Part shown: positions 1-64,000 of the stretch, one piece after another | How the letters are laid out: the number at the start of each line of letters is the position of its first letter | Numbering within the stretch: the first letter of the stretch is position 1 | Assembly: GCA_046483065.1 (NCBI GenBank) | Contig: JAWODW010000037.1 | Span: forward strand, 1,779-65,778 | From: Longimicrobiales bacterium | Lineage (GTDB): Bacteria > Gemmatimonadota > Gemmatimonadetes > Longimicrobiales > RSA9 | DNA length: 64,000 nt | Reading direction: 5' to 3' | Position numbers and translations under genes: made by a program | The notes under the pieces: model-generated | Databases searched by the model: none | The model's input: the letters and a program-made list of their open reading frames with translations, nothing else | Told to the model about the DNA's origin: nothing

Positions 1-1
1 G

Positions 2-613
2 CCGCCGGCGAGCGTGGCGGGCGGGAACGTGGAAACGTCGCAGCGGATCACCGACGTGCTCCTGCTCGCGTTGGCGCAGGCGGTGCCCGGGATCGCCGCC
101 GCCCAGAGCCAGGGGACCATGAACAACCTGACCGTGGGCGGCCTGGATCCACGGTCGGGCGAGCCGTTCGCCTACTACGAGACCATGGCCGGCGGGATGG
201 GCGGCGGTGCCGACGGCCCGGGCCTCAGCGGCGTCCACGTCCACATGACCAACTCGCTGAACACACCGGTGGAGGCGCTCGAGCACGCGTACCCGTTCCG
301 CGTGCGCGAGTACTCCATCCGTCGGGGCACCGGGGGCGGCGGCCGGCACCCCGGCGGCGATGGGCTGCGGCGGGACATCCGGCTCCTGGCCGACGGCGAC
401 GTCAGCCTCCTCACCGAGCGGCGCCGGGTGGCGCCCCGGGGGCTGGCCGGCGGCGGCGACGGAGCGCCCGGCGAGAACGTCCTGGTCCGCGACGGCGAGG
501 AGCGGACGCTGCCCACCAAGGCCACGTTCCCCGTGCGCGCCGGGGACGTTCTCAGCATCCGCAGCCCGGGGGGCGGCGGGTGGGGGGCGGACGCGGAGGC
601 GGCCGGGGGATAG
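2..613 (+). CDS. Hydantoinase B/oxoprolinase family protein, C-terminal part (5' end lies outside the window)
   Basis: ORF 14..613 stays open to the window edge in the same frame. Motifs [38 protein letters not shown] and [15 protein letters not shown] are typical of HyuB/OplaH C-termini. GC3 is high. Confidence 0.85.
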
Positions 614-863
614 CTCCTGCCCGCGATCCGATCTCGCCGGGCCCCGGCCGCGATGGGGGGCACTGTGTTCGCGGCAGAGCTGGGTTCGCGGGGTAGCTTT
701 GAACGTTCGGGGTGGCGTCTGCGATCGTGGCGAGATGGGGGGAGTGGGGGTGGGCGCCTGCGGCGCTGCGCGGCGAGGCCAGGCGCCCGCCCTCGACGGC
801 GCCGTGATCCTAGTGGTCCGCGCCGAGGTGGTGGACTCAGGGATGTAGGCGGCGCTGAGTCGG

Positions 864-1034
864 GAGAACTCCCCAAACAACCGGCTCCCGCGGCGGACCT
901 TGGGGGATTCCCAACGATAATCGTAGGGGATCCCCCAAACATCGTCGACCGGCCAGGTTGTTTGGGGGAAGGACTACGATATACGTAGGGAAGTCCCCAA
1001 ACAGGCCCTGGAAAGGACATTGTTTGGGGACTTC
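864..1034. repeat. Tandem ~62-bp units, each a direct-repeat head plus a TCCCCAAACA/TGTTTGGGGA hairpin
   Basis: Heads are ACGATAATCGTAGGGGA (914..930) and ACGATATACGTAGGGAA (976..992). Stems are 932..941/959..968 (10 bp) and 990..1003/1021..1034 (14 bp perfect), both with 17-nt loops. A degenerate third unit lies at 870..907. Confidence 0.85.
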
Positions 1035-1134
1035 TCCCGAACCGCCCACCCCATCACCGCCTTGCCGCCAGCCCCGGCCCGGCCCCGCACCCCAGTCCCC
1101 CAGTCGCGAGTGCCGGCGGACGCCGGCGCTCGCC

Positions 1135-1989
1135 CTACGCTCCCGGTCCGGCCAGGATCTCCTCGAACACCGCCACGGCCCGGGGGTCGTCGAACTCGGC
1201 GAGCCAGAACAGCGCGCGGTTGATGACCCGGGCGTCGTCCATGGTTCGGACGATGTCGATGAGCATGGGGACGGCCTGATCGTCGGGGAGCTGGGAGAGG
1301 CCGAAGACGGCGGCCTCGCGGATCTCGTCGTCCTCGGTGCGGTCGCGGACCATGCCGCCGAGCCCCGCCACCGCCTCCCGGGCGGCGCAGCGGCCGAGCC
1401 AGTGGAGCGCGGACTTCCGGGTCCGCGACGCCAGCGATCGGTCACGGGCCATGTCCAGGAGCTCGGGCCAGATCTCGGCATCGCCGGCGATGGCTGCCGC
1501 CAGGATCAAGTCTCGGGCGGCGCGAGAGCCGCTCGCCCGCGCGGCGTTCAGGAGGAAGTCGGCGGCAGCCTGGCCGGTGACGTAGCCCAGGTCGTGCATG
1601 ACGCGGGCGGCGGGGGCGGCGCGGTCGCATGCCGGCTCGCCCACCGCGACCCGGACGTCGGTCCAGCCATCGCCTTCGGGCCACATCCGGACTACCACGT
1701 CGCCGGTTTCGCACGACGGGTCGCCCTCGCGCCACCGCCGCCAGTCGGAGACGGACGTGCGGCCGGTGGTGAACACGATGGAGCCGTCGGGATCCCGGAT
1801 CAGGATCCCGTCGCCGGTACCGCAGACGTTGTGGGCCGCAGGGTAGCCCAGCCGAACCGGCGCGTCGGCGTCCCGGGCGATCCGCTCCAGCGACTGGCCT
1901 TCCGCGGTGGTGCCGGCGCCCGCGAGGGTCAGGGCGGCCCCGGCAAGAGCCAGGGCCGCGCCGATCCAGCGGTAGGCGAGAGTGCGCAC
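1135..1989 (-). CDS. Secreted protein with an unknown N-terminal domain and C-terminal HEAT/PBS-lyase-like repeats
   Basis: Part of ORF 1135..2052. I place the start at GTG 1989 (VRTLAYRWIGAALALAGAALTLAGA looks like a signal peptide), 1 nt after the upstream gene's stop. Repeats include DDEIREAAVFGLSQL and DDARVINRALFWLAEFDD. Confidence 0.7.
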   Translation of the reverse strand: MRTLAYRWIGAALALAGAALTLAGAGTTAEGQSLERIARDADAPVRLGYPAAHNVCGTGDGILIRDPDGSIVFTTGRTSVSDWRRWREGDPSCETGDVVVRMWPEGDGWTDVRVAVGEPACDRAAPAARVMHDLGYVTGQAAADFLLNAARASGSRAARDLILAAAIAGDAEIWPELLDMARDRSLASRTRKSALHWLGRCAAREAVAGLGGMVRDRTEDDEIREAAVFGLSQLPDDQAVPMLIDIVRTMDDARVINRALFWLAEFDDPRAVAVFEEILAGPGA

Positions 1990-1990
1990 G

Positions 1991-3541
1991 TCAGCCCCCG
2001 CCGCCGCCCGGCTCGGCCAGGATCTCGAGGAGGGCGTCGGCGGCGCGGTCATCGTTGGAGTTGCCGAGCCAGAAGATGGCCCGGGTCCGGAGCTGGCTGT
2101 CGGTCTCGGTGCGGGCGATCTCGATGAGCCGGTCGATGGCGCCGGGCTCTCCGCTCTCCGAAAGGCCGAAGATGATCCGCTCCTTCAGCTCGCGCTCCTC
2201 GACCTGGCCGTAGAGCCGGCCGAGCTCATCGGCGGCGATCCCGGCCTCGGCGGCCCAGAAGATGGCGCGGCTGCGCAGCTCGGTGTCCCGGCTCGCGTCG
2301 GTGGCCACGGAGAGGAGCCAGCGTGCGTCCTCGGGCCGCTCTGTCTGCCCGACGGCGAAGAGGATCCGTTCGGCGAGGCGAGGGTCGTCCACCTGCTCGA
2401 ACATCTCCTTCAGCGCCTCAATGTCCTCGGGGGTACCCTCCTCGGCGAGCCAGAAGACGGCGCGCTCCCGGATCCGACTCGGCGCGCTCGGGTCGCGGGC
2501 CACGTCGCGGACCACCTGGAGCGCCCGCGGGCTGCCGTGCTGGGACAGGGCGAAGATGGCGCGCTCCCGGATCCGGTCGTCGTCGGACTCGTGGACGAAG
2601 CGGGCGAGGGCGTCCACGGCCCGGTCGTCGTCGACCTCGCTGAGCCAGAAGACGGCCTGGCGGCGCACCTCGACGTCCGGGTCGTTGTTGGCCGCGTCCA
2701 GCAGGATGTCGACCGACTCCGGCGTCTGCTTGTCGGCGATGAGGAAGACCGCCCGCCGTCGCAGGACCACGCTGCACGGGTCGCGGCGCTGCATGACCTG
2801 CCGGAGCACCGGCATAGCCCGCTCGGTGTTCATGTGCATGAGCGCGTTCATCGCCGCGAGCTGGGTCTCGGCCTCCTCCCGGCACTCCTGGGGCAGCTCA
2901 TCGATGGAGGTCCGCCCCATGGCGCCGGCCATCACGCGGCCCTGCTCGGCGGCGATCATGGCCGCCCTGGCGATCTCATCGCTGTGGGCGGCGATCCCCT
3001 CGGTGGCCGCGGCCACCTGGGCGGCCACTTCCTCGCCGATGACGGCGCCCATTCGCGCCATCTCGTTCGACATCTCCACGATGGCCATGGCGGCGCTCTC
3101 GTTGCCGCGCCGGGCCAGGAGGCCGCGGATGCGAGTGGCGAGGGAACGGGCGTCGCCGTCCTGGCGGGTCGACGCCTGCGGATAGCGGTCGGCCTGCAGC
3201 TCCAGCAGCGCCAGCGCCTCCTCCAGCTCGTCCGAGTGGTCGAGGCGGTAGCGGTTGAAGGCCTCCCAGTAGACGGCGTCCGGCGCGTACGTGGACCGGG
3301 CGTGCTCGTCCCATACCTGGTGGAAGAGCCGGGCGGCCCGCTCGTGGTCACCGCGGCTCATGGCCGCCCGGGCCGCGCGGTAGAGCGAGTCGGCCGGGTC
3401 CTGCTGGTTCCACGCCGCCGGCGCCTCGGCCCGGGGGCCGGATGCAGGCGCCAGCCGGGCGAACGTCGGGTCGGCCTGGTCGGCCCGGGCCCCTGCGGGC
3501 ACCAGCAGCAGTGCGATCAATCCGATGATGGTCTTTCTCAT
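1991..3541 (-). CDS. Secreted HEAT-repeat protein
   Basis: Signal peptide MRKTIIGLIALLLVPAGARA. About ten repeats of the type D..VR.RAIFWL/FAL...D.RA...L, e.g. DPDVEVRRQAVFWLSEVDDDRAVDAL. Confidence 0.8.
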   Translation of the reverse strand: MRKTIIGLIALLLVPAGARADQADPTFARLAPASGPRAEAPAAWNQQDPADSLYRAARAAMSRGDHERAARLFHQVWDEHARSTYAPDAVYWEAFNRYRLDHSDELEEALALLELQADRYPQASTRQDGDARSLATRIRGLLARRGNESAAMAIVEMSNEMARMGAVIGEEVAAQVAAATEGIAAHSDEIARAAMIAAEQGRVMAGAMGRTSIDELPQECREEAETQLAAMNALMHMNTERAMPVLRQVMQRRDPCSVVLRRRAVFLIADKQTPESVDILLDAANNDPDVEVRRQAVFWLSEVDDDRAVDALARFVHESDDDRIRERAIFALSQHGSPRALQVVRDVARDPSAPSRIRERAVFWLAEEGTPEDIEALKEMFEQVDDPRLAERILFAVGQTERPEDARWLLSVATDASRDTELRSRAIFWAAEAGIAADELGRLYGQVEERELKERIIFGLSESGEPGAIDRLIEIARTETDSQLRTRAIFWLGNSNDDRAADALLEILAEPGGGGG

Positions 3542-3552
3542 GGTTCAGCTCC

Positions 3553-4176
3553 TTACAGCGAAATATCCGCAGGGGCTGCGGCCGTCCGCAGCTTCGTCAG
3601 CAGCTGCTGCTGCCGGATCCCCTCTTCGATCAGGTCGTCATCCCCGGCACCGCCCGAGTTCGCGATCTGCACGAGCACGAGCTCCAGGTCGCCCAGCAGG
3701 CCGGCCATCTCGGGGTCCTCCGCCACGCGGGAGTCGAGGAGCAGCCGCGTGGTGGCCAGAAGGTCCCTGGCCCAGTCGGCTGTGGCGGCCCGGTCATCCG
3801 TGGACGCCGCGGACGACCGGAAGAGCGTGAGCAGCGCCTCGGCGTCACTCATGTGCTCCGCCGCGGCCAGGCGCACCGGCGTGGACGGGGCCGACCTCTC
3901 GGCCGCCGCCATCGGCGCGTGTGCGGGGGCCGGCTCCCGGGTCATGCGACCCAGCCCGAAGCCGACGGCCAGCGTAGCGGCCGCCGCCAGCCCCACCACC
4001 CACGGCGTCCCCCGCCGCAGCCGGTGCCTGGCCCGGCGCCCGGCCAGGTCGTCGGTCTCGCGCCCCTGGGGCAGCTCCTCCCGGATCACCGCCCACATCT
4101 CGTCCCGGGGCGGCTCCGGCGGCTCGTTGTAGTCCCGTGCGGCGTGTATCATCCGCTCCAGCTCCTCCGGCTTCAT
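3553..4176 (-). CDS. Putative single-pass membrane anti-sigma factor
   Basis: 4-nt ATGA overlap with the sigma gene. Short N-terminal cytoplasmic segment, one TM helix (WVVGLAAAATLAVGFGLG) and a periplasmic tail. The call is by position; no specific family motif was recognised. Confidence 0.6.
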   Translation of the reverse strand: MKPEELERMIHAARDYNEPPEPPRDEMWAVIREELPQGRETDDLAGRRARHRLRRGTPWVVGLAAAATLAVGFGLGRMTREPAPAHAPMAAAERSAPSTPVRLAAAEHMSDAEALLTLFRSSAASTDDRAATADWARDLLATTRLLLDSRVAEDPEMAGLLGDLELVLVQIANSGGAGDDDLIEEGIRQQQLLTKLRTAAAPADISL

Positions 4177-4754
4177 ACCGCGTACTCCTCCGCGAAATCC
4201 GACAGCTCTTCCTGCAGCATCTGCCGCGCCCGGTGCAGCCGGGCCTTCGACGTGCCCGTGGCGACTTCCAGCGAGCTGCCGATCTCGGCGTGCGTGTACC
4301 CTTCCACGTCGTGCATCACGAACACCAACCGGTAGATGTCGGGCAAGCGGTCGATGGCCGCGTGCAGCCGGTCCTTCAGATCCGGCTCCGCCCGCGACTT
4401 CCGGGGCGGGACCGGCAGTGCCGGTACCTCGTCCATATCCACCTCCCGGTTCCGTGTCCGCTTCACCTTCCGAAGCCCGTTCAGCGCCACTGACTTCGTG
4501 ATCGAGTAGAGCCAGGTCGAGAGCGCCGCATCACCGCGGAACTGGTCCAGCCGGCCGAAGGCGCGGATGAACGTCTCCTGAGTGAACTCCCGGGCCAGGT
4601 CCTCGTCGCCCGCCATGCGGTAGCACAGCCGGTAGACCCGGTCCACGTGGTCGTCGTAGAGCTGTCGTGCCGCGGCCTCATCGCCGCCCAGCACCCGCTC
4701 GATCAGTGTCTGCTCGCTCAATCGCGATTCGCTTTGAACGGTTTCGGTCTCCAC
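4173..4754 (-). CDS. ECF-type RNA polymerase sigma-70 family factor
   Basis: Region 2 (DRVYRLCYRMAGDEDLAREFTQETFIRAF) and region 4 HTH (YTHAEIGSSLEVATGTSKARLHRARQML). Confidence 0.9.
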   Translation of the reverse strand: METETVQSESRLSEQTLIERVLGGDEAAARQLYDDHVDRVYRLCYRMAGDEDLAREFTQETFIRAFGRLDQFRGDAALSTWLYSITKSVALNGLRKVKRTRNREVDMDEVPALPVPPRKSRAEPDLKDRLHAAIDRLPDIYRLVFVMHDVEGYTHAEIGSSLEVATGTSKARLHRARQMLQEELSDFAEEYAV

Positions 4755-4960
4755 TTCACCCCTTGGGACACGGGGCGCCGTGATAGGGTTGCGTCCACGT
4801 TAACGTCTGCCCGGTGCCGTGCCCATGCCTCAGAATGCCATCAGCGAACTCGCGGCCCGGTCCTTGCCATACACGTGGCCAGACACGGTACCCATCAGGG
4901 AAGCCGCGCGGGCGGGCACCGGCCCGGCCGCCACTGAACAGCAGATCACGGAGGCAAGAC

Positions 4961-5362
4961 ATGACAGAAGCAACGGTCAACTACGCCCTCGCCCGTACGC
5001 TGGACCTCTCCTTCGAGGAGGCCGACGAGCGCGTCCGGGCGGCGCTGAAGGACGAAGGGTTCGGCGTGCTCACGGAGATCGACGTGAAGGCCACGCTGAA
5101 GGAGAAGCTGGACGAGGAGTTCCAGCAGTACAAAATCCTGGGCGCGTGCAACCCGCCGCTGGCTCATCAGGCGCTGCAGCACGAGATCGACATCGGGCTG
5201 CTCCTGCCGTGCAACGTGGTGGTCCGGGCGCTCGACGACGGCCGTACCGTGGTGGAAGCCATGGACCCGGTCCAGCAGCTCGCGGTGGCCGACAACCCCG
5301 ACCTGCCCGCCATGGCGCAGCAGGTCCGGGAGCGGATGGAGCGCGTGATCGCCGCGCTGTAG
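4961..5362 (+). CDS. DUF302 domain protein
   Basis: GFGVLTEIDVKATLKEKL...YKILGACNPPLAHQAL signature. GGAGG lies 6 nt upstream of ATG 4961. The upstream part of ORF 4814.. lacks coding bias. Confidence 0.85.
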   Translation: MTEATVNYALARTLDLSFEEADERVRAALKDEGFGVLTEIDVKATLKEKLDEEFQQYKILGACNPPLAHQALQHEIDIGLLLPCNVVVRALDDGRTVVEAMDPVQQLAVADNPDLPAMAQQVRERMERVIAAL

Positions 5363-5396
5363 GACCGCCGCGCTGTAGGACCGCCGCGCTGTAGGA
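5349..5396. repeat. 16-bp tandem triplication (CCGCCGCGCTGTAGGA) spanning the DUF302 stop codon
   Basis: Three consecutive copies at 5349..5364, 5365..5380 and 5381..5396. The first copy encodes the last codons plus TAG. Confidence 0.95.
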
Positions 5397-5445
5397 CGCG
5401 GGGGTCGTGGCGGCGTTCCCACCTTCGGGACGTGGCCACCCCCGG

Positions 5446-5666
5446 ATTCACGCGAAGACGCGGCGGGGAACCGCGAGACGCGAAGCCGGCAAGGCGGCGT
5501 TCGCGGTGAACGAGAAAGTCACCGGGCGAGGCAGGGATCAGGATCCTGTCTCGCTCCGGTAGCTTCTCCCCCGGACGCTGCCGCGCCGGAAAGCTCGAGC
5601 CTCCACCGCGAGCCCCGCCCTACCCGGCTTGGCGTCTCCTGCAGGTCTTCGCGTCTTCGCGTGAAT
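5446..5666. repeat. Palindromic intergenic element of the CGCGAAG/CGCGGAG heptad family (17-bp perfect terminal inverted repeat)
   Basis: ATTCACGCGAAGACGCG (5446..5462) is the exact reverse complement of CGCGTCTTCGCGTGAAT (5650..5666). The right arm is near-identical to 41541..41575. Confidence 0.85.
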
Positions 5667-5719
5667 GCAGTTGAAGTTCCCGCGCATCGAGCCGTTCTCC
5701 GCGTCTCCCGAATAAAGAA

Positions 5720-5750
5720 AGGCGCCGTCGGTATTTTGCCGACGGCGCCT
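5720..5750. terminator. Bidirectional intrinsic-terminator-like hairpin
   Basis: 11-bp GC stem GGCGCCGTCGG/CCGACGGCGCC with a 7-nt loop. Flanked by AATAAAGAAA on the left and TCCTTTTCGT on the right, which gives a U-tract on either strand. Confidence 0.75.
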
Positions 5751-5762
5751 CCTTTTCGTCTG

Positions 5763-5880
5763 CCGCAATCCTGACGCGATGCCGCGATCGGCACACGTCA
5801 GCCGGACAGCTTATGTCTGCGAAATAACCTACTCGGCTATGCGCCGATCAGGCGATCGCTTGCCCGTGTCAGGTTGCGGA
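5763..5880 (-). ncRNA. Candidate structured RNA (118-nt long imperfect hairpin) between a T-run and the 5720..5750 terminator
   Basis: CCGCAATCCTGAC (5763..5775) pairs with GTCAGGTTGCGGA (5868..5880). Inner helices are GCGAT..GATCGGC / GCCGATC..ATCGC. Strand and identity are unknown. Confidence 0.3.
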
Positions 5881-6077
5881 CAGTACTAGGACTTACAGAC
5901 AAGGATCACCTCCTGTTACGGTGAAAAAACGGGCTTTGGCACCAGCGGGATTCGCTCCCGCGGTCCATCGGCGACGCCTCCTTGGACCCCGCCTCCGGCC
6001 CAGTCACCTTCGTGGCGACGGCCCAAACGTAACAACGTACATCTTTGGACACAAGGATGTGGGAGATCGGCGACCCG

Positions 6078-7322
6078 TCAGTTCTCGAATTCCGCCCGCT
6101 CGAAACGGTCCCACGGCACCAGCACCAGCGTGCCGTCCGGCCGCTCCACGTACACGCCCTTGTTCCCTTCGTCGACGTCGTTGGAGTCGCTCAGCTCGAA
6201 GGTCCGGCCGTCCTTCAGCGTGACCCGACACACGTCGTATGCCACCCGCTCGATGCTCCGGATGGCGTCGAACTCGATATCCAGGTCCACGCCGTCCCGC
6301 ACCGCGCCGTCCAGGATCTCCCACGTGTACTCCTCGTCGTTGTCCCAGCGGACGAGGCCGGTGTGCGACTCCCCGCCCCGGGCGTACACCGTGCCGGTGA
6401 TCCGACCGCCGCCGTCGAACACGCCGAGCTCGACCTGCCCGGGCGGCGACTCGAAGTCGACCCGCTCGAGCTCGTCCCACTCCACGCGGACCTCCCCCAG
6501 CGCCGGGTCCGCCACCATGATGTCGCGGTTCTCGTCGTTGACATCGTTCGAGCCCCGGAGCACCCGATGCTGCCCGTCGATCAGCGTCACCCGCGCCGCG
6601 TTCGAGCTGTACCGCTCGATGGCCCGGATCCGGCCGAAGGGGATCTCGTGGTCACGACCGCCCTCGTCGCCGTCCAGGACGTCGGTGGTGAAGAGCTCGT
6701 CCATGTCCCACGCCACATAGCCCGTGAACCGGCGCCCGTCCCGGGTCTCCAGCGTGCCGTACAGCCGCTCCCCCCAGCGGGAGGGGACCGACGGGCCGCC
6801 CATGAAGTCGATGACCCGGATGTCGCGCCAGTCGAGCTCCACCTGCCCACCACGGGGGTCCTCCACAAGGATCTCGTCGGCCGACGTGCCCACATCGCCG
6901 CCCCGGAGCTCCACCTCCTCCCCCGACTTCAGAATCACCCGGGCACGGTTGGAGCTCAGCCGCTCCAGCGTGCTCACGTGGCCGAACCGGATCCCCGACT
7001 GCGACGACGAGCCGATCTGGACCTCGTCCTCGTCCCACGTGATGCCGATGCCGAAAACCTCGATCCGCCGCTCCCGACGCTCCGGCTCCCACCCCAGACG
7101 CTCCGCGTCGCGCCGGTTCCGCTCCGGGATCGGCTTGCTCCCGCTCAGGATGTCGAACCACCCCGCCTCGTTCCCGTCCCACCGGATGAACCCCTCGTAC
7201 CGCGAGCCGTCGGTGGTCACGATCCGGCCGTAGAGGCGGCTCGGGTCCGCGTCGGCCTGGGCCGCGAGCAGGCCGGGGGCGGCCAGCGCCGCGGCGAGTA
7301 CCATGATCAGGCTGTTGCGCAT
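6078..7322 (-). CDS. Secreted protein of unknown function with three ~125-aa internal repeats
   Basis: Signal peptide MRNSLIMVLAAALAAPGLLAAQA. Three repeats start LYGRIVTTDGSRYEGFIRWD / LYGTLETRDGRRFTGYVAWD / ITGTVYARGGESHTGLVRWD, and each ends ..W..I..IDF/VDFE/AEFE. Confidence 0.75.
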   Translation of the reverse strand: MRNSLIMVLAAALAAPGLLAAQADADPSRLYGRIVTTDGSRYEGFIRWDGNEAGWFDILSGSKPIPERNRRDAERLGWEPERRERRIEVFGIGITWDEDEVQIGSSSQSGIRFGHVSTLERLSSNRARVILKSGEEVELRGGDVGTSADEILVEDPRGGQVELDWRDIRVIDFMGGPSVPSRWGERLYGTLETRDGRRFTGYVAWDMDELFTTDVLDGDEGGRDHEIPFGRIRAIERYSSNAARVTLIDGQHRVLRGSNDVNDENRDIMVADPALGEVRVEWDELERVDFESPPGQVELGVFDGGGRITGTVYARGGESHTGLVRWDNDEEYTWEILDGAVRDGVDLDIEFDAIRSIERVAYDVCRVTLKDGRTFELSDSNDVDEGNKGVYVERPDGTLVLVPWDRFERAEFEN

Positions 7323-7402
7323 AATGCTATGCCTCCTGCGAATGCACGTGTGTTCCAGACCGCCCTACGTCACGTCCCACCGCCGGGTTTCATCGGCCCG
7401 CT

Positions 7403-7449
7403 CTTGACGTGCTGGCCGGACAGTTTAACTTGTTGGTTAGTTTAACCAA
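7403..7449 (+). promoter_or_regulatory. Putative sigma-70-type promoter and palindromic TetR operator of the efflux operon
   Basis: TTGACG (7403..7408), 17 nt, then TAACTT. Palindrome TTGGTTA-gtt-TAACCAA at 7433..7449 and direct AGTTTAAC repeats, 15 nt upstream of the tetR start. Confidence 0.55.
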
Positions 7450-7464
7450 TGAGTTAAGGACACG

Positions 7465-8091
7465 ATGGCCGAACGGGGCACGGAGGAGCGGATCCTGGAC
7501 GCGGCGCACACGGTGTTCCTTCAGCGGGGCACGGCGGGGGCGCGGATGCAGGAAGTGGCGGACGAGGCGGGCGTGAACAAGGCGCTGCTGCACTACTACT
7601 TCCGGAGCAAGGACCAGCTGGCGCAGGCGGTGTTCCGGCGGGCGCTCGGTGAACTGCTGCCGCAGGCGATGGAGGTTCTGCGGTCGGGCGTGCCGGTGGA
7701 GGAGAAGGTTCGGCGGATCGTGGAGCTGGAGGTGGACACGCTGCGTCGGAACCCGTTCCTCCCGGGCTACCTGCTGGGGGAGTTGACGCATCACCCGGAA
7801 CGGGTCCATGAGATCTTCGAGTCGGTGGCGGGGATGCAGCTGGGGCAGCTGGGCGACGAGGTCCGATCGACGCTCCGGTCGCAACTCGAGGAGGCGGCCG
7901 AGGCGGGGCGACTGCGGGCGATCCCGCCCGAGGACTTCCTCATGAACCTGATCTCCATGGCGATCTTCCCGTTCGCGGCGCGCCCGCTCCTGCGTCTTAT
8001 GCTGGACCTGGACGACGAGGGCTTCGACGCGTTGATGGAGGCGCGCAAGGAGCGCGTGCCGGACTTCTTCCTGAAGGCACTGCGACCATGA
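7465..8091 (+). CDS. TetR/AcrR family transcriptional regulator
   Basis: N-terminal HTH ILDAAHTVFLQRGTAGARMQEVADEAGVNKALLHYYFRSKDQL. First gene of the efflux operon. Confidence 0.9.
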   Translation: MAERGTEERILDAAHTVFLQRGTAGARMQEVADEAGVNKALLHYYFRSKDQLAQAVFRRALGELLPQAMEVLRSGVPVEEKVRRIVELEVDTLRRNPFLPGYLLGELTHHPERVHEIFESVAGMQLGQLGDEVRSTLRSQLEEAAEAGRLRAIPPEDFLMNLISMAIFPFAARPLLRLMLDLDDEGFDALMEARKERVPDFFLKALRP

Positions 8092-9470
8092 TTACGGAAA
8101 CGTTGATGGCGGCCCTCCTGCTGGCGGGCCCGACGCCGACACCCGGCGACTACGACGGAGCGGCTCCCCGGTCCACCGTGGGCGACACGGTCCAGGGCGA
8201 GGAACTGACGCTGGCGGAGGTCCTGGAGTCGGCGCTGCGCACGCACCCGTCGGTGGCGGGGGCCGAGGCCCGGGCGGACGCGGCGGCCGCGGCCAGGGGC
8301 GAGGCTCGTGCGGCGCGGCTGCCCACGGTGGCGGCCTCGGCGGTGGCCACCCAGTACCAGGAGCCCATGGTGGTAGCCCCGCTCCACGGCTTCGACATCC
8401 GGTCTCCGCCGCAGTTCGATGAGACGCTCTACCAGGGCCACGCGTCGGCGGAGTACACGCTCTTCGACGGCGGTGCCCGGGGCGCCCGGATCCGGGCGTC
8501 GACGGCGCTGGAGTCGTCGGCCGCGTCGGGGCTCGCCGCGGCCTGCGACCGGGTGTTCGCCGACGTCACGTCGGCGTACCTCGCGGCGCTGACGGCGGAC
8601 GAGGTGCTCCGGGCCCACGACCGCTGGGTGGAGGCGCTGGAGGAGGAGAAGGCGCGGGCGCGGCTGCTGTTCGAGGAGGGGAAGACACCGCGACTGGCGG
8701 TGCTGCGGACGGAGGCGGCGCTGAGCCGTGCCCGGGCGGAGCGGGAGGCGGCCGACGAGGGGCTCCGGCTGGCCCACCATCGGCTGGCCCGGGTCTCGGG
8801 GCTGGACGCCGGGCGGGTCCGGAGCGCCACGCTGGCGGGTGTGGCCCTGGCCGAGGAGACGCTCCGGGGCCGGGAGGCGCTGGTGGCGCAGGCCCGGGAG
8901 GCCAACCCGGGGCTGGCGCAGGCGTCGAGCCGGGTCTCGGCCACGGAGACGCGGGTGGCGGCGGCGAGGTCGTCGTACCTGCCGCGGGTCTCCGTCTCGG
9001 GCCGCTACAGCGCATTCGGCGCGCCGGGCACGGACGTGCTCGGTGAGTGGCAGGCGGGGGTGCAGGTGAGCTACCCGCTCTTCACCGGTGGCGCCCGTGG
9101 CGCGGGTGTGGAGCGGGCGGAGGCGGAAGCGGCGGCGGCCCGTGCGGAGCGGCGGCTGGCGGAGCAGGAAGTGGCGGACGCGGTAGACGCGGCGCTGCTG
9201 GCGTATCGTTCGGCCGGGGCCCGGGTGACGGCGCTGGCGGCGGCGGTGGAGCAGAGCGCCGAGGTGGCCCGGATCGAGGCACTGGCGCTGGAGTCGGGCG
9301 CCGGCGTGCAGACGGACTACCTCCGGGCCGAGGCCGAGCTCATGGAAGCCCGGTCGGGGCTGGCGGAAGCGCGTCACGCGGAGGTCCAGGCCCGGGTGCG
9401 ACTGGCCCAGGCCACAGGGACGCTGACCGAGGAATGGCTGGCACAGCTGACGGAAAGGGCGGAGCGATGA
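8088..9470 (+). CDS. TolC-family outer membrane efflux protein
   Basis: Two OEP-type repeats (LTLAEVLESALRTHPSVAGAEA...; YLPRVSVSGRYSAFG...). 4-nt overlaps with both neighbours. Confidence 0.85.
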   Translation: MITETLMAALLLAGPTPTPGDYDGAAPRSTVGDTVQGEELTLAEVLESALRTHPSVAGAEARADAAAAARGEARAARLPTVAASAVATQYQEPMVVAPLHGFDIRSPPQFDETLYQGHASAEYTLFDGGARGARIRASTALESSAASGLAAACDRVFADVTSAYLAALTADEVLRAHDRWVEALEEEKARARLLFEEGKTPRLAVLRTEAALSRARAEREAADEGLRLAHHRLARVSGLDAGRVRSATLAGVALAEETLRGREALVAQAREANPGLAQASSRVSATETRVAAARSSYLPRVSVSGRYSAFGAPGTDVLGEWQAGVQVSYPLFTGGARGAGVERAEAEAAAARAERRLAEQEVADAVDAALLAYRSAGARVTALAAAVEQSAEVARIEALALESGAGVQTDYLRAEAELMEARSGLAEARHAEVQARVRLAQATGTLTEEWLAQLTERAER

Positions 9471-10507
9471 AGCGACGGATCGCGGCGGCGGTGGCGGTGG
9501 TGGCCATCGCCGCGCTGGCGTGGGTCACGCTCGGCGGCGGCAACGGCACCGACGAGGTGGACGCGTCGGGCACGGTGGAGGCGATGGACGCGGACCTGGG
9601 GTTCAGCGCGCCGGGCCGGGTGGCGGAGGTGGGCGTGCGTGAGGGCGACCGGGTACGGCGAGGTGAGGTGCTTGCGCGCCTCGATGCCTCGGAGCTGGAG
9701 GCCCGGAAGTCTGCGGCGGAGGCGCAGCTCGATGCGGCCCGGGCGGCGCTTTCGGAGCTGGAGGCCGGCGCCCGGAGCGAGGACATCGCCCAGGCCCGAT
9801 CGGCGGTCCGGGCGGCGGAGCAGCAGCTGGAGGACGCGCGCCGTGACCTGGAGCGGGCGCGGACGCTGCACGAGGGCGGCGCGGTGAGCCAGGAGGCGCT
9901 GGACAAGGCGGAGACCCGGTACGAGGTCACGGCGTCGCAGCTCGAGCAGGCCCGGCAGCGGCTCCAGGCGCTGGAGTCGGGCCCGCGCAGCGAGCGGATC
10001 CGCGCGCAGCGGGCGGCCGTGGCCGCCGCCGAGGCGCAGGTCCGGCAGGCGACGGCGGCGCTGGAGAACGCCGTGGTGACGGCGCCCTTCGACGGCCGGA
10101 TCACCACGCGCCACCGTGACCCGGGCGAGACGGTGCAGCCGGGGCAGCCGGTGGTCACGCTCCTGGACCCCGATGACCGCTGGGTCCGGATCTACGTGGC
10201 GGAGAACCGGATCGGCGCCGTCCGGATCGGGCAGCGCGCCGTGATCACGTCGGACACCTACCCGGAGCGGGAGTACGGCGGCCGGGTGGTCTTCATCGCG
10301 CAGGAGGCCGAGTTCACGCCCCGGAACGTCCAGACCCGTGAGGATCGGGTGAAGCTGGTCTACGCCGTGCGCGTGGAGATCACCGGCGACCCGGACTACG
10401 TGCTGAAGCCCGGCACGCCGGCGGACGTCCGGCTGGTTTCAGGGAGCGACGATGGGTCCGCGGCCGGGGCCAACGGGCCGGGCACCCGCGGCACCGACCA
10501 CGGCTGA
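9467..10507 (+). CDS. HlyD-family periplasmic adaptor (membrane fusion protein)
   Basis: Start MKRRIAAAVAVVAIAALAWV at ATG 9467 (ATGA overlap with the TolC stop). Long coiled-coil (LDAARAALSELEAGARSEDIAQARSAV...) and a beta-barrel C-terminus. Confidence 0.85.
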   Translation: MKRRIAAAVAVVAIAALAWVTLGGGNGTDEVDASGTVEAMDADLGFSAPGRVAEVGVREGDRVRRGEVLARLDASELEARKSAAEAQLDAARAALSELEAGARSEDIAQARSAVRAAEQQLEDARRDLERARTLHEGGAVSQEALDKAETRYEVTASQLEQARQRLQALESGPRSERIRAQRAAVAAAEAQVRQATAALENAVVTAPFDGRITTRHRDPGETVQPGQPVVTLLDPDDRWVRIYVAENRIGAVRIGQRAVITSDTYPEREYGGRVVFIAQEAEFTPRNVQTREDRVKLVYAVRVEITGDPDYVLKPGTPADVRLVSGSDDGSAAGANGPGTRGTDHG

Positions 10508-11424
10508 TGGCCGCCGTCGAAGTCCGGGGTCTGACCCGTCGCTTCGGGCCCCTCACCGCCGTCTCCGACGTCACCTTCGAGGTGGACGCCGGCGAGCTCT
10601 TCGGGCTCGTGGGCCCCGATGGGGCCGGGAAGACGACCACGCTGCGGATGCTCGCCGGTGTGCTCCCGCCGTCGGAGGGCGACGCCATCGTCGCCGGCTG
10701 CTCGGTGGCCTCCGAGCCCGACGCGGTGCGCCCCCACATCGCGTACATGGCCCAGCGGTTCGGGCTCTACGAGGATCTGACCGTGCGGGAGAACCTGGAC
10801 TTCTACGCCGACCTGTACCGGGTGCCGACGTCGGAGCGGCCGGAGCGGCTGGAGCGGCTGTACGCGTTCAGCAACCTGGCGGAGTTCGAGGACCGGCTGG
10901 CGGGCAACCTGTCGGGCGGGATGAAGCAGAAGCTGAGCCTCTCGTGCGCCCTCATCCATCGGCCGGACATCCTGCTCCTGGACGAGCCCACGTTCGGCGT
11001 GGACCCGATCAGCCGGCGGGACCTCTGGCTGATCCTCCACGAGATGGTGGCGGCCGGAGTCACGGTAATCGTTTCCACGGCGTACCTGGACGAGGCGGAG
11101 CGGTGCGACCGGGTGGCGTTCCTGCACCAGGGCGAGGTCATGGCGCTGGACGATCCGGAGACGCTCCAGCAGTCACTGCCGGGCGCCGTCCTCGAGGTCC
11201 GGGCCGACCGCCCCCGGGCCGCCCGGGACGCCCTCCGGTCGGCGGCCGACGTGCGCCGGGCCACCCTCTTCGGCGAAACCGTCCACGCCGTAGTGGGCGA
11301 GGACGCAGGCGACGAGGTCGTGCGCCGGGCGCTGGACGACGCCGGCGTAGCCGTCACGGAAGTGCGTCGAGTGGAGGCGTCGCTGGAAGACGTGTTCATC
11401 GAGCGGGTGGCGGATCGTGGCTGA
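10507..11424 (+). CDS. ABC transporter ATP-binding protein
   Basis: Walker A GPDGAGKTT, signature LSGGMKQKL, Walker B ILLLDEPT. Confidence 0.92.
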   Translation: MAAVEVRGLTRRFGPLTAVSDVTFEVDAGELFGLVGPDGAGKTTTLRMLAGVLPPSEGDAIVAGCSVASEPDAVRPHIAYMAQRFGLYEDLTVRENLDFYADLYRVPTSERPERLERLYAFSNLAEFEDRLAGNLSGGMKQKLSLSCALIHRPDILLLDEPTFGVDPISRRDLWLILHEMVAAGVTVIVSTAYLDEAERCDRVAFLHQGEVMALDDPETLQQSLPGAVLEVRADRPRAARDALRSAADVRRATLFGETVHAVVGEDAGDEVVRRALDDAGVAVTEVRRVEASLEDVFIERVADRG

Positions 11425-12349
11425 AGCCGTGCGGACCCGGGATCTGACGAAGCGGTTCGGCGATTTCACCGCGGTGGACGCCGTAACGCTCGAAGTACAC
11501 GAGGGCGAGATCTTCGGGTTCCTGGGCCCGAACGGCGCCGGGAAGACCACCACCATCAAGATGCTCATCGGGCTGCTGGCGCCCACGTCGGGGGAGGCGG
11601 AGGTGGCCGGTCTCGACGTGGCCACCCACGGCCCCGAGCTGCGCCAACGGATCGGGTACATGTCCCAGAAGTTCTCCCTCTACCTCGACCTCACGGTGGA
11701 CGAGAACATCGAGCTCTTCGGCGGGCTCTACGGCGTCACCGGCTCGCGGTACGCGGAGCGCTGGGAGTGGGTGCTGCGGATGGCGGGGCTGGAGGACCGC
11801 CACGACCGCCTCACCGCCGAGCTGCCGCTGGGGTGGAAGCAGCGGCTGGCGCTGGGCTGCGCCGTGCTGCACGAGCCGCCGATCCTGCTCCTGGACGAGC
11901 CCACGTCGGGGGTGGACCCGCTGGCCCGGCGCCGGTTCTGGGACCTGATCGACGAGCTGGCGGCCGGCGGCACCACGGTCATGGTCAGCACGCACTACAT
12001 GGAGGAGGCCGAGTATTGCAATCGGCTGGCGCTCATGAACCGGGGCCGGCTCATAGCACTGGACGCGCCGGCGGGGCTGCGGAGCTCGGTGGATCTGCCG
12101 CTCTACCGGGTCCGGGTCGGAGAGCCGGCCCGGGCGGTGGAGGCGCTCCGGGGCTCGGAGGGCGTGCTGGAGGCGGGCATGTTCGGCCGCACGCTCCACG
12201 TGCTCATGGAGGAGGAGGGCGAGGGCGAGATCCGCTCCACGCTGGAGGCGGCGAATCTCGCGCCGGAGTCGGTGGAGCGGTCGTCGCCGTCACTTGAAGA
12301 CGTGTTCGTGGCGCTGGTCCGCCGCGAGGGCGGGGCGCGGGAGGGCTGA
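11417..12349 (+). CDS. ABC transporter ATP-binding protein (second ATPase of the YbhF-like pair)
   Basis: GTG start. Walker A GPNGAGKTT, Walker B ILLLDEPTSGVDP. The signature is degenerate (LPLGWKQRL). Confidence 0.9.
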   Translation: MAEAVRTRDLTKRFGDFTAVDAVTLEVHEGEIFGFLGPNGAGKTTTIKMLIGLLAPTSGEAEVAGLDVATHGPELRQRIGYMSQKFSLYLDLTVDENIELFGGLYGVTGSRYAERWEWVLRMAGLEDRHDRLTAELPLGWKQRLALGCAVLHEPPILLLDEPTSGVDPLARRRFWDLIDELAAGGTTVMVSTHYMEEAEYCNRLALMNRGRLIALDAPAGLRSSVDLPLYRVRVGEPARAVEALRGSEGVLEAGMFGRTLHVLMEEEGEGEIRSTLEAANLAPESVERSSPSLEDVFVALVRREGGAREG

Positions 12350-12350
12350 C

Positions 12351-13466
12351 ATGAGCTGGATGCGCCTGGTGGCCATGGCCCGGAAGGAGTGGCTCCAGCT
12401 CCGGCGTGACCCCCGGAGCATGACGCTGGCGTTCGTGCTACCGGTCCTCATGCTGCTCTTCTTCGGCTACGCCATCACGTGGGACGTGAAGGACCTGGAT
12501 CTGGTGGTGCTGGACCAGGACCGGACGGCCCGGAGCCGAACGCTCATCGAGGCGTTCGGCGCCAGCGGCTACTTCACCGTGGTGGACCGCCTCGACTCCT
12601 ACGGCCAGGTGGCCGATGCCGTGGGGCGGGGCAACGCCGGCTCGGTGCTGGTCATCCCGCCGGGCTTTGCCCGGGACCTTGCGGCGGGCCGGGAGGCACC
12701 AGTGCAGCTCCTGCTGGACGGCGCCGACGCCAACAGCGCCACCATCGCCTTCAACTACGCCGATGCCATCGTGGATCGGTGGTCCCGGGACGCAGTCCTC
12801 CAGGGCCGGGATCTGCGGCTCCCGCTCACGGCGGAGGTCCGGACCTGGTACAACCCCACGCTGTCGAGCCGGAACATGATCGTGCCGGGACTCATCTCGG
12901 TGATCATGATGACCATCGCCGCCATGCTCACGGCGCTGACCATCGCCCGGGAGTGGGAGCGGGGCACCATGGAGCAGCTGGTCTCGACGCCGGCCACGAA
13001 GCTCGAGATCCTCATCGGGAAGCTGGTCCCGTACGTGGTCATCGGGCTGCTGGACGTGGGGCTCATCGTTCTGGCGGGGCTGTTCATTTTCGGGGTTCCG
13101 TTCCGGGGCCCGGTGGTGGTGTTCTTCGCCCAGACCTTCCTCTTCCTGGTGGGCGCGCTGGGCCTCGGCATGCTGATCTCGGCGGCGGCCAAGACCCAGT
13201 TCCTGGCCACGCAGGTGGCGCTCATCGCTACCCTCCTGCCGGCCATGCTCCTGAGCGGGTTCCTCTTCGAGATCGAGGCCATGCCGGAAGTGCTCCAGGC
13301 CATCACGTACCTGGTCCCGGCCCGCTACCACGTGGTGGTGGCCCGGGGGATCATGCTCAAGGGCGTGGGGCCCGGCGTGCTCTGGATCCAGAGCGTCTTC
13401 ATGATCGTCTTCGCCGTGGTGGGGATCGGGCTGGCGGCACGGGTCTTCAAGAAGGAGGTGGCGTGA
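12351..13466 (+). CDS. ABC-2 type transporter permease
   Basis: Start MSWMRLVAMARKEWLQLRRDP at ATG 12351. Large periplasmic loop after TM1 followed by five more TM helices, typical of YbhS/YbhR. Confidence 0.88.
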   Translation: MSWMRLVAMARKEWLQLRRDPRSMTLAFVLPVLMLLFFGYAITWDVKDLDLVVLDQDRTARSRTLIEAFGASGYFTVVDRLDSYGQVADAVGRGNAGSVLVIPPGFARDLAAGREAPVQLLLDGADANSATIAFNYADAIVDRWSRDAVLQGRDLRLPLTAEVRTWYNPTLSSRNMIVPGLISVIMMTIAAMLTALTIAREWERGTMEQLVSTPATKLEILIGKLVPYVVIGLLDVGLIVLAGLFIFGVPFRGPVVVFFAQTFLFLVGALGLGMLISAAAKTQFLATQVALIATLLPAMLLSGFLFEIEAMPEVLQAITYLVPARYHVVVARGIMLKGVGPGVLWIQSVFMIVFAVVGIGLAARVFKKEVA

Positions 13467-14587
13467 TGGACTGGACCCGCGTCCGACGTATGATCATGAA
13501 GGAGCTCCGGCAGATCTTCCGGGACCCCCGCATGGGGCGGATCGTCTTCATCGCCCCGGTCATCCAGCTCGTGATCTTCGGCTACGCGGTGAACACCGAC
13601 ATCCGGCAGACGGCCACCTACGTGGTGGACCACGACCGCACCGCCGAGTCCCGGGCCCTGGTGGACGCGCTGACGGCGTCGGGCTACTTCCGGGTCGCGG
13701 ACCGGTCCCGGGACCCGCAGGCCATGGCAAGCGCGCTGGACCGGGGCAACGTCATTGTGGGGGTGGAGATCCCCGCCGACTACAGCGAGGACCTGGCGGC
13801 GGGCCGGGGCGCCGTGATCCAGATCATCACCGACGGGAGCAACTCGAACACGGCCACCATCGCCCAGGGGAACGCGCTGCGTATCATCCGGGACTACACC
13901 GCCCGCCGCGTTGAGGCGGGCGGTGGCTCCCTGCCCGAGGGCGTGGACCTGCGGATCCGGGCGTGGTTCAACCCGGACCTGGCCAGCCGGGTCTACAACG
14001 TGCCGGCGGTGCTGGGCGTGATCGTGCTCCTCATGTCGGGGCTGCTGACGGCCGTGGCGGTGGTCCGGGAGCGGGAGATGGGCACCATGGAGCAGCTCCT
14101 GGTCACGCCCATGCGACCCGCGGAGCTGATCCTCGGCAAGACGCTCCCCGTGGCCCTGATCGCCACCATCCAGATCATCCTGGTCACCGTGGTGGCCATC
14201 TTCTGGTTCGACGTGCCGTTCCGGGGCAGCCTCGCGGCGCTGGCCCTTGCCGCCGCCATCTACATCGTCAGCGGCCTCTCCTTCGGACTCCTCATCTCCA
14301 CCATGGCCCGCACGCTCCAGGAAGCGCTCATGGTCCTGTTCCTCTTCTTCATGCCCGCCATCATCCTGAGCGGCTTCATGTTCCCCATCTTCACCATGCC
14401 CGAGGTCTTCGAGTGGGTCACCTACGTGAACCCCATCCGCCACTTCCTGGAGATCGTCCGCCCGATCTTCCTCAAGGGCGCCGGCGTCGCGGACCTCTGG
14501 CTGTCCTATGTCTACCTTCTTCTGATCGCGGTGGCCGGGTTCGCGGCCGCGCGAGCGCGGATCGCCAGGACGGGTCTGGTCGGCTAG
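13466..14587 (+). CDS. ABC-2 type transporter permease
   Basis: Start MDWTRVRRMIMKELRQIFRDP at ATG 13466, overlapping the upstream stop by 1 nt. Paralogue of the preceding permease. Confidence 0.88.
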   Translation: MDWTRVRRMIMKELRQIFRDPRMGRIVFIAPVIQLVIFGYAVNTDIRQTATYVVDHDRTAESRALVDALTASGYFRVADRSRDPQAMASALDRGNVIVGVEIPADYSEDLAAGRGAVIQIITDGSNSNTATIAQGNALRIIRDYTARRVEAGGGSLPEGVDLRIRAWFNPDLASRVYNVPAVLGVIVLLMSGLLTAVAVVREREMGTMEQLLVTPMRPAELILGKTLPVALIATIQIILVTVVAIFWFDVPFRGSLAALALAAAIYIVSGLSFGLLISTMARTLQEALMVLFLFFMPAIILSGFMFPIFTMPEVFEWVTYVNPIRHFLEIVRPIFLKGAGVADLWLSYVYLLLIAVAGFAAARARIARTGLVG

Positions 14588-14623
14588 AAGGCGCGGCCGA
14601 TCGCCCTGCGGGCGCCCGACCGC

Positions 14624-14819
14624 GCGACTGGGGGATGATCCGGGTCGTTCTCGGTTCGCGGTGGAGTCCGCCATGCCCCGGCGGAGTCAGACTGGGGGAC
14701 TGGGTGGATCGCGCGAGGTTGTCGGCCGCAATCCCCCAGTCCCCCAGTCGGGGATCAGAGAGGAAGGCCGGGACAAACCATGCAACACAGCCGTGCCGCG
14801 AACCACATCCCCCAGTCGC
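14624..14819. repeat. Nested inverted-repeat element of the GACTGGGGGA family
   Basis: Outer arms GCGACTGGGGGAT (14624..14636) / ATCCCCCAGTCGC (14807..14819). Inner arms GACTGGGGGACTGGG (14690..14704) / CCCAGTCCCCCAGTC (14735..14749). All four are perfect reverse complements. Related copies are at 1091..1108 and 35170..35182. Confidence 0.85.
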
Positions 14820-14875
14820 GGCTGCCTCAGGAGGCCAAAGCGAACGCCGCCTGCGCCCCGAACGTCCGGGCCGCC

Positions 14876-15766
14876 CTACAGCCGGAACCCGCGCAGCAGT
14901 CGCTTCTCCTTCTCCCCCTCGATCTCGGCTTCCAGCTCGATGTACGGCTCGAGTCCGCTCCCCTTGAGCTTCTCCCGGAAGAGCTGATCGAGCTGGAAGA
15001 CGCCGGCGGAGTTGGTCATCTCGATGACCAGCCGGATCGGCTTCTCGCTCCCCTCCTGGATGTGGACCTGCTCGATGGCGGCGGCCGAGACGGAGTGGAT
15101 GCTGGCGGCGCTCTCGCGCTCGAAGGGGATCCGGGAGCGGCCCTTGGCCATGTCCAGGGCGTCGGCGATGCGGACGATCCCGGCCTCCACGGTGAGGGGT
15201 CTCCCGCCGGAGCGATGGGCGATGATGGCGTGGAGCGTCTCGCTCCGAACGATGGTGGCTTCGGCCACGTCGTACTCGTCGGCCAGCAGCTCGATGAGCT
15301 TGGGTTGGGCCACGAACAGGGAGAAGCCCTCGTGGTCGGCCCGGTGGATGGACATGCCCAGGTCGTGGAGGAGGGCGGCCAGCGCCACCACTACCTCGGC
15401 GTCATCGGTGGTCAGCCCGTGGTCCTTCACCACGCTGGGCTCCACGCCGGCCTTCACCAGGAGCCGGAAGAGCCGCACGGCTATGTTGGTCACGATCTTC
15501 ACGTGCACGGGCCCGTGGTCGGTCATGCCGAGGCGGTTGATGGCCGTGACGTTGGCGGCGGTCCAGAGGGCGTAGAGCTCGTCGTCGTCGTTGACCCGAT
15601 CCATGATCCGGGCGAGACGGTCGTTCCCCTTGGTGGGCAGCCGGATGACCACGCGGCGCTCGAGGCGCTCGGCCAGGGTGCTCGGGAAGTCGTCAACGTC
15701 GGGATCCACGGCGTCGGGCCCCACGGCGTCGGGCCCCACGGGTCCCGCGTTCTGCTCGTCGCTCAC
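14876..15766 (-). CDS. HD-domain metal-dependent phosphohydrolase
   Basis: HGPVHVKIVTNIAVRLF ... ALLHDLGMSIHRADHE (H...HD motif). Start taken as GTG 15766, forming a GTGA overlap with the purK stop. The rest of ORF 14876..16378 is antisense shadow of purK. Confidence 0.8.
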   Translation of the reverse strand: MSDEQNAGPVGPDAVGPDAVDPDVDDFPSTLAERLERRVVIRLPTKGNDRLARIMDRVNDDDELYALWTAANVTAINRLGMTDHGPVHVKIVTNIAVRLFRLLVKAGVEPSVVKDHGLTTDDAEVVVALAALLHDLGMSIHRADHEGFSLFVAQPKLIELLADEYDVAEATIVRSETLHAIIAHRSGGRPLTVEAGIVRIADALDMAKGRSRIPFERESAASIHSVSAAAIEQVHIQEGSEKPIRLVIEMTNSAGVFQLDQLFREKLKGSGLEPYIELEAEIEGEKEKRLLRGFRL

Positions 15767-16860
15767 GGGCGGGCCCCTTCCAGCTCCCGGAGCTGCCGGA
15801 CCGTCTCCCGTACCACGGCCGGGTCGGGGTGTCGCACGGTCATGTGCCCCACCTTCCGACCGGGTCGGGGCTCCTTCCGGTAGAGGTGGAGGTGGACGTG
15901 GGGGTGGGCCAGGACGTCCGCGGTGTCGGGCACGGCGCCGATGAGGTTCACCATGGCCGCGTGCCCGCGCATGGCCGTGGAGCCCAGGGGTAGCCCGAGG
16001 GTAGCCCGGACGTGGTTCTCGAACTGGCTGGTCTCGGCGCCCTCGATGGACCAGTGGCCCGAGTTGTGGACCCGGGGCGCCATCTCGTTGGCCAGGAGCC
16101 GGTCGCCGACCTGGAACAGCTCGATGGCCAGCACGCCCACGTAGTCCAGCGCCTCCAGGACCCGGGTGGCGTACCCTTCGGCCCGGGTCTGCAGCGCCGG
16201 CTCCAGGTCGGGCGCCGGCGCGTAAGAGACCCGGAGGATTCCGTCCTCGTGGACGTTCTCCGGCAGCGGGTAGAACGCCATGGCCCCGTCGGGGTGGCGG
16301 ACCGACAGGATCGAGAGCTCCCGGCGGAATTCGACGAATCCTTCGAGGAGCAGCGGCACGCCGCCCACCGCGTCCCATGCGGCGTCCACGTCGTCGGGGG
16401 TCCGGATCACCGCCTGGCCTTTCCCGTCGTAGCCGAAGCGCCGGGTCTTGAGCACGGCCGGCAGCCCCACCCGGTCCACGGCGGCCCGGAGGTCGTCGAG
16501 GGTGTCGGCGGCGGCGAAGGGTGCGGTCTCGATGTCGTGGTCGCGGAAGAACGTCTTCTCAGTGAGTCGGTCCTGGGAGACCTCGAGAGCCCGCCGGCCC
16601 GGGCGGACGGGGACGCGGTCGTCGAGGTGCTCGAGGGCGAACGCGTCCACGTTCTCGAACTCGTAGGTCACCGCGTCGAGGTTGGTGACGAACCGGTCGA
16701 GAGCATCGGGGTCGTCGTAGCGCTCGGCCAGGACCTCGGCCACTTCTGCGGAGGCCGTGGGGTCCTTCGGGTCCAGCAGCCGGCAGCGCACGCCCAACGG
16801 GTAGGCGGCCAGCGCCATCATGCGTCCGAGCTGGCCGCCGCCCAGGATTCCGAGACGCAT
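15763..16860 (-). CDS. purK: N5-carboxyaminoimidazole ribonucleotide synthase
   Basis: [20 protein letters not shown]-terminus, ATP-grasp core. Lies directly downstream of purE with overlapping stop/start. Confidence 0.92.
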   Translation of the reverse strand: MRLGILGGGQLGRMMALAAYPLGVRCRLLDPKDPTASAEVAEVLAERYDDPDALDRFVTNLDAVTYEFENVDAFALEHLDDRVPVRPGRRALEVSQDRLTEKTFFRDHDIETAPFAAADTLDDLRAAVDRVGLPAVLKTRRFGYDGKGQAVIRTPDDVDAAWDAVGGVPLLLEGFVEFRRELSILSVRHPDGAMAFYPLPENVHEDGILRVSYAPAPDLEPALQTRAEGYATRVLEALDYVGVLAIELFQVGDRLLANEMAPRVHNSGHWSIEGAETSQFENHVRATLGLPLGSTAMRGHAAMVNLIGAVPDTADVLAHPHVHLHLYRKEPRPGRKVGHMTVRHPDPAVVRETVRQLRELEGARP

Positions 16861-17357
16861 CACTCCTCCGACGGGTCCGGGTGGCTCAGCACGCGCTCGG
16901 TCTGGGCCGCGCGATACGCGTCGAGGGCCTCCCGGATCTCCGGGTGCTTGTTGGACAGGATCGACGCCGCCAGGAGCGCCGCGTTCACCGCGCCGCTCCG
17001 CCCGATGGCCAGCGTGCCCACGGCCACGCCCCGGGGCATCTGGACGATGGAGAGGAGAGAGTCGACGCCGTTCAGCACCCGGCTCTTCACCGGCACGCCC
17101 AGCACCGGGACCGTGGTCTTCGCCGCCGTCATCCCCGGCAGGTGCGCCGCGCCGCCGGCCCCGGCGATGATGACCTCGAGCCCCCGCTCCCGGGCCGAGT
17201 TGGCATACTCATACAGCAGGTCGGGCGTCCGGTGCGCCGAGACCACGCGCTTCTCGAACCAGACGCCCAGCTCGTCCAGCGTCTCCGCCGCGTGACGCAT
17301 GGTCTCCCAATCGGAGGTGGAACCCATGATCAGCCCCACCAGCGGTGTCTTCGACAT
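16860..17357 (-). CDS. purE: N5-carboxyaminoimidazole ribonucleotide mutase
   Basis: [23 protein letters not shown]...SAHRTPD...[14 protein letters not shown]...VLGVPV are classic PurE motifs. Start ATG 17357. Confidence 0.95.
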
Positions 17358-17479
17358 GGCCTCTTCCCGTTCGGTTGGCGTGAACGCGTAACCTAGGATT
17401 CCCGGCGGCGACTTACAACAACCGCGGCGGCCGCTCCGGGAGGGGGCTCCGGGCGCCTCCTCCGGCGGTCCGCCCCCGG

Positions 17480-17890
17480 TCAGTCCGGGTACTCGAACGT
17501 CAGCGGCGTCTCTATGTCGGGGTGGATGGAGCGGTGGACGGGGCAGTGGGCGCCGACCTTCTCGAGGCGCTCGCGCTGCTCGGGCGAGAGCCCCGGCGGC
17601 ATGCGGATGACCAGGGGCAGTGCTGCGATCCGGCGCGGGTCGGCGGCCATATGCTTCTCCACCCGGAACGAGGCCTCGCCGAAAGGGATGCCCTGATTCT
17701 GCGCGGCGATGGCCATGACGGTCACGATGCAGCTGCCCAGCGAGGTGGCCACCAGGTCGGTGGGAGAGAAGGAGCTGCCGTCGCCGTGGTTGTCGAGCGG
17801 GGCCGCGGTTTCGAACTCGGTGCCCGAGAGCTCGTGGCGCACCGATACCTTGAGGTCCCCGGTGTAGCGTCCTGTAATCACGACTGACAT
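17480..17890 (-). CDS. OsmC/Ohr family peroxiredoxin-like protein
   Basis: [18 protein letters not shown] and [10 protein letters not shown] (two conserved Cys). Start ATG 17890 preceded by GGAGAGGAG. Confidence 0.85.
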
Positions 17891-18030
17891 GCGCTCTCCT
17901 CTCCTGGCGGTCGGTGCGGTTCCGTGGTTCCGTGAGCCTGCCGGGCCGTGCTGACGTATATTGCATGGACCCGACACGCCGGCTCTAATGTACCGGGCTC
18001 ACCCACGCACATGCGAAGCACTGCATCACG

Positions 18031-21000
18031 TTGACGATCCTCGATCGGCTGCTCCCCGACTATCCGGAAGACCAGAAGGCCGAGCGGCACCAGCTCCTCG
18101 GTCTCATGGGGATGTTCTTCCTCGTGGTCACGGCGGTGGGGATCCTGAAGCCGGTGCGGAACTCGCTGGCGCTCTCCGGGCTCGGCGACGGCGAATTCTA
18201 CCGGGTGTACCTGGTGAGCGCCGTGGTACTCCTCTTCGTCCCGTTCTACAACCGGCTGGCGGACCGGGTGGGGTGGGGTGCGCTGGTTCCGGCCATGGCG
18301 GTGTTCTTCGGGCTGAACCTGGTAGTGTTCCGGTTCGCGTACACGGAGGGCAGCACGCTGCTGGGGCTGGTCTTCTACGGCTGGTACGACCTGTTCGCGG
18401 CGGCGCTGGTGACGCAATTCTTCGTGGCGACGCAGCTGCTGCTGAACGCCCGGAGCGCCAAGAGCGCGTACCCGCTGGTGATCGGCGGGGGCGCGCTGGG
18501 TGCCATGCTGGGCGGCGGGATCGCCGGGTTCCTGGCGGAGGCCATCGGCACGCCGAACCTGCTGCTGCTGGGGGCGGTGTGCATCCTGGGGTTCGGGCTG
18601 GGGATCCCCCTCGTGTGGCCCGGCGAGGAGATCACGGCCGTCCAGCGGCAGCGGTCCCGGGGCGTGCGACGGAAGGAGACGCTGTCGAAGGGCGAAGTCC
18701 GCCGGCTCCTGGGCAACTCCCACGTCCGGCTTATCGCGGTGAGCGTGCTGATCGTGGTCCTGGCAAAGCAGCTGGTGGACTACGAGTTCAACACGCTCAC
18801 CAAGCAGATTTTCGTGACGGAGGACGCGGTCACCGAGTTCCAGGGATACGTCAACCTGGCGACCCAGTGGCTACCCCTGGTCTCGGTGGTGGCGCTCCGG
18901 CCGCTCCTGAAGCGGTGGGGGCTCGGCGCCATCGTGTTCATCCTCCCGGGGCTGATCTTCCTGAGCAGCTTCGTGGCGGCGGCCTTCTTCTCCATCTGGA
19001 CGGTGATCGCCGTGCGGACTTCGGACACCATGTTCCGGTACTCGGCGGAGCGGGCGAGCCGGGAGATCCTCTACGTCCCGATCCCCGAGGAGATCAAGCT
19101 CAAGGCGAAGACGTACATCGATGTGGGCGTGGAGAAGGGGCTCGGAAAGGCACTGGCCGCCGGCGTCATCGCGCTCCTGGTGGAGGTGCTGCACCTCGGT
19201 CTCGAGCAGATCGCGTGGGTGGTGGTGGCGATGGCCGCGGCGTGGGTCGGGATCACGATCCTCGTCCGCCGGGAGTACGTCCGCACGCTCGCCCGCTCGA
19301 TCCGGGGCCGGTTCGCCAGCTTCCAGGGGCTGAGCGCACTCTCGGATGCCAGCACCCAGGAGGTGGTCCGCCGGTCGCTGCGCAGCGACGACCCGGTGCA
19401 GGTCTCCTTCGCCCTGGACCTGGTGGACCAGAGCGCGGGCACCGACACCCGCCCGGTGGCGGAAGCGCTCCACGAGCTGCTGGAGCACAGCAACCCGGAC
19501 ATCCGTCACAAGGCGCTGCGGATCCTGACGGAGGACCGGGACCCGGACTCCGTGGACCCGGAGCGGGTCCAGCCGCGGCTCCGGGACCGGGTCCGTCGGG
19601 TCCGCGAGCAGGCGGTGCTGGCGCTCCTTTCGGCGGCGCCGGATCGGCAGAAGGAGCTGGTGCGGGGGCTGCTGGCGTCTCCGCACTCGGAGGTCCGGAC
19701 GGCGGCGCTTGCCGTCCTGGCCCGGGGCGACGTGGCGGCCCGGGGCGACGAGCTCCTGGGCGCGTCCTTCCTGGACGAGCGCTGGGAGCAGGCGCAGGCC
19801 GGGCACCGGGACGCCCGGGTGGAGCTCGCCCTGGCCGCCGGGGTGCACCGGTCGCATCCCCGGGCCGTGGAGGTCCTGGAGGCGCTCCTCGGCGACCCGG
19901 ACCCGGTGGTGGCGTCGGCGGCGCTCCGGAGCGCCGGGCTGCTGGACCGGACCGAGCTCCGGACGGCCATGGTGGAGGGGTTGAAGAAGCCGGGGACCCG
20001 GCAGGCGGCCCGGGACGCTCTGGTGGAGCAGGGCCAGCGGGCGGTGGAGTGTCTGGCGGACGCGCTCCTGGACGAGTCGTCCCACCCCACCATCCGACGC
20101 CACATCCCGTCGGTCCTGGCCCGGATGCCCAACCGGGCGGCGGCGGACGCCATGCTCCACAGCGTGGTGGCGCCGGAGACCGACCAGCTGCTGGACTACC
20201 GGACGCTGAAGGCGCTGAGCCAGATCCGGACCCGGGACCCATCGCTGGAGTTCGACCGGGAGATGGTAATGGCTTCCATCCGGCGTGAGGTGGAGGCCGC
20301 CGTCCGCTACCACCGGGCGCGCCGGTGCATCCGGGAGCTCGAGCTCGACGGTCGCGCCACGTCGCTCCTCCGGAAGTCGCTGACGGAAGCGTGGTCGGAG
20401 CGGCGGGAAGGTGTGTTCCGGCTCCTGGGGCTGCTGTACCCGTCCGACGAGATGTACCGGGTGTACCTGGCCATCAGCAGCGGGGAGCGGACCCCGCGGG
20501 CCAACGCCATCGAGTGGCTGGAAGAGACGCTGGACCGGGGCCTCTTCCAGCGGATCGCACCGGTCCTGGGTGAGACGGCGCCGCTGGATGAGCTGGACCC
20601 GTTCGTCTCCCTGGGATCGCTGCTCCGGGACGGCGACCCGTGGATCGCCCGGACGGCCGTGGCGGCCACGGCGGAGATCGAGCAGCCCTGGAGTCGGGCG
20701 GTACTGCATGATATCATCGGGTCGGAGTCCCACGGCGACGCCGGCGAGCAGGCCGACCGCCGGCTCCGGCGGGCAACGGCGAGCGAGGAAGGCACCATGG
20801 ATCTCATCGAGAAAGTCTTTCTGCTACAGAAGATCGACCTGCTGCAGGACGCCCGGAGCGCGCACCTGGCGCTGCTGGCGTCCATCGCCGAGGAGGTGGA
20901 GGCGGACCCCGGCACCGTGCTGATCCGTCAGGACGAGCCCACCGAGGCGCTCTACATGGTCATCGACGGCAGGGTGGACCTGGAGGGCGTGGCCGGCCAG

Positions 21001-21207
21001 CAGCTCGAAGCGGGGGACAGCCAGGCGTTCGGGACCTGGGCCCTCATCGACGAGGCGCCGAGCCTCGTCACGGCCACCGTGGACGAGCCGTCGCGGCTGC
21101 TCCGCATCACGCGCAGCGACTTCTACGACCTGCTGGCGGACCACCCGGAGCTGGCCCTCGGCCTGCTCCAGGGACTTGCCCGACGCGTACGCACGCTCGT
21201 AGCCTGA
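18031..21207 (+). CDS. Fusion protein: TLC/ATP:ADP-antiporter-like polytopic transporter domain + HEAT-like repeats + CAP-type cNMP-binding-like domain
   Basis: TTG start. Residues 1-~430 form ~11-12 TM helices with MFFLVVTAVGILKPVRNSL-type N-terminal signature. Residues ~440-880 carry HEAT-like repeats (SNPDIRHKALRIL, HSEVRTAALAVLA, DPDPVVASAALRSAG). The C-terminus is LIRQDEPTEALYMVIDGRV...FGTWALID...LLRITRSDFYDLL. Confidence 0.7.
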   Translation: MTILDRLLPDYPEDQKAERHQLLGLMGMFFLVVTAVGILKPVRNSLALSGLGDGEFYRVYLVSAVVLLFVPFYNRLADRVGWGALVPAMAVFFGLNLVVFRFAYTEGSTLLGLVFYGWYDLFAAALVTQFFVATQLLLNARSAKSAYPLVIGGGALGAMLGGGIAGFLAEAIGTPNLLLLGAVCILGFGLGIPLVWPGEEITAVQRQRSRGVRRKETLSKGEVRRLLGNSHVRLIAVSVLIVVLAKQLVDYEFNTLTKQIFVTEDAVTEFQGYVNLATQWLPLVSVVALRPLLKRWGLGAIVFILPGLIFLSSFVAAAFFSIWTVIAVRTSDTMFRYSAERASREILYVPIPEEIKLKAKTYIDVGVEKGLGKALAAGVIALLVEVLHLGLEQIAWVVVAMAAAWVGITILVRREYVRTLARSIRGRFASFQGLSALSDASTQEVVRRSLRSDDPVQVSFALDLVDQSAGTDTRPVAEALHELLEHSNPDIRHKALRILTEDRDPDSVDPERVQPRLRDRVRRVREQAVLALLSAAPDRQKELVRGLLASPHSEVRTAALAVLARGDVAARGDELLGASFLDERWEQAQAGHRDARVELALAAGVHRSHPRAVEVLEALLGDPDPVVASAALRSAGLLDRTELRTAMVEGLKKPGTRQAARDALVEQGQRAVECLADALLDESSHPTIRRHIPSVLARMPNRAAADAMLHSVVAPETDQLLDYRTLKALSQIRTRDPSLEFDREMVMASIRREVEAAVRYHRARRCIRELELDGRATSLLRKSLTEAWSERREGVFRLLGLLYPSDEMYRVYLAISSGERTPRANAIEWLEETLDRGLFQRIAPVLGETAPLDELDPFVSLGSLLRDGDPWIARTAVAATAEIEQPWSRAVLHDIIGSESHGDAGEQADRRLRRATASEEGTMDLIEKVFLLQKIDLLQDARSAHLALLASIAEEVEADPGTVLIRQDEPTEALYMVIDGRVDLEGVAGQQLEAGDSQAFGTWALIDEAPSLVTATVDEPSRLLRITRSDFYDLLADHPELALGLLQGLARRVRTLVA

Positions 21208-21212
21208 GTCCC

Positions 21213-21692
21213 ATGGCCGATACCCCCGCACCCACGGTGATGATCGTCGATGACGAGGAGATGGTGGCGACGGCACTCCGGAGCTTCCTCGAGCTGGAGA
21301 CGTCGTACCGCATCCTGACATTCACATCACCCACACGCGCACTGGAGGAGGCCGAGTCGGAGCCGGTGAACGTGGTGATCGCCGATTTCATGATGCCCGA
21401 GATGGACGGGATCACCTTCCTGCGCCAGTTCCGGGAGATGAACCCCCGGGCCACGCGGATCCTGCTGACCGGCTACGCCGACAAGGAGAACGCGATCCGG
21501 GCCATCAACGAGGCGGGGCTGTACTACTACCTGGAGAAGCCGTGGAGCAACGAGCACCTGAAGCTCGTGATCCGGAACGGTGTGGAGCGGTCCAGCCTGT
21601 TCAACGAGCTCGACAGCCGGGTCCAGGCGCTGGAGGGCGCGCACGAGGAGCTGTTCGAGATCCGACGAAGGCTGGTCCAGGCGTTCCTGTGA
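21213..21692 (+). CDS. Stand-alone response regulator receiver protein
   Basis: VMIVDDEE...VVIADFMMPEMDG...LTGYAD...YYYLEKPW, with a short coiled-coil tail. 5 nt after the upstream stop. Confidence 0.9.
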   Translation: MADTPAPTVMIVDDEEMVATALRSFLELETSYRILTFTSPTRALEEAESEPVNVVIADFMMPEMDGITFLRQFREMNPRATRILLTGYADKENAIRAINEAGLYYYLEKPWSNEHLKLVIRNGVERSSLFNELDSRVQALEGAHEELFEIRRRLVQAFL

Positions 21693-23191
21693 GCATCAGC
21701 CCCCGGAGCTGGAGCCCGGAGGAAGCGGCGGGCGACGTGCGGCTCCACAGGCCCGTCCGGTCCCGGGCCGTCGTCGTCGGCTGGACGCTGGTGCTGGGCG
21801 CCATCTTCCGCCTGGGGCTGGGGCTGCCCCTCGACGTCCGCTTCTTCGCGCTGGCCGCGGGCTGGTTCGTGGCGGCGGCGGCAACGTTCCACTGGCTCGC
21901 CGGCCACCGCAACTCCACGGCGTTCTTCTCCGTCCGGTTCCTCCTCTTCGCCGCCGAGGTGGTGGTGGCCGCGTGGCTCGCCCATTACATCGGCGCCAGC
22001 AGCTGGCTCGCCACCCTCTTCCTCCTGCTCCCCGCCATCGAGTGGAACATGCTCTACCCCGGCGCGTGGGGGCTGGCCGGGTCGTTCTTGGCCGTCCTGG
22101 CCACGGGTGCCCTGATCGCGGGCGAGGCGCTGGGGTTCGTCCCGCCCGGCGCGCTGTTCAGCGCCATCGAGACCGGCTACTCCGACCCGTTGTACGCGGT
22201 GGGCGCGTTCCTGGTCTCGGCGTCACTCATCATCGGGCTCTCCACGGTGGTCAGCCGGTACGCGGAGGCGGGCCGGCGGAAGAGCCGGGAGCTGGAAGCG
22301 GCGAACGAGCGGCTCCGGGAGCTTTCCCGGGACGTGCAGGAGTCCCACGCCGAGCTGGAGTCGGCGTACGAGCAGCTCCAGGACACGCAGGCGGAGCTGG
22401 TGGGCTCGGCCAAGCTGGCCACACTGGGGAACCTCATCGCCGGTGTGGCCCACGAGATCAACACGCCGCTGGGCGCGCTCCACAGCAACCACTACACCAT
22501 CGCCCGGGCACTGGAGCGGCTCCAGGAGATCCTGGAAGACGAGGTGGTGGACGAGCACGAGCTGGAGGACGTGCGGCGGATCGTGAAGGCCATCGACGGC
22601 GTCACGGCCACGAACAACATGGCCGTGGACCGGATGGTGAAGCTGGTGAGCAGCCTGCGGACGTTCGGGCGGGTCGACCGCTCCGACATCGATTACGCGG
22701 ACCTCCACGGGGGCCTGGAGAGCACACTGGCGATCCTGAGCCACGAGCTGCGGCAGCGGATCGAGGTGGAGAAGGATTACGGCGACCTGCCCCGGGTGGA
22801 GTGCTACCCGAACCAGATCCACCAGGTGTTCATGAACCTTATCGTGAACGCCATGCAGGCCATGGAGGACGGCGGCACCCTGACACTGCGGACCCGGCAC
22901 GAGGGTGACGAGGTAGTGATAGAGGTACAGGACACGGGCGTGGGCATGTCCCGGGAGACCATCGACCGGATCTTCGACCCCGGCTTCACCACCAAGGGGT
23001 CGCGCATGGGGATGGGGATGGGGCTCCTGATCACGAACCGCATCGTCGACCGGCACGACGGCCGGATCGAGGTCGAGAGCGAGCCCGGCGTGGGCACCAC
23101 GTTCACCATCCGCCTCCCCGTCCGGCTGCCGGAGAAGGCCCGGACCGGTCGGGAGACCCGCCGGGAACCGACCCCCGACGGGGTCGCTTGA
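21689..23191 (+). CDS. Sensor histidine kinase with polytopic (about 6 TM) membrane-embedded sensor region
   Basis: GTG 21689 overlaps the RR stop (GTGA). H-box AGVAHEINTPLGAL. N/G boxes NLIVNAMQAM, DTGVGM, GMGMGLLI. Confidence 0.88.
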   Translation: MSISPRSWSPEEAAGDVRLHRPVRSRAVVVGWTLVLGAIFRLGLGLPLDVRFFALAAGWFVAAAATFHWLAGHRNSTAFFSVRFLLFAAEVVVAAWLAHYIGASSWLATLFLLLPAIEWNMLYPGAWGLAGSFLAVLATGALIAGEALGFVPPGALFSAIETGYSDPLYAVGAFLVSASLIIGLSTVVSRYAEAGRRKSRELEAANERLRELSRDVQESHAELESAYEQLQDTQAELVGSAKLATLGNLIAGVAHEINTPLGALHSNHYTIARALERLQEILEDEVVDEHELEDVRRIVKAIDGVTATNNMAVDRMVKLVSSLRTFGRVDRSDIDYADLHGGLESTLAILSHELRQRIEVEKDYGDLPRVECYPNQIHQVFMNLIVNAMQAMEDGGTLTLRTRHEGDEVVIEVQDTGVGMSRETIDRIFDPGFTTKGSRMGMGMGLLITNRIVDRHDGRIEVESEPGVGTTFTIRLPVRLPEKARTGRETRREPTPDGVA

Positions 23192-23222
23192 GCACCAGCG
23201 CGGCACGAAATCGAAGGGACCC

Positions 23223-24200
23223 ATGAGACCGAACAGCACGCGGCACCGCACCCCTCTGACAGTCGGGCTGGCGGCCCTCATCCTGGCCGTGGCGCCCACT
23301 GGCATCGCGGCACAGGGCAACATCCTCCACCCGCCGGACACCATCGAGAAGCGGCTGGCCCACGACGACTTCGAGATCGTGGACCGCAGGGGCTCCCGGT
23401 TCGATGGCGACCGGACGAACCGGGTGGCCATGTCGTTCGCCGACGGCACCATGATGGTGGCGAAGTGGGCGCTGGCGCCTCAGGGTGGCGAGGCGTACAA
23501 CAACAACCCGCGCTACGAGGTGGCGGCCTACGAGCTCCAGAAGCTCTTCCTGCGGCCCCACGAGTTCGTGGTGCCGCCCACCGTGTTGCGGGCCTTCGAC
23601 CTGGGCTGGTTCCGGAGCCTGGAGCCGGGCGTGCGCCCGACCTTCAATGACACCGAGTCGGTCCTGGTGGTGCTCCAGTACTGGCTCTTCGACATCGCCG
23701 GCGCCGAGTTCTGGGACCGCCGTCGGTTCGCCAGCGACTCCGTCTACGCCCGGCACCTGGCCAACTTCAACATCTTCACGTACCTGGTCCGGCACAACGA
23801 CCAGAACCAGGGAAACTACCTGATCTCCGGGATCGAGACCGACCCGCGGGTCTTCAGCGTGGACAACGGGATCGCGTTCCAGAGCAGCGTGAGCGACCAG
23901 GGCGCGAACTGGCGCCGGCTCCGGGTGGACCGGCTCCCGACCGAGACCATCGACCGGCTGCGGGAGCTGACCGAGGAGGATGTGCGCCGCCGGCTCGAGA
24001 CCGTGGCCCAGTTCCGGATCCAGCCCGATGGCACGCTCACGGCCGAGCCCACCGGCCCCGCCCGCGACCCCGGCCAGGGGATCCGTCGCTCCGACCGCGT
24101 GATCCAGCTCGGCCTGGACCGCCGGGAGATCGACGACGTGTGGCGCCGGATCCAGCGCCTGCTGGCACGCGTCGATGACGGCGACTTCGAGCTCTTCTGA
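23223..24200 (+). CDS. Signal-peptide protein with PI3/PI4-kinase (type II PI4K-like) catalytic motifs, paralogue 1
   Basis: Signal peptide ...LAALILAVAPTGIAAQG. Motifs VAKW (Lys), NNNPRYEVAAYELQKLF...VVPPTV, RHNDQNQGNYLI (catalytic loop-like) and FSVDNGIAF (DxG-like). About 45 percent identity by eye to 37512..38531. Confidence 0.65.
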   Translation: MRPNSTRHRTPLTVGLAALILAVAPTGIAAQGNILHPPDTIEKRLAHDDFEIVDRRGSRFDGDRTNRVAMSFADGTMMVAKWALAPQGGEAYNNNPRYEVAAYELQKLFLRPHEFVVPPTVLRAFDLGWFRSLEPGVRPTFNDTESVLVVLQYWLFDIAGAEFWDRRRFASDSVYARHLANFNIFTYLVRHNDQNQGNYLISGIETDPRVFSVDNGIAFQSSVSDQGANWRRLRVDRLPTETIDRLRELTEEDVRRRLETVAQFRIQPDGTLTAEPTGPARDPGQGIRRSDRVIQLGLDRREIDDVWRRIQRLLARVDDGDFELF

Positions 24201-24203
24201 GCC

Positions 24204-24644
24204 ATGGACGTGATCTTCGCAGTCGTCGCCGACGCAGCCAACGTGAGCCGGGAAGGCAAGCTCAACATCATGGGCATCTTCGACCGGGTCTTCGCCCGGA
24301 AGGTACCCGCCCGGTTCCCGCCGATGCAGCTCGTGATCCGGCTGGAAGCCGACTACGCCGAGCTCGAGACCGAGCACGCCATCCGGGTACAGCTCAGCGA
24401 CCCGGACGACGAGTCCGTCTTCGATATCGACGGCAGCTTCACCCCCCGGGGCGGCCAGCCCGGCCAGAAGGTCCCGGTCAACCACGTCCTCCAGCTCGGG
24501 AACCTGCCGCTCCAGCGTACGGGCACCCACCGGATCCTCATCTGGATCGATGGCGACCTGAAGCGGGAGCTGCCGATCCACGTGGTCCAGGCCCCCGACG
24601 CCCCGCCCCCGGGCGCCGACGGCGGCGATACACTGGTCCACTAG
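24204..24644 (+). CDS. Hypothetical small soluble protein
   Basis: ATG 3 nt after the upstream stop. High GC3. MDVIFAVVADAANVSREGKLNIMGIFDRV N-terminus. No family assigned with confidence. Confidence 0.7.
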   Translation: MDVIFAVVADAANVSREGKLNIMGIFDRVFARKVPARFPPMQLVIRLEADYAELETEHAIRVQLSDPDDESVFDIDGSFTPRGGQPGQKVPVNHVLQLGNLPLQRTGTHRILIWIDGDLKRELPIHVVQAPDAPPPGADGGDTLVH

Positions 24645-24810
24645 CCGGTCCACCGGTCCACTGGACGATCCCCCGGGCACCGGCCGGTCCATGGGGGCAG
24701 CAGCTCTCTCCGTTCGGCAGCGCCGGACCCGCGCCACCGGACGGACGAGTTCTTGCACTTCTCTTCATCGGACCGGCGGAGCGAAACGCTTCCTGAACAA
24801 GGAGTTGGCC

Positions 24811-25179
24811 GTGGTATTCGGTGAGATCATCCTGGCATTCGCGATCGGGCTCCTCCTGGCGCTGATCTTCGCGTACGGCCTCGGACGGACGGGGCCGTGG
24901 GGTGGGTTCGTCTGGTTCTTCCTGGTGGTCTTCCTCACCGCCTGGGCCGTGGGGCTCTGGGTCGAGCCCGTGGGGCCGGCACTCTGGGGCGCTGCATGGG
25001 TGCCGATCCTCTTCGGGGCACTCTTTGTGGCGCTCCTGGTAGCAGCCATACCGCCGAGGCCCGCTCGCCCCGCGGATGTCGCCGAGCCCGATGCGGTCGG
25101 GACCGCCGCCGCCGTGGGACTCTTCTTCTGGCTCCTGGTGGTGATCCTGCTCATCGCCATCATCTTCGCCTACGTCTGA
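24811..25179 (+). CDS. Hypothetical small integral membrane protein (about 4 TM)
   Basis: GTG 24811 lies 6 nt after GGAG. Hydrophobic throughout (VVFGEIILAFAIGLLLALIFAY..., LFFWLLVVILLIAIIFAYV). Followed by a strong hairpin. Confidence 0.6.
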   Translation: MVFGEIILAFAIGLLLALIFAYGLGRTGPWGGFVWFFLVVFLTAWAVGLWVEPVGPALWGAAWVPILFGALFVALLVAAIPPRPARPADVAEPDAVGTAAAVGLFFWLLVVILLIAIIFAYV

Positions 25180-25210
25180 CCCGCATCTGACGGAGGCGGG
25201 CGGAACGAGA

Positions 25211-25246
25211 CGAGCCCCCGGCGGCCGCAAGGCCGCCGGGGGCTCG
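25211..25246. terminator. Strong GC hairpin between convergent genes
   Basis: 16-bp perfect stem CGAGCCCCCGGCGGCC/GGCCGCCGGGGGCTCG with a GCAA tetraloop. No clear U-tract. Confidence 0.6.
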
Positions 25247-25275
25247 TGGTTGGGCGGTCGGCCGCCGCTGTGCGT

Positions 25276-28491
<3,216 letters not shown>

Positions 28492-28595
28492 GGTCACGCG
28501 TCCCTTGTGCGGGGGTCGAAGTCTGCCTATGTGCGGGAAGGGCCGGACGCCCAAAGTGGGAAGGGATCCGGGATGATGCCAGGGGATTGGTGATC

Positions 28596-28621
28596 GGGGT
28601 CGGGGTCGGGGTGGGGTCGGG
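28596..28621 (+). other. Canonical G-quadruplex motif in the BNR/MATE divergent intergenic region
   Basis: GGGGTCGGGGTCGGGGTGGGGTCGGG: four G4 tracts with 1-2-nt loops, followed by further G-runs to 28660. Confidence 0.7.
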
Positions 28622-28718
28622 CCCGGGCTCGGGGGGCGGAGTGGGAAGCGGGATGGGGCGGGGAAAGGCCCCGTCCGGCCTCCCGCCCGGCCACCCCTCC
28701 CGCTACCTTCCCGGCGCC

Positions 28719-30089
28719 ATGAAACCGTTCGCCGCCGCCGTCGCCGCTCTCCCGCCCCGTCGCGAGTTCCGCTCGCTCGTCCGCCTGGCGCTGCCCATCG
28801 TGGCGGTACAGGTGGGGCTGATGTTCATGGGCGTGGTAGACACACTCATGGTGGGCCGGGTCAGCGCCGCAGCGCTGGCGGCGGTGGCCCTCGGCAACCT
28901 GTACTTTTTCTTCATCGCCATCTTCGGGATGGGCGTGCTGTTCGGCCTCGACCCCGTCGTATCTCAGGCGGTGGGCGCCCGGGACGACGCGGCCATCGCC
29001 CGGGCCGTCCAGCGGGGGCTGGTCATGGCCGCCGTGCTGGCCGCCCTCTCCCTCGCGGCGCTGCTGCCGGCCGAGGCGATCTTCACCGTGCTCCGCCAGC
29101 CGCCGGACGTCATCCCCCTGGCCGCTGGCTACGTTCACGCGGCCACCCCGGGGATCGTGGCCTTCCTCGCCTTCATCGTGCTCCGGCAGACGCTCCAGGC
29201 CATGGACCGGGTCCGGCCCATCGTGGTGGCCATCGTGGCGGCGAACCTGGTGAACGTGCTCACGAACTGGCTCCTGGTCTTCGGCCACTGGGGCTTCCCC
29301 GCCCTCGGCCCCATCGGGACGGGGTGGGCCTCGACGTTCAGCCGGTGGACGATGCTCGTCTTCCTCGCGGTGCTCACGCTGCGACGCCTCGGCCCTTACC
29401 TCCGGCCCGCCGGCCGCGTGGTCCTCCAGCTCCGGCCGCTGTGGCGCATGCTCCGCCTCGGCGCGCCCATCGGCGCACAGTTCCAGCTCGAGATGGGCGC
29501 GTTCGCCGTGGTGGCGCTCCTCATGGGCTGGCTCGGCACCGCCCAGATGGCCGGCCACCAGGTGGCCATCAACCTGGCGTCGCTCACGTTCATGGTGCCC
29601 GTGGGCATCGCCCAGGCCGGCGCCATCCGCGTAGGGCAGGCCGTGGGGCGCGACGACCCCGCGGGCGCACGCATCGCTGTGAAGTCGGCCCTCGTGGCCG
29701 GCGCCGGGTTCATGTCCTTCACCGCCGTCGTGTTCCTGGCCTTTCCCGGGTTCCTGACCCACCTCTACACCGAGGAGCCCGAGGTGATGGCCGTGGCCGT
29801 GACGCTCATCCCCATCGCCGGCGTCTTCCAAGTGGCCGACGGGCTCCAGGTGGTCTCGGCCGGCGTGCTCCGCGGTATCGGCGACACCACCGCCCCCTTC
29901 GTGGCCAACCTCCTGGCCTTCTGGATGGTCGGGCTCCCCGTGGGCATCTACCTCGGCTTCCGCACCGCCGCCGGGCCGGTGGGACTCTGGTGGGGGCTCG
30001 TCGCCGGTCTCGGCCTCGTGGCCCTCTTCCTCGTGCTCCGGGTGCGCAATCGGATGCGGAGGACGCTGGCCCGGATCGTCATCGATTAG
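28719..30089 (+). CDS. MATE family efflux transporter
   Basis: Start MKPFAAAVAALPPRREFRSLVRLALPIVAVQVGLMFMGVVDTLMVGRVS. 12 TM helices with internal duplication (second half LRLGAPIGAQFQLEMGAF...). Confidence 0.9.
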   Translation: MKPFAAAVAALPPRREFRSLVRLALPIVAVQVGLMFMGVVDTLMVGRVSAAALAAVALGNLYFFFIAIFGMGVLFGLDPVVSQAVGARDDAAIARAVQRGLVMAAVLAALSLAALLPAEAIFTVLRQPPDVIPLAAGYVHAATPGIVAFLAFIVLRQTLQAMDRVRPIVVAIVAANLVNVLTNWLLVFGHWGFPALGPIGTGWASTFSRWTMLVFLAVLTLRRLGPYLRPAGRVVLQLRPLWRMLRLGAPIGAQFQLEMGAFAVVALLMGWLGTAQMAGHQVAINLASLTFMVPVGIAQAGAIRVGQAVGRDDPAGARIAVKSALVAGAGFMSFTAVVFLAFPGFLTHLYTEEPEVMAVAVTLIPIAGVFQVADGLQVVSAGVLRGIGDTTAPFVANLLAFWMVGLPVGIYLGFRTAAGPVGLWWGLVAGLGLVALFLVLRVRNRMRRTLARIVID

Positions 30090-30091
30090 TA

Positions 30092-30185
30092 GGCGTGGAG
30101 ACGCGGAGGAGCGCGGAGGCGCGGAGGGGGCGTCGCGAGGCGGGGATTCGGGTGGGGATCGAGGGACGCGACGAGGCCGACTTCA
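30092..30185. repeat. Single arm of a CGCGGAG heptad element
   Basis: GGAGACGCGGAGGAGCGCGGAGGCGCGGAGGGGG... starts 3 nt after the MATE stop and ends at the stop of the lipoprotein fragment. Confidence 0.7.
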
Positions 30186-30299
30186 GGGCTCGTAGAGGTC
30201 GAAGGGGGCGACGGTAGTTGTCCAGCCGGACGACGGCGCGTCGCCACCGCACGAGACGGCCGCGAGCACCACGAAGCCGGCGACGAGTCGGTTGGTCAA
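30183..30299 (-). pseudogene. Lipoprotein N-terminal fragment (38 codons: signal peptide + lipobox, then premature stop at the repeat junction)
   Basis: Not in the ORF track (<60 aa). TTG ACC AAC CGA ... gives (M)TNRLVAGFVVLAAVSCGGDAPSSGWTTTVAPFDLYEP*. GC3 is very high. The stop at 30183 directly abuts the CGCGGAG repeat arm 30092..30185. Confidence 0.5.
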
Positions 30300-30315
30300 T
30301 GCAGAAACGTCGACC

Positions 30316-30526
30316 CCCAAGGCGGACCGCCCAAGGCGGACCGGGTTTTACTTACCCGCCCAAGGCGGACCGCCCGCCCAAGGCGGACCGGGTTTTACTA
30401 TTTACCGCCGGGCCCTGCATGGCCTCATTCGCTGCCGATCTGCCCCGAATTCGGGCCGTTGGGATAGCAAATCGGGACATCCAGATAGCTGAAATGGCCA
30501 AATTGTAAAAAGTAAAACCAGGTCCG
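30316..30526. mobile_element. MITE-like element: duplicated left end and inverted right end around an AT-richer core
   Basis: CCCAAGGCGGACCG occurs four times in two ~43-bp tandem units, each ending CGGACCGGGTTTTACT (30336..30351 and 30385..30400). The inverted partner AGTAAAACCAGGTCCG is at 30511..30526. The core has a 12-bp palindrome CCCGAATTCGGG (30444..30455). No transposase is present. Confidence 0.45.
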
Positions 30527-30570
30527 TTAGGAGGCCAAGTTAGACGGCCGGCCTCAAACGGAATCCTTGA

Positions 30571-31140
30571 TCCGACGCCGGCGGCGAAGTGTGGCTGTCG
30601 GCGTTCGGCGGCGGTGAGGCGGAAGCCATGGAGGCGGTGATCGTGACGTCGGGCGGTCGCTACCTGGTGGTGGGCGGTACCGAGGGCGGGGAGGGCGACG
30701 ACGCGTGGGTGGTGGCGGTGGAGCCCGACGGCAGCATCGCCTGGCAGAAGACGTACGGGATCGCCGGCGTGTACGACGAGGCGCTGAGCGTCGGGATGAC
30801 CGACCACGGCGGTGCCCTCATCGGCGGGTCGTACTACGAGGACGGCGACGCGGACTGGAGCTGGACGCTGGCCCGCGTCGGGCCCGACGGCGCGCTGAGC
30901 TGGAACCGGAGCTACGAGCGAAGCTTCGACTGGCCGAACTCCGTGGTCGAGCTGTCCGACGACAGCGCGGGCGCGTCGTGCGCGCCCAGCGCCGACCAGA
31001 CCATCGCGGAGGAAGTCACGACGGTCTCACCGGTGGCCAGCAGCGCCACGGTGACCGACGCGGCCATCACGCCTCAGACCACCAGCGCGTCCGTCACGGA
31101 CACCGGCGAGGGGCACGCGTACGACTGCTCGGACGGTTAG
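30571..31140 (+). pseudogene. 5'-truncated fragment of a beta-propeller-type repeat protein
   Basis: The frame is open from 30571 and the track starts it at GTG 30589. No signal peptide or N-terminus. Repeats DDAWVVAVEPDGSIAWQKTYG / DWSWTLARVGPDGALSWNRSY are typical of secreted repeat proteins. The upstream region is AT-richer repeat DNA. Confidence 0.5.
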
Positions 31141-31187
31141 AAGAGCACTTCCGCGAAGTCGAGGTCCTCATCGCACAGGTCACCGCG

Positions 31188-31715
31188 TCACTGGCCATCG
31201 CCCACGGGCCGCGACGCGGGCACATCGATGGCGCTGAACCCGTCGGCGTGGATCCGCCACTCCCCCCGCGAGTTCCGCTTCCAGATCACGATGAACTTCC
31301 CGCGGCTGCCCTCGGCCTCCGGCGACGCGTCGGGCGCCCGGAGGGTGTAGACCCCTACGTCGTAGGCCATGCCACCGCTGATCTCACGGTCCACGATCTC
31401 GAAGGCGATCTCGGGACCGGCGCCGCCGTCCCGGGTATAGCGCTCGAGGAAGGAGAATTGCCCGCGGAACTGGTCCTGCCCGTGGAGGATCGGCGAGCCC
31501 GGCGGTAGGTAGTACGCGTCGCGGGCGTAGACCCCGTCCATGAGGAGCGTGATGTTGGCCTGGGCGTACGCCTCGCTGAACGTGGCATAGACGCTGTCCA
31601 GCGCGGCATTCACGGCCCCCCGCTGTGCCGCGGCCTCGGGGTCCGGTACGGTGCACGCCGTGACGAACAAGCACAGGAGGGCGGCCAGGGTGGCGGACAG
31701 GGCGTCGTGGTGCAT
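31188..31715 (-). CDS. SnoaL-like/DUF4440-type (NTF2 fold) lipoprotein
   Basis: Lipobox LCLFVTAC. ...GKFIVIWKRNSRGEWRIHADGF C-terminal motif is typical of DUF4440. Confidence 0.7.
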   Translation of the reverse strand: MHHDALSATLAALLCLFVTACTVPDPEAAAQRGAVNAALDSVYATFSEAYAQANITLLMDGVYARDAYYLPPGSPILHGQDQFRGQFSFLERYTRDGGAGPEIAFEIVDREISGGMAYDVGVYTLRAPDASPEAEGSRGKFIVIWKRNSRGEWRIHADGFSAIDVPASRPVGDGQ

Positions 31716-31790
31716 GGAGCTCTTGGTGCGGGTCGATCTCGCGATCGTTGCGTCGGCCGGCCCCGTCGGGCCGTACGCCCCCGGGACCGC

Positions 31791-31919
31791 CTATTCGTCG
31801 GCCAGCGCCGTGTGCGGGTCGATCCGCGTGGCCTGGCGGACTGGAAGATAGCTGACCAAGGCCGCCACCGTAACCAGCGCGCCGGCGGCCAGCGCCACCT
31901 CCGCCACGTTGATCGCCCG
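31791..31919 (-). pseudogene. 3'-terminal remnant (42 codons) of an FtsX/MacB-type ABC permease gene
   Basis: Not in the ORF track. The minus frame reads RAINVAEVALAAGALVTVAALVSYLPVRQATRIDPHTALADE*, i.e. the last TM helix plus the canonical ..P.R.A.RIDP..AL..E tail. An in-frame TAG lies immediately upstream (31920..31922). Confidence 0.6.
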
Positions 31920-31949
31920 CTACCCGCCGCCCCGCCGCGGGGGCGGGCT

Positions 31950-32120
31950 GTCCCAAATGCGCCGTTGGCGTGGGCCGGGAGGACCACCTGCGGCTTTGGG
32001 GCCCTACGCGACCCATATCCCGCATTGGCCGTTGGCAGGGAGGAACGAAAGGAGGATTCGGGTCTCTACGCGACCGATTCTCCGCATTGACTGGATTCAA
32101 GGCTGCGGGCGGAGCATTTC
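31950..32120. repeat. Three degenerate ~58-bp tandem repeats downstream of the AAA ATPase gene
   Basis: Units share ..CTACGCGACC..(A/T)TC(C/T)CCGCATTG(G/A)C..GG..GGGAGGA.. (compare 32003..32040 with 32066..32100, and 31953..31990). Confidence 0.6.
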
Positions 32121-32179
32121 GGCGCCCTGGGCACGGACCTGTCTTATCCGGGCGCGGCGACGTCCGTTGCTCGCGCCCC

Positions 32180-33316
32180 CTACACCACCAGCTCCCGCTT
32201 CGCCCACTCCCGGAAGTACGGGTTGTCGAACCGGACCCCAGCGCCGGTACGGCCCAGGATGGACCGACGCACCAGCGCCTCCAGGCCGGTGGCCACCGAC
32301 GATGCGGCACCGAGACCGTACAGCTCCCGGGTGTCGGTGGAGTGGAGCTGCTCGGCCCCGGCGGCCACCGCCCGGAGGATCCGCTGCTGGAGCGGCGTCA
32401 GATCGTCGAACGTGCGGCGGAGCGCCGGGTCGTCCTGCGTCACGATCTCCCCGATGGCACCCTCCACCGATCCGGGACCCGCCACGCCCTCCTGCGCACA
32501 GCGGAACCAGAGCACCCGGGCCGCCTGCACGATGTCCTGGGTGCGCGGGCCGACCCGCTCCACCAGCTCCCGGCCCACGCCCGCGGCCTCCACGCCGGCA
32601 CCCGTCAGCCGGCTGTCGATCCAGTGGGCCAGGTGGTCCGCGTCGATGGGGCCGAGATCCAGGCGGTCGAAGAACTTGTAGAACGCACGCTTCGGCTGCA
32701 GCATCTCGGCGATCAGGCTCCCCTTCGAGCCCGCGCACACATAGCCGGTCGTTCGGTTCTCCTGCATCCGTCGACGCAGCAGCCACTCCGCCGCCTCGCC
32801 GCCCAGCTCCGCGATCCGCTGGAACTCGTCCAGCACCACCACCACAGGCGACGACGACTCCGACGCCACCTCCTCAACCCGGTCCAGGACCCCCTCCAGC
32901 AGCTCCCGCTCCCCCTCCTCGCCACGAGGACGCGACTCCAACGCCACCGACAGCCGGGGCAGACCCGACAAGTCGTAGCCCAGCGTGACCACCGGAGCCA
33001 GACCCCGCGCCCACTCCGACAGTCGGTCCCGCCACAGCTCTACCGCCGCCACCGCACGCAGGAGCCGGTTCGACACCTCCGTCAGCGACGACGCCGTGGC
33101 CAGATCCGCCTGCAGCACTGTGCCACCCGCCACCTCCACACGCTCCGCAGCCACGCCGATAACGGTGCTCTTCCCCATCCGCCGCGGGCCCGTCACAAGG
33201 AGCCGCGCCCGGTCGGCTATGGCCCGCCGCACCACGGCCACCTCGTCGGCCCGATCGGTGAAATAGGCGTCGCGGACGTGCTCGGCGACCCGGAAAGGAT
33301 TCCTCAGCTCGCGCAT
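32180..33316 (-). CDS. AAA+ ATPase of the archaeal-ATPase (PF01637-like) type with C-terminal winged-helix-like region
   Basis: Walker A GPRRMGKST, Walker B VVVVLDEFQ. FTDRADEVAVVRRAI N-terminal motif. The C-terminus LTPLQQRILRAVAAG is wHTH-like. Confidence 0.75.
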   Translation of the reverse strand: MRELRNPFRVAEHVRDAYFTDRADEVAVVRRAIADRARLLVTGPRRMGKSTVIGVAAERVEVAGGTVLQADLATASSLTEVSNRLLRAVAAVELWRDRLSEWARGLAPVVTLGYDLSGLPRLSVALESRPRGEEGERELLEGVLDRVEEVASESSSPVVVVLDEFQRIAELGGEAAEWLLRRRMQENRTTGYVCAGSKGSLIAEMLQPKRAFYKFFDRLDLGPIDADHLAHWIDSRLTGAGVEAAGVGRELVERVGPRTQDIVQAARVLWFRCAQEGVAGPGSVEGAIGEIVTQDDPALRRTFDDLTPLQQRILRAVAAGAEQLHSTDTRELYGLGAASSVATGLEALVRRSILGRTGAGVRFDNPYFREWAKRELVV

Positions 33317-33338
33317 GGCTCTCTGACGTTCGGGGTTC

Positions 33339-33367
33339 TACGTTACGTTACATTACGTTACGTTAGT
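33339..33367. repeat. Pentanucleotide microsatellite (TTACG)n in a divergent promoter region
   Basis: TACG TTACG TTACA TTACG TTACG TTAG is six near-perfect 5-bp units. It is AT-rich relative to its surroundings, and lies between ATPase start 33316 and hydrolase start 33477. Confidence 0.9.
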
Positions 33368-33476
33368 CTACATAACCTAGCGCCTCTGTCAAGGACCCGG
33401 CCGGGTGTCCTACCTTGTGACGGTCCGCCACCCGATACATCTTGCGACCGTGCTCCCCAACCCTGGAGGCGAAGCC

Positions 33477-34361
33477 ATGCGTTGTATCCCGATCCATGCC
33501 ACGCGCGGCGCCCCCGCCTGCGCGGTCGTCCTTTCGCTCGTCCTCACCTTCCTCTTGGCCGGTCCGTCGGCGGCGCAGGAGACGGGCGAGACGCATCACG
33601 ACGGGCTCCCGCCGGGCGCCGAGGGCGCGGTGGAGGCGCTGAACGCGTCGCCGCGCCACGGTGAGTGGGCGATGGTCCGTCTGGAGAACGGCGACAGCGT
33701 GCGGAGCTGGGTGGTCTACCCGGAGCGTAGTGACGCGGCGCCGGTGGTGGTGGTGATCCACGAGATCTACGGGCTGACGAACTGGGTGCGTGCCGTGGCC
33801 GACCAGACGGCGGCGACCGGTTTCATCGCCATCGCGCCGGACCTGCTGACCATGGAGGGCGTGCCCACCGACGCGGCCGGCGACCCGGAGCAGCAGCCGG
33901 CGGTGGCGGCCATCCGCGGGCTGGACGACGACCGGGTACATCGCCAGATCCGGGCGGTGGCGGAGTACGCCATGGGTCTGGCCGCGGCCCGGCCGGTGTA
34001 CGGGATCACGGGGTTCTGCTGGGGCGGCAGCACCAGCTTCGAGCACGCCACCCGCTACGAAGACATCATGGGCGCCGTCCCCTTCTACGGCGGCTCGCCC
34101 TCGGAGGCGGCGCTGGGCCGTGTGCGGGTCCCGGTCCTGGGCCACTACGGCGGGGATGACGCCCGTGTGAACGCCACGATCCCCCGGGCGGAGGCCGTGC
34201 TGGGCGGCGACTACTGGCCGAACATCTACGATGACGCCGGCCACGGCTTCCTGCGGCAGCAGAGCGGCCGTGACGGGGCCAACCACCGGGCGTCGGTCCA
34301 GGCGTGGCCGATGACGGTCGGGTTCTTCCGGGCGGCCGCGTACTACGCGGGTGGGAACTGA
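33477..34361 (+). CDS. Dienelactone hydrolase family protein (secreted)
   Basis: Signal peptide ...LTFLLAGPSAAQE. VVVVIHEIYGLTNWVRAVAD...GFCWGG...GHGF motifs. GGAGG upstream of ATG 33477. Confidence 0.85.
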   Translation: MRCIPIHATRGAPACAVVLSLVLTFLLAGPSAAQETGETHHDGLPPGAEGAVEALNASPRHGEWAMVRLENGDSVRSWVVYPERSDAAPVVVVIHEIYGLTNWVRAVADQTAATGFIAIAPDLLTMEGVPTDAAGDPEQQPAVAAIRGLDDDRVHRQIRAVAEYAMGLAAARPVYGITGFCWGGSTSFEHATRYEDIMGAVPFYGGSPSEAALGRVRVPVLGHYGGDDARVNATIPRAEAVLGGDYWPNIYDDAGHGFLRQQSGRDGANHRASVQAWPMTVGFFRAAAYYAGGN

Positions 34362-34383
34362 TCCCGTGACGGCGGTCTGACCC

Positions 34384-35142
34384 GTGTTTCCGCTGCGCGA
34401 CGAGAACCCCACGGAGCTGGTCCCCTACATCACGCTGGCGCTCATCGCCATCAACGTGGCGGTGTGGATCATGGTCCAGGGCGCCGGGCTGGACATGCAG
34501 GCGCTCCAGCAGAGCGTGTGCACCTACGGCGCGATCCCGTCGGAGATCACCGGCCAGACCAGCACGCTGCCCCGGGGCTTCCGGGGCCTCCAGTGCCCCA
34601 CCGGCGGGCTCACATGGGGCGCCATCCTCACCAGCATGTTTCTGCACGGCAGCTGGATGCACCTGATCGGGAACGTCTGGTTCCTGTGGATCTTCGGGAA
34701 CAACATCGAGGACAGCCTGGGCCACGGCCGCTTCCTCCTCTTCTACCTTTTGACCGGCGCAGCGGCGGCCGCCGGCCACATCCTGAGCGCGCCCGGTTCC
34801 CCGGTCCCCATGGTTGGCGCGTCGGGCGCCATCAGCGGGATCATGGGCGCGTACCTGCTCCTCTACCCGAGGGTACGGATCCTCACCCTCTTCTTCTTCG
34901 TGATCTTCATCCGGATCATCCCGCTTCCCGCCTGGGTCATGCTCGGCTACTGGTTCCTGATCCAGCTCCTGAGCGGGACGGCCACGGGCGGGGCGTCAGG
35001 CGTGGCGTTCTGGGCCCACGTGGGCGGCTTCGTAGCCGGGCTGGCCCTGGTCAAGCCGTTTGAAAACCGACAGTTGGTGGAGGCGAAGCGGCAGCATGTC
35101 AAGCTCGATAAGCGAGATATCCGCCGAGGGGGGTGGTGGTGA
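34384..35142 (+). CDS. Rhomboid family intramembrane serine protease
   Basis: GTG start. MFLHGSWMHLIGNVWFLWIFG and GASGAISGIMGAY (catalytic Ser) plus a downstream His (AHVGGFVAG). Confidence 0.92.
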   Translation: MFPLRDENPTELVPYITLALIAINVAVWIMVQGAGLDMQALQQSVCTYGAIPSEITGQTSTLPRGFRGLQCPTGGLTWGAILTSMFLHGSWMHLIGNVWFLWIFGNNIEDSLGHGRFLLFYLLTGAAAAAGHILSAPGSPVPMVGASGAISGIMGAYLLLYPRVRILTLFFFVIFIRIIPLPAWVMLGYWFLIQLLSGTATGGASGVAFWAHVGGFVAGLALVKPFENRQLVEAKRQHVKLDKRDIRRGGWW

Positions 35143-35272
35143 TTGCCGCCGCATCTGCGCGCGCGGCGGCGACTGGGGGATGAACGGTCGCGGCAGGCCG
35201 GGTTCACGGGGTCTGCTTGACTCGCGGCTCTTTTCATTACCGGCGGCTGATGGGGAAACTGGGGGTCCGATG

Positions 35273-35570
35273 TTCGCGGCGGGGCTGCGTTCGCGGTGAC
35301 TCCGGGCTGGCTTGCCGGTGGAATCTGAGCACCGGGGTTTGAACCGCTTCCGGTCTTCCATGCGGCGCGGTTCGAACCGGCTCGATCGGGTTGACGTGGA
35401 CCGACGCGGGCGGTTCAAAGGCGGCGGCGAGCCGGCCGGCAGACCACCCCACGCCCGAACCAACCCCGATCTCAGTCGAGCACCCACCCCCACTCCCCCC
35501 ATCGTACCGCGAACCCAACCAGGCCCCGAACGCTCAATCCAACCCCGCGAACCCCGACTCCACCGCGAAC
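35273..35570. repeat. Long palindromic intergenic element with GTTCGCGG / CCGCGAAC arms
   Basis: GTTCGCGG at 35273 and 35290. CCGCGAAC at 35507, 35545 and 35563. The left arm GCGTTCGCGGTGA also occurs at 5497..5509. Confidence 0.7.
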
Positions 35571-35638
35571 CCTGCTCCCCCCCTCGCGGCCCGAAAGCAG
35601 AAGCGTCAGCCCCGAGATCGCGCCCGACAGGGCCGCCC

Positions 35639-37453
35639 TCAGTGCCCGACTGCCGCCGCGTCCGCATCGCGGGGGTCCGGCGCGCCGGCGATCCGGCCAT
35701 CGGGCCGCACACGAATCGAATGGGCGTGCCCCTGGGCGCCGCGGATGTCGATGGAGTGGCCGCGATCCCGGAGCCCCAGCAGGACGGCCTCGGGCCAGTC
35801 GGCGTCCTCCATCCGCAGCCGGTCCGGGAGCCACTGGTGGTGGACCCGGGGCGCCTGGACGGCTGCGAGGATCCCCATGTCGAACTCCATCAGGTTGAGG
35901 CTCACCTGGAGCACGGTGTTGATGATGGTCCGCCCGCCGGGGCTGCCCACCACGGCGAAGAGGCCGCCGTCGGGGTCCTCGAGGATGGTGGGTGACATGC
36001 TTGAGAGCATCCGCTTCCCGGGCTCGGCCAGGTTCGGCTCGGTCCCGATGAGCCCACCCTCGGTGGTGAGGCCCGGCGCGGGGTTGAAGTCGCCCATCTC
36101 GTTGTTCAGGAGGAACCCGGCGCCGGGGACGGTGATCCGGGAGCCGTAGCTGTATTCCAGCGTGTACGTGGTGGAAACGGCCATGCCGTCGGGGTCCACC
36201 ACGGAGAAGTGGGTGGTCTGCGCGCTCTCGTGGACCATGGCCACGTCGTCCACCGACGACGGCGTCACGGTGTCGGACTCGATCCCGGCCCGGAGCTCGG
36301 CCGCGTACGCCTTGCTCGTGAGCCGGTCCAGCGGGACGTCCACGAAGTCGGTGTCGGCCAGGTGGCGCGCGCGGTCGCGGTACGCCCGGCGCATGGCCTC
36401 GGCCAGGTGGTGGACGTACGGCGCGGTGTTGTGGCCCATGGCCGCCAGGTCGTACCCCTCGAGGATGTTGAGCATCTCCACGAGGGCGGTCCCGCCGCTG
36501 GACGGCGGCGGCATCCCGATGACGCCGTAGCCCCGGTACGTGCCCCGGACGGGCGCCCGCTCGGCGGGCTCGTAGCGGGCCAGGTCCTCGAGGGTGATGA
36601 GCCCGTCGCCGCGCTCCATTTCGGCGACGAGGAGCCGGGCCGTCTCACCGGCGTAGAACCCGTCGCGGCCCTCGTCCCGGATCCGCTCCAGCGTCCGTGC
36701 CAGATCGGGCTGCCGGAAGATCTCGCCCACCTCGTACGGCTCGCCGTCCTTCGAGAACGCGGCCACGCTGGCGGGGTAGCGCTCGAACGCGTCGAGCACC
36801 GACGCCAGCGACCGGGCGGCGCCGGGCGTCATCTCCCAGCCGTCGGCGGCGAGCCGGACGGCGGGCTCCACCAGCTCCCGCCACGGCAGGCTGCCGTACT
36901 GGTCGTGGACGTACGCCAGGCCGGCCACCGTGCCGGGCACACCCACCGCCCGATGGCTCAGGTGGTGACGCTGCCGGTCGTACTCGCCGTCCTCGTCGAG
37001 CCACATCTCCGGGTGCGCGGCCAGCGGCGCCTTCTCCCGGAAGTCGATGGTCGTAGCCTCGGCGTCGGGCAACCGGACCACCATGAACCCGCCGCCGCCG
37101 ATGTTGCCGGCCCGGGGGTAGACCACCGCCAGTGCGAAGCCGGTGGCCACAGCGGCGTCCACGGCGTTGCCGCCGGCCTGGAGCACCTCATCGCCCACGT
37201 GGCTGGCCAGCGCGTGGGCGGAGACCACCATCCCGTGCTCGGCCACAGCGGCACGGTCGGCGGGCACGGCAGCGACGCCGGGCTCATCGCCCACGGCCGC
37301 CGGGACGGGGTCGGTCCGTTGCACCGGTGTCTCGGCGGGTGCGCCGGCACACGCCGGGAGGGCCACGAGCCCGAACGCCAGGAACAGGGTGGCCAGCCCA
37401 CGCACGGCGGGCCGGGAGAAGTCGGGAACGATAGCGTTGAGCGTCATAGTCAC
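35639..37453 (-). CDS. ggt: Gamma-glutamyltransferase
   Basis: Lipoprotein-like signal (LVALPACAG). GGNAVDAAVA, PPSSGG, autoprocessing/catalytic TTHFSVVD, NNEMGDF. Confidence 0.93.
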   Translation of the reverse strand: MTMTLNAIVPDFSRPAVRGLATLFLAFGLVALPACAGAPAETPVQRTDPVPAAVGDEPGVAAVPADRAAVAEHGMVVSAHALASHVGDEVLQAGGNAVDAAVATGFALAVVYPRAGNIGGGGFMVVRLPDAEATTIDFREKAPLAAHPEMWLDEDGEYDRQRHHLSHRAVGVPGTVAGLAYVHDQYGSLPWRELVEPAVRLAADGWEMTPGAARSLASVLDAFERYPASVAAFSKDGEPYEVGEIFRQPDLARTLERIRDEGRDGFYAGETARLLVAEMERGDGLITLEDLARYEPAERAPVRGTYRGYGVIGMPPPSSGGTALVEMLNILEGYDLAAMGHNTAPYVHHLAEAMRRAYRDRARHLADTDFVDVPLDRLTSKAYAAELRAGIESDTVTPSSVDDVAMVHESAQTTHFSVVDPDGMAVSTTYTLEYSYGSRITVPGAGFLLNNEMGDFNPAPGLTTEGGLIGTEPNLAEPGKRMLSSMSPTILEDPDGGLFAVVGSPGGRTIINTVLQVSLNLMEFDMGILAAVQAPRVHHQWLPDRLRMEDADWPEAVLLGLRDRGHSIDIRGAQGHAHSIRVRPDGRIAGAPDPRDADAAAVGH

Positions 37454-37511
37454 AGAGTGTGCATCGGTCGAAGGTGGTCGAGCGCCGCGTGCAATCGCAG
37501 CCCGTCGCGGT

Positions 37512-38531
37512 CTAGAACGTCTCCAGCTCGCCGGCGTCTACACGGTCCAGCACGGTGCGGATCCGGGCCCACAGCTCATCCAGCTCCAGGTTCGTGAGCC
37601 CGAACTGGATCATGCCTTCCTCCCGGGGCACGCCCCGGTTCTCGTCGATCTTGGCCGTGGGCGGGACCCGTTCCAGGCGGCCATCCTCGCGCACCCGGAA
37701 CTGGGCCACCACGTAGAGCGCGTCGTCCAGCTCGCCCCGGGTCAGCCGCCGCAGCCGCTCGACGGCCTCGCCGGGGACGCGGTCCACATGCAGGTCCCGC
37801 CACACCGTACCCCGCGGACTCGCCGGACTGCGGAACGCCACCCCGTTGTCGACGGCATAGAGCCTGGGCGGTCCCCGGGTGGAGACCAGCACGTTGCCCG
37901 GGTTGGAGTCCACGTGCCGGATCAGGTGCGTGAAGAGGTTCAGGTAGCCGAGGCGCCGGGCGTACGCCGGGTCCCCACCGAGGCGTGCGGTGTCCGGCGC
38001 CTCGGCGGCGTCCACGTTCTGGAGCCAGTACTGCACGGCCACCAGCACCGAGCCCGTTCCCTCGAACGTGGGCTCCGCCTCCGGGTCGAGTTGACGGTAC
38101 GCGGTTAGTGGTAGCTCCCGGATCACGGTGGGCGGGACCACCCAGTCGGCCTCGTCGAAGAAGAGCTTCTGGAAGGCGTACGCCGCCGCCTCGTAGCGGG
38201 GCTGGTTGTTGATGGCGAACCCGCCCGGCGGCGCCTTGGCCCACTTCACCCGGATGCGCCGCCCATCGCTGAACTGGATGTCCGTCTGCTGGGTCCGATC
38301 GCCCTGCCACCGGTTGTCGCGGATCCCGACGATCTGGAACGGGTCGCCGGCCAGGCGGGCCTCGACGGCCGTGGGGGAGAAGACGTAGTTGGGGCCGTAC
38401 GTGGACGCCTGCGGATCGCTCGTCGGGAGAGCGCTGTCCGGGCGGCTCCCGCCCTGGGCCACAGCGGGAGCCGCCACAACGGCGGCCGCCACCGCCAGGA
38501 CCGAGAGGCGTGTTCGGGAGAATGTTCGCAT
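37512..38531 (-). CDS. Signal-peptide protein with PI3/PI4-kinase (type II PI4K-like) motifs, paralogue 2
   Basis: Signal peptide MRTFSRTRLSVLAVAAAVVAAPAVAQG. Motifs VKWAKAP, NNQPRYEAAAYAFQKLF...VVPPTV, RHVDSNPGNVLV, YAVDNGVAF. C-terminal FGLTNLELDELWARIRTVLDRVDAGELETF matches paralogue 1. Confidence 0.65.
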   Translation of the reverse strand: MRTFSRTRLSVLAVAAAVVAAPAVAQGGSRPDSALPTSDPQASTYGPNYVFSPTAVEARLAGDPFQIVGIRDNRWQGDRTQQTDIQFSDGRRIRVKWAKAPPGGFAINNQPRYEAAAYAFQKLFFDEADWVVPPTVIRELPLTAYRQLDPEAEPTFEGTGSVLVAVQYWLQNVDAAEAPDTARLGGDPAYARRLGYLNLFTHLIRHVDSNPGNVLVSTRGPPRLYAVDNGVAFRSPASPRGTVWRDLHVDRVPGEAVERLRRLTRGELDDALYVVAQFRVREDGRLERVPPTAKIDENRGVPREEGMIQFGLTNLELDELWARIRTVLDRVDAGELETF

Positions 38532-38649
38532 GGGGGCAACATACCGGCGGCCCGGGGGCCGCGGCCAGTATCTTGCCCCGGGCCGCCGTCACAGGCCAGA
38601 TTATGGACACTTCCCTCGCAACACGTCACTCATCAGGCAGACCGTCGCC

Positions 38650-40449
38650 ATGACCGCCCCTAATGTGGACCCGCGTTCCATGGAGGTCGAGGGCCTGGCG
38701 CTCGATCCCGGCGAGCAGAGAGCGGTCCGGGCCCGGCAGCTGCGCACGCTGAACACCCGCACGGTCCCCCTCCTGCGGCTCCTGGGCGCCAACTTCCTGG
38801 TGTTCGGCGCCGTGGTGCACAACAGCCTCATCCTGGGCCGGATCGACTGGACGGCGATCCTCGTCTACACCGCCTTCGTCGAGCTCTACTGTCTGGCCAG
38901 CTGGTGGGCCCTCGACCGATGGTACGACCCCGATGCGTCGCCGGACCTGGCACTCCTCTTCCTGGTGGCGGACCTCGTCCCCATGGCCATGGCCGTCTAC
39001 CTCACCGGCGCCGACGCCAGCTGGATCTTCTGGGTCTTCCTCGTCCGGGTGGTGGACCAGACCCACACGTACTTCATGCGGGCGTTCATGTTCACCTGGC
39101 TCGCCACGCTGGCCTATGCATCGGTGATCGGGTGGGCGGTGGTGGTGGACGGGGCCACGGTCAACCTCCCCGGCGAGATCGCCAAGCTCATGTTCCTGGT
39201 CCTGGCGGGGTCGTACATCTCGTTCACCGCCCGCACATCCGAGCGGGTCCGATCGCGCCTGGCCGACGCCATCCGCACGGCTCGACAGTCGGTGACCGAG
39301 CTGCGGGTGAAGTCGCGACAGCTGGAGCAGGCCCGGGAGGCCGCCGAGGCCGGGAGCCAGGCAAAGAGCCAGTTCCTGTCCCGGGTCAGCCATGAGCTGA
39401 GGACCCCGATGAACGCCATCCTCGGCTTCGCCCAGCTCCTCCAGTTGGACGAGATGACCGAGGAGCAGCAGGCCCACGTCGACGAGATCCTGACGGGCGG
39501 CCGCCACCTGCTCGACATCATCAACGAGGTCATGGACATCGCCCGGGTCGAAACAGGGTCCCTGGCCAAGGAGGTGGAGCCGATCCGGCTGGGGCCCGTG
39601 CTCCGGGAGGGGCTGGAGCGGGCGCAGCCCACCGCCGAGCGCCGGAACGTGACGCTCCCGGAGCGGCCGCCGCCGGGCTCGGACGCCTGGGTCATGGGCA
39701 GCCGGCGGAAGGTGCGGCAGGTCTTCGCCAACCTCCTCGACAACGCCATCAAGTACAACAGCTCGCCGGGCACCGTGTCGCTGGCCTGCGGGCACCGGGA
39801 CGGGACCCTACGGGTGAGCGTGACCGACACGGGCCCGGGGCTCCCAGCCGGCCGGATCGAAGCGGCGTTCACCCCCTTCGAGCGCCTCGGCGCGGAGAAG
39901 ACCGACCCCGACGGCACGGGGCTCGGCCTCCCGGTGGCACGATCCCTGGTGGAAGCCATGAACGGACGGATCGGCGTGGACTCGGAGCCGGGCTCCGGGA
40001 GCACCTTCTGGTTCGAGCTCCTGGAGGCCGAGCCCCCATTGCAGGAGGAGGCCAGAGTGGTGGACGCGGAGACCACCGGACCCCTGGTGCTCTACGTAGA
40101 CGACAAACCGGAAAACGTCGTGCTCGTCCGCCGGATCCTGGCCCGGCGCCCCACGGTCCGCCTGATCTCGTCACCGCTGGGGCTGAAAGGGCTGGAAACG
40201 GCACGGCAGCGCCGACCCGACCTGATCCTCCTCGACCTGGAACTCCCCGACATCGCCGGGCGAGAGGTGCTGACCCGGCTGCAGGACGACGTCGCCACCC
40301 GCGAGATCCCCGTGGTGGTGGTGAGCGCCGAGGCGGAACCGAGCAAGGTGGAGCGGCTCCTGGCCGAGGGCGCACGGGCCTACTTCGTCATGCCCTACGA
40401 CGTGGCGAAGTTCCTCGACGTGGTCGACGACCTGCTCGACCTGCGGTAG
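38650..40449 (+). CDS. Hybrid sensor histidine kinase (polytopic membrane sensor + HisKA/HATPase + C-terminal receiver)
   Basis: Start MTAPNVDPRS at ATG 38650. About 6 TM helices. H-box FLSRVSHELRTPMNAI, DTGPGL, GLGLPVA. Receiver VLYVDDKPENV...LILLDLELPDIAG. Confidence 0.88.
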   Translation: MTAPNVDPRSMEVEGLALDPGEQRAVRARQLRTLNTRTVPLLRLLGANFLVFGAVVHNSLILGRIDWTAILVYTAFVELYCLASWWALDRWYDPDASPDLALLFLVADLVPMAMAVYLTGADASWIFWVFLVRVVDQTHTYFMRAFMFTWLATLAYASVIGWAVVVDGATVNLPGEIAKLMFLVLAGSYISFTARTSERVRSRLADAIRTARQSVTELRVKSRQLEQAREAAEAGSQAKSQFLSRVSHELRTPMNAILGFAQLLQLDEMTEEQQAHVDEILTGGRHLLDIINEVMDIARVETGSLAKEVEPIRLGPVLREGLERAQPTAERRNVTLPERPPPGSDAWVMGSRRKVRQVFANLLDNAIKYNSSPGTVSLACGHRDGTLRVSVTDTGPGLPAGRIEAAFTPFERLGAEKTDPDGTGLGLPVARSLVEAMNGRIGVDSEPGSGSTFWFELLEAEPPLQEEARVVDAETTGPLVLYVDDKPENVVLVRRILARRPTVRLISSPLGLKGLETARQRRPDLILLDLELPDIAGREVLTRLQDDVATREIPVVVVSAEAEPSKVERLLAEGARAYFVMPYDVAKFLDVVDDLLDLR

Positions 40450-40504
40450 CGAGCCACCCCGGCCCCGACAGGCGACCCGCGGCTACGCACCGCGGGGCCG
40501 ACGA

Positions 40505-41278
40505 CTACGCGTCCCGGTCCAGGACGTACACGTTCCGCTGCGCCGACGGTAGCAGCACCATCCGCAGGATGTTGACATGGGCCGGCAGGTTCGCCACGTA
40601 CGCCACGGCGTCGGCCACATCGTCGCCGGTGAGCGGCTGGAACCCGTCGTAGACGCTCTCCGCCCGCTCCTCATCACCGTGGAACCGCACCACGCTGAAC
40701 TCCGTCTCCACGAACCCCGGGTCCACGCTCGAGACCCGGAGCCCCGTCCCCGTGACGTCCAGGTTGATGGCCTCCGTCAGCGCCGTTACCGCGAACTTGC
40801 TGGCGTTGTAGACGTTGCCCTTCGGATAGACCTGGTGGCCGGCCGTGCTGCCGATGTTGATGATATGGCCCCGGTCCGCCTCGATCATCGACGGGAGCAG
40901 GAGCCGCGTCACGTTCAGCAACCCCTTCACGTTCGTGTCGATCATCCGGTCCCAGTCGTCGAAGCTGCCCTCCTGGACCGTGTCGAACCCGGCGGCCAGC
41001 CCGGCATTGTTGACCAGGATGTGGGGCGGCCCCGCCTCGTCCAGGAGCCGGTCCACCGCCGCCCGCACGGCGTCCCGGTCCCGTACATCGACGCTCGCCA
41101 CGTGGACGGCCACGCCGTGCTCCCGGGCCAGCTCGTCCGCCAGCCGCTTCAGCCGCTCTTCCCGACGGGCCCAGAGCGCCACGTCGGCGCCCTCGGCCGC
41201 GAGCCTGCGCGCGCAGGCCTCTCCGATCCCCGAGCTCGCACCCGTCACCAGGGCGAGCTTGCCTTCGATTCTGTTCAT
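40505..41278 (-). CDS. SDR family NAD(P)-dependent oxidoreductase
   Basis: Start MNRIEGKLALVTGASSGIGEA (TGxxxGxG). NNAG. Catalytic Y..NASK (YNASKFA). Confidence 0.9.
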   Translation of the reverse strand: MNRIEGKLALVTGASSGIGEACARRLAAEGADVALWARREERLKRLADELAREHGVAVHVASVDVRDRDAVRAAVDRLLDEAGPPHILVNNAGLAAGFDTVQEGSFDDWDRMIDTNVKGLLNVTRLLLPSMIEADRGHIINIGSTAGHQVYPKGNVYNASKFAVTALTEAINLDVTGTGLRVSSVDPGFVETEFSVVRFHGDEERAESVYDGFQPLTGDDVADAVAYVANLPAHVNILRMVLLPSAQRNVYVLDRDA

Positions 41279-41293
41279 ACCGTCAAGCTTTCG

Positions 41294-41582
41294 ACGCGAA
41301 GACACGAAGTCAAATGCGCGAAGGCGCGGAGAACGGCAGCAGGGCACGCGAAGGCGCGGAGATCGCGAAGGGGTGCGTCGTGGGCCGAAACCTGTTCTCA
41401 GATCCCGACGACCGGTTCCGGGTGGAGACGGTGGGCTCGACGTTCGCTGCGAAGCCCGACCCGCCCGGACAACCCCATGTCACGAAGTCTGCTCCGCCCG
41501 GATGGTCCGACCCCACCGGCGAGCCCGCCCTTCGCGATCTTCGCGTCTTCGCGTGGGATGCAGTGCTTCGCGTCTTCGCGCG
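41294..41582. repeat. Palindromic CGCGAAG/CGCGGAG heptad element
   Basis: The left arm CGCGAAGGCGCGGAGATCGCGAAGG is the reverse complement (21/25) of the right arm CCTTCGCGATCTTCGCGTCTTCGCG. The right arm nearly duplicates 5641..5670. Confidence 0.85.
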
Positions 41583-41594
41583 AACCCGAGGGTG

Positions 41595-41636
41595 GGACCC
41601 ACCGCGTCGCCCGGACCCACCGCGTCGCCCGGACCC
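41595..41636. repeat. 18-bp tandem duplication (GGACCCACCGCGTCGCCC x2.3) abutting the DinB stop codon
   Basis: Copies at 41595..41612 and 41613..41630, with a partial third at 41631..41636. Confidence 0.9.
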
Positions 41637-42163
41637 TACCGATACCGCTCGTCGAGGATCGCCCGGTGGTGGATCTCGTGGCCGGCGATGACCCAGGCGA
41701 TGCCCCGGGGCGTGAACGTCACGCCGCTGGCGGTGCCCGTCCGGAGCAGTGCTGCATCGGTGAGGCCGCGGAAGAGAGCCGCGGTGGATGCCCGGACCGC
41801 CGCGAGCTCGGCCTTCACGCCGTCGAGGGTGCGGGGCGCCAGGTCATCGGGAACCACGTAGTCGTCCTGCGCGAAGCCCGGCAGCGGCGTGGCATCGCCC
41901 CGGGCGATCCGGAGCGCACGATAGCCGAACACCCGCTCGGTATCGGCCAAATGGACCAGGACCTCCTTCAGACTCCATTTCCCGGCGGCGTACCGGTAGT
42001 CGGGGTCCACGCCGAGAGCGTCGACCACGCGGAAGGTCTCCTCCAGCTGTCCGGCCAACGCCGAGAGCAGGCTCCCCGCCGGTCGGTGCTCCAGGTAGCC
42101 GCGGTAGTACTCGGCTACCTCGTCCGGGCCGGGACGGCCGTCCAGCACGCCGATGCCGCTCAC
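41636..42163 (-). CDS. DinB-family (DinB_2-like) four-helix-bundle metalloprotein
   Basis: GTG 42163 forms a GTGA overlap with the upstream stop. EVLVHLADTERVFGYR and IAGHEIHHRAIL His motifs. Confidence 0.75.
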   Translation of the reverse strand: MSGIGVLDGRPGPDEVAEYYRGYLEHRPAGSLLSALAGQLEETFRVVDALGVDPDYRYAAGKWSLKEVLVHLADTERVFGYRALRIARGDATPLPGFAQDDYVVPDDLAPRTLDGVKAELAAVRASTAALFRGLTDAALLRTGTASGVTFTPRGIAWVIAGHEIHHRAILDERYR

Positions 42164-43062
42164 TCGGGGACCCCGCAGTCGCTCCGGGGCAGCGCTCGGC
42201 CGGGTGCCTCGATCCGGGCTTCCACCCGGGCCACCACCGCCGGACGCATGTCCAGGAACCGATGGACCAGGACCGTGTCGATCCCGGCAAGCACCGCCTC
42301 GAAGGAGTCGGCCGGGAGGCTGCGGTACCGCCGCCACGGCCGCCCCAGATCGCCGGGCTCGGCGATGGAGTCGATCTCCGCCTCCCAGCACGTGGTCGGC
42401 CGCGTGGTGGGCTGATACTCGAAGGCCCGGTTGTGGTCGATGGCTACCACCCGGTCACCCACAAGCAGCCAGTTGTTCGGGTGCCGGTCGCTGTTCCCGA
42501 TGATCGCGTCGAACAGACGCAGCGCGTCAGGCTTGCCGGCACCCTCGTCCGGCGGCGAGCGGGCGTCGGCCACGAAGTACATGGTCGAACCCGACAGGGT
42601 GTCCCCCTGCTGGTTCCTGATCCGGGTCCTGATGGTCATGGGCGTGAGATCCATGGCCAGGACCCGGTCGATCCGGTAGGTGGCCACTTCCCGGTCGGCG
42701 CCGCACTCGGGGCAGAAGATGTCGGAACCGTCCACCTTGAAGATGGACCGCACACCCGCCCCGTGATCGAGACGCCAGGTGTACGAGACGCCCTGGCTGT
42801 CCATGGCCAGCGGCGTGGCGGCCTCGGGCCACCCCCGGAGCCGTCCCTCGAGCCGGACCAGGACCTCCTCCGCACCCGCCGTGTCCCCGGCCGCCCGGAG
42901 CGTCCACGCGGCCTCCTGCAGACGCCCGCGCTCCAGCAGACTGTCCACCACGGCCTCGGCCCCGGCACCCTGAGCCGCCGCCGGCAGAGGCGCCCACGCC
43001 CCCGCCACCCACGCGGCCAGCCCCAGGACGATCACCCGCATTCCTCGCCTCGTTCCCTTCAT
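42160..43062 (-). CDS. Signal-peptide protein with PI3/PI4-kinase-like catalytic motifs, paralogue 3 (divergent)
   Basis: Start MKGTRRGMRVIVLGLAAWVAGAWA... Motifs FKVDG (Lys), REVATYRIDRVLAMDLTPMT, IIGNSDRHPNNWLL (DRHxxN), VAIDHNRAF. Confidence 0.65.
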   Translation of the reverse strand: MKGTRRGMRVIVLGLAAWVAGAWAPLPAAAQGAGAEAVVDSLLERGRLQEAAWTLRAAGDTAGAEEVLVRLEGRLRGWPEAATPLAMDSQGVSYTWRLDHGAGVRSIFKVDGSDIFCPECGADREVATYRIDRVLAMDLTPMTIRTRIRNQQGDTLSGSTMYFVADARSPPDEGAGKPDALRLFDAIIGNSDRHPNNWLLVGDRVVAIDHNRAFEYQPTTRPTTCWEAEIDSIAEPGDLGRPWRRYRSLPADSFEAVLAGIDTVLVHRFLDMRPAVVARVEARIEAPGRALPRSDCGVPE

Positions 43063-43436
43063 CCCACCTCGCCCTCCGCTCGAAGATCGGCAGCACGCAG
43101 CCACGAAGGACAAGCTCTATCCGCTGCGCCCGATCCGCCAGGGTGACCCACCGATTCGTACCGCGCCCTCTCCCTGGTCGACGGCAGGCTGAGGAGACGG
43201 AGAAGTACGAAGCGGCTCTACAGGTACAGGCCGACGGAGACGGCGACGAAGAGGAAAAGGGCAGCCTCCCGGGTGAGACTCTCCGCGGCGCTGCGTTCCG
43301 AAAGCTGCGAAACCGCTGGCATGTGTCGGGCAAACGCATCAACAACTTCGGAGATGAACCCAGGAAATTTTCGGGCGGGGATCGGGGTATGCCGTAAGTG
43401 TAACCCCAGCAAGGACTTACGATTTTCCGCCGAAAA

Positions 43437-44579
43437 TCAGCTCCAGTCGCTGGGCTGGTCGAAGTGGCGGCGGGAGAGGATGAGGGAGCGGCCCTGTGTG
43501 ACTTCACGGCGGAAGCCCAGGAGGTGGAAGACTTCGGTGGTGTACCAGCGGGCCACGCGTCGATCGACGATGACAGCGTCGGCGATGTAGGGGTGGCGTC
43601 GGACGCCGGGCAGGAGTGGAGCGAAGCGGTCGAGGCCGAGTCGTCGCAGGAGTGTGGAGAGTGCGAGCCAGAAGGGGCGGACATCGCGGGTGAGGAAGAA
43701 GCCGTCGTCGCCCCGGTTCTGGTAGAGGGGCATGAGGAGCCGTCCGTTCTCGGGGGCGAGTACGGGGCGGCCATCGCCCCAGCTGCCGAGCCGCTGGCCG
43801 GCGTCCACGGGCTGGAAGCTGCGGAACCCCGGCTCCATGATCAAGGTGCGGCCGCTCGGGATCTCGTGGCGGTAGCGGATCTCCACCACGCGGGGCTGGC
43901 CGCGAGCGGCTTCCCGGAGCCGGGTCTCGGGGTCGGGGCCGGGTACGTGCATTCTGTGGAGGATCCCTGCGGCGGTCAGGGCGATCCACGCCACGGCCTC
44001 GAGGCGGTCCACGGCCTCGGGGCTGTCGTGGCGCCCGCCCTCGCACCCCATGGTGACGCACCCCCGGTTGTTGACGTACTCCAGGAACGTGGCGGCGAGC
44101 TGTTCCTCGAGGCCCAGGACCATGGGGAGCGGGAACTGCTCGGCGAAGCGCCGGTTGCGGAGGGTGTCGCCCACGGTGAGGAAGGGGGGCGTGTCACCGG
44201 AGGTGGTGTGAAAGTCCACGACGATGGGCGGGCCATCGGCCCGGCGGAATGCGGGCCGGATGGCGTCGAGGAGCTCGCGTCGCTCCCGGTCCTCGACGCG
44301 GGTGCTCCCCGGGTGATCCCTGTCGATGGCCTCGGGCCACCATTCCCGGTTCATGTCGGAGTCGACGAAGCGGACGCCCCGACCGAGGGCCGTGACGTTG
44401 CCCACCACGGCCAGCACCTCGCCGTGAAGCTCGTCGGCGGGCGGCAAGCGGCGGAAGACACGACGGAGCGCATCCACGCCGGCGGGCTCGTTGCCGTGGA
44501 GCGAGCCGACGAACACCAGGGTGCGGCCGGGTCCACCGCGGCGGTGGCCGATGACGCGGTCGGCGAGCCGCTCCGTCAC
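43437..44579 (-). CDS. Succinylglutamate desuccinylase/aspartoacylase (AstE/ASPA, M14-like) family protein
   Basis: VFVGSLHGNEPAG zinc-binding HxxE motif, ..DFHTTSG.. Overall length and order are typical of the family. Confidence 0.8.
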   Translation of the reverse strand: MTERLADRVIGHRRGGPGRTLVFVGSLHGNEPAGVDALRRVFRRLPPADELHGEVLAVVGNVTALGRGVRFVDSDMNREWWPEAIDRDHPGSTRVEDRERRELLDAIRPAFRRADGPPIVVDFHTTSGDTPPFLTVGDTLRNRRFAEQFPLPMVLGLEEQLAATFLEYVNNRGCVTMGCEGGRHDSPEAVDRLEAVAWIALTAAGILHRMHVPGPDPETRLREAARGQPRVVEIRYRHEIPSGRTLIMEPGFRSFQPVDAGQRLGSWGDGRPVLAPENGRLLMPLYQNRGDDGFFLTRDVRPFWLALSTLLRRLGLDRFAPLLPGVRRHPYIADAVIVDRRVARWYTTEVFHLLGFRREVTQGRSLILSRRHFDQPSDWS

Positions 44580-45016
44580 GGCGCGTCGGTGCGGCGGGGT
44601 GCGTCGGCCAGGAGCTCGCCGGCCACGCGCGCCACGTCGTGCTCGCTGAGGATCCCGACCACGCGGTGGTCGTCCACCACGGGCACGGCGGAGACGTCGT
44701 GCTCGAGCATGAGCCGGATGGCCTCACGCAGCGGGGTGGCGGTGGTGACGGTGACGGGGTCCGGGATCATGAAGGCGTCCACCCGGCCGCCTTCTTCAAT
44801 CTCGCCCGCGCGGCGGGCGGCCAGGAGCCGGAGGACCGCTCGATAGGAGACGATCCCGAGGAGGCGTCCGTCGTGGTCCACCACCACCAGCTGGCGGATC
44901 CTGCGCCGCTCCATCAGGAGCCCCGCCAGGTCGAGCCGATCGTCAGGGGCCACGGTCAGGAGCTCCGTGGTCATGGCGCTGCCGACCGTGGGCCGATCCG
45001 TGTGCGTGGGATTCAC
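44576..45016 (-). CDS. CBS domain pair protein
   Basis: Two CBS motifs (VGSAMTTELLTVAPDD...LVVVDHDGRLLGIVS; IPDPVTVTTATPLREAIRLMLEHDVSAVPVVDDHRVVGILS). 4-nt overlap with the downstream gene. Confidence 0.88.
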   Translation of the reverse strand: MNPTHTDRPTVGSAMTTELLTVAPDDRLDLAGLLMERRRIRQLVVVDHDGRLLGIVSYRAVLRLLAARRAGEIEEGGRVDAFMIPDPVTVTTATPLREAIRLMLEHDVSAVPVVDDHRVVGILSEHDVARVAGELLADAPRRTDAP

Positions 45017-45072
45017 TTCCCAACCTCCCGAAACTCCGGTGCGACGCGGCCTGGCCGGGTCGGCGAGTGCCG

Positions 45073-46110
45073 CTAGACCCCCTTCACGCCCCGCGCTTCG
45101 GGACTCTTCTCGGTGGGCACCCGGCGGAACCGCACGCGCTGACCGTCGTCCAGCGACTTGTAGCCGTCGCCGGCGATGTTCGAGTGGTGGACGAACACGT
45201 CCTCGCCGCCGTCGTCGGGCTCGATGAAGCCGAAGCCCTTGCTGTTGCTGAACCAGCGGACGGTTCCCGTGATCTCTCCCTCTTCGGGGCCGGCGGAGAG
45301 CTCGTCCTCGGAGATAACCCGATCGGGCTCCTCGAAGGAGTCGGCCACACCGGTCTCCTGCGTGGCGCCCACGTCGATGTCGAGGGGGTCGCGCAGCACC
45401 GACCGGCCCAGCTCCCGGGCCTCGCTCGACAGTGTACGGCCGACGAAGAGCACCTGCCGGTTCGCGGGAGTGAGCTCCAGGATCCGCTCGACTTCGGCGT
45501 GCCGCCCGCGCTGGAGGAGGATGTCGATGGGGTCGAAGACCAGGACCTCGACACCTTCGAGGCGGACGTTCCCGGCGTCGACGTGCTCCAGGAGCCGCTC
45601 GGGGGTGGCCACCAGGAGGTCGAAGCCAGCCCGGAGGTCCCGGACCTGGTCCTCGAACGGCACACTGCCGTGGATCTCGCCGACCCAGAGATCGGCCTCC
45701 TCGGCCAGGACCCGGGCCTGCGCGGCGATGTCCTCGACCATGTCCACGGCCGGACTCACGATCAGCGTGTGGAGCCCCTCCCGGTGGAGCTGGCGTTCCA
45801 GCGCCGGGACCAGGTACGCCCCGGTCTTCCCGGTGCCCTGTGGCGCGCTCATGAGGAGGTCGCGCCCGCTCCGCAACGCATCGATAGTCCGCGCCTGGAC
45901 GGGGCGGGCCTCGCGCCAGCCCATGTCCTCGAGCCCGACGCGCAGTGCGTCGTGCTCCACAAGGTCGGCGAAGCCGGCGGGCCCCTTCCGGGTACCCGGC
46001 GACGATGACGCCGGTTCACGACGACGGACCGTGGCCATCACGACCCAGACAACAACAGCTATGACCGCCACAACGAGGACGGTCACCCAGATTTCAGTAG
46101 ATAGATTCAT
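45073..46110 (-). CDS. Membrane-anchored protein: TM helix + degenerate DEAD-box helicase domain 1 + C-terminal cold-shock domain
   Basis: [28 protein letters not shown] (TM). Q-motif-like FADL...ARPVQ, motif [17 protein letters not shown] (Ib). DEAD is replaced by FDPID and SAT by GRT. No helicase-C domain. CSD has KGFGFI and VFVHHS RNP motifs. Confidence 0.75.
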
Positions 46111-46153
46111 GCCCCAATCTTCCCGCGCTTCTGCCCCCCTTGTCAAGCAGGGG

Positions 46154-47488
46154 TCATTCCGACGACCCCGCAGCGAGCCACGCCGCTCGGTCGCCAGCGC
46201 GTACGTACAAGTGATCGCCTACCCGACCCAGGACATCTACGTTCTGGCCGGGTGCAAGGCGTGTGATCTCGGCCGATTCGATACTCGGAAGTTCGCGGAG
46301 CGGAGCGGCGGAGTCCACCGATGCCACCCGCAGCGAAGTGGTCGGCTCGGTCTGGCGAGCGGCCACGAAGCCCCGGCGGCCGCCCGGGATCTCGACCCGG
46401 AGCCAGTCGCCGGAGACGCCCAGGACACGGATCGGGACCTCCCGGTCGAGCCGATCGATCTCGGCCGCCTCCGTGCCGGGCCCCGCCCGGAGCCGCAGGT
46501 CCTGGGTCCCGACCCGTCGCCACGTGCCCGGCTGCACATCGAAGAGCGCCGGCGGGTCGGTGACCAGCGGCTGGACGAACGGCATGGGGTCCAGGGGTCC
46601 CACCCCTCGGCGGTAGACGCCGAAGTGGAGGTGGGGCGGCGTGGTGCGGGCGTTGCCCGAGTTGCCCACCAGCCCCAGGGTGTCCCCGGGTCGGACTTCC
46701 ATCCCCCGCTCCACCCACTGCTCCTCCAGGTGGGCGTAGTAGATGGACTGGCCCCGCTCCTCGTCTCTGAGCCAGACCACCCGCCCGCCGATGGGCGTGG
46801 TCCGGACCGACCGGACTACGCCGGCCGTAGCGGCGATGACCGGCGTACCACGACGGGCGAAGATATCGATCCCGTGATGGTCACGGCGCCCGCCATCGCG
46901 GGAGTCGCCGAAGAAGCTCCGCACGGACCGCGGGCCGCCGTCGTATACGGGGAACGCCAGCGTCGGCTCCATGGTGGCCGTCAGGATGTAGCGACCGCCC
47001 CGAAGCAGCTCGGGCTGGACGCGGATGATGAACGTGCCGTCGCGGGACGGCTCGTGGACCAGTCGGAGCCCGCCGCTGTCGGCGGCGGCCACTCGCTCGG
47101 GCGCCTCCGTGGAGTCCGCCGGCGCCCGGAACAGGTCCAGAAAGATCAGCGTGTTGGTGGGCGGATCCAGCCGGAGGTCGAAGGTGAGCCGCTGGCCCGC
47201 TCGCGCATGGAAGCGATAGCCCACGGCGTCGGGCCGGGACGAGTCCAGGTAGCCGGTCTCCCGGAACGGCGTGTCCACCGGCGGCGCTTCATCGAGCGCC
47301 CGCCGTGCCGCCCGGTTCCACAGGCGCCCCAGCGCCGCGCCATCGAGCCCGGCTTCCTCCAACCGGAGGGCGTAGTGCTCGTGCGGCGCGGCAGCCGCCC
47401 GCTGCTCCCCGACGGCAGGGACGAATCCACGCCCGAGCCAGAATCCGAGCCCGCCTACCGCCACCACCAGAAGGATCCACCATCGCAT
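46154..47488 (-). CDS. M23 family metallopeptidase with N-terminal membrane anchor and C-terminal SH3-like region
   Basis: [18 protein letters not shown] anchor. [37 protein letters not shown]. Confidence 0.88.
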
Positions 47489-47525
47489 GGCTAGCTTAAC
47501 CCTCCAGCCGCGATGGCGTTCCGAA

Positions 47526-49133
47526 TCACTGCCCCCGAACGGGTGCCGCGGGCCGGCGCAGGATCGGGTACCGGGAGCCGGCTTCCAGCGCGTCGTCCAC
47601 CAGGTTCCAGTTCACCACGCCGTCATCGGACCGGGGCTCCAGGAGCGCGAAGATGAGGCGGGCCAGCGGCTGGTTCAGCGGCACGAGCACGGTGCCCCCG
47701 ACCAGCGTCACCTCCGCCGAGCCCCACGTGCCGAACACCTCCCGCTGCCGGTGGCCCTGGTACTCCCGGGGCGCCACGCGCATGGAGTCCACGGTGAACT
47801 GCTCCAGAACGTGCGTCTGCTCCTCCGGCAGCGCCGTGGTGCGCACACCGTGAAGCTCCAGCAGGTCGAGGACCGACGTCAGCTCCGCCGGCACGTAGTA
47901 CGCCTCCGGGACCACCCCGGTCACCGTGGGCTCGAACGTGCCGTACTCCCACATCTCCTCCGGCGTCGCCACGTCGAGCCGCGCCCGGTAGCGCCGGCCG
48001 GAGTACGGGCTCAGCCGCTCCTCCACGGCACCCATGAGGATCTCCACCCGGTCCCCGCGCTTGTGCTGTGCACGAAGCGGCAGGCGCCGACCCCGCAGCT
48101 CCTCGGCATCCGCCGTGGCCACCCGGCGGTCGAGCTCCGACGCGTGGGCGTGGGCGAACGACAGGATCTCCTCCACGAACGCCAGCGTGCTCCGGATCCG
48201 GTCCCGGAACGGCACGTACGAGTACGCCTCGCTCAGGATCCCGAACCGGTTCCGCAGGCCCACGTAGTTGGTGTTGTACCGCGGCTGGTGACTGTAGGTG
48301 TACCAGCCACGATCCCCGCCTCCCGGTGCGTAGGCACCACCGTAATAGTACATGCGCCAGCCCCGCTCCCCCACCTGATGGGTGACCTCGGGCAGCCACT
48401 CCCCCCGGAGCAGCTCCACCAGGCCCGACGCCGTGCCCGGGTGCAGCGGCGGCGCGTAGGTGAGATGGTAGCCGTGGTACGTCCCGTTCGTGGTATGCAG
48501 GTCCACCACCACATGCGGGTCGTACGCCTTCAGGAGCTGGACCAGCGACCGCGCCTCCGGCGACTCCAGCTTCGTGTGGTCCCGGTTCAGGTCGAGGTCC
48601 TGGGCGTTGGCCCGTTGCCCTACACCGCCGAATGGGCCGTTCTGACGGTACCGGTTCTGCACCGATACCCGCTCGTTCCCGTCGGCGTTGTAGATCGGCG
48701 CCACCAGGATGACCAGCGAGTCCAGCCACCCGGCGTGATCCCCGGCCGCGAACCGCCGCAGCAGGACCTGGAGCGCCTCCTTCCCCTCCACCTCGCCGGC
48801 GTGGATGTTCCCCTGGACGTAGACACGCGTGCGACCCGACGACAGCACCGACTCCGGGCTGCCATCCGCCAGGTCCGAACCCACCACCACCAGCGGGAGA
48901 GGACGGCCTTCGTAGCTGTAGCCGAACGTCACCCGATGAAGGACTGGCGCGTCCACCGCGTCAAGGAAGTCGAGCACATCCTCGTACCGGCTCGTCTCCA
49001 GCCAGTCCGTACGCTCCGGACGCGTCTGCAACTGCTGCGCCATCGCCGGCGCGGCCACCAGGCACCCACCCATCGAAAGAGCCGCGATCCCGCGGCCCAT
49101 ACTGCGCATTGCTCTTGTCATGTCAGTAATCAT
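47526..49133 (-). CDS. M14 family zinc carboxypeptidase (secreted)
   Basis: QGNIHAGEVEGKEA (HxxE), DLNRDH, VVDLHTTNG. The start is uncertain among four clustered ATGs at 49100..49133. Confidence 0.85.
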   Translation of the reverse strand: MITDMTRAMRSMGRGIAALSMGGCLVAAPAMAQQLQTRPERTDWLETSRYEDVLDFLDAVDAPVLHRVTFGYSYEGRPLPLVVVGSDLADGSPESVLSSGRTRVYVQGNIHAGEVEGKEALQVLLRRFAAGDHAGWLDSLVILVAPIYNADGNERVSVQNRYRQNGPFGGVGQRANAQDLDLNRDHTKLESPEARSLVQLLKAYDPHVVVDLHTTNGTYHGYHLTYAPPLHPGTASGLVELLRGEWLPEVTHQVGERGWRMYYYGGAYAPGGGDRGWYTYSHQPRYNTNYVGLRNRFGILSEAYSYVPFRDRIRSTLAFVEEILSFAHAHASELDRRVATADAEELRGRRLPLRAQHKRGDRVEILMGAVEERLSPYSGRRYRARLDVATPEEMWEYGTFEPTVTGVVPEAYYVPAELTSVLDLLELHGVRTTALPEEQTHVLEQFTVDSMRVAPREYQGHRQREVFGTWGSAEVTLVGGTVLVPLNQPLARLIFALLEPRSDDGVVNWNLVDDALEAGSRYPILRRPAAPVRGQ

Positions 49134-49217
49134 GCGTGCACCCGTGCGAATCCCGCAAATCAGGGCCGGGCACCGCCCTGATCCGGAAACCACCCGCCGA
49201 CAACCACCAGCCAGACC

Positions 49218-49469
49218 TCATCGCCCGCTCGCCGCTTCCCGTCCGTTCAGCCGCGTCCGCAGCCCGTCCGCCAGATTCGCCAGACGGTTCGCCCGCCGGG
49301 CCGCCACCGATGCCAGCCGCTCGAGGTTCTCCGGGCTCGGCCGCCGGCGGCCCGTAGCCCACGAGTACAGCGCCGAGTACGACACCCCCGCCTCCTCCGC
49401 CACGTCCTCGAGGCGACCCGCTGTCGTATCCAACAACTCGTCGATCAGAACTGAGATCCCTGACTCCAT
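49218..49469 (-). CDS. Small helix-turn-helix (XRE-like) DNA-binding protein
   Basis: Start MESGISVLIDELL at ATG 49469. HTH LEDVAEEAGVSYSALYSWATGRRRPS. Confidence 0.65.
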   Translation of the reverse strand: MESGISVLIDELLDTTAGRLEDVAEEAGVSYSALYSWATGRRRPSPENLERLASVAARRANRLANLADGLRTRLNGREAASGR

Positions 49470-49872
49470 GTATATGCCCACTCCCGTTTTGACAATCCGC
49501 CGACCTGCGCGGACGGTCGGACGCCCGCCCTGAAACGTCCACCGGCCGCTGCATGGCAAAGCTGCAACTTCTCTGCGTTATAGAGGAGCCAGAACGTAAT
49601 GAAGTTGTATGATACTGACCAGACGACAGCGGCAGCGATGATGTGCGGTGCGATCCGCCCGTCGCCCACCGGACCCTGCCCCGCTCCGGTGGGCGGGGCA
49701 GGGAGAATCCCCACAGAAACGGCAACGTCGATTCCTGTGGGGCGATGCACTACAGGAAGGTTTCAGCCACTGCCTGACAGACAGGGACGGATTGGCATCC
49801 CATACTCATTCGGGGTAACCTGTCCGTACGAGTTTTTTGACAGCTCGAAACATCCTTCTGTGGAGGTCACAT

Positions 49873-51207
49873 ATGGCGGATACACTGAAGATCATTGACA
49901 ATCGCACCGGCAAGGAATACGAGAACGAGGTCATCCACGGCACGTATCCCGAATACGGCTCGGCGACCCCGGCCCCTCCGCTGCGGCAGATCAAGACGTC
50001 GGACGAGGATTTCGGGCTGCTCACCTACGACCCGGGCTTCAAGAACACGGCGTCGTGCAAGAGCGACATCACGTTCATTGACGGCGAGAAGGGCATTCTC
50101 CGGTACCGTGGCATCCCGATCGAGGAGATGGCGGAGAACAGCAACTTCCTCGAGTCGGCGTACCTGACGCTGTTCGGCGAGCTGCCGACGCAGGAGCAGT
50201 ACGACGACTGGGAGCACCACATCACGCACCACACGTTCATCCACGAGAACATCAAGAAGCTGATGGATGCGTTCGCGTACGACGCGCATCCGATGGGGAT
50301 GTTCGTGAGCACGGTGGCGGCGCTGAGCACATTCTACCCGGAGTCCCGGAACATCGAGGACCCGGAGACGCGGCAGAAGCAGATCGTGCGGCTGATCGCG
50401 AAGGTGCCGACCATCGCGGCGTTCGCGTACCGGCACAGCGTGGGGCAGCCGTACGTCTATCCGGACAACGAGCTCAGCTTCACGGGTAACTTCCTGAGCA
50501 TGATGTACCGGATGTCGGAGGCGAAGTACGAGCCGAACCCGATCCTGGAGAAGGTCCTGGACACGCTGTTCATGCTCCACATCGACCATGAGCAGAACTG
50601 CAGCACCACCACCATGCGGACGGTGGGCAGCGCTCATGCGGATCCGTACGTGTCACTCTCGGCCGCGGCCGCGGCGCTGTACGGCCCGCTCCACGGCGGC
50701 GCCAACGAGCGGGTGCTGCGGATGCTGAACGAGATCGGGAGCAAGGACCGTGTGGGCGAGTTCGTGCAGCGGGCGAAGGACGGCGAGTTCCGCCTCATGG
50801 GCTTCGGCCACCGCGTCTACAAGAGCTACGACCCGCGGGCCAAGATCCTCCGGGAGATGGCGCCGCAGGTGTTCGAGGTGACAGGCAAGGACCCGCTCCT
50901 GGAGCTGGCGGTGGAGCTGGAGAAGATCGCTCTCGAGGACGAGTACTTCGTGGACCGCGGCCTGTACCCGAACGTGGACTTCTACTCCGGGATCCTGTAC
51001 AAGGCGCTCGGGTTCCCCACGGACATGTTCCCGGTGCTGTTCGCCATCGGCCGGACCGTGGGCTGGCTGGCCCAGTGGTCCGAGCTGCTGCAGGACGACG
51101 AGCAGGCCATCGCCCGGCCGCGCCAGGTCTACACCGGCTACGACCAGCGGGAGTACGTCCCCATGGAGAAGCGGGACGCGCAGACCGAGACGCTCGTCGG
51201 CGCGTAG
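49873..51207 (+). CDS. gltA: Citrate synthase (type II, hexameric type)
   Basis: MADTLKIIDNRTGKEYE..., GILRYRGIPIEE, HIDHEQNCSTTT, GPLHGGANE, MGFGHRVYK, DFYSG. GGAGG upstream of ATG 49873. Confidence 0.95.
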   Translation: MADTLKIIDNRTGKEYENEVIHGTYPEYGSATPAPPLRQIKTSDEDFGLLTYDPGFKNTASCKSDITFIDGEKGILRYRGIPIEEMAENSNFLESAYLTLFGELPTQEQYDDWEHHITHHTFIHENIKKLMDAFAYDAHPMGMFVSTVAALSTFYPESRNIEDPETRQKQIVRLIAKVPTIAAFAYRHSVGQPYVYPDNELSFTGNFLSMMYRMSEAKYEPNPILEKVLDTLFMLHIDHEQNCSTTTMRTVGSAHADPYVSLSAAAAALYGPLHGGANERVLRMLNEIGSKDRVGEFVQRAKDGEFRLMGFGHRVYKSYDPRAKILREMAPQVFEVTGKDPLLELAVELEKIALEDEYFVDRGLYPNVDFYSGILYKALGFPTDMFPVLFAIGRTVGWLAQWSELLQDDEQAIARPRQVYTGYDQREYVPMEKRDAQTETLVGA

Positions 51208-51257
51208 CATAGCCGGCAGGTAGCGGCCCGACGGTCCTGCGGGACCGACGGACGCGG

Positions 51258-51285
51258 AGGGCGCGGGGCTCCGGCCTCGCGCCCT
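51258..51285 (+). terminator. Hairpin downstream of gltA
   Basis: 11-bp stem AGGGCGCGGGG/CCTCGCGCCCT (one G-U pair) with a 6-nt loop, 50 nt after the gltA stop. No U-tract. Confidence 0.4.
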
Positions 51286-51299
51286 TCTGCATCGGGGGT

Positions 51300-51600
51300 G
51301 GTCGGGTGACACCCGGGAATCGGGGCGCCCGATACGGGTAGGCGATTCTGGCCACGGCATGCGCCACGTACTCCACGTACTCGTGATCCCGCAGGTACGG
51401 GACGGAGGAGTAGTCGAACCGGCCGATGCCGCCGAGCTCCTCAAAGGGAGGCCGATGCTGACGCTCTCGTCGTGGCGCGCGCAGACGGACACCGTGTGGC
51501 GCGCCGGGTCCGGCGCGGTCAGCGCCACCACCACCACGCATCCGGGTCGCAGGTACAGCCGCCAAAGCCCGTCCATGGGGATCTCGGCCCGGACCGCCAT
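51300..51600 (-). pseudogene. Frameshifted/decayed ORF of unknown family
   Basis: High-GC3 coding signal runs in one minus frame from ~51690 to ~51446 (..MAVRAEIPMDGLWRLYLRPGCVVVVALTAPDPARHTVSVCARHDESVSIGLP). It then continues in the -1-shifted frame (FEELGGIGRFDYSSVPYLRDHEYVEYVAHAVARIAYPY). There is no in-frame stop before the end of gltA. Confidence 0.4.
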
Positions 51601-51800
51601 CACGTGGAAGACACGATGGATCTCACTGTCGTACGCGGCCCTCGGCCACCGGTCGGAGGTGTCAGCCAGCTGGCTGGCCGACGAACGCCTACTTCATCTG
51701 CAATCCGGCGGCGCGGCTCATCCCGGCTGTGGGCGTGGCTGGCCTACCGGATCTTCCCTGGCACCGACTCGGCCCCGGCCCCGGCCACACGCCGAGCCGG

Positions 51801-53462
51801 TCAGACCGTGCGCAGGTACTCGTGCACCGCCCCTACCGTCGCCGATCCCTCGCCTACGGCGGCGGCGACGCGCTTGCCGGAGCCGTGGCGGGCGTCGCCG
51901 GCGGCGAAGATGCCGGGGACGCTGGTCTCGTAGAGGAGCGGGTCGCGGTCGGCGGTCCAGCCTGCGGGGCGACCGCCGTCACGCATGACGTCGCGGCCGG
52001 TGAGGATGAAGCCCTTGGGGTCGAGGGCCACGAGGTCGGCCACCATGGCGGTGCGGGGGGCGCTGCCGATGAAGACGAACACGGCGGCGGCGGGGCGGGT
52101 GGCGGCCTCGCCGGTGGCGGTGTCCCGGAGCTGGAGGGCCTCGAGGCGCTCGTCGCCCTCTACGCCCTCCACCACGGTGTTGGGCAGGACGATGATGTTG
52201 GCCGTCTCGCTGATCCGGTCGACCAGGTACTGTGACATGGACTTCCTCAGGTCGGGGCCCCGGATGAGGATGGTCACGGTACGGGCGAGGCGGGAGAAAT
52301 GGACGGCGCCCTGCCCCGCCGAGTTGGCACCGCCCACCACGAAAACGTCGCGGTTTCGGTAGAGGGCGGCCTCGCTGAGGGCGGAGCCGTAGTAGACGCC
52401 GGCGCCGACCTTCTCCTCGAGGTTGGGCACGTCCAGGCGCCGGACCTCCATCCCGCTGGCGATGACCACGGCGTAGCAGCTGAGCTCGGAGCCGTCGGCC
52501 AGCTCCACCACGCGGTACGGGTCGCCGCGGCGGACGCGGACGGCCTCCTGGGCGGTGAGCATCTCGACGCCGAAGCGCCGGGCCTGTGCGGCGGCGCGGC
52601 GGGCGAGCTCGGCACCGGTGACGCCGTCGGGGAAGCCGAGGTAGTTCTCGATGAAGGAGCTGGTGCCGGCCTGGCCGCCGGGCGCGGCGCGCTCGACCAG
52701 GAGCGTGGTCAGCCCCTCCGAGGCGCCGTACACGGCCGCGGCCAGCCCGGCGGGCCCGCCGCCCACGATGACCAGGTCGTAGAAGCGCTGCTTCGGGCGG
52801 GTGTCGAGGTTCGACTGCTCGGCCAGCTCCCGGGCGTCGGGCTGGATCAGCGTGGTCCCGTCGGGATAGAAGACCACAGGCAGGCGGGCCAGCTCCGGAT
52901 CGACGGCCTCGACGGCGGCGCGCATGGGGGCGTCGGTGTCGATGTCGCACCACTGGTACGGGATCTGGTTGGCGGACAGGAACCGCTTCGCGGCGTAGCT
53001 GGTCGGTGAGAACGCGGTGCCGCAGACGCGGATCCCTTCGAAGAGCGGACCGGCGGCGGCGCTCCACTCCTCGAGGAGCGCGTCCAGGTGCGGGTAGAGC
53101 CGCTCCTCGGGCGGCTCCCACGGCTTGTCGAGGTAGCGGTCCAGCCGGATCTGGTTGATCCCGGCCACGGCGCTGCTCGTGTCCGCGTACGCGGTCAGCA
53201 GCACGCGCCGGGCGTCGGGGTACATCTCCAGCGCGCGCACGAGGAACTCGGTCCCGCGCATCTCCGGCATGCGCTCATCGACGACGAAGAGGGCCACGGG
53301 CACACCGGTCTTCTTCAGCTCCCGGGTGACCTCCAGCGCCTGCGCGCCGGAGTCGGCCTTCACCACCCGGTAGTCCTTCCCGTAGCGGGACCGGAGGTCA
53401 CGGCCGACGGCGCTCAGGACCTCGGCGTCGTCATCCACGGCCAGGAGGACGGGGCGGGTCAC
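51801..53462 (-). CDS. Fused response regulator receiver / thioredoxin-disulfide-reductase-like FAD oxidoreductase
   Basis: Receiver LLAVDDDAE...LFVVDERMPEMRG...LTAYAD...YLDKPW. FAD site VIVGGGPAGLAAAVY, NAD site VVGGANSAGQGA, GIFAAGD. No CxxC redox motif was noticed. Confidence 0.85.
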   Translation of the reverse strand: MTRPVLLAVDDDAEVLSAVGRDLRSRYGKDYRVVKADSGAQALEVTRELKKTGVPVALFVVDERMPEMRGTEFLVRALEMYPDARRVLLTAYADTSSAVAGINQIRLDRYLDKPWEPPEERLYPHLDALLEEWSAAAGPLFEGIRVCGTAFSPTSYAAKRFLSANQIPYQWCDIDTDAPMRAAVEAVDPELARLPVVFYPDGTTLIQPDARELAEQSNLDTRPKQRFYDLVIVGGGPAGLAAAVYGASEGLTTLLVERAAPGGQAGTSSFIENYLGFPDGVTGAELARRAAAQARRFGVEMLTAQEAVRVRRGDPYRVVELADGSELSCYAVVIASGMEVRRLDVPNLEEKVGAGVYYGSALSEAALYRNRDVFVVGGANSAGQGAVHFSRLARTVTILIRGPDLRKSMSQYLVDRISETANIIVLPNTVVEGVEGDERLEALQLRDTATGEAATRPAAAVFVFIGSAPRTAMVADLVALDPKGFILTGRDVMRDGGRPAGWTADRDPLLYETSVPGIFAAGDARHGSGKRVAAAVGEGSATVGAVHEYLRTV

Positions 53463-54913
53463 GGCGCGTCGGGGGGCTCGCCGGTGACGGGGCCCGCGGC
53501 GGCGGCCAGCGGGAGCGTCACGCGGAACTCGGTCCGCCCCGGTCGGGACTCGAAGCCGATGTCGCCCCGGTGGCGGCGGACGTGTGCCCGGGCGATGTCG
53601 AGGCCCAGCCCCGTGCCCTCGCCCGGGTCCTTGGTGGTGAAGAACGGGTCGAAGACCCGGCCCTGGTCGCCCGCATCGATGCCGGGCCCGTCATCGATGA
53701 CCCGGACCACCAGCGACGAGCCCTCGGGCTTGACGGTGACCGCCACACTGCCGCCCAGGTCCACGGCGTCCAGGGCGTTGTCCAGCAGGTTCATCCAGAC
53801 CTGCTCCAGGTCGCCGCCGATGGCGTGCACGCGGGGGAGCCCCGGGGCGACGTCGATGGTCACGCTCGCCGACTTGTCCCGGGCCTTGTGGCCCAGGATC
53901 AGGAGCGTGTCCCTGAGCCCGCCCTCCACGTCCACCGGGCCGGCGACCCGGGCCTGGTCCATGTGGGTGAGCCGCTTCATGGCGCCCACCAGTGAGGAGA
54001 TCTTCGACGCGGCCCGCTCGTTCTCCGCGGCCAGCAGGCGCACCGCGCAGCCGGCGGCCACCCAGTCCAGCGCGGCGTCGAGGGCCGGGCCGTCCAGGTG
54101 CCCGGCCAGCTCGTCGAGGACCTCCGCGGTGACCGCCGTCTCCGCCAGCGCCTCGACGGCCGAGCCGTCGACGCCGTGGGCCTCGAGCCACCCGGCGATC
54201 CGGTCCTCCCGGTCGGCCCGCTCCAGCGGGGACAGCGACACCGTGGGCGGCGGGGCCATGCACGCGGTCCGCACCCGGTCGACGGCCTCGAGCTGCTCCG
54301 GCGTGAGCCCCACGCCGGCCAGCGCCCGGGCCGCCCGGTCGGCGTCGTTCATGGATGCGTCGAGCCGCTGCGCGCTCCGGGCCACCGCCGACGCGGGGTT
54401 GTTGAGCTCGTGGGCGAGGCCGGCCGAGAGCTTCCCGAGGGAGACCATCTTCTCGTCCTGGAGGTCGCTGGTCCGGAACGCCCTCGCCCGATCGAGCATC
54501 ATGTGCACGCACGCCGCCGTAATGCCCGGGCACTCCCGGATCAGCTCCGGGAAATGGTCGGCGGCCAGGGAGAGGGTCTCCGCGGCCGTCTCCGCACGGG
54601 TGCTGCCCCGGGCGACCCCCATCCGGGAGAACGGGAGCAGGCCGGTCACGTCCCCCGCCTGCCATTCCACCACCTTGTGGGTGCCGGAGCCCCGGTCCAC
54701 GTAGTTGGCGATCCGCCCGCTCAACACCACTTCCAACCCGATGCCCTCCGCGGCCCAGTGCTGGCCCTCGCGCAGGAGGTGGTCCCCGGCCTCGAACCGG
54801 CGGAGCGCACCCCGGCCCGCGAGCCACGAGAGCTCGGGCTCAGGCACCTGCGCCAGCGTGCGGTGCCGACGGAGTCGCTCGATCACGTCGAGAGGGGCTT
54901 GCTCGGCGTCCAT
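53459..54913 (-). CDS. Cytoplasmic histidine kinase with N-terminal CAP-type cNMP-binding-like domain
   Basis: No TM helices. N-terminal beta-barrel-like FEAGDHLLREGQ...LSGRI. H-box LSAGLAHELNNPASAV, NLLDNALDA, DDGPGI, GTGLGLDIA. 4-nt overlap with the RR-oxidoreductase gene. Confidence 0.85.
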   Translation of the reverse strand: MDAEQAPLDVIERLRRHRTLAQVPEPELSWLAGRGALRRFEAGDHLLREGQHWAAEGIGLEVVLSGRIANYVDRGSGTHKVVEWQAGDVTGLLPFSRMGVARGSTRAETAAETLSLAADHFPELIRECPGITAACVHMMLDRARAFRTSDLQDEKMVSLGKLSAGLAHELNNPASAVARSAQRLDASMNDADRAARALAGVGLTPEQLEAVDRVRTACMAPPPTVSLSPLERADREDRIAGWLEAHGVDGSAVEALAETAVTAEVLDELAGHLDGPALDAALDWVAAGCAVRLLAAENERAASKISSLVGAMKRLTHMDQARVAGPVDVEGGLRDTLLILGHKARDKSASVTIDVAPGLPRVHAIGGDLEQVWMNLLDNALDAVDLGGSVAVTVKPEGSSLVVRVIDDGPGIDAGDQGRVFDPFFTTKDPGEGTGLGLDIARAHVRRHRGDIGFESRPGRTEFRVTLPLAAAAGPVTGEPPDAP

Positions 54914-55009
54914 GGAGTTGAGTTCGGGGGGGACAGCTTGTCAGGAAGTGAGCAATAACATACGCGGTCCCGGTGGCGAGGGACAGTGCGGCATGGCGGC
55001 GCGCCCATA

Positions 55010-55047
55010 TTGTCGGACGTGTATACTCGTACTAGTATACTTGTATA
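55010..55047 (+). promoter_or_regulatory. vapBC promoter with overlapping palindromic operator; transcript probably leaderless or near-leaderless
   Basis: TTGTCG (55010..55015), 17 nt, then TAGTAT (55033..55038). The ATG is at 55048 with no SD. 20-bp palindrome GTATACTCGTACTAGTATAC (55021..55040, 9/10 arm matches). Confidence 0.55.
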
Positions 55048-55350
55048 ATGTCCGAAAGACCGAAGCGCGTGCGCGAACAGGCCGTCGTGTACATGAGCGC
55101 GGCCGACCGGGAACTGCTGGAGCGGCTGGCCGAGGAGACCGGGCTCGCCCGCACCGAGCTGTTCCGCAGAGGACTGCGCCGATTGGCGGAGGAGCTGCTC
55201 GACGAGCGTGCGCCCGGCTCGTCGTTGGACTACCTGACGGGGATCGCGGACGAGACGGACGCCCCCGCGGACCTGTCGGAGCGGCACGACGACTACCTGT
55301 ACGGGGGCGGCTACGCGGACGGGGACCGCGCGGCGAACGGAGACGACTGA
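55048..55350 (+). CDS. vapB: Ribbon-helix-helix (CopG/VapB-type) antitoxin
   Basis: QAVVYMSAADRELLERLAEETGLARTELFRRGLRRLA = beta-strand + two helices of an RHH fold, with an acidic disordered tail. Directly upstream of the PIN gene. Confidence 0.8.
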   Translation: MSERPKRVREQAVVYMSAADRELLERLAEETGLARTELFRRGLRRLAEELLDERAPGSSLDYLTGIADETDAPADLSERHDDYLYGGGYADGDRAANGDD

Positions 55351-55351
55351 G

Positions 55352-55759
55352 GTGCGCGCCCTGGTCGACACGAGCGCGCTCCTGGCGCTGAGCCACGCAC
55401 GGGACCAGCACCACGCCCGGGCCGTCGAGATGGCGGCGCGCCACCGGGCGGCGGGCGGCACGTACGTCGGCACCACGCTGGTCCTCTCGGAGTTCTACTC
55501 GCACCTCCTGTACCTGAGGGACGCGGCGGTGGCGCGCACGGCGCTGCGGCACCTGCTGGACGACCCGATCCAGTCGTGGGTGGAGGTCGGTCCGGAGCTG
55601 GTCGGTGAGGCGTCGAGCCGCTGGCTGGCGCGCTACGACGACCAGGCCTTCTCGCTCGTAGACGCCGTCAGCTTCGAGGTCATGCGCACCGAGAATGTGG
55701 CCGCCGCGTTCGCGTTCGACCACCACTTCGAGGTTGCGGGCTTCGAGCTGCTGCGGTGA
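55352..55759 (+). CDS. vapC: PIN-domain ribonuclease toxin
   Basis: GTG start 1 nt after the vapB stop. LVDTSALLAL (Asp 1), SEFY (Glu), SLVDAVSFEVM (Asp), FAFDHHF (Asp). Confidence 0.85.
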   Translation: MRALVDTSALLALSHARDQHHARAVEMAARHRAAGGTYVGTTLVLSEFYSHLLYLRDAAVARTALRHLLDDPIQSWVEVGPELVGEASSRWLARYDDQAFSLVDAVSFEVMRTENVAAAFAFDHHFEVAGFELLR

Positions 55760-55787
55760 GGGGCATCGAGGGGGAGAGGCCCGGCTA

Positions 55788-56008
55788 GGCGCGGAGGCGC
55801 GGAGTACTCGCGGAGAACCGATCGGGAGTTGATCCGGTGAAGCTGGATCCGCCGCAGAGGGTGCACCTTCGCGGCGTGCCAGGTTTCCGAGAATCGAGTC
55901 CTGTCCAGCCCGGAGCTCATCGTCTTCCGCCGCGAACCCCGGCCTCGCCCGGATCAACGCTACTGCAGTTCTCCGCGTTCGCTCCGCGACTCCGCGGCTC
56001 CGCGGTTC
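55788..56008. repeat. Palindromic CGCGGAG heptad element, copy A (upstream flank of the serine-hydrolase gene)
   Basis: Left arm GGCGCGGAGGCGCGGAGTACTCGCGGAGAACC, right arm GTTCTCCGCGTTCGCTCCGCGACTCCGCGGC. Shares blocks CGCGGAGAAC, GATCCGGTG, CGTCTTCCGCCGCGAA, CCTCGCCCGGATCAA and TCCGCGGCTCC with copy B. Confidence 0.85.
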
Positions 56009-56096
56009 CCGACACCTCAGCCTTGCCGAAGCGCCGTCCATGCCGTACCGGTGAACGTGCGACCCGTGAGCCCGCCCACACACCAGGAGACCCCCC

Positions 56097-57896
56097 ATGC
56101 ACGCTCGACCGATCCGCTGGACGACCACACTGCTCGGCCTCGCCTTCGTACTCGTCCTGGCCGCCGCCTCCGACGCCGCCGCCCAGCGGTTCCCGGCCGA
56201 CAGCTGGATGCAGTACCAGAACGTGGAGGAAGCCGGGTTCGACGCCACGAAGCTGGACAGCGCGCGGGCGAGCTGGGAGGCGCTGCCGTCGTCGGCCTTC
56301 CTTGTGGTGGCGGACGGCGCGGTGGTGGCCGCGTGGGGCGACGTGGGCCGGCGGTTCATGTGCCACTCGGTGCGGAAGAGCTTCCTGTCGGCGCTGTACG
56401 GGGTCTACTGGGACCGGGGCGAGCTCGATCTCAACAAGCAGATGGAGGACCTGGGGATCGACGACCACCCGCTCCCGCTGATGGAAACCGAACGGGAGGC
56501 GCGGATCCTGGACCTGCTGAAGGCGCGGTCGGGCGTCTTCCACCCCGCCGCGTACGCGGGCCGGACGGACTCGCGGCCCCGGGGGAGCGAGGGGCCGGGG
56601 CGGTACTTCGCGTACAACAACTGGGACTTCAACACGCTGGCGTATGTCCTCGAGCAGGAGACGGGCGCCGAGGTCTTCACCGCCTTCGACGAGCACTTCG
56701 CCGGGCCGCTGGGGATGGAGGACTGGCGGGTCAGCGACGGGTACTACCACTACGAGCGGGACAAGAGCCGCTACCCGGCCTATCCGTTCAGGATGTCGAG
56801 CCGCGACGCCGCCCGCTTCGGGCTCTTCTTCGCCCGCGAGGGCGTCTGGGACGGTACCCGGATCCTGTCGCGGAACTGGGTCCGGCGCAGCACCGCGACG
56901 TACTCCATCGACGACGAGGTCCGGGGCTACGGCTTCATGTGGTGGACGTACCTCGAGCCCCGCTTCCTCCAGCACGGGATGTACTCGGCGATCGGGGTGG
57001 GCAACCAGATGATCGCAGTGCTCCCGGACCTCGACATGGTGATCGTGAACCGGGCGGACACGTACGAGGGCGAGGGGACCCCGCTGGCCGGGCTGCTGGA
57101 CCTCATCGAGGAGGTCCTCGAGGCACGGACTGGCGACCCCGTCGCCGATCCCGCGCTGGCACCGCTCACCGTCGAGGCGGATCCCATGATCACGATGGCG
57201 TCGGGCGACCGACTGGCCGGGTTCCAGGGCGAGTTCCCATACCCGCCGGCGCCGCTGGGGCTGCCGGTTCGGGCCACGCTCGAGATCGAGCCCGGCGACG
57301 GGCACCTGGTCTCCCGCTCGCCCACTGCCGGTACCTTCCGGCTCTACCTTCAGGATGACGGCACCTTGGTCGCCGAGGACAGCCGTGAGCGGTACTGGCC
57401 CGTGGACGACGACGGCGCCTTCGCCGGTCTCGCCGCCGCGGACCACCTGGTCAGCGCAGCGGTCCTCACCGCCGCCGACGGCCGGACCGGCCGGGCCCGG
57501 GCGCTTTTGAACCGCGTGGAAGCCGCGGCCGGCCCGCTGCCGGAGGTCGGGACCGCCGTGGTCGATCTCCTGGCCGGCGAGACGCGAGCGGCCGAGCGGG
57601 CCGTCCGCGCCCTCGGCGAAACGCACGATCCGGGCACCGTGGCCGGCTCCGTTTTCCGCGCGGGCCTCCAGCTCGCCGAGCTCGAACGATACGGTGCCTC
57701 GGCCCGGGTCCTCGAGCTCGCCACCCGGCTCCGGCCCGATGCCGCTCTCTTCTGGGCCACGTTGGCCGAGGTCCTCGCCGCCGCCGACCGCGACCGCGAT
57801 GCGGCCCGGGCGGCCGAGCGCGCACTGGAGATCGACCCCGAGAACGAGACTGCCCGGGAGACGCTCGACCGGCTCCGGGAGGTTGAGAGGCGGTGA
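56097..57896 (+). CDS. Secreted serine hydrolase (beta-lactamase/PBP class C-like) with C-terminal TPR-like region
   Basis: Signal peptide ...LVLAAASDAAAQ. SxxK motif HSVRKSF, YxN motif YAYNNW. C-terminal helical repeats ending LEIDPENETARETLDRL. Confidence 0.85.
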   Translation: MHARPIRWTTTLLGLAFVLVLAAASDAAAQRFPADSWMQYQNVEEAGFDATKLDSARASWEALPSSAFLVVADGAVVAAWGDVGRRFMCHSVRKSFLSALYGVYWDRGELDLNKQMEDLGIDDHPLPLMETEREARILDLLKARSGVFHPAAYAGRTDSRPRGSEGPGRYFAYNNWDFNTLAYVLEQETGAEVFTAFDEHFAGPLGMEDWRVSDGYYHYERDKSRYPAYPFRMSSRDAARFGLFFAREGVWDGTRILSRNWVRRSTATYSIDDEVRGYGFMWWTYLEPRFLQHGMYSAIGVGNQMIAVLPDLDMVIVNRADTYEGEGTPLAGLLDLIEEVLEARTGDPVADPALAPLTVEADPMITMASGDRLAGFQGEFPYPPAPLGLPVRATLEIEPGDGHLVSRSPTAGTFRLYLQDDGTLVAEDSRERYWPVDDDGAFAGLAAADHLVSAAVLTAADGRTGRARALLNRVEAAAGPLPEVGTAVVDLLAGETRAAERAVRALGETHDPGTVAGSVFRAGLQLAELERYGASARVLELATRLRPDAALFWATLAEVLAAADRDRDAARAAERALEIDPENETARETLDRLREVERR

Positions 57897-57917
57897 TACG
57901 GGCACACGGTCAACCGC

Positions 57918-58140
57918 AGAGACGCGGAGACGCGAAGTACACGCGGAGAACTGCTGCGGGGGTCGATCCGGTGGATTCCGAGCTCGCGGCGGTGGATTCA
58001 AGATTCGCGACGAGGCAGGGCTCCGGGCGTCGGAGTCCGGGATCCGCCAGAGACCCGGCGTCTTCCGCCGCGAAGGGCGCCTCGCCCGGATCAAACCCAA
58101 AACCCTCCCGTACGCTCCGCGCTTCCGCGGCTCCACGGTT
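57918..58140. repeat. Palindromic CGCGGAG heptad element, copy B (downstream flank of the serine-hydrolase gene)
   Basis: Same orientation and the same conserved blocks as copy A. Starts ~20 nt after the stop at 57896. Confidence 0.85.
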
Positions 58141-58270
58141 AACGATGCGCCGTTCCGCGCCGCTCCCGGCCCGTGCGGCAGAATCATCCAATTCCCCACA
58201 GACGGCGGCGGCGGTGGCCCGGATTTTGACAGGTGTTGAACCAACTCACGAATGGAACGGGAAACCGATC

Positions 58271-58720
58271 ATGGCCGAAGCAGAGAAGGAATTCGATCTG
58301 ATGCTCCGCCGGCTCGAGGGCTTCAAGTTCGACACGGAGTTCGACGGCGAGAAGATGGCGAACCTGATGTTCGACGAGCCGGACCCCATCGGCGACGACG
58401 AGGGTCCGAACGCCGCCCGGGTGCTGAGCGCCGCCGTGGGCAACTGCCTGAGCGCGAGCCTGCTCTTCTGCCTGCAGAAGGCGCGGGTCACGGTGGAAGA
58501 CATGACCACCGACGTCCACGGCGTCGTCACCCGGAACGAGGACAAGCGGCTCCGGGTCACGGCGATCAAGGTCCGCATCAACGCCACCATCCCGCCCGAG
58601 GACCAGGACCGGGTCCCCCGCTGCCTCAAGGTCTTCGAGGATTTCTGCGTGGTGAGCGGCAGCGTCCGGAAAGGCATCGACATCGATGTCGAGGTGGACG
58701 TGCTGAACCCATCAAGCTGA
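58271..58720 (+). CDS. OsmC-like family protein
   Basis: Start MAEAEKEFDLM at ATG 58271. AAVGNCLSASLLFCL and FEDFCVVSGSV Cys motifs. Confidence 0.75.
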   Translation: MAEAEKEFDLMLRRLEGFKFDTEFDGEKMANLMFDEPDPIGDDEGPNAARVLSAAVGNCLSASLLFCLQKARVTVEDMTTDVHGVVTRNEDKRLRVTAIKVRINATIPPEDQDRVPRCLKVFEDFCVVSGSVRKGIDIDVEVDVLNPSS

Positions 58721-58721
58721 C

Positions 58722-58790
58722 GCGGAGGCGCGGAAGGGCGCGGAGACGCAGAGGTCTGACCGGTGGCATTCGTGCCCCGGCGAGGCTTTC
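58722..58790. repeat. Single arm of a CGCGGAG heptad element
   Basis: GACGCGGAGGCGCGGAAGGGCGCGGAGACGCAGAGG lies between the OsmC-like stop (58720) and the stop of the ppa remnant (58792). Confidence 0.7.
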
Positions 58791-58791
58791 T

Positions 58792-58905
58792 TCACCCGGC
58801 GGTGTCCACCTCGTACTTGTTCCGCCCGCCCCGGGGGATCTCGATGTACGCGTTCAGGCGGTCGGGTGGGTTGGGGCCGGTGGGCAGGTCGTGAAGCGGA
58901 TGCAT
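58792..58905 (-). pseudogene. ppa: Inorganic pyrophosphatase, N-terminal 37-codon remnant
   Basis: MHPLHDLPTGPNPPDRLNAYIEIPRGGRNKYEVDTAG* matches the family-I PPase N-terminus (..H.IP.G...P...N..IEIP.GS.NKYE.D). It then stops ~140 codons early, next to the CGCGGAG repeat arm 58722..58790. Confidence 0.7.
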
Positions 58906-59125
58906 GGCAGGCGACGCGGGGTGAGGGGAACGGTCGTCGTGACTTCCGATCTCAACGTGCCACGGCCGGGGGCGGCGCGGCAAGCTCCGGGGTGGGGCCA
59001 ACCATTCGCGCGGGTCCGACCTTCCGAGCGAAGCGGCGGTCGCGGCTCGGGAAGGCTGCCGGGCACAGCTGGTCGCGGGTCACGAGAGACCGGCGGCGGC
59101 TCGTCGGGCGGGGCCATCGGCTAGC

Positions 59126-59307
59126 GCGGGGGAAAATCGCGATTTCGTCGCCTGTTCGGGGGCGACATCGCGATCTTCCACGTCAAAGGTGGAAAAATGC
59201 GCTGGGGCGCCACGGGCCCGGCGACCAGGTTGCGTTCTTCCACCGATCAGGGTGGAAAAACGGGATGCGGCGAGCGGGATGCCCGCGAGATTGCGTATTT
59301 TCCCCGC
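59126..59307. repeat. Composite palindromic non-coding element with two TTCCAC-N-GTGGAA sites
   Basis: Outer [20 protein letters not shown] (59126..59143) / ATTGCGTATTTTCCCCGC (59290..59307). Hairpin at 59137..59173. Sites TTCCAC-N7-GTGGAAAAA (59176..59197) and TTCCACC-N6-GGTGGAAAAA (59238..59260). Confidence 0.75.
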
Positions 59308-59360
59308 CTTCGGCACCACGACCTCCCGACCCGGAGGTCCTCACGCGGCTAGAACCACCT

Positions 59361-59531
59361 TCACGTCCCCTCCATGTGCGTCCGGTAGGCGCCTCCGTAC
59401 CGCTCGAGGAGGAGCCGCTCCTCGCGCGGTGTCCGGTAGTCTAGCACGCCGAGCAGCACGAGTCCGACGGCCAGGAGGAAGGCGCTGTCGGCGAGGACCG
59501 CCACGAAAGTACCCCGATACCACAAATCCAT
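59361..59531 (-). CDS. 56-aa membrane mini-protein resembling the C-terminus of ICMT/PEMT-type methyltransferases (possibly a gene remnant)
   Basis: Below the ORF-track cutoff. GGAGGTGAAGG precedes ATG 59531. High GC3. MDLWYRGTFVAVLADSAFLLAVGLVLLGVLDYRTPREERLLLERYGGAYRTHMEGT* (TM helix + EE..L...YG..Y..Y tail). Confidence 0.5.
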   Translation of the reverse strand: MDLWYRGTFVAVLADSAFLLAVGLVLLGVLDYRTPREERLLLERYGGAYRTHMEGT

Positions 59532-59540
59532 CCTTCACCT

Positions 59541-59665
59541 CCTTGCGAGCCCCCGCAGGGGGCGAGCCTGTTGCGGCCGACGGCCGCCTGTTGCGAACGA
59601 AGTGAGCCTGTTGCCGGCCGCAGGCCGGCCTGTTGCGAGGACCGGAGGGCCGAGCCTGTTGCGAG
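59541..59665. repeat. Array of five GAGCCTGTTGCGAG-type repeats (20-26 bp period) interleaved with short GC hairpins, between feoB and the 56-aa ORF
   Basis: CCTGTTGC starts at 59567, 59587, 59607, 59629 and 59655. The spacers are mini-hairpins (CCCCCGCAGGGGG, GGCCGACGGCC, CCGGCCGCAGGCCGG, TCGCCGTCAGGCGA). A terminal half-copy CCTTGCGAG merges into the SD of the small ORF. Confidence 0.9.
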
Positions 59666-59671
59666 TCGCCG

Positions 59672-61900
59672 TCAGGCGACGAGCCTCCACGCCTGCGCCA
59701 CCCCGAACGTCACCGCGAAACCCAGCGCCAGCGGCAGCAGCGCCGCCACCACCGTCCACTTCCCGCTCCCGGTCTCCTTGTAGATGGTGTACAGCGTGGT
59801 GGAGCACGGGTTGTGGAGCAGGCTGAAGAGCATGAGGCTCACGCCGGTAAGAAGGGTCCAGCCGCCGGTGCGGAGAACGTCGGCCATGGCCATGGTGCTG
59901 TCCAGCTCGAACATGACGCCCGCCCCCTCCCCCAGGCCGCCCAGGCTCGCGGTGGTCAGCACGGTGAGCATCAGCACGGTGGGGATCACGATCTCGTTGG
60001 CGGGGATGGCCACCACGTAGGCCAGCAGGATCACGCCGTTCATGCCGAGCAGGAGGCCGAAGGGGTCCAGGGCCGAGATCGCGTGCTCGGCCAGGCTCGC
60101 GTCGGCCACACTGATGTTGGCCAGCAGCCAGATGACGGCGCCGGCGGGCACGGCGAAGATCACGGCGCGCCAGAGCACGATGAGCGTCCGGTCGATGACC
60201 GACGTGTAGAGGGTCTGGAGGATCCGCGGCGGGCGGTACGGCGGCAGCTCGAGGCTGAACGTCGTCGCCTCGCCCCGGAGCACGGTGTTGGAGAGGAGCC
60301 ACGAGCTCAGGAACATGAACCCGACACCGAGCACGGCGATCCCGACCACTGCGGCGGCGGAGACCAGGCCCGCCAGGTGGGCGGGGGCCAGGGCGCCGAT
60401 GAAGATGGTGGCGATGAGGATCTGCGTGGGCCAGCGGCCGTTGCAGAGACTGAAGTTGTTCGTCAGGATCGCGATCAGCCGCTCGCGCGGGCTGTCGATC
60501 ACGCGGGTCGAGACCACGCCGGCGGCGTTGCAGCCGAAGCCCATGGCCATGGTCAGCGCCTGCTTCCCGTGGGCGCCCACCTTCTTGAACATCCCGTCCA
60601 TGTTGAACGCCACGCGGGGCAGGTAGCCGAAGTCCTCGAGGAGCGTGAAGAGCGGGAAGAAGATGGCCATGGGCGGCAGCATGACGGCCACCACCCACGC
60701 CGTGGCCAGGTAGACGCCATCGAAGAGGAACCCGCTCAGCCACCACGGCATGCTGAGCGCCTCACCGACGCCCGTGAGCCACGCGTGCCCGTTGTCCACC
60801 AGCAGCGTGCCGAGCATCTGCGAGGGCACGTTGGACCCGGCGATGGTGATCCAGAAGACCACGGCCAGCATCAACAGCATCAGGGGGAACCCGAGCCACC
60901 GGCTGGTGAGGAGGTCGTCGAGCTTCCGGTCGAAGTCGTACGCCGTCTGCTTCAGGCCCCGGCGCTGCGACCGGTCGGCAATCGCCTGGGCGGCCTGGAA
61001 GAGGCGCGCCATGAGGGCATCGTGGAAGTCCGGGCGGAGGTTCCACCGCAGCCGCGACGCCGTGTCCAGCACCTCCCGGATCGCCGCCTCGTCCCCGGCG
61101 GGCTCTCCGGCGTGATCCTCCCCATGGGCCAGGAGCCCGAGCTCACCGCTGCGCACCGCCTCCTCCACAGCGCCATCGGCGTTCAGCAGCCGGAGGGCCA
61201 CCCACCGAGCGTTGGCCACGCCGGGGTACGCCCGCTGGATGGCCGGGACCAACTCGGCAGCGGCCTGCTCCACCTCCAGTGCGTGGGACTCGAGGCGGTA
61301 CGGCGTGGTGGGCCGCGCGCCGGTGGCCACGGCCTCCACCGCGTCCAGCAGCGCCCCGATACCCTCGCCGGACCGGGCCACGGTGGGGACCACGGGAACG
61401 CCGAGCTCGGCCTCCAGCTTCTCCGGATCCACCGCCGCACCCCGGCGCTCTGCCTCGTCCATCAGGTTCAGGCAGACCACCACACGGTCCGTGATCTCCA
61501 TGACCTGGAGGACCAGGTTCAGGTTCCGCTCCAGGTGCGTGGCGTCGACTACCACTACCGTGACATCGGGGCGGCCGAACACGATAAAGTCGCGGGCCAC
61601 TTCCTCGTCGCTGCTCCCGGCCTGGAGCGAGTACGTCCCCGGCAGGTCCACCACCTTCACCCGCCGGCTGTTGTGGGCGAACACACCCTCGGCACGGACC
61701 ACCGTCTTCCCCGGCCAGTTGCCGGTGTGCTGACGGAGCCCCGTCAGCTCGTTGAAGACGGTGCTCTTCCCCACGTTCGGGTTCCCGGCCAGCGCCACCA
61801 GGTGGTCCCACTTGTCGGGACTCAGACCGAGCCGCACCAGGTTCTGGTGCCGATGCTGCGCCGTCGCGCCCTCCTTCCGGGGCCGCGTGATCGTCACCAT
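59672..61900 (-). CDS. feoB: Ferrous iron transporter B
   Basis: G-domain [28 protein letters not shown]. Long polytopic C-terminal permease domain. Confidence 0.95.
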
Positions 61901-61901
61901 G

Positions 61902-62951
61902 TCAGCCCGCCCGCGCCGTCGGCCGCGCTTCGATCTCCACCCACTCGGCCTGCTCCCGACGCAGCGCGATGAGCGCGCCCCGGATCCGGTACGCCACCGG
62001 GTCGCCGCCGCTGCTCACCAGCTCGGGCGCGATCTCGGTGCCCGGCACGACGCCCAGGTCCAGCAGGCGACGACGCTGCGGGCCCTGGCACGACGGCGAG
62101 AGCCCCGCCACCCGGACGGACTCCCCGCGCTCGGCGTCCGCCAGCGTCCGGCGCGGGCCGGCGCCATCCTCGCCCTCGGGGACCGGCTCCACCGTGACGT
62201 TCGCCGCGTCCACCGCGCGGAGCTCGTGCTCCTCGCCCCGCACCCGGATCCGGACGCGGCCCGCCGACCGGCCGGTCTCCTTCCGCTCCACCACCTCCAG
62301 GACGGCGCCCGGCGCCAGACCCAGGTCGACCAGCCGCTCGAACACCTCGTCGGGCTCGTCCTCCAGGTGCCGGATCACCACGCTCTGCCCCGGCGCCACA
62401 CGGCCCAGTGAGGTGCCCGCCGGAGCCGGGATCTCGCCGCCGGCTGTGGGGATCGGGTCGCCGTGGGGGTCGTAGCGCGGGTCGCCGAGACGGCCGGCCA
62501 GCTCCTCCGCCTCGGCCTCCGTGAGCCGGTGCTCCACGCGCTCCGCCTCGGCGTGCCACTCCACGGCGGGTACTCCCGTGCGGTCCGCCAGGTAGCGCTC
62601 CCACAGACGGTGCGTGCGCACGATCCGCAACGCGTACGCGCGGCCCGGCTCGGTCAGCTCGAAGCCCGTCGGAACCGCCTCCGCCAGAGCCCGCTCCGTC
62701 AGCTTCGTCAGGACTTCTGATGCCACGCCACGGGACACGCCGAGCCGGCCCGCAACCGTCTCCAACGTCACCGGACGACCGGCGCGCTCGCAGTCGAGCA
62801 GGTGCTTCAGCCCGTCCTCCAGGCGAACCCGCTCCGTCTCATGGCGCACACGCCGCACGCGTGCGAGCAGGCCGCGCCGGGGCCACACCACGAGGGCGAG
62901 AAGGGCGCCGAGCGCGGCGAAGATGGCGAACGTAACGATGGCGTCAGGCAT
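61902..62951 (-). CDS. Membrane-anchored DtxR/MntR-family regulator fused to two FeoA (SH3-like) domains
   Basis: N-terminal [21 protein letters not shown]. DtxR core [16 protein letters not shown]...[14 protein letters not shown]...HAEAERVEH...DPHGDPIP. Two FeoA-like modules ([12 protein letters not shown]...[15 protein letters not shown]; [10 protein letters not shown]...[12 protein letters not shown]). Confidence 0.8.
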
Positions 62952-62977
62952 AGCGGTTTCCTGGCGGGCGCCGTGAT

Positions 62978-62991
62978 TTAGGCTTGCCTAA
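62978..62991. promoter_or_regulatory. DtxR/IdeR-type iron-box-like palindrome upstream of the feo operon
   Basis: TTAGGCTTGCCTAA (6-bp perfect arms) lies 27 nt upstream of the regulator start codon. It shares TTAGG...CCTAA with the IdeR/DtxR consensus TTAGGTTAGGCTAACCTAA. Confidence 0.6.
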
Positions 62992-63197
62992 CGTTGGAGT
63001 TCGGAGAGACTGCTGTCAAGGGCCGGGGCCACGCCGCGGCCCGAGCGCGTTGAGGCCACCGCCCCACGCACCTTTACGCGCCGCCTCCCACAACGGACAT
63101 TGAGAAGCGATGAAGTCTACCCGGGCCGCGGGGTGAGAGGCGATGTCGTCGTAGGGCCCCGGGGTCCGCCGCCCAACCGAGAAACCGAGAGGGAGTG

Positions 63198-64000
63198 ATG
63201 CATAGAGCTTGGATCGCGGTGCTGGCGCTGGTGGTGGCCGTGCCGGCCGCCGGACAGCAGAGACTGGGCAGCGTGCAGGAGGCGCTGCAGGCGTCGGGTC
63301 AGCTGGCGGGGTCGTCGGGCCCGGCCAGCGTGAACTGGATCGAGGGCGGCGAGGAGTTCAGCTACACGATCCGGAACCCGCAGACGCGGCAGCCGGAGGT
63401 CCGGCGGTTCAGCCCGAGCACGCTGTCCGACCAGATCCTCTTCGACGCCCGCAGGTTGACGCTGCCGGGCACGGGCGAGCCGATGCAGTACCGGTCGTTC
63501 GAGTTCGGGCAGGGCTCGAGGAACCTGGTATTCGAGACCAATTTCCGCCCGATCTACCGGAACAGCGGGCTGGCGGACTTCTACATCTACGACCTGGAGA
63601 CGGAGGAGCTGCGGCTGGGCGCGAAGGACGCCCGCACCGCCGACCTCTCGCCGGGTGGCGGGCTGCTCGGCTTCGAGCGGGGCGGCAACCTGTACGTGGT
63701 GGACCTGGAGGCCGGTGAGTCCGGCGAAGAGCGGCAGCTCACCGATGTGGACGGCGACAGCATCTTCAATGGCCGCTTCGACTGGGTCTACGAGGAAGAG
63801 TTCGGGTTCGCGCAGGCGTGGAAGTGGAGCCCCGACGACCGGCGGATCGCGTACTGGCAGACCGACGAGCGGGGCGTCCCGGTCATCCAGATCACGGACT
63901 GGGAGGGCCATTACCCGGAGTGGACGCGGATCAACTACCCGAAGGTCGGTGAGGAGAACCCGGAGGTCCGGATCGGCGTCGTGGACGTGGAGAGCGGCGA
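63198..64000 (+). CDS. Dipeptidyl-peptidase IV (S9B) family protein, N-terminal part (3' end outside window)
   Basis: Absent from the ORF track because it has no stop in the window. ATG 63198 follows GAGGGAG. Signal peptide MHRAWIAVLALVVAVPAAGQQ. DPPIV_N motifs FNGRFDWVYEEEFGF..AWKWSPDDRRIAYWQTDE and YPKVGEENPEVRIGVVDV. Confidence 0.85.
   Translation, partial: MHRAWIAVLALVVAVPAAGQQRLGSVQEALQASGQLAGSSGPASVNWIEGGEEFSYTIRNPQTRQPEVRRFSPSTLSDQILFDARRLTLPGTGEPMQYRSFEFGQGSRNLVFETNFRPIYRNSGLADFYIYDLETEELRLGAKDARTADLSPGGGLLGFERGGNLYVVDLEAGESGEERQLTDVDGDSIFNGRFDWVYEEEFGFAQAWKWSPDDRRIAYWQTDERGVPVIQITDWEGHYPEWTRINYPKVGEENPEVRIGVVDVESG

Follow-up and report, generated by a model that had tools for sequence, protein, structure and literature searches.

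DEAD-box helicases of the RhlE/CshA type hold RNA in an ATP-driven clamp built from two RecA domains, the second of which (RecA2) carries motifs IV–VI. The cold-shock proteins of the CspA family (PF00313) are free proteins of ∼70 aa, and cold-shock domains (CSDs) bind single-stranded DNA as well as single-stranded RNA. Helicase folds that have lost their catalytic motifs are also known; the pseudohelicases yeast Utp25/Def and Deinococcus radiodurans PriA keep both RecA-like domains. At the membrane, RNase Y has an N-terminal transmembrane (TM) helix, RNase E has a membrane-targeting helix and the cyanobacterial helicase CrhC is membrane-associated. Nucleotide-binding function resides in the isolated RecA_N domains of DEAD-box proteins (PMC4176333), and in Utp25/Def (PMC9539457) and PriA (PMC4504706) the fold has been kept under selection although the catalytic motifs are gone, presumably because it binds or scaffolds. 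PMC1484253 mentions CrhC as polar-localised, and cold-induced helicases and Csps are reported to co-localise or interact in Bacillus subtilis (PMC1484253; Hunger et al. 2006).

The gene described here lies at 45073–46110 on the minus strand of the window (the whole stretch of DNA that was analysed, 64 kb in length) and encodes a TM anchor, a RecA1 (DEAD) domain, a linker and a CSD. With RhlE/CshA-type helicases the protein shares the RecA1 fold, the Q motif, the Walker A GKT and motif Ib (TP.RL), and with a group of sister helicases it also shares lineage signatures. It differs from them in having no RecA2, in reading DPID and GRT at motifs II and III, in its degenerate PTRELA motif and in the addition of an N-terminal anchor and a C-terminal CSD. 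This last domain is full-length and has RNP1, RNP2 and all the aromatic and basic nucleic-acid-binding residues of the CspA family, but is covalently tied to RecA1 and to the membrane. In contrast to Utp25/Def and PriA, one entire RecA domain has gone and an unrelated RNA-binding fold stands in its place. The resemblance to RNase Y, RNase E and CrhC is that of an RNA-handling protein at the cytoplasmic face of the membrane; here there is neither a nuclease nor an active helicase domain, and homology extends only to CrhC, through RecA1. The B. subtilis CshA/CshB–CspB pair, in which a DEAD-box protein is linked to a Csp both in function and by physical association, has the fusion as its Rosetta-stone counterpart, although the pair consists of separate proteins with an active helicase whereas only a catalytically disabled RecA1 half is found here.

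Uncharacterised database proteins also join a DEAD-box module covalently to a CSD, which is N-terminal in P0138 and C-terminal in P0146, P0147, P0149, P0161, P0163 and P0171. Unlike the protein in the window, these have a complete canonical core, and no comparable N-terminal hydrophobic stretch was evident in the sequences read. They fall outside the clade formed by the half-helicases and their sister helicases, and the fusions therefore arose independently. According to the original prediction, the domain combination did not seem to have been described. This needs narrowing, as DEAD–CSD fusions with Helicase_C exist in databases; only the combination of an anchor, a RecA1 domain alone and a CSD appears to be new. 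Literature searches on the architecture and on fusions of DEAD with CSD gave no relevant result, and the half-helicase family would have escaped the main survey of bacterial DEAD-box proteins, in which Helicase_C was a condition for inclusion. The fusion offers Rosetta-stone support for a functional coupling of DEAD-box modules and cold-shock domains. It is also a candidate addition to the few bacterial proteins that bring RNA handling to the membrane, and it comes from Gemmatimonadota, a phylum in which RNA biology has hardly been studied.

Domain architecture and membrane anchor

The coding sequence is complete (345 aa plus stop; ORF list and Pfam). Its start codon is ATG; an upstream TTG at 46146 is possible, yet all the orthologues begin at the MN... 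position. Pfam matched residues 69–233 to PF00270 (DEAD; profile positions 1–166 of 167, E 1.4e-28) and residues 281–344 to PF00313 (CSD; E 6.3e-24), with no match to PF00271 (Helicase_C) anywhere in the protein. When the RecA2 half of the closest full-length helicase was compared with all frames of the 64-kb window using tblastn, no match was seen. The AF2 model (mean pLDDT 88.9) consists of a helix at residues 3–29, RecA1 at 45–250 and, after a disordered linker, a CSD of five strands at 279–344. The packing between the domains is not confidently predicted (pTM 0.65; linker pLDDT < 50). The closest PDB fold found by Foldseek was the RecA1 domain of CshA (6aic; TM-score 0.94, normalised to the target; rmsd 1.4), and the top phmmer and Foldseek matches were the RecA1 domains of CshA, DDX6 and Hera.

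The three-part architecture that had been proposed from the sequence (a TM helix, RecA1 alone and a bona fide CSD) is thus upheld by Pfam, hydropathy and AF2. The absence of a helicase C-domain, also part of the original prediction, extends to ∼100 homologue clusters with the same architecture, none of which has Helicase_C and whose complete members are 328–386 aa long. The CSD was fused in all the family members seen, rather than being a separate gene in relatives. A frameshift or a missed Helicase_C domain can be ruled out, given the lack of RecA2 similarity in the window and the recurrence of the same architecture and length across these clusters.

The putative signal-anchor spans residues 7–28 (46027–46092, minus strand) and is supported by hydropathy, charge pattern and the AF2 helix. 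Its hydrophobic core is uncharged, with a 19-residue Kyte–Doolittle maximum of 3.04, and it is flanked by no K/R before the helix and five K/R within the 15 residues after it. This pattern of hydropathy and charge is kept in 101/101 aligned members despite the variable sequence of the anchor. From the positive-inside rule only, we infer an N-out/C-in topology. The anchor is followed by a basic, poorly conserved juxtamembrane tether (residues 29–45; 45976–46026, minus strand), in which residues 31–39 have an AF2 pLDDT below 50 and the mean frequency of the top residue is 0.30 in clade A, the 87-sequence clade to which the window's protein belongs.

Between RecA1 and the CSD lies an acidic, largely disordered linker (residues 251–278; 45277–45360, minus strand; pLDDT and alignment), with an AF2 pLDDT below 50 at residues 259–274. 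Its sequence is variable save for one short linear motif, F-E-x-P-[DE]-R-V-[IV], at residues 259–266 (45313–45336, minus strand). In the clade A alignment F259 and P262 are present in 87/87 sequences, R264 in 85/87 and V265 in 84/87, between variable flanks.

The CSD itself occupies residues 279–344 (45079–45276, minus strand), where PF00313 and the five AF2 strands coincide, and its PDB matches include CspA and CspB. Sequence and alignment place RNP1 (KGFGFI) at residues 291–296 (45223–45240, minus strand) and RNP2 (VFVHH) at residues 305–309 (45184–45198, minus strand). Seven residues (W286, F287, K291, F295, F306, H308 and K335) do not vary in any of the 105 members that have the domain. 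The NCBIfam equivalog cutoffs were not reached, either for CspE (83 bits against 120) or for CspA (79 against 130).

Motifs of the RecA1 domain

The RecA1 domain comprises residues 46–250 (45361–45975, minus strand), as delimited by PF00270 over its full profile length and by the fold matches. The Q motif, Walker A and motif Ib had been read as retained, and the alignments confirm this. The Q-motif region runs from F47 to RPVQ72 (45892–45972, minus strand), with Q72 present in 87/87 and F47 in 81/87 clade A sequences. Walker A (motif I, APQGTGKT; residues 89–96; 45823–45846, minus strand) has G94 and K95 in 87/87 and T96 in 86/87, and the Walker-B aspartate is invariant in the same clade. Motif Ib (TPERL; residues 169–173; 45592–45606, minus strand) is preceded by a near-invariant stretch of 10 residues; T169 is found in 85/87 and P170 and R172 in 87/87. 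Q155, R157 and D158 are invariant across the 101-sequence family alignment, and the more divergent members retain R157 in 11/11 sequences and Q155 in 10/11.

The motifs that had been read as lost are likewise replaced in the alignments. Motif II (residues 193–196; 45523–45534, minus strand) reads DPID for DEAD, so that the catalytic glutamate is a proline; D193, P194 and D196 are each present in 87/87 clade A sequences, whereas DEAD is found in 13/13 sister full-length helicases. At the position of motif III (residues 224–226; 45433–45441, minus strand) GRT replaces SAT. The sister helicases read SAT here, with S and A at the first two positions in 13/13, and V223-G224-R225 is present in 87/87 clade A sequences. 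Motif Ia reads SPAVDMV where DEAD-box helicases have PTRELA, and part of the GG doublet is degenerate as well, making RNA binding by RecA1 itself doubtful.

Outside clade A the pattern differs. DPID is fixed in clade A, but the distant RecA2-less members P0098 and P0122 still carry DEAD, and P0122 keeps the Q motif and motif I (GKT) intact in addition. On these alignments, degeneracy of the DEAD motif is a trait of sub-clades and not of the family, and helicase function was lost primarily with RecA2. The Q-motif glutamine is replaced by glutamate in 8/8 clade B sequences, while the P-loop lysine is kept in 5/11 and lost in 6/11 distant-clade sequences; nucleotide binding is therefore not a family-wide function. 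The suggestion that the protein could bind ATP and RNA but probably not unwind fits these data, in that the architecture is conserved, there is no hidden Helicase_C and DPID is fixed in clade A.

Origin, selection and genomic context

The family is monophyletic in 100/100 bootstraps. Its sister group, also in 100/100 bootstraps, is formed by 415-aa RhlE-like helicases of Gemmatimonadota/Longimicrobiales (P0105–P0120), to which RecA1 is 44% identical, compared with 33% for other helicases. Lineage signatures, among them LERQ..REGLHTL, LW.GE and Q.RDLRAGFD, are common to the family and these sister helicases. At the level of sequence, the comparison shows a single origin in which a helicase of the sister type was duplicated, RecA2 was lost and the anchor and CSD were gained.

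The family is small: at 50% identity, 1.84 billion proteins contain 7 full-length representatives of it. Those few members that have taxon names all come from Gemmatimonadota. In a pattern scan of genome contigs for orthologues, made with a common Csp pattern, the matches listed were ordinary helicases and Csps only. No orthologues were found on viral contigs. The family looks to have been inherited vertically within one phylum. Against a 95%-identical orthologue, dN/dS was 0.144 for the whole gene, 0.086 for RecA1 and 0.039 for the CSD, and the values ranged from 0.086 to 0.144 for RecA1 and from 0.04 to 0.07 for the CSD. Judged by these ratios, both domains are under strong purifying selection.

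The strong constraint on RecA1, the retained surface signatures of the sister helicase, the DEAD motif of P0098 and the intact Q, I (GKT) and DEAD motifs of P0122 would suit a split helicase. Such a protein would be complemented in trans by the RecA2 of a stand-alone Helicase_C protein or of the sister helicase, giving an active, membrane-bound enzyme that the CSD targets to RNA. However, the changes of glutamate to proline and SAT to GRT in every clade A sequence, and the loss of the Walker lysine in other clades, speak against this. There is no Helicase_C in the 64-kb window, and a search for the sister RecA2 returned contig-end fragments and two candidates on long contigs, both of which were frameshift-split full-length genes and were rejected as stand-alone partners. 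We regard a split helicase as improbable.

Upstream of the gene, 43 nt from its start, Pfam identified an M23 peptidase gene with an SH3 domain (46154–47488, minus strand). This neighbour recurs in L086, L091, L102, L103 and L104 and in the distant L005, and is missing in L001, L003, L004, L087, L088 and L089. Downstream, 56 nt past the stop codon, is a gene for a CBS-pair protein (44576–45016, minus strand; Pfam), which overlaps by 4 nt with an AstE/AspA-like gene (43437–44579; Pfam). The CBS-pair gene is found downstream only in closer relatives (L086, L090, L101, L102 and L103) and not in L001, L003, L087 or other clades; the ∼140-aa downstream genes of L001, L003 and L087 are not CBS homologues. 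The order M14–M23–target–CBS–AstE-like is similarly confined to closer relatives. Among the eleven related loci compared there was no universal operon partner. Since no neighbour is conserved family-wide, the context gives no functional pointer. The window contained no Rfam families, no sigma-70-like sites were found, and the sole match in a terminator search near the gene falls within the coding sequence, at chance level.

A part in an anti-phage or conflict system was also considered, since retron Se72 and TOTE systems have effectors of the CSD type and many defence systems contain SF2 helicase domains. Weak matches were seen to PF22707 (S1CSD-TOTE-2; E 0.015) and to the NCBIfam model of the retron Se72 effector (34.9 bits; cutoff 82), together with partial PADLOC matches to CSD_V, DpdF, BrxH and SngC, all of 44 bits or less. 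None of these comes near the strength of the generic DEAD and CSD matches, and only the generic cores are covered. The neighbours in conserved synteny are housekeeping genes (citrate synthase, peptidases and a short-chain dehydrogenase), and the apparently vertical inheritance in one phylum and the viral contigs without orthologues also count against a defence role. We therefore rejected membership of a defence system, which we regard as highly improbable.

The same neighbourhoods bear on whether the protein tethers single-stranded DNA to the membrane for uptake, repair or replication, with the CSD as the DNA binder. The data do not discriminate a single-stranded DNA ligand from single-stranded RNA, but RecA1 descends from a clade of RNA helicases and no DNA-metabolism genes were present among the neighbours at the compared loci. 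We consider a DNA tether unlikely.

Proposed function

Our preferred reading, in which we have reasonable though far from complete confidence, is that the protein is a single-pass, membrane-tethered pseudohelicase (RecA1, linker and CspA-type CSD) that binds RNA independently of ATP hydrolysis. As in a pseudohelicase, a helicase-derived RecA1 is under selection and the catalytic residues have been replaced and fixed in clade A. The short N-terminus would lie outside and the bulk of the protein in the cytoplasm, where the RecA1 half of a Gemmatimonadota-specific RhlE-like helicase would be joined by a flexible acidic linker to the CSD. Because the RecA2 motifs IV–VI are absent, the established DEAD-box mechanism implies that the two-domain clamp could not form, nor could RNA be unwound in that manner; clade A would be further disabled by its proline at the catalytic position of motif II and its GRT in place of SAT. 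We predict, from these residues, that RNA-dependent ATPase and duplex unwinding are both absent.

The CSD would bind single-stranded RNA, and possibly single-stranded DNA, without ATP, and may thereby hold or melt RNA on the inner side of the cytoplasmic membrane. RecA1 would be retained as a second module. The invariance of the Q motif, P-loop GKT and Walker-B aspartate in clade A makes it very probable that RecA1 can still bind an adenine nucleotide there, but without hydrolysis. RecA1, the linker motif FExP[DE]RV or both may dock a partner, and ribosomes, RNases and the sister helicase are examples of what this could be. The process served could be adaptation to cold or stress, the translation of mRNAs for membrane proteins or RNA decay; the RNA chaperone or sensor suggested originally is a candidate role, to which no conserved partner gene or regulatory element points.

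Docking could also be the whole of what RecA1 does. It would then have no nucleic-acid role of its own and would act as a decoy or adaptor, competing for the protein or RNA partners of the 415-aa RhlE-like helicase or recruiting them, and so sequestering, say, ribosomal particles or an RNase of a degradosome at the membrane, with the CSD lending general RNA affinity. The sister relationship to that helicase with the same lineage-specific motifs, the mosaic decay of ATPase motifs in a domain that is conserved as a whole and the strictly conserved linker motif, which suggests partner docking, are consistent with this, as are known pseudohelicases kept for structural roles (Utp25, PMC9539457). 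A pure docking module would not, however, need the nucleotide-binding residues that are invariant in clade A, and we give this explanation a minor share of our confidence. It overlaps with the preferred reading of an RNA-binding pseudohelicase and does not exclude it.

Within the pseudohelicase reading, a further and speculative proposal is that the protein represents a hitherto unrecognised class of single-RecA regulators descended from DEAD-box helicases. RecA1 would be a non-hydrolysing adenine-nucleotide switch that gates RNA binding by the CSD at the cytoplasmic membrane, perhaps with the involvement of the linker motif. The features behind this proposal are the kept Q motif and P-loop, the change of the catalytic glutamate to proline and the new invariant arginine in motif III. 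If it were true, the energy state of the cell would be coupled to the fate of membrane-proximal RNAs. The family also provides a natural experiment on a solo DEAD-box RecA1, from which RecA2 and the catalytic glutamate have been removed and in which the nucleotide pocket has long been under tight selection.

It would be wrong to count the protein among the helicases, and its current annotation (‘DEAD/DEAH box helicase’ or ‘cold shock CspA family protein/soluble cytochrome b562’) misleads.

Architecture of the target protein

The target gene (45073–46110, minus strand) starts with ATG and encodes 345 aa. An alternative TTG start 36 nt upstream is possible; the orthologues all begin at the equivalent MN... 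position. In a Pfam search, residues 69–233 matched PF00270 (DEAD; profile positions 1–166 of 167, E 1.4e-28), residues 281–344 matched the cold-shock domain (CSD) PF00313 (E 6.3e-24), and Helicase_C was absent. The NCBIfam models for RhlE, SrmB, CshA and other DEAD-box helicases matched over the first ~210–230 positions only; the CspA/CspE models also matched, with all scores, DEAD-box and Csp, far under the equivalog cutoffs. The AF2 model (mean pLDDT 88.9) has a helix at residues 3–29, RecA1 at 45–250, a disordered linker at 255–275 and a five-stranded barrel at 279–344. Searches of PDB sequences with phmmer and of structures with Foldseek, using the AF2 model, were concordant. The top structural match was the isolated RecA1 of CshA (6aic; TM-score normalised to the target 0.94, rmsd 1.4 Å), and the further best matches were isolated RecA1 domains of DDX6, Hera and DDX47. 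The motifs quoted in the original prediction (23 residues not shown here, and VFVHHS) are all present, and PTRELA and SAT are indeed lost, their positions being occupied by SPAVDMV and GRT, respectively.

A missed or frameshifted Helicase_C was rejected: when the closest full-length helicase supplied its RecA2 half as tblastn query, no frame of the 64-kb window gave a match. A search of 5.8 billion proteins found ~100 clusters with the architecture of the target (42–95% identical; complete members 328–386 aa), none with Helicase_C, so the claim that this domain is lacking stands. Among the clusters, the few with a name are labelled ‘Gemmatimonadota’ or ‘Gemmatimonadetes bacterium’ without exception. 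When 1.84 billion 50%-identity representatives were searched exhaustively with HMMER, only seven full-length representatives and two fragments were retrieved; the half-helicase family is thus narrow, though real. Purifying selection acts on both domains, with dN/dS values against the 95%-identical orthologue L090 of 0.144 overall, 0.086 for RecA1 and 0.039 for the CSD, and against an 80%-identical orthologue of 0.144 for RecA1 and 0.066 for the CSD. Many homologues are called ‘cold shock CspA family protein/soluble cytochrome b562’ or ‘.../ATP:corrinoid adenosyltransferase’ by JGI, and ‘DEAD/DEAH box helicase’ by NCBI; none of the three describes how the protein is really built.

All 101 aligned family members have a single N-terminal uncharged hydrophobic stretch of 19–28 residues (Kyte-Doolittle 19-residue maximum 2.1–3.5), poorly conserved in sequence, with on average 0.1 K/R before it and 4.8 within the 15 residues after it. 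This pattern matches the signature of a signal-anchor and, by the positive-inside rule, would place the N-terminus outside and RecA1 and the CSD in the cytoplasm.

Origin from a full-length helicase

In a neighbour-joining tree of 205 RecA1 alignment columns (100 bootstraps), the half-helicases were monophyletic (100/100) and their sister, also at 100/100, was a group of full-length DEAD + Helicase_C proteins of 415 aa, which are assigned by name, where one is given, to Longimicrobiales or Gemmatimonadota. Half-helicase RecA1 is 44% identical to this group, compared to 33% for other helicases, and the two share the lineage-specific signatures LERQ..REGLHTL, LW.GE and Q.RDLRAGFD. Therefore, the family has a single origin, in a duplicated copy of an RhlE-like helicase specific to the phylum; this copy lost RecA2 and gained the anchor and CSD. 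At L092 (2462–3726) and L093 (3001–3777), the sister helicase genes are seemingly split into DEAD-only and Helicase_C-only ORFs. The contigs carry many fragmented genes; the splits are most likely assembly frameshifts, and such genes most likely give rise to false ‘half-helicase’ calls in databases.

Complete DEAD + Helicase_C helicases can also bear a CSD, at the N-terminus (P0138) or the C-terminus (P0146, P0147, P0149, P0161, P0163 and P0171). In the tree, these lie outside the clade of half-helicases and sister helicases and are thus independent fusions. The architecture is apparently recurrent, and we found no description of it in the literature searched.

Each ingredient of the target has a precedent. 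CSD fusion to a DEAD-box module occurs in these complete helicases, and membrane-localised RNA handling is known from RNases and the helicase CrhC. Pseudohelicases include Utp25 (PMC9539457) and D. radiodurans PriA (PMC4504706), and helicase–Csp cooperation occurs in B. subtilis (PMC1484253). The suggestion that the combination was undescribed holds for TM + RecA1-only + CSD, for which we found no description in the literature, but not for the CSD fusion as such, given the complete helicases in databases. Proteins lacking a Helicase_C domain did not qualify for the main survey of bacterial DEAD-box architectures.

Motif decay and the role of each domain

In clade A, the half-helicase clade containing the target (n = 87), the Q motif (Q72 87/87, F47 81/87) and Walker A (G94 and K95 87/87, T96 86/87) are kept, and motif III reads V223-G224-R225 in 87/87. 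The predicted replacement of DEAD by DPID is fixed here (D193, P194 and D196 each 87/87) but does not extend to all half-helicases. Clade B (n = 8) has Q changed to E in 8/8, a retained GKT, DEV[DE] at motif II and [AST]-A at the S-A positions of motif III (FAAN/FSAN). The remaining clades (n = 11) keep the Q in 10/11 and the Walker A Lys in 5/11; motif III is variable and motif II ranges from intact DEAD (P0098, P0122) to destroyed (P0124, P0125, where the P-loop is also destroyed). The clade A active site is derived yet frozen. Because RecA2 is lacking and motifs II and III are altered, the target does not strictly belong to the DEAD-box helicases.

The invariant RecA1 positions in the 101-sequence alignment include Q155, R157, D158, A161, G162, D164, P170 and L173, in the helix and loop leading into motif Ib. 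Among the 11 more divergent members of the broader set, R157 and T169 are kept in 11/11, and one or two members differ at each of Q155, P170 and R172. In the CSD, W286, F287, K291, F295, F306, H308 and K335, all residues with known nucleic-acid contacts, are invariant in all 105 members possessing the domain. Set against these invariant residues, the motif decay suggests to us that single-stranded nucleic-acid binding by the CSD is the family's common indispensable activity, that RecA1 is required as a folded module and that ATP hydrolysis is dispensable.

In DEAD-box proteins, the motif II Glu serves as base in catalysis, and both the ATP site and the bipartite RNA clamp are completed by motif V/VI residues from RecA2; from this mechanism, hydrolysis and unwinding are predicted to be lost in the target. 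Clade A probably retains nucleotide binding without hydrolysis; for Hera, YxiN and Mss116, it has been reported that RecA_N in isolation provides the nucleotide binding of the DEAD-box core (PMC4176333). Complementation in trans by a RecA2 is improbable, since a search for stand-alone RecA2 partners yielded only truncated or frameshift-split helicase genes.

We consider it reasonably probable that the target is a membrane-tethered, hydrolysis-independent RNA-binding pseudohelicase. With the CSD, it would capture or melt single-stranded RNA on the inner side of the membrane, and RecA1 would serve as a nucleotide-binding and/or partner-docking module. Compared to known systems, it would act as a membrane-tied Csp with a helicase-derived accessory domain. 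That the CSD ligand is ssDNA instead of RNA seems slightly less credible still than complementation in trans. The linker could take part in docking: clade A has a short motif, F259-E-x-P262-[DE]-R264-V265-[IV] (residues 259–266; 45313–45336, minus strand), with F and P in 87/87 and R in 85/87, in surroundings that are acidic, otherwise variable and disordered in the AF2 model. The motif may serve in partner docking or autoregulation, and is probably absent from clade B, where the linker is much shorter (13.5 aa on average). A role as decoy or adaptor for the sister helicase's partners, which overlaps with the pseudohelicase reading, is unlikely but deserves mention.

Genomic neighbourhood

The target sits in a minus-strand run with short gaps, from an M14 carboxypeptidase (47526–49193) and an M23 + SH3 peptidase (46154–47488), both upstream of it, through a CBS-pair protein (44576–45016) to an AstE/AspA-like deacylase (43437–44579; 4-nt overlap with the CBS gene), spanning 43437–49193, and then a PI3/PI4-kinase-like gene. 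Scans for promoters and terminators gave no noteworthy signal, and no Rfam family was detected. Very long antisense ORFs in the window, such as the 772-aa ORF at 45176–47494 (plus strand) opposite the target and M23 gene, are a usual feature of high-GC DNA rather than genes. A defence role is highly improbable: matches to defence systems went no further than generic cores, and no viral orthologues were found.

The gene order is retained at roughly ≥73% identity in L086, L090/L091 and L101–L104. Only M14 is retained beside the relatives in L003 and L087, an M23 gene also adjoins a 47%-identical family member (L005), and the neighbours are unrelated in L001, L004, L088 and L089. Therefore, no partner gene is universal among the loci compared. 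The PI3/PI4-kinase-like protein (42160–43113, minus strand; 317 aa) has a hydrophobic N-terminus and a weak PI3_PI4_kinase Pfam match (E 1e-4, below cutoff). Several relatives have its gene in a syntenic position, a few genes downstream of the target, with 58–88% identity (L001 12148–13014; L086 about 8186–8977; L090 about 3737–4696).

Follow-up and report, generated by a model that had tools for sequence, protein, structure and literature searches.

The 64-kb stretch of Longimicrobiales DNA analysed here (the window) carries, between its genes, long palindromes built from CGCGGAG and CGCGAAG heptads. They raise the question of whether they form one repeat family and, if so, whether they are mobile DNA, structures kept for the transcript, or boundaries of gene cassettes. 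The original prediction listed seven loci as an abundant family of palindromic intergenic elements of MITE or REP type. That general description holds, and six of the seven loci prove to be members. We think it probable that the window copies are a non-autonomous, hairpin-forming palindromic DNA repeat, REPIN- or MITE-like, that is moved in trans.

Architecture of the repeats in the window

Single heptads (CGCG[GA]AG and CT[CT]CGCG) occur in the window at the frequency expected by chance, with 67 observed as compared with 64 in dinucleotide shuffles. There are, however, six clusters of at least three heptads; shuffles gave 0.115 such clusters on average and two at most. A sequence model of one arm, R1, which was trained solely on copies outside the window, matched at E < 0.03 only within 5445–5708, 30092–30127, 41317–41586, 55787–56004, 57919–58134 and 58718–58746, and its plus-strand arms were invariably on the left and its minus-strand arms on the right. 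In ~1.36 Mb of control loci chosen without regard to the motif (L001–L080 and L214–L225, other Gemmatimonadota included), R1 matched in L063 and L219 only. The similarity among copies therefore survives a composition-aware control by model, shuffles and control loci, and stands above the GC-rich background; the abundance of the repeat varies by lineage. The window contains 14 arms in 64 kb (Table 1). The seventh predicted locus, 35273–35570, was rejected as a member, having a different motif, background pairwise scores and a fold z of −0.9.

Table 1. Heptad repeats and associated features of the window
Feature	Coordinates	Strand	Arms, sequence or domains	R1 matches and remarks
Full palindromic element	5445..5666	.	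Left purine arm 5445-5488, right arm 5645-5666	5445-5463(+), 5475-5488(+), 5645-5665(-)
Extra weak solo right arm	5694..5708	-	GTTCTCCGCGTCTCCCGAA	E 0.02; just beyond the preceding element
Solo purine arm	30091..30127	+	GGCGTGGAGACGCGGAGGAGCGCGGAGGCGCGGAG	30092-30110, 30112-30127
Non-member palindrome	35273..35570	.	GTTCGCGG / CCGCGAAC arms	No match
Compound nested palindrome	41294..41586	.	Left sub-arrays 41294-41311, 41317-41333, 41345-41372; right sub-arrays 41528-41557, 41564-41586	Five matches, E 1e-7 to 7e-4
vapB-like ORF and PIN-domain vapC	55048..55759	+	vapB-like 55048-55350, no Pfam match; vapC 55352-55759, Pfam PIN, E 6.6e-8	Upstream of A
Element A	55787..56008	+	Left arm 55787-55818, right arm 55970-56008	Matched
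Serine hydrolase	56097..57896	+	Beta-lactamase fold, Pfam PF00144, E 5e-21; C-terminal TPR	A and B on either side
Element B	57912..58140	+	Left arm 57912-57951, right arm 58113-58140	Matched
Solo purine arm	58718..58754	+	TGA CGCGGAG G CGCGGAA GGG CGCGGAG A CGCAGAG	E 7e-4

A position matrix over 218 ends gives ggTTCA-CGCGRAG-r-CGCGRAG-r-CGCGRAG; a single unit is a ggTTCA head followed by two to six CGCGRAG heptads with a period of 8–9 nt. The consensus of the family is ggTTCA-(CGCGRAG-r)x2-6 ... mirrored CTYCGCG arrays-TGAAcc: complete elements consist of two inverted units, heads outwards, with a variable core between them, and generally end in GGTTCAC...GTGAACC. They measure 50–340 bp, contain no ORF and can be folded as a long imperfect hairpin or cruciform. 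The head is degenerate in the window genome; the left arm of 5445–5666 has a canonical one, ATTCA-CGCGAAG. Arm order is strict. Of the pairs in IMG/VR loci whose arms lie within 450 nt of each other, 59 run from purine to pyrimidine arm and one runs the other way; an inverted partner within 500 nt lies downstream of 52% of arms and upstream of 0.7%, and arms that stand alone make up about half of the total.

Four window copies are long imperfect palindromes, as predicted, with fold z values, in window order, of −8.9 (−146.7 kcal/mol as RNA), −5.6 (−163.4 kcal/mol), −4.8 and −2.2, whereas the loci listed at 30092 and 58722 prove to be single arms that lack a hairpin partner. The perfect terminal inverted repeat of 17 bp that had been noticed is that of the first element (5447–5463, ATTCACGCGAAGACGCG, with 5650–5666); the block said to be common to 5646 and 41546 is present, with one indel. 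The compound copy, in which outer arms pair with outer and inner with inner, separates two minus-strand genes and sits ~17 nt upstream of the 40505–41277 start codon. The left arm of A reads GCGCGGAG GCGCGGAG TACT CGCGGAGAAC, with an inner inverted module in which GTTGATCCGGTG pairs with CCCGGATCAAC, and that of B reads AACCGCAGAG ACGCGGAG ACGCGAAG TACA CGCGGAGAAC. The solo arm at 30091, 2 nt past the stop codon of ORF 28587–30089, has no inverted partner (fold z −1.7), and the one at 58718 forms no hairpin (z −0.15).

The G/A position of the heptad agrees between paired arms in 17–18 of 19 elements, as compared with an expected 9.7, and orthologous copies retain a 48-pair hairpin in which nine pairs have changed on both sides. 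Such matching may result from copying of the whole element, from template switching inside it, or from both, and heptad number could shift through 8-nt replication slippage. Copies decay by C-to-T transitions, from CTCCGCG through CTCTGCG and CTTTGCG to TTTTGTG. Copies are often nested or compound, one lying within or beside another; besides 41294–41586, such cases are present in L163, L169, L174, L120, L117 and L219.

Distribution and insertion as a whole unit

Copies also occur outside the window. The family is present in Sphingomonadaceae replicons and in Gemmatirosa, as solo arms on Nostocales plasmids, and in over 120 stretches of IMG/VR contigs, whose GC content is 48–75%; one of these, a phage-like contig, has a capsid gene of SU10 type. 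Near-identical 30-nt arms occur across Alphaproteobacteria, Gemmatimonadota and Cyanobacteria; carriage on phage-like contigs would provide one possible route between phyla. Copies in Sphingopyxis adjoin housekeeping genes, and two of the four in Sphingopyxis indica lie between divergently transcribed genes. A pattern specific for the subfamily of A and B had no match in metagenome contigs, and its head none in viral contigs; a relaxed pattern gave 72 viral matches, which were taken as chance because none had an adjacent heptad. A match in Burkholderia stagnalis was discarded as a one-strand tandem (CGCGGAGA)n array with no palindromic element. The metagenome search for loci orthologous to window gene 38389–40449 yielded only relatives at 24–30% identity.

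Differences in presence between relatives were predicted for mobile DNA and were found, both in L063, which is ~85% identical to the window in nucleotide sequence and has no B, and in Sphingobium. In five Sphingobium replicons an element of ~165 bp lies in the parA–parB spacer, directly 3' of the parA stop codon; it is missing in S. indicum B90A and AntQ-1, where the spacer is 62–65 nt. The filled site has gained the element alone and no gene. Filled and empty sites are only 80–90% identical, so that the junctions are fixed to within a few nucleotides, and no recent insertion was seen between near-identical strains. Heptad elements are inserted between genes as complete units, frequently immediately 3' of a stop codon.

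Target-site duplications were absent, both at the Sphingobium filled/empty junctions and among 54 complete elements at offsets of 0–9 nt when compared with shuffled pairings. Their absence excludes the classical MITE mechanism and argues against a DDE cut-and-paste transposase, leaving the actual mechanism to be inferred. Beside one heptad copy in Sphingobium TomTYG72 there is a classical MITE, which has a TA duplication.

It might be argued that the arrays are not mobile and that they bind a nucleoid-associated or other DNA-binding protein, or form a cruciform or Z-DNA feature at CACGCG/CGCG, since a conserved heptad at regular 8–9-nt spacing resembles an iterated site and strand-symmetric palindromy at the DNA level fits the equal fold energies of both strands. 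We regard this as very improbable. With an 8-nt period, consecutive sites face different sides of the helix, a single conserved binder would be required over at least three phyla plus phages, and filled and empty orthologous sites, nesting and lineage-specific abundance would be left unaccounted for. The ends GTTTCAC...GTGAAAC resemble parS half-sites; we take this as coincidence because the entire element separates the halves.

The hydrolase and vapBC region

Elements A and B were originally proposed to make a cassette of the hydrolase gene between them, whose product is 100% identical to a protein named by NCBI 'serine hydrolase [Longimicrobiales bacterium]'. A lies in the space between the vapC stop (55759) and the hydrolase start (56097), and B in that between the hydrolase stop (57896) and the OsmC start (58271). 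The two are homologous over their entire length and, as predicted, have the same orientation, with a local score of 128 direct and 60 inverted (72% and 62% identity, respectively). Comparison with relatives revealed that the region is mosaic. The vapBC block is missing from both L001 and L063. L063 conserves the right arm of A and its 5' flank and not the left half, and has a 62-bp direct repeat where B would be. L001 has neither A nor the hydrolase gene; it keeps a degenerate orthologue of the right arm of B, adjoining a conserved 24-mer upstream of OsmC. The solo arm at 58718 overlaps the OsmC stop codon and adjoins, at a breakpoint of synteny, a pyrophosphatase gene that is truncated; L001 has 1.2 kb of additional DNA at this point. 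Breakpoints coincide with all three elements of the 54–59-kb region.

These breakpoints, the toxin–antitoxin pair adjoining A, and L219, in which a 68% identical hydrolase has elements on both sides in a different gene context, are what would be expected if the elements were recombination sites of attC or pdif type bounding gene cassettes, with A and B marking a hydrolase cassette beside a vapBC cassette. The build of the elements is also attC-like: an imperfect palindrome, conserved at its ends and variable in the sequence and length of its centre, directly 3' of stop codons. attC sites are recognised as folded single-stranded DNA, a mode that we propose for the heptad elements too. Nevertheless, only two of eight hydrolase loci (the window and L219) have an element on either side. 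In L063 a single arm of A lies upstream, and the other five (L218, L220, L221, L223 and L225) have no flanking element. L001, conversely, keeps the right arm of B without the hydrolase. On inspection, neither the general ends given above nor those of B (GGTCAAC...GTTAACG) fit the attC R''/R' cores (RYYYAAC ... GTTRRRY), B mismatching both. Co-oriented cassette arrays, as in integrons, were not seen; the neighbours of the elements are housekeeping genes in mixed orientation, and the Sphingopyxis copies between divergent genes and the element-only insertion at parA–parB do not fit a cassette boundary. Of the 61 Pfam families matched by 46 window ORFs, the 25 that are shared most widely include no integrase (hence no intI) and no transposase. 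With no element at five of the seven other hydrolase loci, we reject the hydrolase cassette bounded by A and B and find the gene-cassette idea not supported for heptad elements generally; a role as recombination sites of this type is highly unlikely. The elements explain why gene content is locally mosaic, from vapBC through the hydrolase gene to osmC and the pyrophosphatase pseudogene.

Transcript hairpins, mobilisation and known repeats

Every window copy lies past a gene end, with 1–52 nt between the upstream stop codon and the first array, a wider range than the ~3–20 nt first described. This position would suit RNA hairpins selected by the host as terminators, 3'-end stabilisers or RNase III sites, their sequence being kept for transcript structure. 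Stems of 23–30 bp are suitable substrates for RNase III. In lower-GC contigs A is enriched in the left outer flank and T in the right one, as in a bidirectional terminator, and pairing is kept in orthologous copies, G-U intermediates included. In 14 elements, however, folding gives the sense strand no advantage, the antisense being usually equally or more stable. T-rich flanks are confined to some of the lower-GC copies, the window copies have no U-tract, and a terminator scan was blank at A and B. One copy sits within an operon, in the parA–parB spacer, and two of the four Sphingopyxis indica copies lie between divergent genes. Selection for function alone would, moreover, not account for near-identical 30-nt arms across phyla or for presence/absence differences. 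We therefore consider a host-selected RNA role unlikely; the 3'-UTR stabiliser suggested earlier gains no positive evidence.

If the elements are mobile repeats, as we favour, the pattern of insertion would point to an enzyme acting in trans that recognises a hairpin in single-stranded DNA: an HUH/Y1 enzyme (RAYT-like), an IS110-like enzyme or a recombinase. Side effects in the window genome are synteny breakpoints that coincide with copies and very stable hairpins placed in intergenic transcripts. The cognate RAYT or transposase envisaged in the original prediction was not found in the 64 kb of the source genome or in the other loci and replicons searched. No transposase or integrase was matched by Pfam in seven ORFs close to A and B, of which five are additional to the 46 above. 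Neither the window nor any other locus with arrays has a RAYT-like ORF, and tblastn with RAYT gave no match in sphingomonad or Gemmatirosa replicons other than the main chromosomes. In the five long-range arm pairs examined, only phage or hypothetical genes lie between the arms, and no ORF there is transposase-like. A Kovacikia RAYT was rejected as a partner, as its flanks hold ordinary GTAG-type REPs and no heptad arrays.

Of the known systems, REPINs and BIMEs, inverted doublets of REP sequences that RAYT Y1 transposases mobilise, are similar in their high copy number, extragenic location and occurrence mainly as heads-out pairs that fold into a long hairpin, with a spacer of lower conservation between the two units. 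They share, too, a conserved unit of 25–35 nt with a short terminal tag, the occurrence of singletons, and the absence of target-site duplication and of an ORF. The unit itself differs. A REP is an imperfect palindrome of 20–40 nt, whereas the heptad unit is a direct array whose solo arms fold no better than shuffles. REP families with GTAG and CGTC tags have been described (PMC3733652), whereas the tag here is TTCA, within the ggTTCA head. REPINs, moreover, flank a cognate RAYT gene in the same genome, and no RAYT was found near the heptad repeats. REPIN–RAYT systems are described as inherited vertically; the heptad family, unlike them, spans several phyla and phage-like contigs.

Bacterial MITEs (Correia/NEMIS, ERIC/IRU, RUP and Nezha) resemble the elements in size (50–340 bp), terminal inverted repeats, lack of an ORF, multiple intergenic copies, presence that varies between related genomes and hairpins in transcripts. 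They have target-site duplications, which the heptad elements do not. The terminal repeats of the latter are tandem heptads in variable number, their interiors are non-homologous between lineages, no parent IS is known, and a proportion of solo arms near one half is unusual for a MITE. The STRR and small dispersed repeats of cyanobacteria share intergenic tandem heptanucleotide arrays and the nesting of small palindromic elements; STRR heptamers reportedly have units such as CCCCAGT, TTGGTCA and similar, and their sequences are unrelated to ours. STRR arrays are not known to occur as inverted arm pairs or outside heterocystous cyanobacteria.

The original prediction could not match the elements to a named family, and neither could we. 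Rfam gave no match at the gathering threshold over the whole window and, at an E-value threshold, only generic miRNA-hairpin-like matches. Full-text literature searches with exact element strings, single heptads and topical keywords returned nothing describing the family, which is also not included in a 2024 NAR survey of MITEs or in the GTAG/CGTC REP survey (PMC3733652). The family is thus apparently undescribed, in that we could not find it described.

A bolder proposal, to which we give little credence at present, is that the heptad palindromes are a pan-bacterial selfish hairpin element, carried by phages and mobilised by a route that has not been described for prokaryotic repeats. A widely conserved host or phage enzyme might recognise the TTCAC-capped heptad stem in single-stranded DNA, or hairpins might insert in a replication-coupled manner with no dedicated transposase. 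Either route would explain near-identical 30-nt arms in three phyla without target-site duplication or a partner IS.

If undescribed, this is a common intergenic repeat of sphingomonads, Gemmatimonadota and many uncultivated soil and water bacteria that has neither a name nor a model nor a known mobiliser. Repeats of this kind produce spurious ORFs, can cause assembly breaks and mark hot spots of rearrangement; a model of the R1 type could flag them during annotation. Tandem-heptad arms, the absence of target-site duplication and a cross-phylum range fit neither the picture of vertically inherited RAYT–REPIN systems nor that of IS-derived MITEs, which makes the family a tractable one in which to look for a new mechanism of mobilisation.

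Heptad elements of the window

Heptads as such are not over-represented in the window: CGCG[GA]AG and CT[CT]CGCG together occur 67 times, as compared with 64 in dinucleotide shuffles. Clusters of at least three heptads number six; shuffles contain 0.115 on average and 2 at most. A sequence-only model of a single arm, built from 83 arms of other organisms only, identified 14 window arms at E<0.03, with plus-strand arms always to the left and minus-strand arms always to the right. All 14 lie inside six of the seven loci listed in the original prediction, four of them long imperfect palindromes and two of them solo arms, lacking an inverted partner (Table). The seventh, 35273-35570, is not a member; it gave no arm-model match, background scores against the other copies and a fold z-score of -0.9. 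It is a separate palindrome of ~300 bp, with arms that repeat GTTCGCGG / CCGCGAAC, pairing in the terminal arms only and GGTTCGAACC-like motifs in the interior.

Heptad elements of the window, and the genes around elements A and B
Feature	Position	Strand	Fold z-score	Setting
Long imperfect palindrome	5446-5666		-8.9	
Solo arm	30091-30127			no partner
Long imperfect palindrome	41294-41586		-5.6	
Histidine kinase	53459-54913	minus		
vapB-like ORF and PIN-domain vapC	55048-55759			
Long imperfect palindrome, A	55787-56008		-4.8	between vapC and hydrolase gene
Serine hydrolase with TPR tail	56097-57896			between A and B
Long imperfect palindrome, B	57912-58140		-2.2	between hydrolase gene and OsmC
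OsmC	58271-58720			after B
Solo arm	58718-58754			after OsmC; no partner
Inorganic pyrophosphatase, truncated (37-codon N-terminal remnant)	58792-58907	minus		adjoins solo arm 58718
FeoB				after truncated pyrophosphatase gene

The 17-bp perfect terminal repeat noticed earlier is present (5447-5463 against 5650-5666), as is the block common to 5646 and 41546. A and B do have the same orientation, being 72% identical when aligned directly and 62% when inverted (local scores 128 and 60), and their homology runs along their length, while the other window copies have only arms in common with them. Family copies in this genome, which belongs to the Longimicrobiales group of the Gemmatimonadota, are long, GC-rich and partly compound. 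Window GC is ~70%; its FeoB is 86–92% identical to FeoB of Longimicrobiales and Gemmatimonadaceae MAGs, and the hydrolase is 100% identical to the NCBI protein 'serine hydrolase [Longimicrobiales bacterium]'.

Other repeats occur nearby. Just before the 5446 element, at 5350-5397, stand three perfect tandem copies of a 16-nt repeat (CGCCGCGCTGTAGGAC); because its unit contains TAG, the stop codon of the upstream gene falls within the repeat, the copy that supplies it depending on frame. Further tandem repeats of short period, with two or three copies of a 14-20-nt unit, are found within or next to intergenic regions at 41595-41641, 30312-30390, 24631-24691 and 15697-15741, one directly adjoining the 41294 element. 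A large palindrome identified by a repeat finder at 871-1000 (arms of 42-48 nt, CCCCAAACAACC... / GGGGATTCCC...GGGGATCCCCCAAAC) is unrelated in sequence to the heptad family. Directly upstream of vapB, in a genome otherwise of 70% GC, an AT-rich palindromic stretch (GTATACTCGTACTAGTATACTTGTATA, 55010-55047) looks like a promoter or operator of the toxin–antitoxin pair.

Filled and empty orthologous sites

Comparison of orthologous loci in relatives, which had been proposed as a check, revealed differences in presence and absence, which speak for mobility. L063, a relative with ~85% nucleotide identity, has kept the hydrolase gene together with the arm of A on the hydrolase side, and has neither vapBC nor B nor the remaining half of A. 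In L001, a second relative, the histidine kinase gene adjoins OsmC, and vapBC, A and the hydrolase gene are absent; a degenerate orthologue of the right arm of B lies beside a 24-mer identical in the window and L001. Two copies of a 62-bp direct repeat (GGATGTCACATAAYGGACGCGTAGCGACCCTTAT...) occupy the place of B in L063, the closest relative (2100-2220).

The pyrophosphatase gene is complete in L001; a third relative, L074, has a different truncation of it, with only a C-terminal remnant left (1110-1250). Independent decay of this gene seems to have struck one and the same place in two lineages. Where the window has the remnant, L001 has 1.2 kb (12381-13575) with the intact gene and a small lipoprotein gene. 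Just past the feoB stop codon, a hypervariable tandem array occupies the same position with a different unit in each: 20-26-nt GAGCCTGTTGCG-type units in the window (59566-59665), (GTGGATCG)x8 in L001 (12233-12300) and (GGCTGGCG)x4 in L074 (1020-1050).

Both filled and empty sites were also found in the parA-parB spacer of Sphingobium replicons. Five replicons carry a ~165-bp element 0-7 nt past the parA stop codon; the site is empty, with a spacer of 62-65 nt, in S. indicum B90A pSRL2 and strain AntQ-1. No duplication was present at the filled/empty junctions, the internal control being a MITE with a TA duplication that adjoins the element in strain TomTYG72. A 48-pair hairpin is preserved among the orthologous copies, 9 of its pairs having changed on both sides, and the copies contain two decay series, CGCGGAG to CGCAGAG and CTCCGCG through CTCTGCG and CTTTGCG to TTTTGTG. 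The TomTYG72 MITE (~145 bp, ~755-900 of that locus) is a classical one with an 18-bp terminal inverted repeat, GGGCCGCTCGACATTCAG, inserted directly beside the heptad element.

Occurrence on replicons and a phage-like contig

The family is not confined to the window. An IMG/VR scan for three heptads returned at least 120 contig stretches of 48–75% GC, many with a plus-strand array followed 10-300 nt on by a minus-strand array. A position matrix of 218 ends gave the consensus: an A-rich flank, ggTTCA, CGCGRAG-r-CGCGRAG-r-CGCGRAG and a purine-rich stretch, mirrored on the other side. A BLAST search of plasmid records with a 34-nt consensus query matched Sphingobium, Sphingomonas, Sphingopyxis and Novosphingobium, 12 and 7 places on the two megaplasmids of Gemmatirosa kalamazoonensis, and, as solo arms, Trichormus, Anabaena and Nostoc plasmids; no annotated feature lay at the matches. 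Sphingopyxis indica pMC4 has four complete copies of 130-140 bp within 40 kb. Applied to ~1.36 Mb of control loci (L001-L080, L214-L225) that represent many phyla, the arm model matched only in L063 and L219, another hydrolase locus. The family is thus specific, and how abundant it is varies with lineage. No prior description was found in Rfam or, by exact sequence strings, in open-access literature, though one may exist under another name.

A phage-like IMG/VR contig, L169, with an SU10-type capsid gene has elements between its structural genes; phages may be vectors between hosts. The L169 elements lie at 3156-3233 and 5559-5768, one of them between the major capsid gene and its upstream unannotated ORF; among named relatives, those closest to the capsid protein come from Burkholderiales genomes. 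At 19890-20025 of a Burkholderia stagnalis locus, octamers of the form (A/G)CGCGGAG / CACGGAG are arrayed in tandem on one strand, without an inverted partner; the array is either a microsatellite-like relative of the arm motif or a look-alike.

Anatomy of the unit and its likeness to known repeats

The order of the arms is strict, with the purine arm first in 59 close pairs and the pyrimidine arm first in one; partners lie downstream for 52% of arms and upstream for 0.7%. Arm type co-varies, the G/A position agreeing in 17–18 of 19 elements (9.7 expected), and the one-nucleotide spacers are often mismatched. Interiors are unrelated between lineages and conserved within sphingomonads, where they contain small GCCGCGAAGCGGC-type hairpins. 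Compound or nested copies are common (41294-41586 in the window; L163, L169, L174, L120, L117 and L219 elsewhere). We found no target-site duplication at any offset tested, no ORF inside elements and no transposase within five long-range arm pairs. L001 contains a second tandem-armed palindrome (14510-14650), whose arms consist of arrays of the hexamers CTGTAC / GTACAG bordered by CTCCCTCTCC / GGAGAGGGAG, which suggests that such palindromes are a recurrent theme in the window's lineage.

A function as RNA is opposed by the folding of 14 elements, no better in sense than in antisense, by the absence of a U-tract at A and B, and by the occurrence of copies between divergent genes and within the spacer of an operon. 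The proposal that A and B bracket the hydrolase gene as a cassette, or resemble attC sites, gains from L219, where a hydrolase 68% identical in protein sequence is likewise flanked by heptad elements in a different gene context; however, five further homologous hydrolase loci lack flanking elements, and element ends do not, by inspection, match attC cores. No integrase family was among the Pfam matches listed for window ORFs (in one scan, all matches of seven ORFs close to A and B; in another, of 46 ORFs that included two of these seven, the 25 of 61 matched families that were shared most widely). The cassette idea was not upheld in general.

We conclude that the finding is real. The data show a discrete, polar unit, spread broadly across lineages and differing in presence between relatives, with nesting, arms matched within an element and no target-site duplication. 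Its architecture is most like that of REPINs: a tagged unit occurs at very high copy number, singly or as inverted doublets with the heads outward, and makes no duplication. Unlike REPs, however, the heptad elements lack the defining REP sequence features, and unlike MITEs they fail the duplication test. None of the array-bearing loci contains a RayT-like ORF, and the plasmid collection gave no RayT match in sphingomonad or Gemmatirosa replicons; a distant RAYT partner gene may reside on the main chromosomes. In the single cyanobacterial case examined, the RAYT gene lies between GTAG-type REPs, with no heptads beside it. The window elements are best explained as the local population of a mobile repeat that is non-autonomous and forms hairpins; it would be mobilized in trans via a single-stranded hairpin intermediate, and its variation in heptad number may arise by slippage.

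Follow-up and report, generated by a model that had tools for sequence, protein, structure and literature searches.

The 64-kb window, a stretch of 64,000 nucleotides from a Longimicrobiales bacterium with a G+C content of ~70%, contains a stump of the soluble pyrophosphatase gene (ppa) beside one half of a palindromic repeat element. The explanation that best fits the locus, and that we consider probable, is that one deletion left the ppa stump and the half element behind, that the event was illegitimate and that a separate deletion truncated the adjoining ICMT-family gene. This is ordinary deletional gene decay beside a palindromic repeat. It does not overturn current understanding, in which repeats are already well known as markers, and possibly promoters, of rearrangement; the locus represents a natural series of joint repeat and gene decay in an uncultured phylum.

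The pyrophosphatase stump

The stump is an ORF of 37 codons on the minus strand (58795-58905) with the translation MHPLHDLPTGPNPPDRLNAYIEIPRGGRNKYEVDTAG and a TGA stop at 58792-58794. Codons 1-34 (58804-58905) correspond to family I inorganic pyrophosphatase. A phmmer search against PDB aligned residues 1-35 of the peptide to residues 18-52 of 1ude_A with a best E value of 1.1e-8, and the N-terminal conserved segment of family I pyrophosphatases (..IEIP.G..NKYE.D..) is present. Against Pfam PF00719 the peptide covered model positions 2-17 of 153 with a score of 14.3 bits, falling below the cut-off only through the shortness of the piece. Codons 1-34 share 88-91% amino-acid identity with the intact ppa of relatives, and DNA identity to the intact orthologues is 86-88% across 58803-58907, where homology to ppa is unambiguous. 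The ORF had been described as 37 canonical ppa codons; the length holds, but only 34 of the 37 are demonstrably ppa, the final three (T-A-G) having no counterpart in the orthologues.

A functional family I pyrophosphatase comprises a domain of ~170-180 residues with a metal-binding Asp cluster (DxDxxD) and a C-terminal Tyr/Lys site. The catalytic DxDxxD region is missing from the stump, which falls far short of the complete ~170-180-residue domain of PF00719, and tblastn with E. coli Ppa and full-length orthologues as queries revealed no further ppa segments in the 64-kb window. Judged by its sequence, the 37-codon ORF is a genuine ppa pseudogene stump from which no working enzyme would be made. 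Its codons differ from those of the intact orthologues at 7-10 synonymous and 3-7 non-synonymous positions, the latter number falling to 3-4 for the three closest, and its GC3 is 0.92. Because the differences are mostly synonymous and GC3 is of this order, the data suggest that the loss of ppa was fairly recent and that most of the divergence is older than the loss. The gene is usually a housekeeping gene. A motif scan confined to the 64-kb window found no H+-pyrophosphatase signatures in it, and ppa is presumably dispensable in this genome through another pyrophosphatase.

The solo arm and the junction

An intact OsmC-family gene (58271-58720, plus strand; Pfam PF02566, E = 8e-15) converges on the former ppa. 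Its product is 100% identical to the NCBI entry 'MAG: OsmC family protein [Longimicrobiales bacterium]', and orthologues in the related loci L001-L007 and L162-L167 show 80-89% identity. At the OsmC stop codon begins a solo left arm of the palindromic element (S1; 58720-58755, plus strand), which consists of four units with the core CGCGGAG (CGCGGAG G CGCGGAAGG GCGCGGAG ACGCAGAG). The repeat had been called a heptad, a term that fits the conserved 7-nt core CGCGGAG but not the period, which TRF determined as 8 rather than 7. No CTCCGCG partner arm was found downstream of S1. With a profile of four full copies, nhmmer aligned 58718-58792 to profile positions 12-94 of 237 (E = 0.064), most of the score coming from the arm.

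The arm was previously placed directly at the break in ppa. A solo arm is indeed present, but it ends at 58755, about 39 nt from the stump, and none of the intervening sequence is arm sequence. These 39 nt (58756-58794) are of uncertain origin; they hold the TGA of the stump and, on the proposed history, the deletion junction. In tests performed without the arms their similarity to element interiors was weak and not significant, and an anchored test with ppa codons 35-47 did not significantly extend the ppa homology into them. The junction is bracketed at 58756-58803, with no finer placement, and neither microhomology nor direct repeats at the junction were demonstrable in the anchored test. 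It is the arm by itself that would identify half an element at this locus.

An exact junction at a CTTCA common to both solo arms, with a 5-nt microhomology to ppa codons 42-43, was considered and dropped after controls. The 6-nt and 1-nt deletions inside the stump that formed part of this reading were dropped with it, the anchored ppa extension not being significant. A supposed 'centre-break' regularity of the solo arms was also abandoned: their interiors are not significantly element-like and the profile end points are scattered, the inner ends of partial copies lying at about positions 88, 94, 115 and 154 of 237 (nhmmer).

The OsmC-ppa locus in relatives

Orthologous loci of relatives were collected through OsmC. 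At least eight related contigs (L004, L005, L007 and L162-L166) have a full-length ppa at the corresponding site, which bears out the view that the window holds a true remnant; the missing 3' part of the gene, which had been proposed as something to look for in related genomes, was found there in intact ppa at the syntenic site. The common order is OsmC on one strand followed by ppa, ICMT and feoB on the other, and it is most complete in L165, where Fpg precedes OsmC and feoA follows feoB. The window preserves synteny to either side of the junction, with OsmC to the left and the 5' end of ppa, the 3' end of ICMT and feoB to the right.

Several relatives have an intact ppa and no element. The OsmC-ppa spacer is 58 nt in L164 (OsmC 89% identical), 6 nt in L165 and 59 nt in L166/L167; in L004 the two genes overlap by 4 nt, and in L005 and L007 they are separated by a small additional gene. 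In L162 the spacer from the OsmC stop at 2747 to the ppa stop at ~3053 contains a whole element (2804-3025; nhmmer E = 4.5e-67), beside an intact ppa that is readable to the contig end at residue 53. This element is ~225 bp long, is oriented like S1 and occupies about 220 of the 305 nt of the spacer (about 70%). L162 also has the beta-lactamase-family gene/OsmC neighbourhood of the window, including the copy of the element that lies within it. A complete element of a sister type, with CGCGACG units, accompanies an intact ppa in L163. In L006 a solo CGCGACG-type arm (3674-3710; 1 of 200 shuffles as good) is followed by ppa residues ~105-154 only. In L001 only the left part of the element is recognisable, in degenerate form (nhmmer E = 5e-4; score reached by 0 of 200 shuffles), and ppa is absent, a state found also in the separate assemblies L002 and L003. 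The eight intact ppa orthologues are free of repeat units. Different tandem arrays occur at equivalent intergenic sites: (CACGATC)n in L005, (CAGCCGC)n in L006 and (AAGAGGGC)n in L164.

Sequence comparison establishes what the remnants are, which gene order was ancestral and that a relative carries a full element beside an intact ppa. L006 and L001 likewise demonstrate that other lineages lost ppa independently. The element starts 51 nt past the OsmC stop in L162, the arm in the window at the stop itself, and because of this difference the L162 element and the arm in the window need not derive from one insertion. The states observed form a series running from no element with an intact gene, through a full element with an intact gene and a half element with a stump, to a degenerate element with no gene. 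This Longimicrobiales clade has lost its soluble pyrophosphatase on several occasions, and another enzyme must presumably remove pyrophosphate there. For purposes of annotation, short ORFs beside solo arms in these genomes are to be treated as pseudogene debris.

The palindromic repeat family

The family is represented in the 64 kb by four full and two solo copies. The complete copies, all on the plus strand, are E0 (5448-5712), of the CGCGAAG subfamily; E3 (41290-41585), of a subfamily with CGCGAAG/CGCGGAG arm units; E1 (55781-56012), with CGCGGAG arms, upstream of the beta-lactamase-family gene; and E2 (57908-58152; nhmmer E = 6e-62), also with CGCGGAG arms, between the beta-lactamase-family gene and OsmC. 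Near the ppa locus E1, E2 and S1 are spaced only ~0.6-3 kb apart. Clusters of at least three units numbered 7 in the window against 0.03 per shuffled window. Full copies are ~230-300 bp long, their arms pair and they fold as long hairpins (z = -4.6, the value for E1, and -5.5; 0 of 200 shuffles equally stable). Both arms change in step between subfamilies. Among the 167 fetched loci the CGCGGAG type is essentially confined to the closest relatives, L001 and L162; the CGCGACG type occurs in L163 and L006.

Copies of the family coincide with indels and synteny breaks between relatives, and solo arms lie at such boundaries at four sites. L162 holds a counterpart of E2 at the same position (1936-2172). 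At the site of E1 both L001 and L162 have the right part of the element only, and in these two loci synteny breaks upstream of the beta-lactamase-family gene are occupied by half copies.

The elements share with MITEs their terminal inverted repeats, small size, lack of an ORF and presence in several copies, with more copies in L162 and L001. With REPINs and REP sequences they share inverted conserved ends that form a hairpin, and solo arms occur in the window (58720-58755 and 30091-30127), in L001 and in L006. No obvious direct repeat flanks E1, E2 or the L162 copy, and the spacers of L164 and L162 could not be aligned to give an empty site. Operationally, and judged by its form, the element is a MITE-/REPIN-like non-coding palindrome. 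No known RNA family was detected in the window with Rfam at gathering thresholds; by this search the elements are not a described structured RNA. The repeat family appears to be undescribed.

Like the REPINs (PMC3116915), the element is non-coding, extragenic and multi-copy, with inverted conserved ends around a less conserved spacer, a long hairpin and single arms. It is about twice as long (~225-260 bp), and its arms are built of tandem units of 8-nt period with a CGCGGAG, CGCGAAG or CGCGACG core, whereas those of REPINs are a single REP of ~20-25 nt. Small size, terminal inverted repeats, a non-coding nature, an intergenic position often between convergent genes, and presence or absence that varies among close relatives are features in common with MITEs such as Correia/NEMIS, ERIC and Nezha (PMC3184786). 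Terminal repeats composed of tandem short units are unusual for MITEs, however, and no target-site duplication was identified. REP singlets have been described as defunct remnants of hairpin doublets, arising via decay, insertion or deletion (Bertels & Rainey 2011, PMC3116915), and small bacterial repeats and MITEs correlate with rearrangement and variable regions (PMC3184786).

Origin of the stump and the half element

The ancestor would have carried OsmC converging on ppa, with ICMT, feoB and feoA following on the ppa strand. A palindromic non-coding element of ~225 bp, its arms composed of three or four CGCGGAG units of period 8, would have lain in the short OsmC-ppa spacer in an L162-like state. 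One deletion would then have removed the ppa-side half of the element, the remaining spacer and about 140 ppa codons (~35-175), a total of roughly 0.6 kb if the ancestor resembled L162. The arm next to OsmC, junction sequence of about 39 nt and ppa codons 1-34 would be all that survived, and the solo arm would be what is left of an element that was once whole, as has been described for REP singlets. The first ~145 codons of ICMT would have been lost in a deletion of their own.

Since S1 has the orientation and position of the OsmC-side arm of the L162 element, and what survives of ppa is its OsmC-distal end, the lost arm, the remaining spacer and the absent 3' part of ppa form one contiguous block, and a single deletion is for that reason the simplest account. 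That one event took both arm and gene is thus the parsimonious reading, and two successive events would look alike. We infer that the deletion was illegitimate, by replication slippage or end-joining, because its two end points have no repeat in common. The earlier note had correctly observed that only one arm is present at each of two loci in the window, and had proposed a deletion of the rest of the gene together with the other arm; at the ppa locus this agrees with L162, where a full element adjoins an intact ppa and one deletion covers both. The stump resembles other pseudogenes produced by deletional decay in being a short in-frame 5' or 3' piece in a syntenic position between intact neighbours, with different pieces kept by different lineages. 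It is unlike typical decay in that the gene is usually a housekeeping one.

The mechanism that the earlier note put forward was recombination between repeat copies. Spelt out, homologous exchange between one copy beside ppa and another inside or beyond the gene would delete what is missing of the gene along with the second arm. The family is multi-copy, with copies ~0.6-3 kb apart at this locus, and solo arms are found at indel or synteny boundaries at four sites. Exchange between direct copies leaves one whole hybrid element, however, and the window has a single arm with no CTCCGCG arm after it; exchange between inverted copies gives an inversion and not a deletion. No repeat unit is present in any of the eight intact ppa orthologues, and ~39 nt of non-arm sequence separate the arm from the ppa homology. 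We regard this mechanism as very improbable. The locus had also been offered as direct evidence that the repeat family reshapes the genome. This is overstated, as the element takes up ~220 of the 305 nt of the L162 spacer and, for any deletion that leaves OsmC whole, an end point inside it is probable by chance.

Palindromes are known to stimulate deletions, either through cleavage of the hairpin by SbcCD or through slipped mispairing. The preferred deletion could be refined by supposing that the palindrome extrudes as a hairpin or cruciform and stalls replication or is cut by an SbcCD-like activity, repair then deleting half of it with the flank; the element would on this view cause the recurrent loss of ppa. 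The ppa locus resembles such deletions in having a long imperfect palindrome at one end point and an asymmetric loss of one half with the flank; it differs in that no direct repeats or microhomology are demonstrable and the end points do not lie clearly at the centre. In favour of the refinement, complete copies form hairpins of ~225 nt (z = -4.6 and -5.5). All three losses (window, L006 and L001) retain the part of the element next to OsmC. L001 and L162 have half copies where synteny breaks off upstream of the beta-lactamase-family gene, and the second solo arm, S2, lies at a MatE boundary. Moreover, ppa is lost or truncated in three of five element-bearing spacers (window, L006 and L001, against L162 and L163 with the gene intact) and in none of seven element-free ones (L004, L005, L007, L164, L165 and L166/L167), giving a one-sided Fisher p of about 0.045 that is uncorrected and derives from related genomes, so that the counts are not independent. 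Because the element fills about 70% of the L162 spacer, a random deletion sparing OsmC would usually end inside it. The inner ends are ill-defined, with no convincing clustering at the palindrome centre, and no microhomology is demonstrable. The evidence that the element may promote ppa deletions is no more than suggestive, and we hold the hairpin refinement as a tentative possibility. The broader proposition, that the octad-armed palindromes of this clade are deletion hot spots at which hairpin-induced breakage, wherever an element has landed between OsmC and ppa, repeatedly removed half an element together with ppa, independently in three lineages and with an implied reliance on another pyrophosphatase, we consider doubtful.

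The arm and the loss of ppa might instead be unrelated, an element-independent deletion of ppa being accompanied by a later partial insertion or by a locally grown array of 8-nt units. The sequence beside the arm is not significantly element-like, and short tandem arrays arise readily in this clade, since many different ones are found at equivalent intergenic sites of relatives (L005, L006 and L164). Against this, the units and orientation of S1 match those of the full L162 element in the same spacer, the corresponding position in L001 still matches the element interior significantly, and two events are needed where one suffices. We consider this reading improbable. Very improbable, too, is an assembly artefact, by which a contig chimeric or collapsed at the repeat would conceal a complete ppa in the true genome. 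The window does come from a metagenome-assembled genome, and exact-sequence look-ups of OsmC, the beta-lactamase-family protein, FeoB and the 37-aa and 69-aa stump ORFs returned no second assembly of the exact junction. The flanking genes are nonetheless the neighbours to be expected, arranged and oriented as they should be, so that a mis-join would need to have jumped over ~0.6 kb of unique DNA inside a single locus. The arm measures only ~36 nt and varies from copy to copy, and comparable states recur in separate assemblies (L001, L002 and L003 without ppa, L006 with another ppa fragment). The ICMT stump, in addition, carries its own premature stop, as real decay predicts.

The methyltransferase stump and the feoB side

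The spacer between the two stumps (58906-59351), formerly the ppa-ICMT intergenic region on the proposed history, contains two TTCCACC..GGTGGAA hairpins at about 59170-59260 and has no match in any fetched locus. It is followed on the minus strand by the stump of an ICMT/PEMT-family methyltransferase gene (59352-59504), comprising the C-terminal ~51 residues within an ORF at 59361-59531 and bearing a premature stop. In L165 the gene between ppa and feoB encodes a 201-aa ICMT with matches to Pfam ICMT and PEMT (PF04140/PF04191), residues 146-196 of which align to 59352-59504 with 76% identity (tblastn, E = 1e-10); the DNA of the stump is 79% identical to L165 3620-3760. The first ~145 codons are gone and GC3 is 0.86. 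The ORF at 59361-59531 gave a sole match in PDB, to the ICMT structure 4a2n (E = 0.053), and a word-based search found no homologue of the 69-aa stump ORF.

Between the ICMT break and the feoB stop lies a repeat array (59541-59670) of ~20-26-nt units made up of GCCTGTTGCG and a short G+C hairpin, reported by TRF as 59566-59637 and 59604-59665. The break itself, at ~59505, abuts this GCCTGTTGCG array, a repeat unlike that of S1, and the same GCCTGTTGCG array also follows feoB in L001 (8384-8590). The feoB gene (59672-61900, minus strand; Pfam FeoB_N, E = 3e-61) is an intact anchor, with orthologues 81-92% identical in L001, L005, L006 and L163. By these alignments, the ~950 nt from OsmC to feoB are the wreck of two genes, ppa and ICMT.

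The second solo arm and the lipoprotein-like ORF

The second solo left arm (S2; 30091-30127, plus strand) has a period of 8 with 4.4 copies (TRF) and starts 2 nt past the MatE stop. It has no partner arm, nothing to the right of 30186 is element-like beyond the level of shuffles, and the similarity of its interior to the element is not significant. S2 begins exactly where homology ends with L126, the only close syntenic relative (MatE 80%). The final ~13 MatE codons differ between the two; beyond MatE, L126 has 0.6 kb with a zinc-ribbon gene and the window carries a different stretch of 3.5 kb that extends to 33572. Lenient alignments had suggested a whole degenerate element enclosing the adjacent ORF, a reading that was rejected, the sequence right of 30186 being no better than shuffles.

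This ORF (30183-30299, minus strand) has 38 codons (30186-30299), a stop at 30183-30185 and a TTG start. The earlier note took it for a truncated lipoprotein gene. Searches for homologues among 5.8 billion clustered proteins (word-based), among 1.84 billion representative proteins (HMMER) and in Pfam yielded none; the HMMER matches P0121 and P0122 are unrelated tandem-repeat proteins with summed weak matches. Neither a longer homologue nor the supposed missing 3' part was found in relatives, and L126 lacks the whole 3.5-kb region. The truncation is thus not borne out; a stump, an intact mini-lipoprotein and an orphan are all possible readings of the ORF.

The sequence features noted at this locus, namely the arm, the 38-codon ORF and its signal-peptide and lipobox features, were as described. 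A lipobox (PROSITE PS51257) requires a positive N-region, an uncharged hydrophobic core and [LVI..][AST..][GAS]-Cys within the first ~35 residues. The ORF has R4, a hydrophobic core and AAVS followed by C, in the form (M/L)TNRLVAGFVVLAAVS followed by C, in agreement with this pattern. A lipobox filter, written after the sequence had been seen and applied to all six frames of the window, returned this ORF as its single match. The composition of the ORF is coding-like, with a GC3 of 0.89 against a GC2 of 0.58.

Gene remnants and gene content between OsmC and feoB

A stump of an ICMT/PEMT-family methyltransferase gene lies at 59352-59531 on the reverse strand, approximately 450 nt from the pyrophosphatase remnant (the ppa stump, 58795-58905, reverse strand), and constitutes a second pseudogene stump. 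Only the C-terminal ~51 residues are left, now contained within an ORF of 56 codons that carries a premature stop; in the related locus L165 the full ICMT/PEMT gene is present between ppa and feoB. The break point of the ICMT stump is adjoined by an array of ~20-26-nt units at 59541-59670, located directly 3' of the feoB stop codon, in which GCCTGTTGCG precedes a short G+C hairpin, e.g. GGCCGCAGGCC, within each unit. This array is retained in the related locus L001 (8384-8590), likewise 3' of feoB. Two similar hairpins of the form CTTCCAC..N6-7..GGTGGAAAAA, separated by ~65 nt, were observed in the former ppa-ICMT spacer (59170-59260); they yielded no match among the fetched loci of related genomes and no hit in Rfam.

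The OsmC-ppa-ICMT interval is short, and its gene content differs among close relatives. A DUF1440 gene occupies in L163 the place held by ICMT in L165, and an extra small gene on the reverse strand, with the lipoprotein-like start MPRIPISLSVVVLLVLAGAC.., is found between OsmC and ppa in L005 (1845-2330) and L007 (464-940). Short tandem arrays at equivalent intergenic positions also differ widely among the relatives, being composed of (CACGATC)n in L005 (3118-3180), (CAGCCGC)n in L006 (3925-3958), (AAGAGGGC)n in L164 (1-40) and CGTCGCG-type arrays in L163 (3340-3450). Rapid turnover of such 7-8-nt tandem arrays seems to be typical of this Longimicrobiales clade.

Element copies E1 and E2 in related genomes

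The site of E1 (55781-56012), a copy of the ~225-bp palindromic CGCGGAG-family element, lies 5' of a beta-lactamase-family gene and corresponds to L162 40-300 and L001 5300-5500. Of the element, these two loci conserve no more than the right arm and a portion of its interior. Different sequence stands in place of the left part, comprising GTACAACCCTCC/GGAGGGTTGTAC hairpin repeats in L162, and the genes upstream of the site are different in all three genomes (the window, L162 and L001). The E1 site is a synteny break situated within the element. The interval between the beta-lactamase-family gene and OsmC holds the E2 copy (57908-58152 in the window) in both the window and L162. Two ~60-nt direct repeats (..ACAATAAGGGTCGCTACGCGTCCATTATGTGACATCCG..) stand in place of E2 in L001 (7480-7620), and represent another repeat family at the same site.

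Approximately 50 nt ahead of a further copy, E0 (5448-5712), a perfect 16-nt tandem repeat of three copies (CGCCGCGCTGTAGGAC) was noted at 5350-5397, every copy of which includes the upstream ORF's stop codon. The repeat search (I5 and I11) additionally revealed dense inverted repeats at 871-1000 (CCCCAAACA..TGTTTGGGG, GGGGATTCCC..) that form nested palindromes and are unrelated to the CGCGGAG family.

The segment adjoining the lipoprotein-like ORF

A 3.5-kb segment of the window (30086-33572) is missing from the syntenic relative L126, where the matching region carries MatE, a zinc-ribbon gene and a dienelactone-hydrolase-like gene. Within these 3.5 kb are a 183-aa ORF with no Pfam match, and a 38-aa ORF (31791-31907) that may resemble the C-terminus of an FtsX/MacB permease, for which Pfam likewise gave no match. 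A DUF4440 lipoprotein (31188-31715) and an AAA/STAND-like ATPase (32180-33316) are also encoded within the segment. Adjoining the 38-codon lipoprotein-like ORF (30183-30299, reverse strand), a repeat of CCAAGGCGGACCG units was observed at 30312-30400 and 30505-30535, two of the units being extended to ..GGGTTTTACT. The inverted partner, AGTAAAACCAGGTCCG, occurs ~110 nt away, the two flanking an unusually A+T-rich stretch, and the repeat has the appearance of the termini of another small inverted-repeat element, distinct from the CGCGGAG family.

Follow-up and report, generated by a model that had tools for sequence, protein, structure and literature searches.

Why should the 3' end of a ferrous iron transporter gene carry a string of identical short repeats, each set apart from the next by a different GC-rich palindrome? 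Such an array lies directly downstream of feoB in the window, by which we mean the whole 64,000-nt stretch of Longimicrobiales DNA analysed here. The original prediction had described it as a BIME-like array of five repeats and mini-hairpins, possibly serving as protein- or RNA-binding sites within the feo transcript and supplying, through its last degenerate copy, the Shine-Dalgarno sequence of a small ORF. The repeat array itself, placed at 59541-59671, was borne out, with five exact copies spaced 20-26 nt apart. It is real, non-random and partly conserved, its motif is undescribed, and it comes from two uncultured genomes; any function given to it here is a proposal. The locus is made up as follows.

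61902-62951, minus strand: DtxR-type repressor with FeoA domains
59672-61900, minus strand: feoB, 742 aa, with the Pfam domains FeoB_N, Gate and FeoB_C
59672-59674, minus strand: feoB stop codon TGA, in the loop of the array's first hairpin
140 nt directly 3' of the feoB stop, minus strand: spacer between feoB and the 56-aa ORF; the array is non-coding
59361-59531, minus strand: 56-aa ORF
59352-59531, minus strand: ICMT/PEMT methyltransferase C-terminal remnant, the same as the 56-aa ORF, residues 146-196 of 201
58804-58905, minus strand: inorganic pyrophosphatase (PPase) remnant, first 34 codons only, found by tblastn with the PPases of relatives

The window FeoB is 100% identical to the NCBI entry 'MAG: ferrous iron transport protein B [Longimicrobiales bacterium]'. 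Downstream of the array, the 56-aa ORF matches NCBIfam NF040696 at profile positions 132-183 of 190 (E 2.8e-4) and, in a tblastn search, the intact gene of the relative L244 (76% identity, E 1e-12). It ends at a premature TGA with homology running on beyond, and an in-frame stop also lies just upstream; these features mark it as the dead C-terminal third of an ICMT methyltransferase gene. Intact ICMT/PEMT genes of 201-203 aa start 6-22 nt past feoB in L244, L247 and L249, with no array there. The PPase remnant is 79-88% identical to relatives' PPases over residues 1-34 of about 177 (tblastn), and some 430 nt are absent ahead of the convergent OsmC gene (58310-58720), which reflects either a true deletion or pseudogene, or a MAG assembly join. 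Since both remnants are dead, the locus 3' of feoB is a decaying, repeat-prone one, and the array occupies the former place of the 5' two-thirds of the ICMT gene inside this decaying stretch. No rep, partition or recombinase genes lie beside it; its neighbours are feoB, the ICMT and PPase remnants and the convergent OsmC gene.

The repeat reads GCCTGTTGC on the plus strand and GCAACAGGC on the minus strand, in feoB sense. It occurs exactly five times, always in the feoB 3' spacer and always as a direct repeat on one strand, with spacings of 20, 20, 22 and 26 nt in order of plus-strand coordinates. Neither strand of the 64-kb window holds a copy outside the spacer, the feo promoter side included; shuffles give an expectation of 0.42 +/- 0.57 copies in 64 kb, and 0 of 100 shuffles reach five. 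One-mismatch variants number five elsewhere in the window, and the total of ten matches stays below the 16.6 expected, so that the motif is not enriched there. The units of the array are listed below in feoB sense, together with their counterparts in L245, a contig from a sister lineage.

59665-59680, minus strand: hairpin W0, GUCGCC-UGAC-GGCGAC, with the stop codon in its loop; local fold -11.5 kcal/mol
59654-59662, minus strand: constant 9-mer 1, GC-AACAG-GC
59637-59653, minus strand: hairpin W1, class I, UC-GGCCC-UCC-GGUCC-UC, with one C.U mismatch; the L245 orthologue is GGCCC-UAU-GGGCC
59628-59636, minus strand: constant 9-mer 2
59615-59627, minus strand: hairpin W2, class II, CGGCC-UGC-GGCCG, 7 bp including the flanking GC pairs, -13.7 kcal/mol; identical in L245
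59606-59614, minus strand: constant 9-mer 3
59595-59605, minus strand: interval W3, UC-AC-UUC-GU-UC, with a 2-bp stem only; a degenerate unit without a stable fold
59586-59594, minus strand: constant 9-mer 4
59575-59585, minus strand: hairpin W4, class II, GGCC-GUC-GGCC, 6 bp including the flanking GC pairs, -10.4 kcal/mol
59566-59574, minus strand: constant 9-mer 5
59547-59565, minus strand: hairpin W5, class I, UC-GCCCCC-UGC-GGGGGC-UC, -13.2 kcal/mol; orthologous to the last L245 unit, GCCCC-UGC-GGCGCC
59538-59546, minus strand: degenerate sixth 9-mer GCAAGGAGG, with the Shine-Dalgarno-like AAGGAGGUGA 6 nt before the ATG of the 56-aa ORF

This anatomy was obtained by splitting the feoB-sense RNA at AACAG and folding the pieces singly. 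Every piece between linkers has GC at both ends; except in W1 and W3 of the window, the two ends pair with each other and close a single hairpin from the outside. The 9-mer is therefore best read as two clamps with a linker between them: its first GC is the 3' clamp that closes the preceding hairpin, its last GC is the 5' clamp that closes the following one, and AACAG, 5 nt long, alone is left single-stranded. Two classes of hairpin alternate: in class I (GC-UC-stem-UC-GC) a 2x2 UC/UC internal loop separates the clamp from the stem, and in class II (GC-stem-GC) the stem runs straight from the clamp. The loops are UGC, UCC, GUC, UGAC and UUC, and W0 is closed further out by GC(UC)...(UC)GC at 59683-59684 and 59661-59662.

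Perfect stems in W1 to W5 measure 3 (5 bp with the one C.U mismatch), 5, 2, 4 and 6 bp, with loops of 3 nt. Their sum of 20 compares with 11.7 +/- 1.5 in shuffled segments and 10.6 +/- 1.8 in random window segments, and was reached by 0 of 20,000 shuffles and 0 of 20,000 random window draws. The spacer as a whole is not unusually stable against shuffles (z = -1.0 on the sense strand, -0.9 on the other), and its minimum-free-energy fold replaces several local hairpins with long-range pairs; the structural signal is one of local hairpins, not of a global fold. Inside the array itself there is no G.U asymmetry that would separate RNA from DNA. The expectation of a different GC hairpin in each interval thus held for three perfect stems and for one with a C.U mismatch, but 59595-59605 (ACUUCGU) forms merely a 2-bp mini-stem. 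The extent of the array also had to be revised: it does fill the spacer, but it takes in as well the hairpin at 59665-59680 that bears the feoB stop codon.

Is the array found elsewhere? Our comparison set consisted of ten orthologous feoB loci, with the sequences of P0007 and P0005 ending 46 and 21 nt past feoB. One of the ten carries the array, which brings the known instances to two: the window and L245, an independent JGI metagenome contig whose FeoB is 88% identical to that of the window and its sister in a neighbour-joining tree. The original prediction counted on recurrence of the motif, either elsewhere in the genome or in orthologous spacers; it recurs in this one orthologous spacer, but is wholly absent from eight others (FeoB 77-88% identity) and from the rest of the 64 kb. 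A search with the C-terminal 150 aa of FeoB, meant to catch fragments on short contigs, added no member to the clade formed by the window and L245.

The L245 array lies directly 3' of feoB and is longer than that of the window, with a different number of units (about ten), spacings of 20-29 nt, partial degeneracy and segmental duplications of about 73 and 141 nt. A 58-nt block consisting of linker, hairpin, linker, hairpin and linker is identical at 55/58 positions between the two, and its three differences are confined to one hairpin (two in the loop, one in the stem), the three shared linkers being unchanged. The two feoB genes are 85.5% identical overall and 71.6% identical at third codon positions. 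Under the third-position rate 55/58 has P ~8e-6, for a block that was picked after the fact, and only 11% of 58-nt coding windows reach it. Roughly half the linkers in L245 are degenerate (GCAGCGGC, GCAACGGGG, GCAGGGGGC, GCAACCGGC), which makes the constraint patchy.

Changes in the stems between the window and L245 are compensatory. When the class-I units of both arrays are taken together (n = 8), 90% of cells are paired, a fraction that is inflated because the structure was read off the same eight sequences, against 33-51% in slid controls. Three pairs are altered on both sides, and the covariation score of 0.29 exceeds the 0.106 +/- 0.035 of shuffles, 0 of 500 of which reach it. The last unit is orthologous as well: its L245 version, GCACGGUG, has neither a Shine-Dalgarno sequence nor an ORF, and the degenerate sixth 9-mer GCAAGGAGG corresponds there to GCACGGUGU. 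It follows that the Shine-Dalgarno-like sequence is specific to the window. The best explanation of these observations is that the array is a vertically inherited, lineage-specific element of the feoB 3' untranslated region.

The array may have arisen from feoB itself. Unit F of L245 (GGCTCGTCGCCTGGCGGCGAACTCGCAAC) has 32 matches to the window feoB end plus W0 and 24 to L245's own feoB end. Its GGCTC-GTCGCCTGGCGGCGAAC-TCGCAAC is almost identical to the GGCTC-GTCGCCTGACGGCGAC-TCGCAAC of the window feoB end and first hairpin, and GGCTCGT[CG]GCCTGA is the feoB end in more distant relatives too. Unit F is therefore a copy of feoB's terminal stop-codon hairpin, which argues that the array probably grew by local tandem duplication. 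The stop-codon hairpin would have seeded it, and repeated local tandem duplication would have been followed by later gain and loss of units. An origin from the 5' region of ICMT was rejected, as no similarity was found. At 5228-5300 of L001 (FeoB 86% identity), the same position after feoB, lie about ten tandem copies of GTGGATC. Together with tandem duplications near ORF 3' ends in the window (5350-5397 and 30312-30400), the L001 array makes gene ends here seem repeat-prone. The GTGGATC unit resembles L001's own feoB end, GTGGAGGATC.

What kind of element is this? By its sequence, it appears to match no described repeat family. REP/BIME elements of enterobacteria are likewise extragenic and co-transcribed, lie at gene 3' ends and consist of stem-loops parted by short conserved linkers, and their roles as 3' exonuclease barriers, in termination and in differential expression within an operon resemble the effect proposed here. 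However, REPs are imperfect palindromes of about 35-40 nt that fall into few sequence families, have hundreds of dispersed copies and are RAYT-linked, and within a BIME the REP units alternate in orientation. The hairpins of the array are only 11-19 nt long and mutually different, with at least five unrelated stems (GUCGCC, GGCCC, CGGCC, GGCC, GCCCCC); these stems are near-perfect palindromes without a definable orientation, the 9-mers are all direct, only the linker is constant, and the single locus has no second copy in the 64-kb window or at the relatives' loci. With no other copy, no common REP-type units and no alternating orientation, the BIME-like label does not hold.

We tentatively favour, at a probability of roughly 40%, an RNA structure that acts in cis at the feoB transcript's 3' end. 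The feoB-sense RNA would form a string of short GC-rich stem-loops, clamped by G-C/C-G pairs and joined by single-stranded AACAG. These stem-loops would terminate or pause transcription without a U-tract and would block 3'-to-5' exonucleases, so that the feoB 3' end would be fixed, stabilised and insulated from downstream sequence, and the AACAG linkers would be exposed contact sites for an endonuclease or another factor. Our preference for this reading comes from the conservation above the synonymous level, the compensatory stems, the invariant exposed linker and the apparent descent from the terminal hairpin. From these we infer RNA rather than DNA as the active form, and termination, stabilisation or insulation as the putative function; any role of the linkers is likewise proposed. 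The original prediction of stem-loops acting in the feo transcript survives as the best available reading, but stripped of BIME/REP membership.

The functional model that we would adopt is that of intercistronic stem-loops conferring segmental mRNA stability. Those of the Rhodobacter puf operon and the REP of E. coli malEFG are also GC-rich hairpins placed right after a cistron with no U-tract, but they comprise one or two hairpins and lack both an invariant linker and a repeat architecture. No U-tract follows the stem-loops of the array as it would in an intrinsic terminator; AACAG or UCGC follows each hairpin, and 58600-60000 holds neither a U-tract terminator nor a sigma-70-like promoter. 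Canonical terminators are not enriched anywhere in the window relative to shuffles, which, with none at the locus, makes a 3'-end structure of another kind plausible. The stop codon of L001 feoB also sits in the loop of a hairpin, GCCGCC-UAGC-GGUGGC, whose G.U pair, as read from the sequence, works on the sense strand only, a point in favour of RNA. Against the RNA reading, there are just two instances, and eight orthologues manage without the array. The linker constraint is patchy in L245, the spacer is no more stable than shuffles, plain exonuclease barriers leave the invariant linker unexplained, and the flanking gene remnants mark a decaying, repeat-prone locus.

The main rival to a cis-acting RNA structure is a neutral minisatellite, which we regard as doubtful but to be taken seriously. 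Slippage would have duplicated the feoB 3' end with nothing selected, the palindromes being kept by template-switch (quasi-palindrome) correction and the linkers by slippage or gene conversion. Such a history suits a place where ICMT and PPase remnants flank the array, where L245 shows duplications of ~73 and 141 nt and many degenerate linkers, and where most orthologues have no array at all. Unrelated tandem arrays occur at the same spot elsewhere, such as the GTGGATC copies of L001, and other exact tandem duplications lie near window ORF 3' ends, at the two places given above. What the minisatellite accounts for poorly is the pattern of change: the cross-species identity of 55/58 is well above third-position identity, the stems have changed in compensatory fashion across old paralogues, and five identical 9-mers alternate with unrelated hairpins, the opposite of recent slippage.

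Mycobacterial MIRU minisatellites and boxB of the pneumococcal BOX elements resemble the array in that they are tandem repeats along the direction of transcription between operon genes, in a GC-rich genome, with copy numbers that differ among lineages. MIRUs, however, are 46-101-bp units at many loci, whose small ORFs extend over the stop and start codons on either side, and BOX elements are dispersed and modular. The array is confined to a single locus, has an out-of-frame period of 20-29 nt and consists of units that have diverged save for the linker, although its first unit does overlap the feoB stop. As its periods are not multiples of 3, a coding repeat was rejected too.

A multivalent binding platform would best explain the invariant linker, but we consider it unlikely. 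The AACAG (or GCAACAGGC) linkers would be bound by several copies of a trans-acting factor, whether an RNA-binding protein or a small RNA whose seed is GCCUGUUGC, and the array would be a regulatory target or sponge that ties the fate of the feoB mRNA to some signal. It is indeed the linker and not the hairpin that is invariant, with 0 changes in the three linkers shared with L245, and the linkers stay exposed while hairpin sequences vary; each array offers 5-10 copies. On the other hand, no partner turned up, since both strands of the window are free of GCCTGTTGC outside the array; half the linkers in L245 are degenerate, Rfam has no match, and the array is carried by two genomes only. The linkers contain no GGA (CsrA-type) motif and at most two consecutive A-R-N triplets each.

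The CsrB/RsmZ decoy RNAs and the five-IRE 3' UTR of the transferrin receptor also present a short motif many times over in a series of stem-loops, and the latter, although eukaryotic, does so in the 3' UTR of an iron-uptake mRNA. In these RNAs the motif (GGA, or CAGUGN) lies in the loops of hairpins that are alike, whereas in the array the loops vary and the motif is the linker. The sole GGA motifs of the array fall in the last unit, in its window-specific form AAGGAGGUGAAGGAUG, and no IRE consensus is present. A stronger version of the idea, which we hold to be quite unlikely, makes the array a 3'-UTR regulatory module of an undescribed type: the GC-clamped hairpins would be mere spacers, and the 5-10 AACAG/GCAACAGGC sites would be bound multivalently by an RNA-binding protein, ribonuclease or small RNA that sets the lifetime of the ferrous-iron importer mRNA. 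If true, bacteria would have their own equivalent of the multi-IRE transferrin-receptor 3' UTR, with recognition in linkers rather than in loops.

It is very unlikely, in our estimate, that the array works as DNA, as an iteron-like or BIME-like element of direct 9-bp protein sites between cruciform-prone palindromes, with a nucleoid protein, gyrase, a regulator or a recombinase as the binder. BIME linkers in E. coli bind IHF, the window repeats lie about two helical turns apart (20, 20, 22 and 26 nt), and no strand-specific G.U pairs occur inside the array. The spacing is nevertheless irregular (20-26 nt in the window, 20-29 nt in L245), which puts the sites out of helical phase and disfavours binding at the DNA level. 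There is no context of rep, partition or recombinase genes, and outside the spacer the window, its feo promoter side included, does not contain the 9-mer. Iterons are repeats of 17-22 bp at a regular spacing of ~22 bp with rep, DnaA boxes or AT-rich sequence; here the constant part is 9 bp and the period varies between 20 and 29 nt. The AACAG linker is also unlike what we take to be DtxR/IdeR or Fur boxes.

Could the array instead tune translation of the 56-aa ORF, with its last, modified repeat as the Shine-Dalgarno sequence? AAGGAGGUGA does stand 6 nt before the ATG, takes the place of the last linker and remains outside any hairpin. We judge such a role highly improbable, because the ORF is a truncated ICMT remnant with a premature stop in a decaying stretch. 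The orthologous last unit of L245 lacks both the Shine-Dalgarno sequence and the ORF, and relatives with intact ICMT genes 6-22 nt past feoB have no array.

Among the matches listed, searches of databases offered no wider family. Scanned at gathering thresholds, the whole window gave no Rfam matches; at E <= 10, 59300-59800 gave four matches only, at chance level (14-19 bits against thresholds of 50-90), to families that include a eukaryotic miRNA, an archaeal snoRNA and Pseudomon-groES. A three-copy pattern found at least 119 stretches in a genome collection, and the matches listed were collagen-like coding repeats (period 9/18/27), cyanobacterial GGCAACA heptamers and simple tandem repeats. 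A stricter pattern run against metagenomes returned, among the matches listed, coding repeats with periods of 12/21/24; the L245 contig fits this pattern yet was not among them. Matches listed from a viral scan were coding repeats only, and a phage-borne element was rejected on that ground. A literature search for REP-like elements in Gemmatimonadota or for similar arrays returned nothing relevant.

That the array is one copy of a dispersed REP/BIME-type or mobile, possibly phage-borne, repeat family is scarcely credible: hairpins and conserved linkers at a gene 3' end give it a superficial BIME likeness and two relatives' contigs stop shortly past feoB, but the 64 kb and ~50 kb of DNA from relatives contain no further copy, the sister lineages share an orthologous position, and among the 293 genome or metagenome clusters and 162 viral clusters listed with the core, different hairpins between constant cores occur in the window and L245 only. 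In CRISPR arrays the repeats measure 23 nt or more, the spacers 26 nt or more, and cas genes are usually present; here the repeat is 9-13 nt and the 'spacers' are palindromes of 11-19 nt. Integron attC sites, DGR hairpins, DUS/USS, Chi sites, nearly precise transposon-excision scars, IRE, pho boxes and DtxR/Fur boxes were likewise rejected on sequence.

Should the proposed RNA structure prove functional, it would show that the stop-codon hairpin of a gene can give rise to a tandem stem-loop module that selection then retains. Its conserved part would be a 5-nt linker with the clamp pairs and not the hairpins, the reverse of REP/BIME and CsrB-type logic, and it would point to an AACAG-reading factor in Gemmatimonadota acting on an iron-uptake mRNA. 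To our knowledge, there is almost no RNA biology for this phylum. If it is non-functional, the array would illustrate neatly how, in GC-rich genomes, gene ends prone to repeats yield structured-looking arrays, and would be a caution for scans that read hairpin-plus-motif periodicity as regulation.

Several other features of these sequences deserve mention. Just downstream of the L245 array is a perfect 14-nt inverted repeat, AACGCCCCACTCGA / TCGAGTGGGGCGTT (3941-3954 and 4031-4044, with 76 nt between the arms), that has no counterpart in the window. The G-rich feoB-PPase spacer of L246 (4024-4140) contains several CC(C)GTGG motifs ~20-25 nt apart, for which repeat finding gave weak two-copy families only. 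Window positions 58906-58990 (minus strand) resemble L245 4110-4194; this region 5' of the PPase start, which includes GGTGGCACGTTGAG and is conserved despite the truncated window PPase, may be a promoter or leader.

Between the ICMT and PPase remnants, the non-coding 59147-59262 (minus strand) holds two mutually similar hairpins, UUCCACC-CUGAUC-GGUGGAA and UUCCAC-CUUUGAC-GUGGAA. A third hairpin there, GUCGCC-CCCGAACA-GGCGAC, has a stem identical to that of the feoB stop-codon hairpin and AACAGGC on its 3' side. Elsewhere in the window, one convincing canonical terminator lies at 5718-5752, with a 14-bp stem and T-tracts on both strands that make it bidirectional. At 5350-5397 (plus strand) there are three exact copies of the 16-nt CGCCGCGCTGTAGGAC, the first of which includes the TAG stop of ORF 4814-5362; it looks as if a gene 3' end had recently been duplicated in tandem. 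The intergenic tandem duplication at 30312-30400 (plus strand) has a unit of ~50 nt and contains four CC(G)CC-CAA-GGCGG hairpins, the first with an imperfect stem, and two GGGTTTTACT tails, an arrangement that resembles terminator-like elements in duplicate.
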